A DNA stretch of 20,000 bases from an uncultured virus (IMG/VR IMGVR_UViG_3300034272_002197) (Duplodnaviria; Heunggongvirae; Uroviricota; Caudoviricetes), in the IMG/VR virus record IMGVR_UViG_3300034272_002197. The stretch is one strand, 5' to 3'. Under the pieces are notes generated by a model, which was not told the DNA's origin, made no database searches, and saw only the letters and a list, made by a program, of their open reading frames with translations. A program made the translations under genes and the position numbers. Below, piece by piece: positions 1 through 20,000 of the stretch. The number at the start of each line of letters is the position of its first letter. Within the stretch, counting starts at the first letter, position 1.

Positions 1-159
1 CATGCCAAACGCAATGATATTGCTTTGCTTGTTGATTGGTGGGAGCATGCTTGGGCACTGGATTATGGCGCTGACAAAAAACGCTATCTCAAAAACATTT
101 GGCGTATTATCAATTGGGAATATGTTAATAGGAGAATTTATGCTGGAGATCGTGCATGA
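1..159 (+). CDS. sod: Fe/Mn superoxide dismutase, C-terminal part (5'-truncated by the window edge; not in the ORF track)
   Basis: Frame 1 reads [52 protein letters not shown]. This matches the Fe/Mn-SOD signature DxWEHAY/W..DY and the terminal W..INW..V. Stop TGA 157-159 overlaps the next ATG (ATGA). Confidence 0.92.
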
Positions 160-482
160 TTGATTTGCAAGAAAGTGCAGTACTTAAACTCAAAGAACTA
201 ATAGCAGAAGAAGGAAACCCTAATCTTAAACTACGCATATTTGTGCAGGGTGGTGGATGCTCGGGTATGCAATACGGATTTACTTTTGATGAAGAACAAA
301 ACGAAGACGATTTTGATCTAGAATTCAGCGGTGTTGGATTACTTGTAGATTCAATGAGCGCACAATATCTACAAGGTGCCAAAATCAAATATACTGAAGA
401 TGCTATGGGCGCCAGCTTTGCTATAGAAAATCCACAGGCCCAAACCACTTGCGGCTGCGGTAGCAGTTTCAACCCTTACTAA
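156..482 (+). CDS. erpA: A-type Fe-S cluster carrier (ErpA/IscA/HesB family)
   Basis: Contains [34 protein letters not shown] and [14 protein letters not shown], with all three conserved Cys. GGAG lies upstream. Confidence 0.93.
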
Positions 483-514
483 TCCTTCCAAAACTCTATT
501 CCTAACAAAAGCCA

Positions 515-520
515 TAAATA
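515..520 (+). promoter_or_regulatory. Putative late promoter core (TAAATA, T4 gp55-like)
   Basis: ATAAATA sits in the short intergenic gap before a virion gene. The same hexamer recurs before several other genes in the window. Confidence 0.6.
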
Positions 521-540
521 CCTAGTATATAGGAAGATTT

Positions 541-3500
541 ATGGCACAACAGTTAATTATTACCGGTAACGCAGCCAGCGATGGCGGTGGTGATCCGTTA
601 AGAACAGCATTTACAAAGATCAACAACAATTTCACTGAACTTTACAGTGGTAATGTACAAATTACTGCTGCCAATGTTTTGGTAAATTCAGTCAATGGGC
701 AAATTGGCAATGTGTCTTTGACTGTGGTAGATATTCCCAATGCTGCAAGCAAGGGTTATGTTAATAATGCTATTGCTGGTAATATTGCCGTTTTAAATTC
801 TTCTTTTAGTTCTGTTAATGCAAATGTAGCTGCGGCCAATTCTGCAATTTCTAATCACACAGCTAGAATTTCTACTCTCGAATCTAATGCAGCCAGTCAA
901 GGTACCACCTTGGCTAACTTGGTTGCAAGTAAAGCCTACATTTCTTATGTGGATTCTAGTATTGCTAACGCTCTAAGTAGCAATGCAATACTGGCCAACG
1001 TTGTTAGTGTAAATGCGAATGTGGCTGCTGCTAATGCCGCTATTCTAACCAAGGCCAATTTGTCTGGTGCTAACTTTACCGGCAATATCAGCACTGATCA
1101 GTATATTTTTGCGTCAGGAGCAAGAATAGGTAATGCAGACATTGATCTAGACAATGTCAATGGAATTTTCAGTGTAGTTGATTCTAGACCTGGACCGTTT
1201 GGTATTACTGTCCAAAATCTAAACACCAGCGCAAACAGCATTGGTTTTGTGGCTGTATTAGCCGACGACGGAACCCAAAACGAAAATTTGATTACAATTG
1301 GTGTCAATAATAGTAATTACAACGATCCAACCTATCCCGATGCCGAACCCCATGAGGCATTTGTTTTTGCCAATGGTGGTAATCTACGCATAATTTCCAA
1401 CAATAATGGATTGGTATTTGCTGCTGGTACTTCAAGAATGTACCTGGATCCAGTGCGCGATCGTCTGGAATTGTTAAATGTAAATATCCAATTCCGAGAC
1501 GGTACAGTACAATCAACAGCGTTTGGTGGTAATGTTAATACTGCTTCTATCGAAGCAAACGTGGCCGCTGCAAATGTAAGAATTGCAAGTTTACAAACTG
1601 CAACAACAATAAGCAATATTAATATTGCCAGTTTACAATCAAACACCGGAACCTTGGCCGCAAGTATTAATACATTAACCGCTAATGCTGCCACACAAAG
1701 TATTTCTCTAGCAGCGATTAATGCAGCATTGACATTAGGTAATACCAATGCTGCCACACAAACCACAGAAATAAATTCTTTACGAGCAAATATTACAGCC
1801 GCAAATTCCAATATAACAGTATTGCGAAGTAATATTACCAGCATCAGTCTTGATATCAATAACTTGTATTCCAATGCTGGTTTGCAATCTGCTACATTAA
1901 ATAATTTGGTTTCTAATGCGGCCACACAGGCAACTACCTTGTCTGATCTGTATTCAAATGCAGCTACTCAAAATGCAAGTTTACTTTCCCTTACTGCAAA
2001 TTCTGCAACACAGGGCACACAAATCAATTTAATAAATTCCAATTTAACTTCGGCTAATACAAATATCACAAGTTTGCAAAACGGATTGACTTTGGCAAAT
2101 ATCAGCATAGGAACGATACAAAGTAATCTTGGCGGATACATCTCTAACATAAGCACTATTAATGCCAATGTGTCGGCAGCAAACGTAGAAATTGTTAAAC
2201 TACAAGCAAATATAACTGCGGCAAATGCAGTAATAAATTCAATTTTATCAAATTCTGCAGTCGGTGCAGGTGCAGTTATACAACTTCAAGCAAACAGTTC
2301 AGCCGCCAACGCTTCAATTGCTACCAAGGCAAATATTACAGGACAAGTGTTTACTGGCAATATTCAGGCGCCATTTGTGACAGCAAATACCACACTATAC
2401 AGCCTGGGTAATTTGTCTGTTGGATCAAATACAGCATCAACATTTGCTAACGCAGGAGCAACATTTGTAGGAAATGTAAACAGTATCTACCAAGTTCTTG
2501 TACAAAATAAATCAACAGGAAACAATGCTATAAGTTCTTTAAAAATAGCATCAGACATTTCCACAGATACATCCACACATCTTTTAGCGGGTATCACAAG
2601 TAGTACCTATAGTGTCGGGCAATTTGACAATTTTGAAAACGTTAACACAGGCAATACTGCTTTTATTTCAGCAATTGGTGCCAACCTAGTTATTAGTTCT
2701 AATGCAAACATTTGGTTAAATGCCAATGCTAGTGGTCTAGTCATGTTTTCCGACGGCGATGTTGCCCTGAGAAGTGCCAATCTAAGATTTAGAGACGGGA
2801 GTATTCAAACCACTGCGATCCAGGATGTAAATGGATTGTATGCAAATATCGGAACACTAAGCATAAATGTTGCTACGTTAACTACTACTGTTGGTACATT
2901 AACTGGTAATATAAGTACACTGACCGGCAATGCAGCTACACAAGCATCAGCATTGAATACATTGGATGCTAATCTAGGCACAGTAACAACCAATATAACC
3001 AGTCTAACAAGTAATGCAGCCACACAAGCAACGGCAATCAATTTAATCAACGCTAACATTACTGCTGCTAATTTAAATATCAGTAATGTAAATTCCAATC
3101 TTGGTGCATATCAGACTTATGCCAATGCCAATGTGGTGGCAATACAGGCCAATCTTGGTGCATATCAGACTTATGCCAATGCCAATGTGGTGGCAATACA
3201 GGCCAATCTTGGTGCATATCAGACTTATGCAAACGCCGAAGTAGCAACTACACAGGCCAATCTTGGTGCATATCAGACTTTTGCCAATGCAAACGTTAGC
3301 ACACTACGAAACGAAGTAGACCTATTAAATTCCAATGCTGGCGTTCAAGCTGTATCGATTAATACAATTAATGCCAACATTGGTTCTTATCAATTGTTTG
3401 CAAACGCCAATGTGTCAGTAATACAGGCCAATTTGGGTTCATTCCAAATATTTGCCAATGCCAACGCTGCTGTACAAACAGGTCTTATTAATACAATAAA

Positions 3501-4182
3501 TGCCAATGTTGCGGCCGCTAATGCAGCAATCGCAGCAATTGATTTTAGTTCGTTGACTGCCACCAATGCCAATGTTGCAGCAGCCAATGTAGAAATAATT
3601 TCTTTACAAGCAAATGTCACTGCAATAAACTTGCAAATCGCAACAACCAGCATTAATGTGTTTGCCAATGCCGCTACTCAGCAAATTGAGATAGATGATC
3701 TACGTGCAAATATTACTGCTGGAAATGCTTTGGCAAATTTAAGAGCAATTACAAGCAATGTGGTTCCTAATGTAAATGTTGTTTACAGCCTAGGCGAAAA
3801 TTCAAAACGCTGGGCCAATATATATGCTAACACAGCACTATATCTAGGTTTAAGCACAATTACAACCAGTGGTGGTAATATCTACGTTGATGGAAATCCA
3901 GTTGGAGCAGGCACTTACGGTAATACACAAGTGGCGCAATATTTGCCATTTCACAATGCAAATATTGCTGCAACCAATGTTAATGCATCTGCCAATATTG
4001 CAGCATCGTATATCAGTGCAACAGCAAATATTACTGCTCTTAACTTAAATGCTATCAGAGTTGTAACTTCGAATGTGTCGTATACTCTTGCCAATGGAAC
4101 GCATTGGTTATCTACAGTGTCTAATGTAGCTGCTGCGCTAGACCAAATTGCTGCAAGATTATACGCACTTGAGAACCCATAA
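541..4182 (+). CDS. Long Asn/Ala-rich tail fibre or virion appendage protein with coiled-coil repeats
   Basis: N-terminal G..A.DG.GD.LRTAF.KIN.NF.ELY motif, as at the start of T4 gp9/gp10-like baseplate and fibre proteins. Many NANVAAAN and SNAATQ repeats, a duplicated beta-rich module and a P..N..YSLG...KRW.NIY fibre motif. Confidence 0.75.
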   Translation: MAQQLIITGNAASDGGGDPLRTAFTKINNNFTELYSGNVQITAANVLVNSVNGQIGNVSLTVVDIPNAASKGYVNNAIAGNIAVLNSSFSSVNANVAAANSAISNHTARISTLESNAASQGTTLANLVASKAYISYVDSSIANALSSNAILANVVSVNANVAAANAAILTKANLSGANFTGNISTDQYIFASGARIGNADIDLDNVNGIFSVVDSRPGPFGITVQNLNTSANSIGFVAVLADDGTQNENLITIGVNNSNYNDPTYPDAEPHEAFVFANGGNLRIISNNNGLVFAAGTSRMYLDPVRDRLELLNVNIQFRDGTVQSTAFGGNVNTASIEANVAAANVRIASLQTATTISNINIASLQSNTGTLAASINTLTANAATQSISLAAINAALTLGNTNAATQTTEINSLRANITAANSNITVLRSNITSISLDINNLYSNAGLQSATLNNLVSNAATQATTLSDLYSNAATQNASLLSLTANSATQGTQINLINSNLTSANTNITSLQNGLTLANISIGTIQSNLGGYISNISTINANVSAANVEIVKLQANITAANAVINSILSNSAVGAGAVIQLQANSSAANASIATKANITGQVFTGNIQAPFVTANTTLYSLGNLSVGSNTASTFANAGATFVGNVNSIYQVLVQNKSTGNNAISSLKIASDISTDTSTHLLAGITSSTYSVGQFDNFENVNTGNTAFISAIGANLVISSNANIWLNANASGLVMFSDGDVALRSANLRFRDGSIQTTAIQDVNGLYANIGTLSINVATLTTTVGTLTGNISTLTGNAATQASALNTLDANLGTVTTNITSLTSNAATQATAINLINANITAANLNISNVNSNLGAYQTYANANVVAIQANLGAYQTYANANVVAIQANLGAYQTYANAEVATTQANLGAYQTFANANVSTLRNEVDLLNSNAGVQAVSINTINANIGSYQLFANANVSVIQANLGSFQIFANANAAVQTGLINTINANVAAANAAIAAIDFSSLTATNANVAAANVEIISLQANVTAINLQIATTSINVFANAATQQIEIDDLRANITAGNALANLRAITSNVVPNVNVVYSLGENSKRWANIYANTALYLGLSTITTSGGNIYVDGNPVGAGTYGNTQVAQYLPFHNANIAATNVNASANIAASYISATANITALNLNAIRVVTSNVSYTLANGTHWLSTVSNVAAALDQIAARLYALENP
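3097..3312 (+). repeat. In-frame 54-bp tandem repeat (NLGAYQTYANANVVAIQA), 4 copies
   Basis: Units start at 3097, 3151, 3205 and 3259. The first two are identical (AATCTTGGTGCATATCAGACTTATGCCAATGCCAATGTGGTGGCAATACAGGCC). More degenerate copies lie near 3376 and 3430. Confidence 0.95.
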
Positions 4183-4189
4183 AATTGAG

Positions 4190-4195
4190 TAAATA
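4190..4195 (+). promoter_or_regulatory. Putative late promoter core (TAAATA)
   Basis: TAAATA in the 31-bp gap between two structural genes. Confidence 0.55.
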
Positions 4196-4213
4196 TAGAA
4201 TAACGGAATAAAA

Positions 4214-6634
4214 ATGGCATATACAGCAATTAATATAGGTATTGAAGCAAACGACGGTACAGGTAGTCCGCTAAGAACGGCGTTTGATACGGTCAATGAT
4301 AACTTTCAAATTATAAATGATGGATTGTACGCTGGCACAAGACAAACTATTATTAGTGCTCTAAGTACTCAAAGTGAATATTTTCTTTCAAACACTTATG
4401 TTTTGGCAAACACATATGTCAGTGCAGACAGTCTGATTGGTAATAGTGTTACCAGCAATGGCAATTTATATGTTAGTCAAGGTGGTGCGTTTATCTATGG
4501 AAATGTCAACATTGTTGGTAATTTGACTGTAACCGGGTCGCAGCAATCTACGCAGACTTCAAGTGCAACTGCGCCTATTATTTTAATTCATGCCAACGCT
4601 TCCCCTTACACATCAAATGACAACAAAGACATTGGTTTAGAATGGCAATATTTTGATGGTGCAGACAAATATGCCTTTATTGGAAGACAAAATACAACTG
4701 GTAGTTTAGTTTACTTAGATGACATCACCGAAACAGCAAACATAATTACCTCTGGATATTTTGGTAATGTACAGTTCGGACAACTTTTATTAAGTAATAC
4801 CGAACAAGCTACTAGTAATGTAACCGGAGCTTTACAAGTTGCTGGCGGTGCTGGTATCCAAGGAAATGTTTATGTACAAAGTAATGTGTTTGTTGGTAAT
4901 ACCGCAAATGTGGCCAATCTTACCGTAAGAGGATTTCATGTAGGCTCATTGAGATTTTCCGGAGCCGATACTGTTTTAATTAACGGTAGTCCAGTACAGA
5001 CTGCTGCACAAGCATTCAATGGTGGTACTGTTGGTTTACAAACTGTTTTTGCTGATGTTACAAATTCAACCGGATTAGGCACAGGTGCAGTAAGAATTGC
5101 AGGAGGATTTAGTGCTAACGGTAATGTATTTGTCAACAACTTACACACAATCGCTGGTGGTAATATTAGATCAAACATTCTTGGTAATGTAATCACTAGC
5201 AATCAGCCGTTTATAACAACTCTAGGAACCCTATCAACTCTAAACGTTTCTGGACAAACATCAACAGCAAATATTATACCCAACACAGATAATCAACGTT
5301 GGTTGGGTACTCCGGGTAGTAGATGGCAACAGGCACATATTTTTAATTTAACACCAGCTCAAATTACCGGTGCAGTCAGTTTTAGTGGTGTTCCAAATTT
5401 TGGTTCAAATATTTTAGCAACCAGTGGCACAGACAGTGTAGACAAAACAACTGGCGCAATCGTAATTACTGGATTTGGTGGGCTTGGTGTTGGCGGCACT
5501 ATTCATGCCGGCGGTAATGTGTACATCGATAACATCAATGATGCATCTGGTTTAATTGCTTCAACTACCAATGCATATGTATTCAACGAAGTGGCCAAAG
5601 AAATATATATTGGCCAAGCCGGTGTTACTAGATTTGGTAATACTACCAAAGCAACTGCACTGTCTACCGGTGCAGTACAAGTTACATCAGGCGGTATGAG
5701 TATTAACTCGGGTAATTTATACATTGGAGGATCAGCTGGCAATGCTGTTATTGCTACTGGTAATATCAGTGCTACTGGTAATTTGGTTACATTATCCAAT
5801 GTATTTGCATCAGGTAATATTATAGGTGGTGTAGGTGTACGGGGATTCTTAGGAAATATATACGGATCACAAACAACTGGCAACACTCATGTGGGATCAC
5901 ATTTCCGTCCTACTGCAAATGTTACATTGAATCTTGGTGAGTTTTTCTTAAGATACAACACTGTCTATGCTAATGTTGTAAACTCTTATTTTGTATCTGC
6001 AGCCAATGTCATTACATCAAATGTAGAAACACAAAATTTAACAACAGGTACTATCGTGGCCAGTGGCGGGGCATTTACAGGAGCAGTCACTGCACCAACA
6101 GCACCAAATGGTACAAATACCACACAAATTGCAACTACAGAATTTGTTTTCAATAATGCATTACCTGCAGGAGCATTGATGATGTGGGCAACTGGCTCGG
6201 CACCAACAGGGTGGTTGCTGTGTCAGGGTCAGGCCGTGTCTCGATCGACCTTCTCGACACTGTTTGCAGCGATTGGTACTACTTTTGGTAGCGGCGACGG
6301 CTCAAGCACATTTAATGTTCCGGATTACAGAGATAGAATGCCAGTGGGTGCTGGATCGTTGTATTCCTTGGGTTCTACTGGTGGTAGCAAAGATGCAATA
6401 GTTGTTGCACACAGTCATAGTTTGTCGGGTGGTGGCGTTAGTGGAACTTTTGTTACTGGTGTTTCTACTTCTAGTTCAAGTTTTAACACAGTAGGTTCGA
6501 GTGCAATTACCAGTGTATCAACAACAACCGGATCTCCAACTTACACCAACCCAACAGTACAATCCGCAGGATCTTCGGGAACAAATGCCAATATGCCACC
6601 ATATCTAGGTATACAGTTTATTATTAAAACATAA
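4214..6634 (+). CDS. Tail fibre protein with C-terminal phage tail collar domain
   Basis: Same N-terminal INIG..ANDGTG.PLRTAF..VNDNF motif as the previous gene. Also the APTAPNGTNTTQIATTEFV fibre motif, the collar motif PAGALMMWATGSAPTGWLLCQGQAVSRSTFSTLFAAIGTTFG.GDG.STFNVPD.R.R, and a typical NMPPYLGIQFIIKT end. Confidence 0.88.
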   Translation: MAYTAINIGIEANDGTGSPLRTAFDTVNDNFQIINDGLYAGTRQTIISALSTQSEYFLSNTYVLANTYVSADSLIGNSVTSNGNLYVSQGGAFIYGNVNIVGNLTVTGSQQSTQTSSATAPIILIHANASPYTSNDNKDIGLEWQYFDGADKYAFIGRQNTTGSLVYLDDITETANIITSGYFGNVQFGQLLLSNTEQATSNVTGALQVAGGAGIQGNVYVQSNVFVGNTANVANLTVRGFHVGSLRFSGADTVLINGSPVQTAAQAFNGGTVGLQTVFADVTNSTGLGTGAVRIAGGFSANGNVFVNNLHTIAGGNIRSNILGNVITSNQPFITTLGTLSTLNVSGQTSTANIIPNTDNQRWLGTPGSRWQQAHIFNLTPAQITGAVSFSGVPNFGSNILATSGTDSVDKTTGAIVITGFGGLGVGGTIHAGGNVYIDNINDASGLIASTTNAYVFNEVAKEIYIGQAGVTRFGNTTKATALSTGAVQVTSGGMSINSGNLYIGGSAGNAVIATGNISATGNLVTLSNVFASGNIIGGVGVRGFLGNIYGSQTTGNTHVGSHFRPTANVTLNLGEFFLRYNTVYANVVNSYFVSAANVITSNVETQNLTTGTIVASGGAFTGAVTAPTAPNGTNTTQIATTEFVFNNALPAGALMMWATGSAPTGWLLCQGQAVSRSTFSTLFAAIGTTFGSGDGSSTFNVPDYRDRMPVGAGSLYSLGSTGGSKDAIVVAHSHSLSGGGVSGTFVTGVSTSSSSFNTVGSSAITSVSTTTGSPTYTNPTVQSAGSSGTNANMPPYLGIQFIIKT

Positions 6635-9600
6635 TGAGTACAATCACATGGATTACAAAAAAAGGAGATTTGGGCACAGTTCCCGAATCTCAGTTTTTCT
6701 TACAGCAGTTCGAAGCTGTTGATAGTGATGCTCAACCTTTGTTTTACAGTTTTATTAGCGGTGAATTGCCCGGGGGTATGTATATAACAAAATCAGGAGC
6801 ATTGCGTGGAGTACCCACTATCCTGAGTTCTGTATCCCAAACTGCAATTTATGCATTTACAGTAAGAGCAACCAATCCACAAGGACGAGTTGCAGATCGA
6901 TCTTTTTCAATAAGTGTTAGCAATATAGCGGGTCCTCAAATATTCCCTAGACCCAATCTTGTTGGAGCTTTTTTTGACGGTGAATATTTAGAATATCAAT
7001 TTTCATCAATCAATGACAATCCAGCCGCTGTGCAGACATGGAATGTGCTAGCAGGGAATCTTCCTCCCGGGACTACTTTGTCAGCCGATGGTAAACTTTC
7101 TGGCTATCTTGAGGTTATTGCATCTAATACAGATTTACTGGGCTTTGAAGCTACAGGAATAGAATCAGTTGTGTATGATGTTTTGCCCGAAAGTACTGAT
7201 CGTAATTATAACTTTACAGTACAAGTCAGTGATGGTGTTAAATTTGATACTCTTAATGTCAGAGTTTTAGTTGTCAGTAAAGCAAACTTTACTGGTGACA
7301 ACGATATTACATTAATTAATAATACATTCTTGACCATTGATCAAGATAATCGTTATCGTCCTATAATATTAAATGCACCAGATTCATTGCCTGTCAGGGT
7401 AGTTGGGGATACCTTTGCATATAAATTTTTAGCATATGATCCTGAAGACGAAGATATTTCCTGGAAGGTTGACGAATTAGCATTTAGTGGTATGGACGAA
7501 CTTGATGGTGCTGATAGTCAAATTATCACTGGCAACGGTACTGCAGGTCCATATACACTAACTCAATCTGCTGGAGCAAGTGAAATTTGTGTACGAGTCA
7601 ATGACGTTCTATTGACACCAATTGACGATTACACCACTACTATAAATCAATTAACATTTACAAACTATACAATTTCCAGTATTGTAAGGACCAACGACGA
7701 GGTAGTACTTACCACTTCGACCCCACACAATTTCACAGCCGGCGACGCAGTTGACGTTTATGGTGTTCCAACTGTTGCTCTTCGTGGAAGATTTACTATC
7801 ACTGAAGTGGTGTCAGATTATGTGTTTAAATATGATCAGGGCGGCACAGATACCAGTGATTCGTCGGGTACTGTTGCTATAAGAGCACCAAATGCAACCG
7901 ATGTTGTTGAAGTTCTCTTTATTGAGCCAACAACAGGTTTTGATACCATCAGATTTGACCAAGGTGCTGCAGGATTACAATTGGGTTTACAAATAAATCA
8001 AGGCACTGGTTGGTTGTTTGGTACTCTTCCAGAACAGACAGAAGACAAAAAAACTTACGAAGTATCTATCAGAGCTTATAGAACTCTTAATGTTGACTAT
8101 TTAAGTGATCCAGTAACTTTTAATTTAACGGTAAAACGAACCAGGAATGAGGAAATCATTTGGAATACACCAAATGATTTAGGATATATTGATAACGGGT
8201 CAATCAGTGAAATGACCATTAGTGCTACTAATACTGTAGGTAAAGAGTTAGAATACACTCTTGTGTATGAACCATATCGTAGAGTGCCGCAAGGTCTTAG
8301 AATGTTAAGATCAGGACAATTTGTAGGAAAAGTTACTTTTAGATATTTCAGCCTTGATAGTGCAAGAGGTTTCTTGCCCATGACCACTGTAGAAGGTATC
8401 CAAATTGGCATGAGTGTGCAAGGTGTAGGCGTTGCAGCTGGTTGTGAAGTAACTGATATTCTTGAAAACAATATTATTGAAGTTCGTCCAGCAATTTATG
8501 TGGTGCAAGGTTCACCACTGACTTTTAGCAATGACGAAAACACTATAGTCATTAACACAATAGCAAATGCTATTTCTACTGTGATTGACGGTGGCGGTAC
8601 TACTTTTGACCAAGATTGCAGATTCAGCGTCAAGGCCGAAGCAATCGACAAGTCTATATCTTCGGTGAACAATTTTGTTGTGCATGTAAGACCAAGAAAC
8701 CTTGCACCTTATGAAAATCTTTTCTTGAAAGCTTTACCAAAAGAAGAACAACGTTTAGCTTTAAAAAATATACTAGAAGATCAAACTATAGTACCCAAAG
8801 ATTTACTATATAGACCCGATGATGCATTTTTTGGTTTACAAAAAAATCTTAAATTTTTATTCTTACCTGGATTGAGTTCATCAAAAGCAAGCACGGTAAT
8901 TAATTCTATCGCATTGAATCATTATACAAAATCATTGAATTTTGGAAATATAAGAACTGCTAGGGCAGTTAATAACCAAGGTACGATTGATTACGAAGTT
9001 GTTTATGTTGATGTTTTAGACAATCAACAATTTGATGGAGTAGGACCACCTCTCAGTGTAAACCTAACCACAAAAAATAAATTTAAATTTGGTAATAATG
9101 AATATTCGACTATATATCCAAATAGTTTCAATAACATGCAAAATAGGCTTGAGGTAGGTCTAGGGTACACAAACAGAGGAGCTCTACCTAGATGGATGAC
9201 CAGCGTTCAAGAAGATGGTAGAGTTTTAGGCCTGACAAGAGCAGTGGTATTGGCCTACACCAAACCCGGGGCGTCAAAACTTATTGCTTACAGATTACAA
9301 AATAGCGATTTTAAATTAAATTCTATAGACTTTGTAGTAGATAGATATCAGTGGGATAATTATCTTTCTAAATTCTACGATACTGACACCAACAGATTCT
9401 TGCCCAGTCGCGATACAACTTTTGACAAATATCCCAATCTAGGTGTGGGTAGCGATGTGATTGTGGGCAGCGTGATATTCCCAATTACTGACTCTAATAC
9501 AATTGTTATTACAGACAATCTAAAAATAGGTTATGGTTGGATTTGTTTTAGTACCGACACCCTGTCAGAAGTTCAAGCAAATACTGCTGTCAGGTCCGTA

Positions 9601-10383
9601 GAATTAACATCAGTTGACGGACAGCGTGCTTTGAATATGGTGCTATCTTCTAACATCACAGCATCAGTTGGGGCTGTATTGAAATTTGACGGTTCTGCTA
9701 GAGTAGATTATGCTGTGTCGGGACCGTTTAGTCAAATTAATGGAAATACAGTTGGAAATGTAAAGCGTTTAGGATTGATTGACGGTATTACCAATTTTGT
9801 AGAAAATGAACTAATTATCTTTGCCAATCAGTCAAATTTTGGTAGCGAATATCTGAATGATGGTTGGATGCTAACAGATGGAATTACCAGTGTACCAGGA
9901 TACCTAGACAAGCTGTCGGGATTGAGCAAGGTAAATCAACGAGGCGGTGTTTGGCAAATGACTTGGCAGGAATTAATACCACTGGGATTTGACAGCCCAG
10001 CTGCTGGATTTGACGAAGCCAGTCCGGGATTTGCATATTCTCGATTTGATCAAGGCGGCGATGCCGAAATCTTGCTAGAGTTCCAAAATGAATGTAATTT
10101 AGCACAGACTGTTAAAGTAAGAACCGGTAAAAGTTATCCTGCAAGTACCTTGCAATATAGGCAGTCTGCCGGTGAAGTAGTTCCAAGATATAGAATATTT
10201 ACAGGATCTTTGGCCAGCGAGGAAACCACATTTGATGGGGGTAGTTGTCAGTGCCGCGAAGGAGATCCTGGAAAAGGCGGTGTACGTGGGGGTACAGCGT
10301 TTAGTAATAACAGAGACAAATATATCATTCCAGAATCTGAGGATAAATATATCAAGTTCCCACAAAATGGAGTATTCGTATAA
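6634..10383 (+). CDS. Large virion structural protein with putative Ig-like (He_PIG-type) repeats, likely a baseplate component
   Basis: Four G.LP.G..L...G.L.G repeats (GELPGGMYITKSGALRGVP, GNLPPGTTLSADGKLSG, LQLGLQINQGTGWLFGTLP, RVPQGLRMLRSGQFVG) followed by Y.FTV.A-type strands. TAATG-coupled to the fibre gene. Confidence 0.7.
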   Translation: MSTITWITKKGDLGTVPESQFFLQQFEAVDSDAQPLFYSFISGELPGGMYITKSGALRGVPTILSSVSQTAIYAFTVRATNPQGRVADRSFSISVSNIAGPQIFPRPNLVGAFFDGEYLEYQFSSINDNPAAVQTWNVLAGNLPPGTTLSADGKLSGYLEVIASNTDLLGFEATGIESVVYDVLPESTDRNYNFTVQVSDGVKFDTLNVRVLVVSKANFTGDNDITLINNTFLTIDQDNRYRPIILNAPDSLPVRVVGDTFAYKFLAYDPEDEDISWKVDELAFSGMDELDGADSQIITGNGTAGPYTLTQSAGASEICVRVNDVLLTPIDDYTTTINQLTFTNYTISSIVRTNDEVVLTTSTPHNFTAGDAVDVYGVPTVALRGRFTITEVVSDYVFKYDQGGTDTSDSSGTVAIRAPNATDVVEVLFIEPTTGFDTIRFDQGAAGLQLGLQINQGTGWLFGTLPEQTEDKKTYEVSIRAYRTLNVDYLSDPVTFNLTVKRTRNEEIIWNTPNDLGYIDNGSISEMTISATNTVGKELEYTLVYEPYRRVPQGLRMLRSGQFVGKVTFRYFSLDSARGFLPMTTVEGIQIGMSVQGVGVAAGCEVTDILENNIIEVRPAIYVVQGSPLTFSNDENTIVINTIANAISTVIDGGGTTFDQDCRFSVKAEAIDKSISSVNNFVVHVRPRNLAPYENLFLKALPKEEQRLALKNILEDQTIVPKDLLYRPDDAFFGLQKNLKFLFLPGLSSSKASTVINSIALNHYTKSLNFGNIRTARAVNNQGTIDYEVVYVDVLDNQQFDGVGPPLSVNLTTKNKFKFGNNEYSTIYPNSFNNMQNRLEVGLGYTNRGALPRWMTSVQEDGRVLGLTRAVVLAYTKPGASKLIAYRLQNSDFKLNSIDFVVDRYQWDNYLSKFYDTDTNRFLPSRDTTFDKYPNLGVGSDVIVGSVIFPITDSNTIVITDNLKIGYGWICFSTDTLSEVQANTAVRSVELTSVDGQRALNMVLSSNITASVGAVLKFDGSARVDYAVSGPFSQINGNTVGNVKRLGLIDGITNFVENELIIFANQSNFGSEYLNDGWMLTDGITSVPGYLDKLSGLSKVNQRGGVWQMTWQELIPLGFDSPAAGFDEASPGFAYSRFDQGGDAEILLEFQNECNLAQTVKVRTGKSYPASTLQYRQSAGEVVPRYRIFTGSLASEETTFDGGSCQCREGDPGKGGVRGGTAFSNNRDKYIIPESEDKYIKFPQNGVFV

Positions 10384-11466
10384 ATGACAAGCCAAGTTAA
10401 TCCAAATAATATTGACGGTACGTATCCGGTAGCAGGCCAAGACAATGACAGCCAAGGTTTCCGTGATAACTTTACCAACATTCGTAATAATTTTACCTAT
10501 GTAAAAGCCGAGATTGAAGACATTCAAAATAAGGCTGTTTTTAAATCTGCACTGAGTAATACTACACTAGAAAATGATCTATTAGGTAATGCTATTGTAG
10601 GTGCAAGTTTCACTGGCTATAGAGAAACATATAATAATATCGGAGCAGTTAGCGGAGCCATTACAGTAGATTTCGCCAACGGAAATTTCCAAAAAATAAC
10701 ACTAGCCGGCGTAACCACTCTTTCATTTACATTTCCTAGTAATGCAGCCAATCAAAACGCTAAAATTACGCTCTGGGTAAGTGTCAGTAATCCATCTCAC
10801 ACACTAACAATACCAGGCGCAGTATCCTTAGGCGATAAAGATACTATAGCAGGTTTGATCTCAAACACAATTACATTTAGTGCAGTTGAATTAGGTAATG
10901 CAACTGATTACTTTTTTGAATTTAGTACAGTAGATTATGGACAAAATATTGCAATCAAAGATCTAACTAGAAACAGAGCTTATAATTTTAGTGGGTTGAC
11001 TGTTTCTGGTGGTAATCTAGTTGCCAATTCGACCACAACAAGCACTTCGGCTACAACTGGAGCACTAGTTGTTAGAGGTGGAGTTGGTGTAGCAGGAAAT
11101 GTATTTGTAAATGGTAATCTAATTGTCAATAGTGGTATTATTAATCCCGATTATTTTATCGCCAATGTAGTCACAGATCAAAATTTATTTGCCAATGTTA
11201 ACTATAATAGATTTATTGCAAACTGCTCACCAACTGGTACAGTTGCCAATTTGTTTATTACCTTGCCAGATTCTGTAGAAGATGGTCGAATGCTCGACCT
11301 TGTATCAACAACTCCAATAACCAGTTGTTTTGTTTCAAATATGACTCCTGGACTAGCATCAGTTTATGGATTAGCTAACAATTGGTCAGCATCAGCAAGT
11401 TTAACCAACTCAGTAGCAATCAGTCTAATGTATAGCGCATCAGTTGCTCGTTGGTTTAAAGTTTAA
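10384..11466 (+). CDS. Virion structural protein (fibre or baseplate-associated)
   Basis: N-terminal YPVAGQDNDSQGFRDNF.NI..NF followed by a short coiled coil. Shares the STSATTGALVVRGGVGVAGNVFV motif with the 4214 gene. Last gene of the structural run; GGAG RBS upstream. Confidence 0.62.
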   Translation: MTSQVNPNNIDGTYPVAGQDNDSQGFRDNFTNIRNNFTYVKAEIEDIQNKAVFKSALSNTTLENDLLGNAIVGASFTGYRETYNNIGAVSGAITVDFANGNFQKITLAGVTTLSFTFPSNAANQNAKITLWVSVSNPSHTLTIPGAVSLGDKDTIAGLISNTITFSAVELGNATDYFFEFSTVDYGQNIAIKDLTRNRAYNFSGLTVSGGNLVANSTTTSTSATTGALVVRGGVGVAGNVFVNGNLIVNSGIINPDYFIANVVTDQNLFANVNYNRFIANCSPTGTVANLFITLPDSVEDGRMLDLVSTTPITSCFVSNMTPGLASVYGLANNWSASASLTNSVAISLMYSASVARWFKV

Positions 11467-11482
11467 AAAATTTATAAAATCA

Positions 11483-11511
11483 TTGACTCCTAGCTTTGCA
11501 TAGTTTATAAT
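11483..11511 (+). promoter_or_regulatory. Sigma70-type promoter
   Basis: TTGACT (11483-11488), 17-bp spacer, TATAAT (11506-11511), with an AT-rich UP-like tract upstream. Confidence 0.85.
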
Positions 11512-11532
11512 TGTGCAAACTAGGAGTTTTTT
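11485..11532 (+). terminator. Intrinsic-terminator-like hairpin ending the structural operon and overlapping the promoter and RBS of the next gene
   Basis: GACTCCTAG-C-TTTGCATA pairs with TGTGCAAA-CTAGGAGTT, followed by a T6 run (11527-11532). Confidence 0.65.
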
Positions 11533-11967
11533 ATGACTGTAGATTTAAATAGATATTCAGTTTTTGTGGAAGCCGTAACTTCGCGTCCTTCGAACGACTT
11601 GACCACTTTTATGAATCGTTTGGATGAACTAGACGCTAATTTTGATTACGAACAAGACAAACATGGCCCAGATATCAATGTGCCATTGTTATTAACCGCA
11701 GCATTAGGACTGGCAGCAGAAACTGGAGAGTTTTGTGAAATCCCAAAGAAAATGTATTTCCAAGGTAAACCACTAACTGAAGAAAATGTATTTCATATGA
11801 AGCGCGAGCTAGGCGATATCATGTGGTATTGGATTAATGCTTGTAGAGCACTTGGTCTAAATCCAAATGATGTCATTGAGGAAAACGTAAATAAATTAAA
11901 AGCCAGATATCCAGGAGGAGAATTTGATGTACACTACTCCGAAAATAGACACGCTGGAGATCTATAG
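11533..11967 (+). CDS. mazG: MazG-like nucleoside triphosphate pyrophosphohydrolase
   Basis: AALGLAAETGEFCEIPKK...KRELGDIMWY...NVNKLKARYP fits the ExxE...ExGD all-alpha NTP-PPase pattern. AGGAG RBS upstream. Confidence 0.88.
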   Translation: MTVDLNRYSVFVEAVTSRPSNDLTTFMNRLDELDANFDYEQDKHGPDINVPLLLTAALGLAAETGEFCEIPKKMYFQGKPLTEENVFHMKRELGDIMWYWINACRALGLNPNDVIEENVNKLKARYPGGEFDVHYSENRHAGDL

Positions 11968-12038
11968 TGCTTGCCTGGGTCGACGATTTTCCTCCTTTGA
12001 ATTTATGGAATTGGCCCAGTTTCAATTTAGGAGATGTT

Positions 12039-12278
12039 ATGCACCCACTTGTTCCGAACTTGTCTGATCTTTCAAATGAAGATTTACACAAAAAATATAA
12101 CGAGTTAATGACAAAAATGAATCAAGCTTATCGTTTTGGTCCAACTAGTATTATTCCGCAGATGCAAATGATACTAGAAAATTACAAGCACGAAATGGAT
12201 ACACGTAATAGAAAGACTCTCGAAGAAATGGAAGCCAAAAACGATAAATTCAAAGGGTTAATTGATATTAAAAAATGA
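12039..12278 (+). CDS. Hypothetical helical protein (79 aa)
   Basis: ATG at 12039 is preceded by AGGAGA. Preferred over the GTG at 11967 given in the ORF track. Its stop overlaps the next gene (ATGA). Confidence 0.75.
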   Translation: MHPLVPNLSDLSNEDLHKKYNELMTKMNQAYRFGPTSIIPQMQMILENYKHEMDTRNRKTLEEMEAKNDKFKGLIDIKK

Positions 12279-12787
12279 AGATTGATCAATACGGTGTAGT
12301 TCATTCTTCCAGTGATGAATTGTTCGAACTTCTCTATCTGAATCCTGACATAGATCTTTCGAATGTGTTTGTAGATGATCCTGACAGGTATAACAATGCT
12401 GTAAAAGATTTTTATGCAGACTTACCAAAGCTCAGAGAGTACAGTTTACAATCAACGGACATAGAAACATTTGATAGAGAAAATCAATCTAAATGGTCAA
12501 TGCCCGACGAATATTGCAACATGGACATAGCCAACTGGCTATTGGCTCAATGCAAAACACAAGAAGAACTGCAACGAGTAGGCAAAGAATTGCTGCTGTA
12601 CCAAGAAAGAGATTTATTTCCGTTACTAAAACAATTAAAATATATTGTTGATATGTGGCGGAAAAATAACATAGTATGGGGAGTCGGTAGAGGATCCAGT
12701 GTTGCAAGTTATATTCTATATTTAATTGGAGTACACAGAATTAACAGTATGTATTATGATTTAGATATAGAAGAATTCTTACGATAA
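12275..12787 (+). CDS. dnaE: DNA polymerase III alpha (DnaE)-like N-terminal palm fragment (split or partial enzyme)
   Basis: RVGKELLLY...LKYIVDMWRKNNIVWGVGRGSSVASYILYLIGVHRINSMYYDLDIEEFLR aligns by eye with DnaE RL..EL..I...VG.GRGS.AGSLVAY.L.IT..DP....L.FERFL. Only 170 aa long. Confidence 0.85.
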   Translation: MKIDQYGVVHSSSDELFELLYLNPDIDLSNVFVDDPDRYNNAVKDFYADLPKLREYSLQSTDIETFDRENQSKWSMPDEYCNMDIANWLLAQCKTQEELQRVGKELLLYQERDLFPLLKQLKYIVDMWRKNNIVWGVGRGSSVASYILYLIGVHRINSMYYDLDIEEFLR

Positions 12788-12790
12788 ATA
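12785..12790 (+). promoter_or_regulatory. Putative late promoter core (TAAATA)
   Basis: ATAAATA overlaps the dnaE-fragment stop and is followed by AAGGAGA and the ATG at 12810. Confidence 0.55.
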
Positions 12791-12809
12791 CCCGCACAAG
12801 GAGACATTA

Positions 12810-13220
12810 ATGAATAAAAGAGTTTACACTTCAGCAAATGGTAGACGAATTAATATAGATGCAATTATTGCTCAAAACGAAAGCACAATTGCAGTTGGTA
12901 ATATGAAAGTAAATGCTCGTGGTGATCAATTAGGCCCTGGTGGCAAAGTAGAACTAACTAGGGATAAAGTTATGCAAGATCATTATAAAATGAATACTCC
13001 GTTGGCTGTAGATGAGCCACCGCAGCCAAGAAAGCGTGAAGTAAAAAAAGATCTAGTCGACGAGTGGGTAGAACCAATTCAACCAGAACCAGAACTACCA
13101 GTAGCAGAAGCTTCATCGACACCTCAGCCCAAACTGAGAGGAAGTCTAGCAGACTCAATCGCAAAAAATCAACCAACTACAAAAGTACCTGTAAAACGTT
13201 CAGGTCCTTCAAGAATTTAA
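12810..13220 (+). CDS. Hypothetical phage protein
   Basis: Clean ORF with a strong RBS. Compact N-terminus (AVGNMKVNARGDQLGPGG) and Pro/Glu/Lys-rich, probably disordered, C-terminus. Confidence 0.8.
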   Translation: MNKRVYTSANGRRINIDAIIAQNESTIAVGNMKVNARGDQLGPGGKVELTRDKVMQDHYKMNTPLAVDEPPQPRKREVKKDLVDEWVEPIQPEPELPVAEASSTPQPKLRGSLADSIAKNQPTTKVPVKRSGPSRI

Positions 13221-13229
13221 GGAATTAAC

Positions 13230-13652
13230 ATGGCAGTCTCGAATCCGTTTGATCAAAAACGTGGATATCAATTTGAAATAGAAATTGACGGTGAAATCAA
13301 ACCATTACGTGACAGTGTTATTGTCACCGAAATGGACTTTAGTGGTAGGAAATTAGCTAGTGGAGTAATATTACTTGGTGACGACGGTAAAACAGACGGT
13401 ATTCGTCCGCGATGGGCAAGAGTATATGCTATTGGGCCAGAACAACGCGACGTTAGTGTGGGTCAATGGGTGCTTATTGAACACGGAAGATGGAGCAGAG
13501 GTCTTAGAATTGTTAAAGACGGAGAAGAAATCGTCATACGTCGTGCGGATCCTAACGCAATTATTTTTGCCGCAGACACACAACCGGACGACATAAACAC
13601 CATTTCAACCGCAGTACATGCCGAACGAAAAAGTCGCGAACAGTACGAATGA
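13230..13652 (+). CDS. groES: GroES-like co-chaperonin
   Basis: IKPLRDSVIV...LASGVILL...ARVYAIGP...VSVGQWVL follows the Cpn10 pattern PL.DRV.V...SGI.L...V.AVG.G...V.VGD.V. AAGGA RBS upstream. Confidence 0.85.
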   Translation: MAVSNPFDQKRGYQFEIEIDGEIKPLRDSVIVTEMDFSGRKLASGVILLGDDGKTDGIRPRWARVYAIGPEQRDVSVGQWVLIEHGRWSRGLRIVKDGEEIVIRRADPNAIIFAADTQPDDINTISTAVHAERKSREQYE

Positions 13653-13879
13653 TCAAACACTGGAATGTTGAGAACATAATCAATCAACTGCATTCCTGTG
13701 GCCATGCAATGAATGATCCACGCATGGACGGTTTTGTGACGTGGGGTTGCAAACAAGATCTATACACAATCAAATTTATCTTGGACGATATACTAGAAAA
13801 TTCCCCTACTTATTCTGTAGAAAAAGAATGGCTAGAAGAACGTGCTAAAGAAAAGACCTGGAAAATTATTTCAAAATGA
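13649..13879 (+). CDS. Hypothetical protein (76 aa)
   Basis: ATGA overlaps at both ends and exactly fills the gap between neighbours. Confidence 0.75.
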   Translation: MIKHWNVENIINQLHSCGHAMNDPRMDGFVTWGCKQDLYTIKFILDDILENSPTYSVEKEWLEERAKEKTWKIISK

Positions 13880-14667
13880 ATCAAACATCTATCAAATTAC
13901 GCAACGGGTACAGACTTGAGTTACCCGACGGTGAAAACTGTTATTGGTTTGAAATGGATCATCCTAGAGAAAAGGTACCTGATTTTAAAACCATTTACGA
14001 TTACTACATCGAAAAGAACTATTGGAAATTGTGGATCAAACCCGGAATGACCTGTATCGACATCGGAGGCCATAGCGGTGATACTGCTATCCCAATGATG
14101 AGTCAATGCAGAGCCACTGTTTTATCTGTAGAGCCCAATCCTGTTATCAGTCCCTATTTAGAATTTAATTGCAGCGTTAACAGTCATCTAGGACGATTCG
14201 TTATTGCACACGAAGCAGTTACAAATAAAACTGCCGACAATCTCACTTTTAAAGATCATCAAAACAGTATGTGCAACGGTGGCCTAGTTGGTGAAACTTG
14301 GGATGCCGAAACCGCAGCTAGAGTAGCAGGAATGAGTGGAGACAGTATCACAGTGTCTGGAATGACTTTGGAAGATATGTGCAAAAAGTACCTTAGTCCA
14401 GACGAGATTGCAAATATTGGATTTATTAAAACAGATACTGAAGGACATGATATAGAAATCATTAGGAGTTCGCGTGATATTCTAGTAAAATATAAACCTG
14501 TGTTATTCACTGAGTGGTTTGTTGCGTATTCACAAGCCGACACAGACGAACTATTCCGAGTAATTGACCAAGCCGGATATGTTGCATTTTATCCAGACAC
14601 AATGAAAGAAGCCGATCCCAGCGTTCGTAGCGAAGACTTAATCTGCTTACATCGAGACAATATATGA
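13876..14667 (+). CDS. FkbM-family SAM-dependent methyltransferase
   Basis: CIDIGGHSGD (motif I), VLSVEPNP, and FIKTDTEGHDIEII (FkbM KIDVEG.E motif) followed by KPVLFTE. Confidence 0.88.
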   Translation: MNQTSIKLRNGYRLELPDGENCYWFEMDHPREKVPDFKTIYDYYIEKNYWKLWIKPGMTCIDIGGHSGDTAIPMMSQCRATVLSVEPNPVISPYLEFNCSVNSHLGRFVIAHEAVTNKTADNLTFKDHQNSMCNGGLVGETWDAETAARVAGMSGDSITVSGMTLEDMCKKYLSPDEIANIGFIKTDTEGHDIEIIRSSRDILVKYKPVLFTEWFVAYSQADTDELFRVIDQAGYVAFYPDTMKEADPSVRSEDLICLHRDNI

Positions 14668-15584
14668 AAGAACTTTGGACTGAAAAATATCGCCCACAAA
14701 CATTAGATGGGTATGTATTCACTGACCCTGCACAACGAGAGCAAATCGAATATTTTATTCGAGAAAAAAGTATTCCACATTTACTTTTTAACGGACCGGC
14801 CGGTACAGGTAAAACAACTCTAGCTAAAATTTTAGTAAACAGTTTAGACATTGACCCATACGATTTTTTGCAGGTCAATGCCAGTAGAGATAATGGCGTT
14901 GATTTTCTCAAGAACAAAATTGAAGGTTTTGTTAGCACCATGCCGTTTGGTGATTTAAAGATTGTATTACTAGACGAAGCTGATTATTTGAGTCATAATG
15001 CACAGGCTATCTTGCGCGGATTGATGGAAACTTATGCCAGTCAAGCTAGATTTATTCTTACGTGTAATCTAGCACATAAAATTATTAATCCGCTCAAAAG
15101 TCGTTGTCAACAGTTTGTTATTGACAAAACAGATTCAACTGAATTTACCACAAGAGTGGCCACTGTGTTAATTACAGAAGGAGTAGAATTCGACATCGAC
15201 ACCCTAGACAGTTATGTCAAAGCCACTTATCCAGATTTACGCAAGTGTTTAAACTTATTGCAAAGCAATAGTGTAAGTGGCAAGTTGTCTATATCCAAAA
15301 GCAGCGATTCGGGTACTACAGACTACAAACTAGATGTAGTAAACTTATTCAAGCAAGGAAAGATACGCGAAGCAAGAACATTATTTTGCTCACATACTTC
15401 TGCTGATGAATGTGAGAACGCATTTACCTGGATGCATCAAAATTTAGATTTGTGGTCAAGTACCCTTGAAGGTCAAGACGAAGCAATTAAAATTATACGT
15501 AAAGGTGCAGCTACACATTCATTAGTAGCAGATCATGAAATCAATCTTTCAGCAACATTTGTAGAACTCAGTCAAATATCATGA
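14664..15584 (+). CDS. Sliding-clamp loader AAA+ subunit (RFC small subunit / T4 gp44-like)
   Basis: LWTEKYRPQTL, PHLLFNGPAGTGKTT (Walker A), NASRDNG, IVLLDEADYL (Walker B), FILTCN, and the SRC motif (LKSRCQ). Confidence 0.95.
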   Translation: MKELWTEKYRPQTLDGYVFTDPAQREQIEYFIREKSIPHLLFNGPAGTGKTTLAKILVNSLDIDPYDFLQVNASRDNGVDFLKNKIEGFVSTMPFGDLKIVLLDEADYLSHNAQAILRGLMETYASQARFILTCNLAHKIINPLKSRCQQFVIDKTDSTEFTTRVATVLITEGVEFDIDTLDSYVKATYPDLRKCLNLLQSNSVSGKLSISKSSDSGTTDYKLDVVNLFKQGKIREARTLFCSHTSADECENAFTWMHQNLDLWSSTLEGQDEAIKIIRKGAATHSLVADHEINLSATFVELSQIS

Positions 15585-15958
15585 AAAAACAAAACATTTA
15601 TCTTGTAGCACACTACGTGACTAGACCACGAGATCCAAAGAAAACACACATACCAGGCTATATGAAAGATCCTGCCAATCATCAATATGACGAACAGGTT
15701 CAAATCAGTACAAGATTACGTAAACAAGATGTTAATGCTAAAATTATTATTAATCTTACTGATAAAAAAGTTGAACAGAATAGCTTTAATGGTAAAAAAG
15801 ACTTTGACGAACTATTTAAATATTTTTTCAAAGGGTATCACAAGTATGTGACCGAAGTAATGTCCAAGCTTGATCCAGAATATTTTAATCAAATGTTAGA
15901 TGAAATGCAAGCAGAATTAGACAAGGAAAAAGTCAATGAAGAAGTTCCGGCTGAGTGA
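15581..15958 (+). CDS. Hypothetical protein
   Basis: ATGA-coupled ORF in the operon; no recognisable motif. Confidence 0.75.
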   Translation: MKKQNIYLVAHYVTRPRDPKKTHIPGYMKDPANHQYDEQVQISTRLRKQDVNAKIIINLTDKKVEQNSFNGKKDFDELFKYFFKGYHKYVTEVMSKLDPEYFNQMLDEMQAELDKEKVNEEVPAE

Positions 15959-16259
15959 ATCTGGTGCTAGAGGTTGGTTTATTGGAGACTTTCCTGAAGC
16001 TGTAATACGTACAAAGGATTTTGAAGTTTGTTGGCAAGCTAATCCTGCTGGCGCAGTTGATACTCCGCACATGCACAAAGTTATTACTGAAGTTCAACTT
16101 ATTACCAAAGGACGTATAGTAATCAACGGTGAGGAATTTGGACCTGGGGATATCTATGTCAGCCAGCCCGGGGAAGAATATAGAGCATACTACACAGAAG
16201 ACACTGAAGTAGTTGCTATCAAGTTTCCTAGCGTCCCTGGCGATAAATATTATATATGA
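15936..16259 (+). CDS. Cupin (RmlC-like) domain protein
   Basis: PHMHKVITEVQLITKGRIVINGEEFGPGDIYVSQPGE matches the cupin HxH...E...G motif 1 and GD....PG motif 2. AAGGA upstream. Confidence 0.8.
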   Translation: MKKFRLSESGARGWFIGDFPEAVIRTKDFEVCWQANPAGAVDTPHMHKVITEVQLITKGRIVINGEEFGPGDIYVSQPGEEYRAYYTEDTEVVAIKFPSVPGDKYYI

Positions 16260-16495
16260 GCAATATCTTCAAAGCAATGAAAGCAAAAAAGAAACGGGCA
16301 GTGGACCCTAATGCTCCGCCGCGTCCTAATCTAATGACTCATGAAGTTAAACTCAAAGAACAAAAACAAGATTTTCAAACTTTGGTAAACATAGTACAGC
16401 AACAAGAAGAAAAAATTAGACGATTAGAATCTAAATTAAATTACCAAACGAATTATCTACAAACCCTGCATCATAAAATTTCAAACAACAAATGA
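16256..16495 (+). CDS. Small basic coiled-coil protein, hypothetical
   Basis: ATGA overlaps at both ends. Lys-rich N-terminus and heptad-like C-terminus. TAAATA at 16244-16249 lies just upstream. Confidence 0.72.
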   Translation: MSNIFKAMKAKKKRAVDPNAPPRPNLMTHEVKLKEQKQDFQTLVNIVQQQEEKIRRLESKLNYQTNYLQTLHHKISNNK

Positions 16496-16995
16496 TAACA
16501 TTATATTTAGACATGGACGGAGTCGTAGCCGACTTTGATGAGTATGCGGCACGGACTTTGGGAATTCCTCCCAGCCAAGGAATATATCCTGATGAAGTGT
16601 GGTACAAATTGGCCAGCAATGCTAGACTTTATAGAGATCTAGTAAAAACATCTTATGCAGATGAGTTAGTTTTTCAATGCAGTCGACTTGCAAAACAACA
16701 TGGCTATGATTTAAAATTTCTAACTGCTGTACCTAAAGGCAATGATGTACCTTGGGCATTTTACGACAAAGTAGTTTGGGTGCAAACACATTTTCCAGGC
16801 ATTCCTGTTATGTTCGGCCCTTTCAGCAAAGACAAACATGTACATTGTCGCCCTGGTGATATTTTAATCGACGACCGCAAGAGTAATATTGAGGAATGGC
16901 GTGCTGCTGGTGGCCTAGCAATACTTCACACTGATTTTGCTGACACAATGACTCAATTGAATCACTTGATTCCGCAAGTTTCATTACAAGTATAA
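16492..16995 (+). CDS. HAD-superfamily 5'(3')-deoxyribonucleotidase-like protein
   Basis: LYLDMDGVVADF (motif I), FLTA (motif II), K, and ILIDDRKSNIEEWRAAGG (motif IV). Confidence 0.9.
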   Translation: MITLYLDMDGVVADFDEYAARTLGIPPSQGIYPDEVWYKLASNARLYRDLVKTSYADELVFQCSRLAKQHGYDLKFLTAVPKGNDVPWAFYDKVVWVQTHFPGIPVMFGPFSKDKHVHCRPGDILIDDRKSNIEEWRAAGGLAILHTDFADTMTQLNHLIPQVSLQV

Positions 16996-17957
16996 ATTTT
17001 ACCTTGTGCAACAGAGTCTAAATTCCAGGACTGCTCAATTTCATTAAACCATTCCACAGCATGTTCGATACTGTGTTCCAATGCATTATTATTTTTAATA
17101 ATAGGACGTAGCTGCATATTACTAGGATTACCTGTTTCTTGCATAGGATAGAACCCTAGCCAGCAGCATGGATATACTTCGCCGTTGGCTGTTATATATA
17201 TTTCTTTTTGTTTTTTGGCATAGCAGTCAATTTTTCTATTAGCATGCTCAGTCTGTAATATAGTAATTTCAGGTTTATCGACATAATGTAGATGAAACGT
17301 AAATAACTCGTCAAAGTTTTTACTACCAGTATAGTTGCCTAGGCTATGACTGTAATTTCCATCTCTAGTAAAAACTGGCCCGACGTTGCGTCCGGCGTCT
17401 ACAATGTGAAATTCTCGAAATCCCAACTGTTTAGATAATTCTCTAGCTTGATCAATTTGATGTTCATTGTGAACAAAAGGTATGAATGCCCATATTGCGT
17501 ATCCACCAGCAGCAATAAACTTACTAGCATTTTCCATAATCAAATCAAAATCTGTATATTGACGATATAGATGATGTGTATCTTTAAGACCGTCTAATCT
17601 AAAATGCACTCGTGTGTTTAATTCACCAAGTCGGCTCCAGATATTAGGACGACCGCTGGCATTGGTACTAATTTCGATTGTTAGATTGGGATTTACATCA
17701 GTAAAATATTCTACTATTTCTAATCCATCTCGGGCCGTGATAAAATCTCCGTAATTGCCGTTGATCAATATATGATTTAGTTGTTTAAGAAAAGAAGGGG
17801 GAAATATTTTTTTTGCCTGTTCTAACGACATGTCGCAGATAGGATAAGAATCAATGACATCAACACCTCGAAAATTTCTTGGACATTCAGGACAAGCAGC
17901 ATTGCATCTAGTTGAAATTTCCAAATGAACGCTGCTTATGTCATTGTATTTTAGCAT
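16962..17957 (-). CDS. Radical SAM enzyme with C-terminal SPASM/twitch-like Cys cluster
   Basis: HLEISTRCNAACPECPR (CxxxCxxC), GNYGD, ISTNAS, FRLDGL, and C-terminal C...IYITANGEVYPCCW...CNETC. Confidence 0.92.
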   Translation of the reverse strand: MLKYNDISSVHLEISTRCNAACPECPRNFRGVDVIDSYPICDMSLEQAKKIFPPSFLKQLNHILINGNYGDFITARDGLEIVEYFTDVNPNLTIEISTNASGRPNIWSRLGELNTRVHFRLDGLKDTHHLYRQYTDFDLIMENASKFIAAGGYAIWAFIPFVHNEHQIDQARELSKQLGFREFHIVDAGRNVGPVFTRDGNYSHSLGNYTGSKNFDELFTFHLHYVDKPEITILQTEHANRKIDCYAKKQKEIYITANGEVYPCCWLGFYPMQETGNPSNMQLRPIIKNNNALEHSIEHAVEWFNEIEQSWNLDSVAQGKIYTCNETCGIK

Positions 17958-17973
17958 TCAGTATTTAACTACA

Positions 17974-18690
17974 TTACACCTCCCCGTATAGTTTAAGAAC
18001 TTCAGCTACAGCAGGATGTCTTCTGACGTCCTTGACTGCAAATTCTACACCAGCAATGTATTGGCTGTCAAAGTTTCGAATCAAACTTTGGAAGTCCAAT
18101 AATCCGTTGTCCTTGGCCCTACGGTCGGCCTGCTGTGTATCACCTGTAATAACCATCTTGGAGTTTTCGCCGAGTCGAGTTAGCAGCATTTTCATCTGAC
18201 TTGGTGTCGCGTTTTGCATCTCATCTGCAATAATCCACGAATTTTTAAATGTCCGCCCTCGCATGTATGCTAGTGGAGCAATCTCAATATATTTTTCTTC
18301 TAGCAGACGCAATACCTCCTGTGGTTTGTAATACTCTTCTATGATATCAAAGATGGGCCTAGTCCAAGGTTCCATCTTTTGATTTAGTGTACCCGGCAAA
18401 AATCCGTGTTGCTCGTCGTCAACGCCTACTGCGGGCCTAGTAATAACAATCTTAGAGCATTCTCCTGCTCTAAATGCTTTTAGTGCAGCCAACACAGCCA
18501 GCATAGTTTTGCCTGTTCCTGCCGGGCCTGCGGCATATACTATTAAGCGTTGGGGATTTTCTAGTAAATCTATATAATTTTCTTGATTGAGACTCTTGGG
18601 AATTAGTTGAATGGTGCGGCGTTGTTTTTGATATGAATCTATTTGTACTACTTGTAATTGTGCTGCTTCGCTGCGACGGCGTTTGCTCAA
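17974..18690 (-). CDS. phoH: PhoH-family ATPase
   Basis: GPAGTGKT, IVITRPAV, GFLPGTL..KM.PW, APLAYMRGRTF, IIADEMQN, LLTRLGE, GDTQQAD and VRRHP motifs. Start set at TTG 18690 because AAAGGAGG lies 4 nt upstream. Confidence 0.95.
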   Translation of the reverse strand: MSKRRRSEAAQLQVVQIDSYQKQRRTIQLIPKSLNQENYIDLLENPQRLIVYAAGPAGTGKTMLAVLAALKAFRAGECSKIVITRPAVGVDDEQHGFLPGTLNQKMEPWTRPIFDIIEEYYKPQEVLRLLEEKYIEIAPLAYMRGRTFKNSWIIADEMQNATPSQMKMLLTRLGENSKMVITGDTQQADRRAKDNGLLDFQSLIRNFDSQYIAGVEFAVKDVRRHPAVAEVLKLYGEV

Positions 18691-18775
18691 GACTACCTCC
18701 TTTAAAATTGGTGGATCTGTCATTGCCTTGTCCTTGTAGTGGGCTTGGCAACCTTTTTAATCAAGTCCACGTAAA

Positions 18776-18781
18776 TATTTA
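18776..18781 (-). promoter_or_regulatory. Putative late promoter core (TAAATA) upstream of phoH
   Basis: Palindromic TAAATATTTA at 18772-18781 in the intergenic region. Confidence 0.45.
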
Positions 18782-18831
18782 AGAAGCTTAATTTATAATG
18801 AAAACTGTGTGTTTATTAATATTTTTCTGTG

Positions 18832-19356
18832 CTAAGTATTAGACCGTGCCCATTCACAGTAGAGTCTATTGTTTAGGTCTTGCTTTAAATCGACCAATTT
18901 AAATCCAAATTCTTCAGCATATTCATTTAACAATTTAGGACTCCAGGGAAAGAAGTCTATTGCTTGGCACTCTTTGTTTCCGTGGTCTTTGCGTCCGGGA
19001 TTTACACGCCAATAAATGCGGGCTGTGGGATTGAGTAGATTAACTACACACTTAATTTGATTCTTGATATTTTCTTCACTGCCAAAGTTTATGCTGCCTA
19101 AACATAATGCAACATCAAATCGTTGTTCTGTTTTGAAATCTTCGATTGTGGTTTGATGGTCAGCTTGCCCAAATGCAGGATCAATTCCGACCAAATTGGC
19201 AATCAGTGTTTTAAAAGGGTTTATACCACAGCCAACATCGATTACCCATTCATCTGGTTTAATTTTTTTAGAAAGAGTCAATCCAGAATATTGATAAAGA
19301 TTAAGATGCCCTCGCCAATGTTGGCTGAAATAATTATTAAGGTCTTGTTGATTCAT
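18832..19356 (-). CDS. Class I SAM-dependent methyltransferase (174 aa)
   Basis: VIDVGCGINPF, LVGIDPA, FDVALCLGSINF, LLNPTARIYWRVNPG. Start reset to ATG 19356 (MNQQD...) to avoid overlapping the divergent gene. Confidence 0.85.
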   Translation of the reverse strand: MNQQDLNNYFSQHWRGHLNLYQYSGLTLSKKIKPDEWVIDVGCGINPFKTLIANLVGIDPAFGQADHQTTIEDFKTEQRFDVALCLGSINFGSEENIKNQIKCVVNLLNPTARIYWRVNPGRKDHGNKECQAIDFFPWSPKLLNEYAEEFGFKLVDLKQDLNNRLYCEWARSNT

Positions 19357-19369
19357 ATAATTACTTATT

Positions 19370-19954
19370 ATGCTACCTGAAAGAATATTTTTTACTGGCG
19401 TTCCTGGATCGCGATGGAGCGGTATTGCCCAAATTTTAGAAAGTTTACCAGGATTTAATACTAGCGATCGTACACCCGAGCGCACATACACTCATCATAA
19501 TTATACAGGACATGTTGGCGCATACTTTGGTTGGGGTATGGAATTTGATCCACTAATTCGTTGGGTAGGCCAAGATCACATAGATCAAGCATGGACCGAG
19601 CCAGGCGGATGCAGATTGGTCAAAAGTCATCAATGGCCAGACAAATTTGACGAAATAGAAAAGTTTTATCCTGACGATTGGATAATGTTGGTTTATAGAC
19701 CCGACATGGTCAGCTATGCATGGTGGCACGAAGCAGGCGGATTTCAAATCAAATACCCTAGTTACAAATGGTATCAAGACGAAGCAGACATGCTACACGA
19801 AATATCTAGAAACAATAAACTGATGTTAGAATATGCTTGCCAAAAACGAGCCAGATGGCAATACTTTACTCCCGAATGGGTGTATGAACATTTTGGATAT
19901 CTAGTGGACATGCCCAAGGTTCACCCAGATATTTTAGTTACACTGATCAAATGA
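19370..19954 (+). CDS. Hypothetical protein with possible sulfotransferase-like P-loop fold
   Basis: N-terminal IFFTGVPGSRWSGIAQIL resembles the PAPS-binding loop of sulfotransferases (IFI.G.PRSG.T), followed by LVKSH and IMLVYRP (cf. I.L.RDP). The loop is divergent. Confidence 0.5.
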   Translation: MLPERIFFTGVPGSRWSGIAQILESLPGFNTSDRTPERTYTHHNYTGHVGAYFGWGMEFDPLIRWVGQDHIDQAWTEPGGCRLVKSHQWPDKFDEIEKFYPDDWIMLVYRPDMVSYAWWHEAGGFQIKYPSYKWYQDEADMLHEISRNNKLMLEYACQKRARWQYFTPEWVYEHFGYLVDMPKVHPDILVTLIK

Positions 19955-20000
19955 GAGATCACGTTTGGTATATTAAATACTGTAGTGCCATAACAATTTT
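19951..20000 (+). CDS. Probable start of next gene (3'-truncated)
   Basis: ATGA overlap with the previous stop; reads MRDHVWYIKYCSAITI open to the window edge. Confidence 0.5.
   Translation, partial: MRDHVWYIKYCSAITI

Follow-up and report, generated by a model that had tools for sequence, protein, structure and literature searches.

A short open reading frame of an uncultured freshwater phage as the probable N-terminal chain of a split, minimal C-family nucleotidyltransferase of jumbo phages

We examined a 20,000-nucleotide stretch of DNA from an uncultured virus (here called the window) and found that an open reading frame (ORF) at positions 12275..12787, stop included, probably encodes the N-terminal chain of a two-chain minimal C-family nucleotidyltransferase of group 2.2 jumbo phages, most likely an accessory polymerase of the replisome. 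We refer to this chain as the N-half and to the partner family, encoded elsewhere in the genome, as the C-half; all window features given below lie on the plus strand. Both halves are homologous to C-family polymerases, the breakpoint between them is fixed, they occur together, both are under purifying selection, and each has a gene context shared among relatives. From this we infer that the two chains would associate physically and that the assembled protein would act as a polymerase. The split layout was already known as a computational prediction: the description given by Iyer, Anantharaman, Krishnan, Burroughs, and Aravind in 2021 (Viruses 13:63, PMC7824862) is of a split "minimal" DNA polymerase III alpha in group 2.2 jumbo phages, made of an N-terminal NTP-binding protein and a C-terminal Mg2+- and template-binding protein that are encoded by distant genes and are described as carrying no other Pol III domains.

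The ORF starts with ATG, encodes 170 amino acids ending in DLDIEEFLR, and is closed by a TAA stop (12785..12787), with another in-frame stop no more than 10 codons on. Residues 136 to 141 form the motif GVGRGS (12680..12697), which corresponds to the G[SG] triphosphate-binding motif of Pol-beta-fold nucleotidyltransferases, and the stop lies 29 codons past it. The next gene (ATG at 12810) has its own AAGGAG ribosome-binding site at 12798..12803. In Pfam, residues 92 to 169 matched positions 17 to 94 of the 260-position DNA_pol3_alpha profile PF07733 (34.4 bits; cutoff, 23.9), and the scan of this chain (E ≤ 0.1) returned no PHP domain (PF02811), no intein, and no other family. The chain corresponds end to end to phrog_11127 in PHROGs ("DNA polymerase," 171 positions; aligned positions 9 to 171; E = 6e-46), and NCBIfam gave only subthreshold DnaE matches, the weak alignments of which extend back to residues 21 to 37. 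The N-half ends before the catalytic aspartates, which are not on the chain that carries the GS motif, and a six-frame search of the whole 20 kb found no D-x-D-x-D-hydrophobic motif. The N-half likewise has no thumb, no full fingers, and neither a clamp-binding nor an OB domain. The first-pass annotation, which had described a 170-residue ORF with GxGRGS that ends in DIEEFLR ahead of a gene with its own ribosome-binding site and that lacks a PHP domain, catalytic aspartates, and an intein, was thus correct in its reading of the sequence. An N-terminal stretch of the N-half, NPDIDLS, was considered as a second DxD motif and dropped, as only its second Asp is conserved.

The truncated form of the ORF is not a product of assembly, as the whole N-half and its stop are letter-identical in contigs of two other DNA runs that are not flagged as possible sources of the window (X3, a contig of 1,101 nt covering window positions 12099 to 13199; X4, a contig of 968 nt covering 12045 to 13012). 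Homologues of the N-half were found by tblastn in 93 phage records, every one at <60% identity, and the matches listed are all jumbo phages, among them Atu_ph07, SCTP-2, PA5oct/MIJ3, and 121Q/G17/RaK2-like, GAP32, and CBB-like phages. The closest isolate is Atu_ph07, at 42%, and relatives in IMG/VR are 55 to 72% identical; a megablast search of window positions 10000 to 16000 against phage records gave no match, nor did an exact 45-mer search of metagenome contigs. A profile search across 1.84 billion representatives recovered 1,270 cluster representatives of the N-half at E ≤ 0.001, 902 at E ≤ 1e-10, and 308 at E ≤ 1e-30. The best 150 of these 1,270 are 95 to 222 residues long (median, 173), and G[VIL]GRGS is present in 148 of them and missing from 2 truncated fragments; GVGRGS itself is invariant in 9 of 9 aligned relatives. 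The chain ends exactly 29 residues past the motif in 103 of the 148 motif-bearing representatives, as it does in the window, and 29 to 37 residues past it in 146.

Selection on the N-half was estimated by the Nei-Gojobori method. Between the window and its nearest relatives, dN/dS was 0.17 and 0.12, with dS near saturation, and in a close pair of relatives (L018/L019) it was 0.064, with 17 synonymous and 5 nonsynonymous differences. Conservation is uneven along the chain: identity to relatives is 82 to 97% over residues 131 to 170 and 27 to 55% over residues 1 to 75. That the N-half covers such a small part of the palm profile and lacks the other DnaE domains would fit a decaying pseudogene remnant of a full-length host-derived dnaE; however, this reading has next to no probability, as conservation already refutes it. 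With 1,270 representatives, a stop at a fixed distance from the motif in 146 of 148, and dN/dS of 0.06 to 0.18, the N-half is no pseudogene, and both the synteny between Agrobacterium and Pseudomonas phages and the identical ORF in independent metagenomes argue against decay. Variable breakpoints and relaxed selection, named in the first-pass annotation as the marks of a remnant, can thus be set aside for the family.

Two complete genomes, those of Atu_ph07 (490 kb) and MIJ3 (288 kb), were scanned with PF07733 and PF17657, and neither gave a further palm piece. The partner was reached in Atu_ph07 through the one weak match obtained, to the finger-domain family PF17657 (E = 0.007), which pointed to a 191-residue ORF starting MKNIPDIDIDF. 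When this C-half was used as the query, homologues with 44 to 51% identity were found in MIJ3 and in the contigs G001 (203 kb) and G004 (42.5 kb). Both halves are also encoded in G005 (170 kb), so that N-half and C-half occur together in all four relatives of at least 170 kb, and likewise in the 42.5-kb contig; only one half was found in each of the fragments G002 (105 kb), G003 (54 kb), G006 (73 kb), and G007 (32 kb). Among phage records, 96 carry the C-half and 93 the N-half, with nearly identical tallies by genus. A partner encoded elsewhere and starting near PDxDxD, together with a genome search for such an ORF, had been proposed from the window sequence; an ORF with a DxDxD start was present in four of four relatives of at least 170 kb, that is, in every sufficiently large relative examined. 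Judging from these sequence comparisons, a C-half is highly probable in the phage of the window too.

The C-half is a uniform family. It starts with Met in all members examined, and in 10 of 11 only 3 to 5 residues precede D[IV]D[IL]D[FLV]; in the remaining one, L040, there are 16. Among 120 metagenomic homologues drawn from 2,331 clusters at 90% identity, the length is 190 to 216 residues, DxDxD stands near the N terminus in all 120 (its first D being residue 6 in 100), and the third acidic motif, K[LI]DxLN, is likewise present in all 120. The finger motifs RP[GAS]K and F[KR][KR][SA]H were each found in 119 of the 120, and dN/dS was 0.09 to 0.26. The family was recognized by neither Pfam nor NCBIfam, and Pfam detected no intein/Hint family in it; in PHROGs, it corresponds to phrog_11778 ("DNA polymerase"). 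The C-terminal tails, in which an acidic stretch precedes a short hydrophobic one, were considered as clamp-binding sites, a reading that was rejected as they lack a consistent motif.

The two halves fit end to end on a single DnaE template. The N-half profile aligned with residues 407 to 454 of Taq DnaE (..GPGRGS..FERFL) and 361 to 406 of Mycobacterium tuberculosis DnaE1, and the C-half profile is colinear with DnaE1 over residues 413 to 424 (MPDIDIDFDDRR), 564 to 664 (KMDFLGL ... YRPG), and 763 to 787 (FNKSH). It is important to note that the whole-sequence E value of the C-half profile against DnaE1 was weak (0.16, PDB profile), and on sequence comparison by itself the link between C-half and DnaE is weak, the further matches being to PF17657 (E = 0.007) and phrog_405 (E = 5e-4). 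By the colinear alignments, the cut lies between DnaE1 residues 406 and 413, in the loop that connects the helix of the GS motif to the strand that binds metal. Projected onto this DnaE, the N-half ends ∼6 residues before the DxDxD strand and the C-half starts 3 to 5 residues before it. Aravind and Koonin are said to have defined, in 1999, the pattern hG[GS]...DhD of Pol-beta-fold nucleotidyltransferases; measured against this pattern, the break interrupts the minimal catalytic core.

Structure models agree with this placement. The AlphaFold2 models of the two halves, built on alignments just 7 and 10 rows deep, are of middling confidence, with mean pLDDT values of 67.4 (N-half) and 65.7 (C-half). 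In Foldseek searches of the PDB, neither model matched at E ≤ 0.001; C-family polymerases came up only far down the lists, as 7pu7_A (rank 13; E = 3.3) and 9qpc_A (rank 22; E = 5.2). With VIA-align, the N-half reached Z ≥ 5 in 5 of 48,161 chains, all of them C-family polymerases. The best was M. tuberculosis DnaE1 (5lew_A; Z = 6.3; rmsd, 3.1; 89 residues aligned), in which model residues 76 to 169 correspond to 307 to 421; in the Escherichia coli alpha subunit (5fku_A; Z = 5.9), residues 79 to 169 correspond to 280 to 401. The C-half gave 7 chains with Z ≥ 5, again all C-family polymerases, the next row having a Z of 4.2. Its match to PolC (3f2b_A) had a Z of 9.3, an rmsd of 2.8, and 133 aligned residues, and its match to E. 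coli alpha (5fku_A) a Z of 8.6, with model residues 71 to 203 on 559 to 791 (start, 555/559). The E. coli alpha region 401 to 555 corresponds to the first ∼66 residues of the C-half, which leaves the thumb almost gone and the fingers as a reduced core. Within the N-half, residues 76 to 170 (12500..12784) form the first part of the C-family palm according to the VIA-align and HMM matches, and residues 1 to 75 (12275..12499) form the variable N-terminal region, its fold unassigned: the model there is a moderately confident small alpha/beta structure with no clear structural match. Modeled in isolation, the N-terminal 133 residues of the N-half have a moderate-confidence fold, and pLDDT falls below 50 over N-half residues 134 to 146 and 150 to 170 and C-half residues 1 to 74, which are the conserved palm pieces. 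Palm pieces predicted to be unfolded alone would fit a sheet that forms only upon association, though these models offer only a hint of it.

A polymerase encoded by two distant genes has a well-known counterpart in the Ssp and Npu DnaE of cyanobacteria, in which a full-size enzyme is cut and then healed by protein trans-splicing. The phage pair shares the two distant genes; unlike the cyanobacterial enzyme, it has no intein and is cut inside the catalytic core. With such a precedent (the joining of split dnaE products by a split intein was reportedly described by Wu, Hu, and Liu in 1998), the phage halves could also be imagined as joined covalently by a split intein, trans-splicing, or ribosomal bypass. 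We regard this as very improbable. The junction has no room for intein halves, as a few residues at most are unaccounted for, and Pfam found a Hint/intein family in neither half. Moreover, the two genes lie 29 to 224 kb apart (hand count over 26 records listed for both halves; ∼77 kb in G001, ∼35 kb in G004, and ∼40 kb in G005) and on opposite strands in some records, for instance in G001. A fused N+C form was not found among the best 150 of the 1,270 N-half representatives, nor among 7 longer N-half proteins (at least 299 residues), none of which has a C-half, and a search from the C-half side for proteins of at least 357 residues gave none either, blanks of this kind being weak evidence.

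The surroundings of the N-half are conserved downstream more strictly than upstream. All 11 loci compared have the N-half followed by a phrog_14844 protein, a GroES-like protein, and, after zero to two inserted genes, the clamp loader. In the window, these are the phrog_14844 protein directly downstream (12810..13220; 136 residues; function unassigned), a GroES/gp31-like cochaperonin (13230..13652), and the clamp-loader large subunit (RFC/gp44-like AAA+; 14664..15584; phrog_168, E = 4e-75). The synteny is kept from Agrobacterium to Pseudomonas phages, and in Atu_ph07 the N-half gene is four genes from the clamp loader. Upstream in the window, a phrog_15348 protein (11967..12278; 103 residues), present in the 9 IMG/VR loci among the 11, overlaps the N-half through its TGA (ATGA). 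A MazG-like pyrophosphatase (11533..11967) is the first gene of the apparent transcription unit and precedes the N-half in 8 of 11 loci, at a distance of 3.5 kb in MIJ3. The link to MazG, taken as suggestive in the first-pass annotation, is loose across loci; the invariant neighbors are the downstream genes. A promoter-like TTGACT-17-TATAAT (11 of 12 positions; 11483..11511) in the gap before MazG is a lead only, the overall number of promoter-like sites not being above that in shuffles; no terminator-like site follows it up to position 17100.

These neighbors bear on a second alternative, in which the N-half would work alone as a noncatalytic factor, an adaptor or decoy whose binding target could be the clamp loader, nucleotides, or the host Pol III machinery, with the C-half acting independently. 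The N-half is always linked to the clamp-loader block and not to the C-half, its N-terminal 133 residues are predicted with moderate confidence to fold alone, and in two metagenomic proteins (P0152 and P0153) the phrog_14844 protein is fused in frame to the N-half C terminus. Such a fusion would be unexpected if that terminus must adjoin the first strand of the partner; in the ESM Atlas, the phrog_14844 protein matched unnamed viral clusters exclusively. Against an adaptor, the most conserved residues of the N-half, 131 to 170, constitute an incomplete active-site piece that is predicted to be unfolded alone, the C-half begins a few residues past the N-half end on the DnaE template, and the halves co-occur nearly one to one in phage records and in all four large relatives. 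On balance, we think an adaptor or decoy improbable.

The C-half has a replication context of its own. Its block consists of an SF2 helicase, three small proteins (one a C2H2 zinc finger), the C-half, and a convergent phrog_11637 ORF, which adjoins the C-half in 12 of 12 loci; one more gene separates this ORF from a Toprim primase, which a DnaB-like helicase follows. Relatives also encode the separate family B polymerase for which the first-pass annotation had suggested a check; its reading frame is split in two in Atu_ph07 and MIJ3 and is a single one of 899 residues in G001. Of a T4-like replication set, the window itself shows the clamp loader, and the family B polymerase, primase, and DnaB were seen in relatives only. 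The earlier proposal of a two-piece minimal polymerase is supported for the family.

It is also conceivable, though unlikely, that the halves form one Pol-beta-fold site but serve as a terminal or primer-modifying nucleotidyltransferase or as a synthase of nucleotide signals or decoys against host defense. The minimal size, with thumb, clamp-binding, OB, and PHP domains lost, the MazG nucleotide pyrophosphatase in the apparent transcription unit of the N-half, and the fact that these phages already own a family B replicase would all suit such an enzyme. The finger motifs RP[GAS]K and FK[KR]SH and the finger fold, however, are those of C-family polymerases, and in ternary complexes of DnaE and PolC these motifs contact the incoming dNTP and the template. 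Further, the N-half gene stands by the clamp loader and the C-half gene by primase and helicase, both replication modules, whereas MazG is near in just 8 of 11 loci, and no PADLOC model matched either half or the flanking small proteins. This replication-module context, together with the blank PADLOC result, favors an accessory role in the replisome over nucleotide signaling.

In the preferred reading, that of an accessory replisome polymerase, the N-half would supply the variable N-terminal region together with the opening elements of the palm, among them GVGRGS and the helix after it. The C-half (∼190 to 215 residues, tens of kilobases away) would supply the DxDxDF strand, the third acidic motif (K-L-D-x-L-N), and the reduced fingers. 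With the cut within the Pol-beta-type catalytic core, neither chain alone would hold a complete active site. The halves would associate noncovalently, requiring no intein or splicing, into an enzyme of ∼370 residues that would lack PHP, beta-clamp-binding, and OB domains. An accessory polymerase is the most likely role given the N-half by the clamp loader, the C-half by primase and DnaB, and the additional family B polymerase; it might, for instance, extend primers or hand them off, or carry out lagging-strand or repair synthesis. With no thumb, clamp-binding, or proofreading domains, the enzyme may fall short of a processive templated polymerase. A bolder version, which we offer tentatively and hold to be possible rather than probable, is that this would be the smallest C-family polymerase known, its ∼370 residues divided over two chains and its active site obligately heteromeric, with assembly itself as the control point. 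The N-half would then be produced along with the clamp loader, the C-half along with primase and helicase, and contact between them would be confined to primed junctions carrying a loaded clamp, where fresh primers would be extended and then handed to the family B replicase. Such a step would be a phage analogue of the hand-off from DnaE to PolC or from Pol alpha to Pol delta, and the phrog_14844 protein could be a third subunit.

The comparison with cellular enzymes shows how much the phage form has lost. DnaE and PolC (5fku, 5lew, 2hpi, and 3f2b) have a homologous palm start with GxGRGS, and the elements that follow in them, the DxD, the third Asp, and the finger core, are found on the phage partner. 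They are, however, single chains of ∼1,100 to 1,400 residues, in contrast to two chains of ∼170 and 200 residues in the phage, and the phage form has no PHP, clamp-binding, or OB domain, almost no thumb, and reduced fingers. If the chains do rebuild a working site, they would be a natural instance of a polymerase whose catalytic core is divided inside the fold, and, if the reading is true, also a very small model of the C family and a second polymerase for the replisomes of T4-like jumbo phages.

In its account of the split enzyme, the 2021 study (PMC7824862) names Atu_ph07 as a group 2.2 member, describes a family B polymerase, an RFC-like clamp loader, and DnaB as accompanying it, and suggests that it may cooperate with the family B polymerase in one-strand synthesis or repair. 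Our pair agrees with the enzyme so described in all points checked, the match resting on that description and on Atu_ph07. Relative to that group as published, the window belongs to an uncultured lake-water relative, at most 72% identical to IMG/VR contigs and <60% to isolates. In the Atu_ph07 genome paper (Attai et al. 2018, PMC6102473), the relevant passages list gp316 as "Pol III alpha subunit" and gp671 as an epsilon-like exonuclease. The proteins annotated "DNA polymerase III alpha subunit" in Atu_ph07, GAP32, MIJ3, and 121Q-like phages belong to the same gene family as the N-half, and those annotations mention neither the missing catalytic residues nor the existence of a partner. Full-text literature searches found no biochemical or genetic study of the split enzyme; a term search of the omics paper on PA5oct (PMC7318152) turned up no mention of any DNA polymerase, and the PaBG and RsoM2USA papers treat other subunits. 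Both halves are often annotated as "hypothetical protein" or, misleadingly, as "DNA polymerase III alpha."

The window adds one uncultured freshwater member to this known family. The stretch around the N-half turns up again in metagenomes of lake water and fresh water from many studies, and at least half of its sampled words were found in 18 runs, mostly labeled as lake-water or freshwater metagenomes, 2 of which are possible sources of the window. Two RNA-labeled runs (X19 and X20) had no contig covering the N-half ORF. In both, short contigs with 8 differences covered positions 13261 to 13587, within the GroES-like gene; X19 additionally had a 35-nt piece at 12891 to 12925, within the gene downstream of the N-half.

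The N-half, the 170-aa ORF at window positions 12275 to 12787 that encodes the NTP-binding piece of the proposed split Pol III alpha-like enzyme, showed the lowest conservation of any gene in its block when the window was compared with the related locus L011 (72%, versus 80 to 96% for its neighbors), because residues 1 to 75 (window 12275 to 12499) diverge fast. Weak NCBIfam DnaE alignments extend back into this region, to residues 21 to 37 (DnaE positions of about 196 to 245), raising the possibility that it is a remnant of the final part of a PHP domain.

In 11/11 loci the N-half was followed by the phrog_14844 protein (136 aa; window 12810 to 13220), which has a conserved N terminus of about 60 aa and a Pro/Glu-rich tail. 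The two were fused in frame in two metagenomic proteins, P0152 and P0153 (400 and 383 aa), where the joint reads QDKN, with Q occupying the expected place of the stop codon. Such a fusion could mean that the phrog_14844 protein is a third partner; other possibilities are recoding of the stop codon and a point mutation. Separately, a metagenomic protein of 666 aa (P0151) consisted of a whole N-half, ending in DVEEFLE, joined straight onto a ribonucleotide-reductase fragment (PF02867). This fusion type was a singleton, and P0151 is possibly a chimeric contig or a gene-call artifact.

The gene for the C-half, the inferred partner, was examined with its flanks at positions 2291 to 3958 of the relative locus L031 and, in the same arrangement, in 11 other loci. 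A C2H2 zinc-finger protein (phrog_11058) flanks it upstream; downstream, a convergent 125-aa ORF (phrog_11637) was adjacent in 12/12 loci, and primase and DnaB-like helicase genes lie two genes beyond on that side. Many C-halves (proteins P0158 to P0277; L039, positions 3550 to 3609) end in an acidic stretch and then a short hydrophobic tail (for example, ESGHTFD, EETTVIV, QLSEHLFN, and DPFKLFS), resembling docking tails seen on replisome proteins; no consistent motif emerged among these tails. The family B polymerase occupied two separate open frames in the related jumbo phages Atu_ph07 (L005/L008; 578 and 418 aa) and MIJ3 (L006/L009; 825 and 379 aa), and would be a second split polymerase of the same genomes. 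It was a single 899-aa frame in the relative contig G001 (L043).

Within the window, an FkbM-type methyltransferase gene (13876 to 14667) sits after the GroES-like gene and before the clamp-loader gene. It was found at this spot also in L011, L012, L014, and L015 and was absent from the block in L013, L016 to L019, Atu_ph07, and MIJ3. The gene appears to be a mobile insert in the block. Three very large tail-fiber or structural genes (541 to 10383), one with a 1,249-aa product lacking a PHROG match, lie upstream of the block, and downstream are a 5'-3' deoxyribonucleotidase-like gene (16492 to 16995, plus strand), a radical-SAM-like gene (16962 to 17957, minus strand), and PhoH (17974 to 18723, minus strand).

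The phage lineage of the window is widespread in freshwater environments. Positions 11400 to 13700 were present in 18 public runs (2 of them possible sources), each counted if at least half of the sampled words were present; these runs, dated 2020 to 2025, were mostly labeled lake-water or freshwater metagenome.
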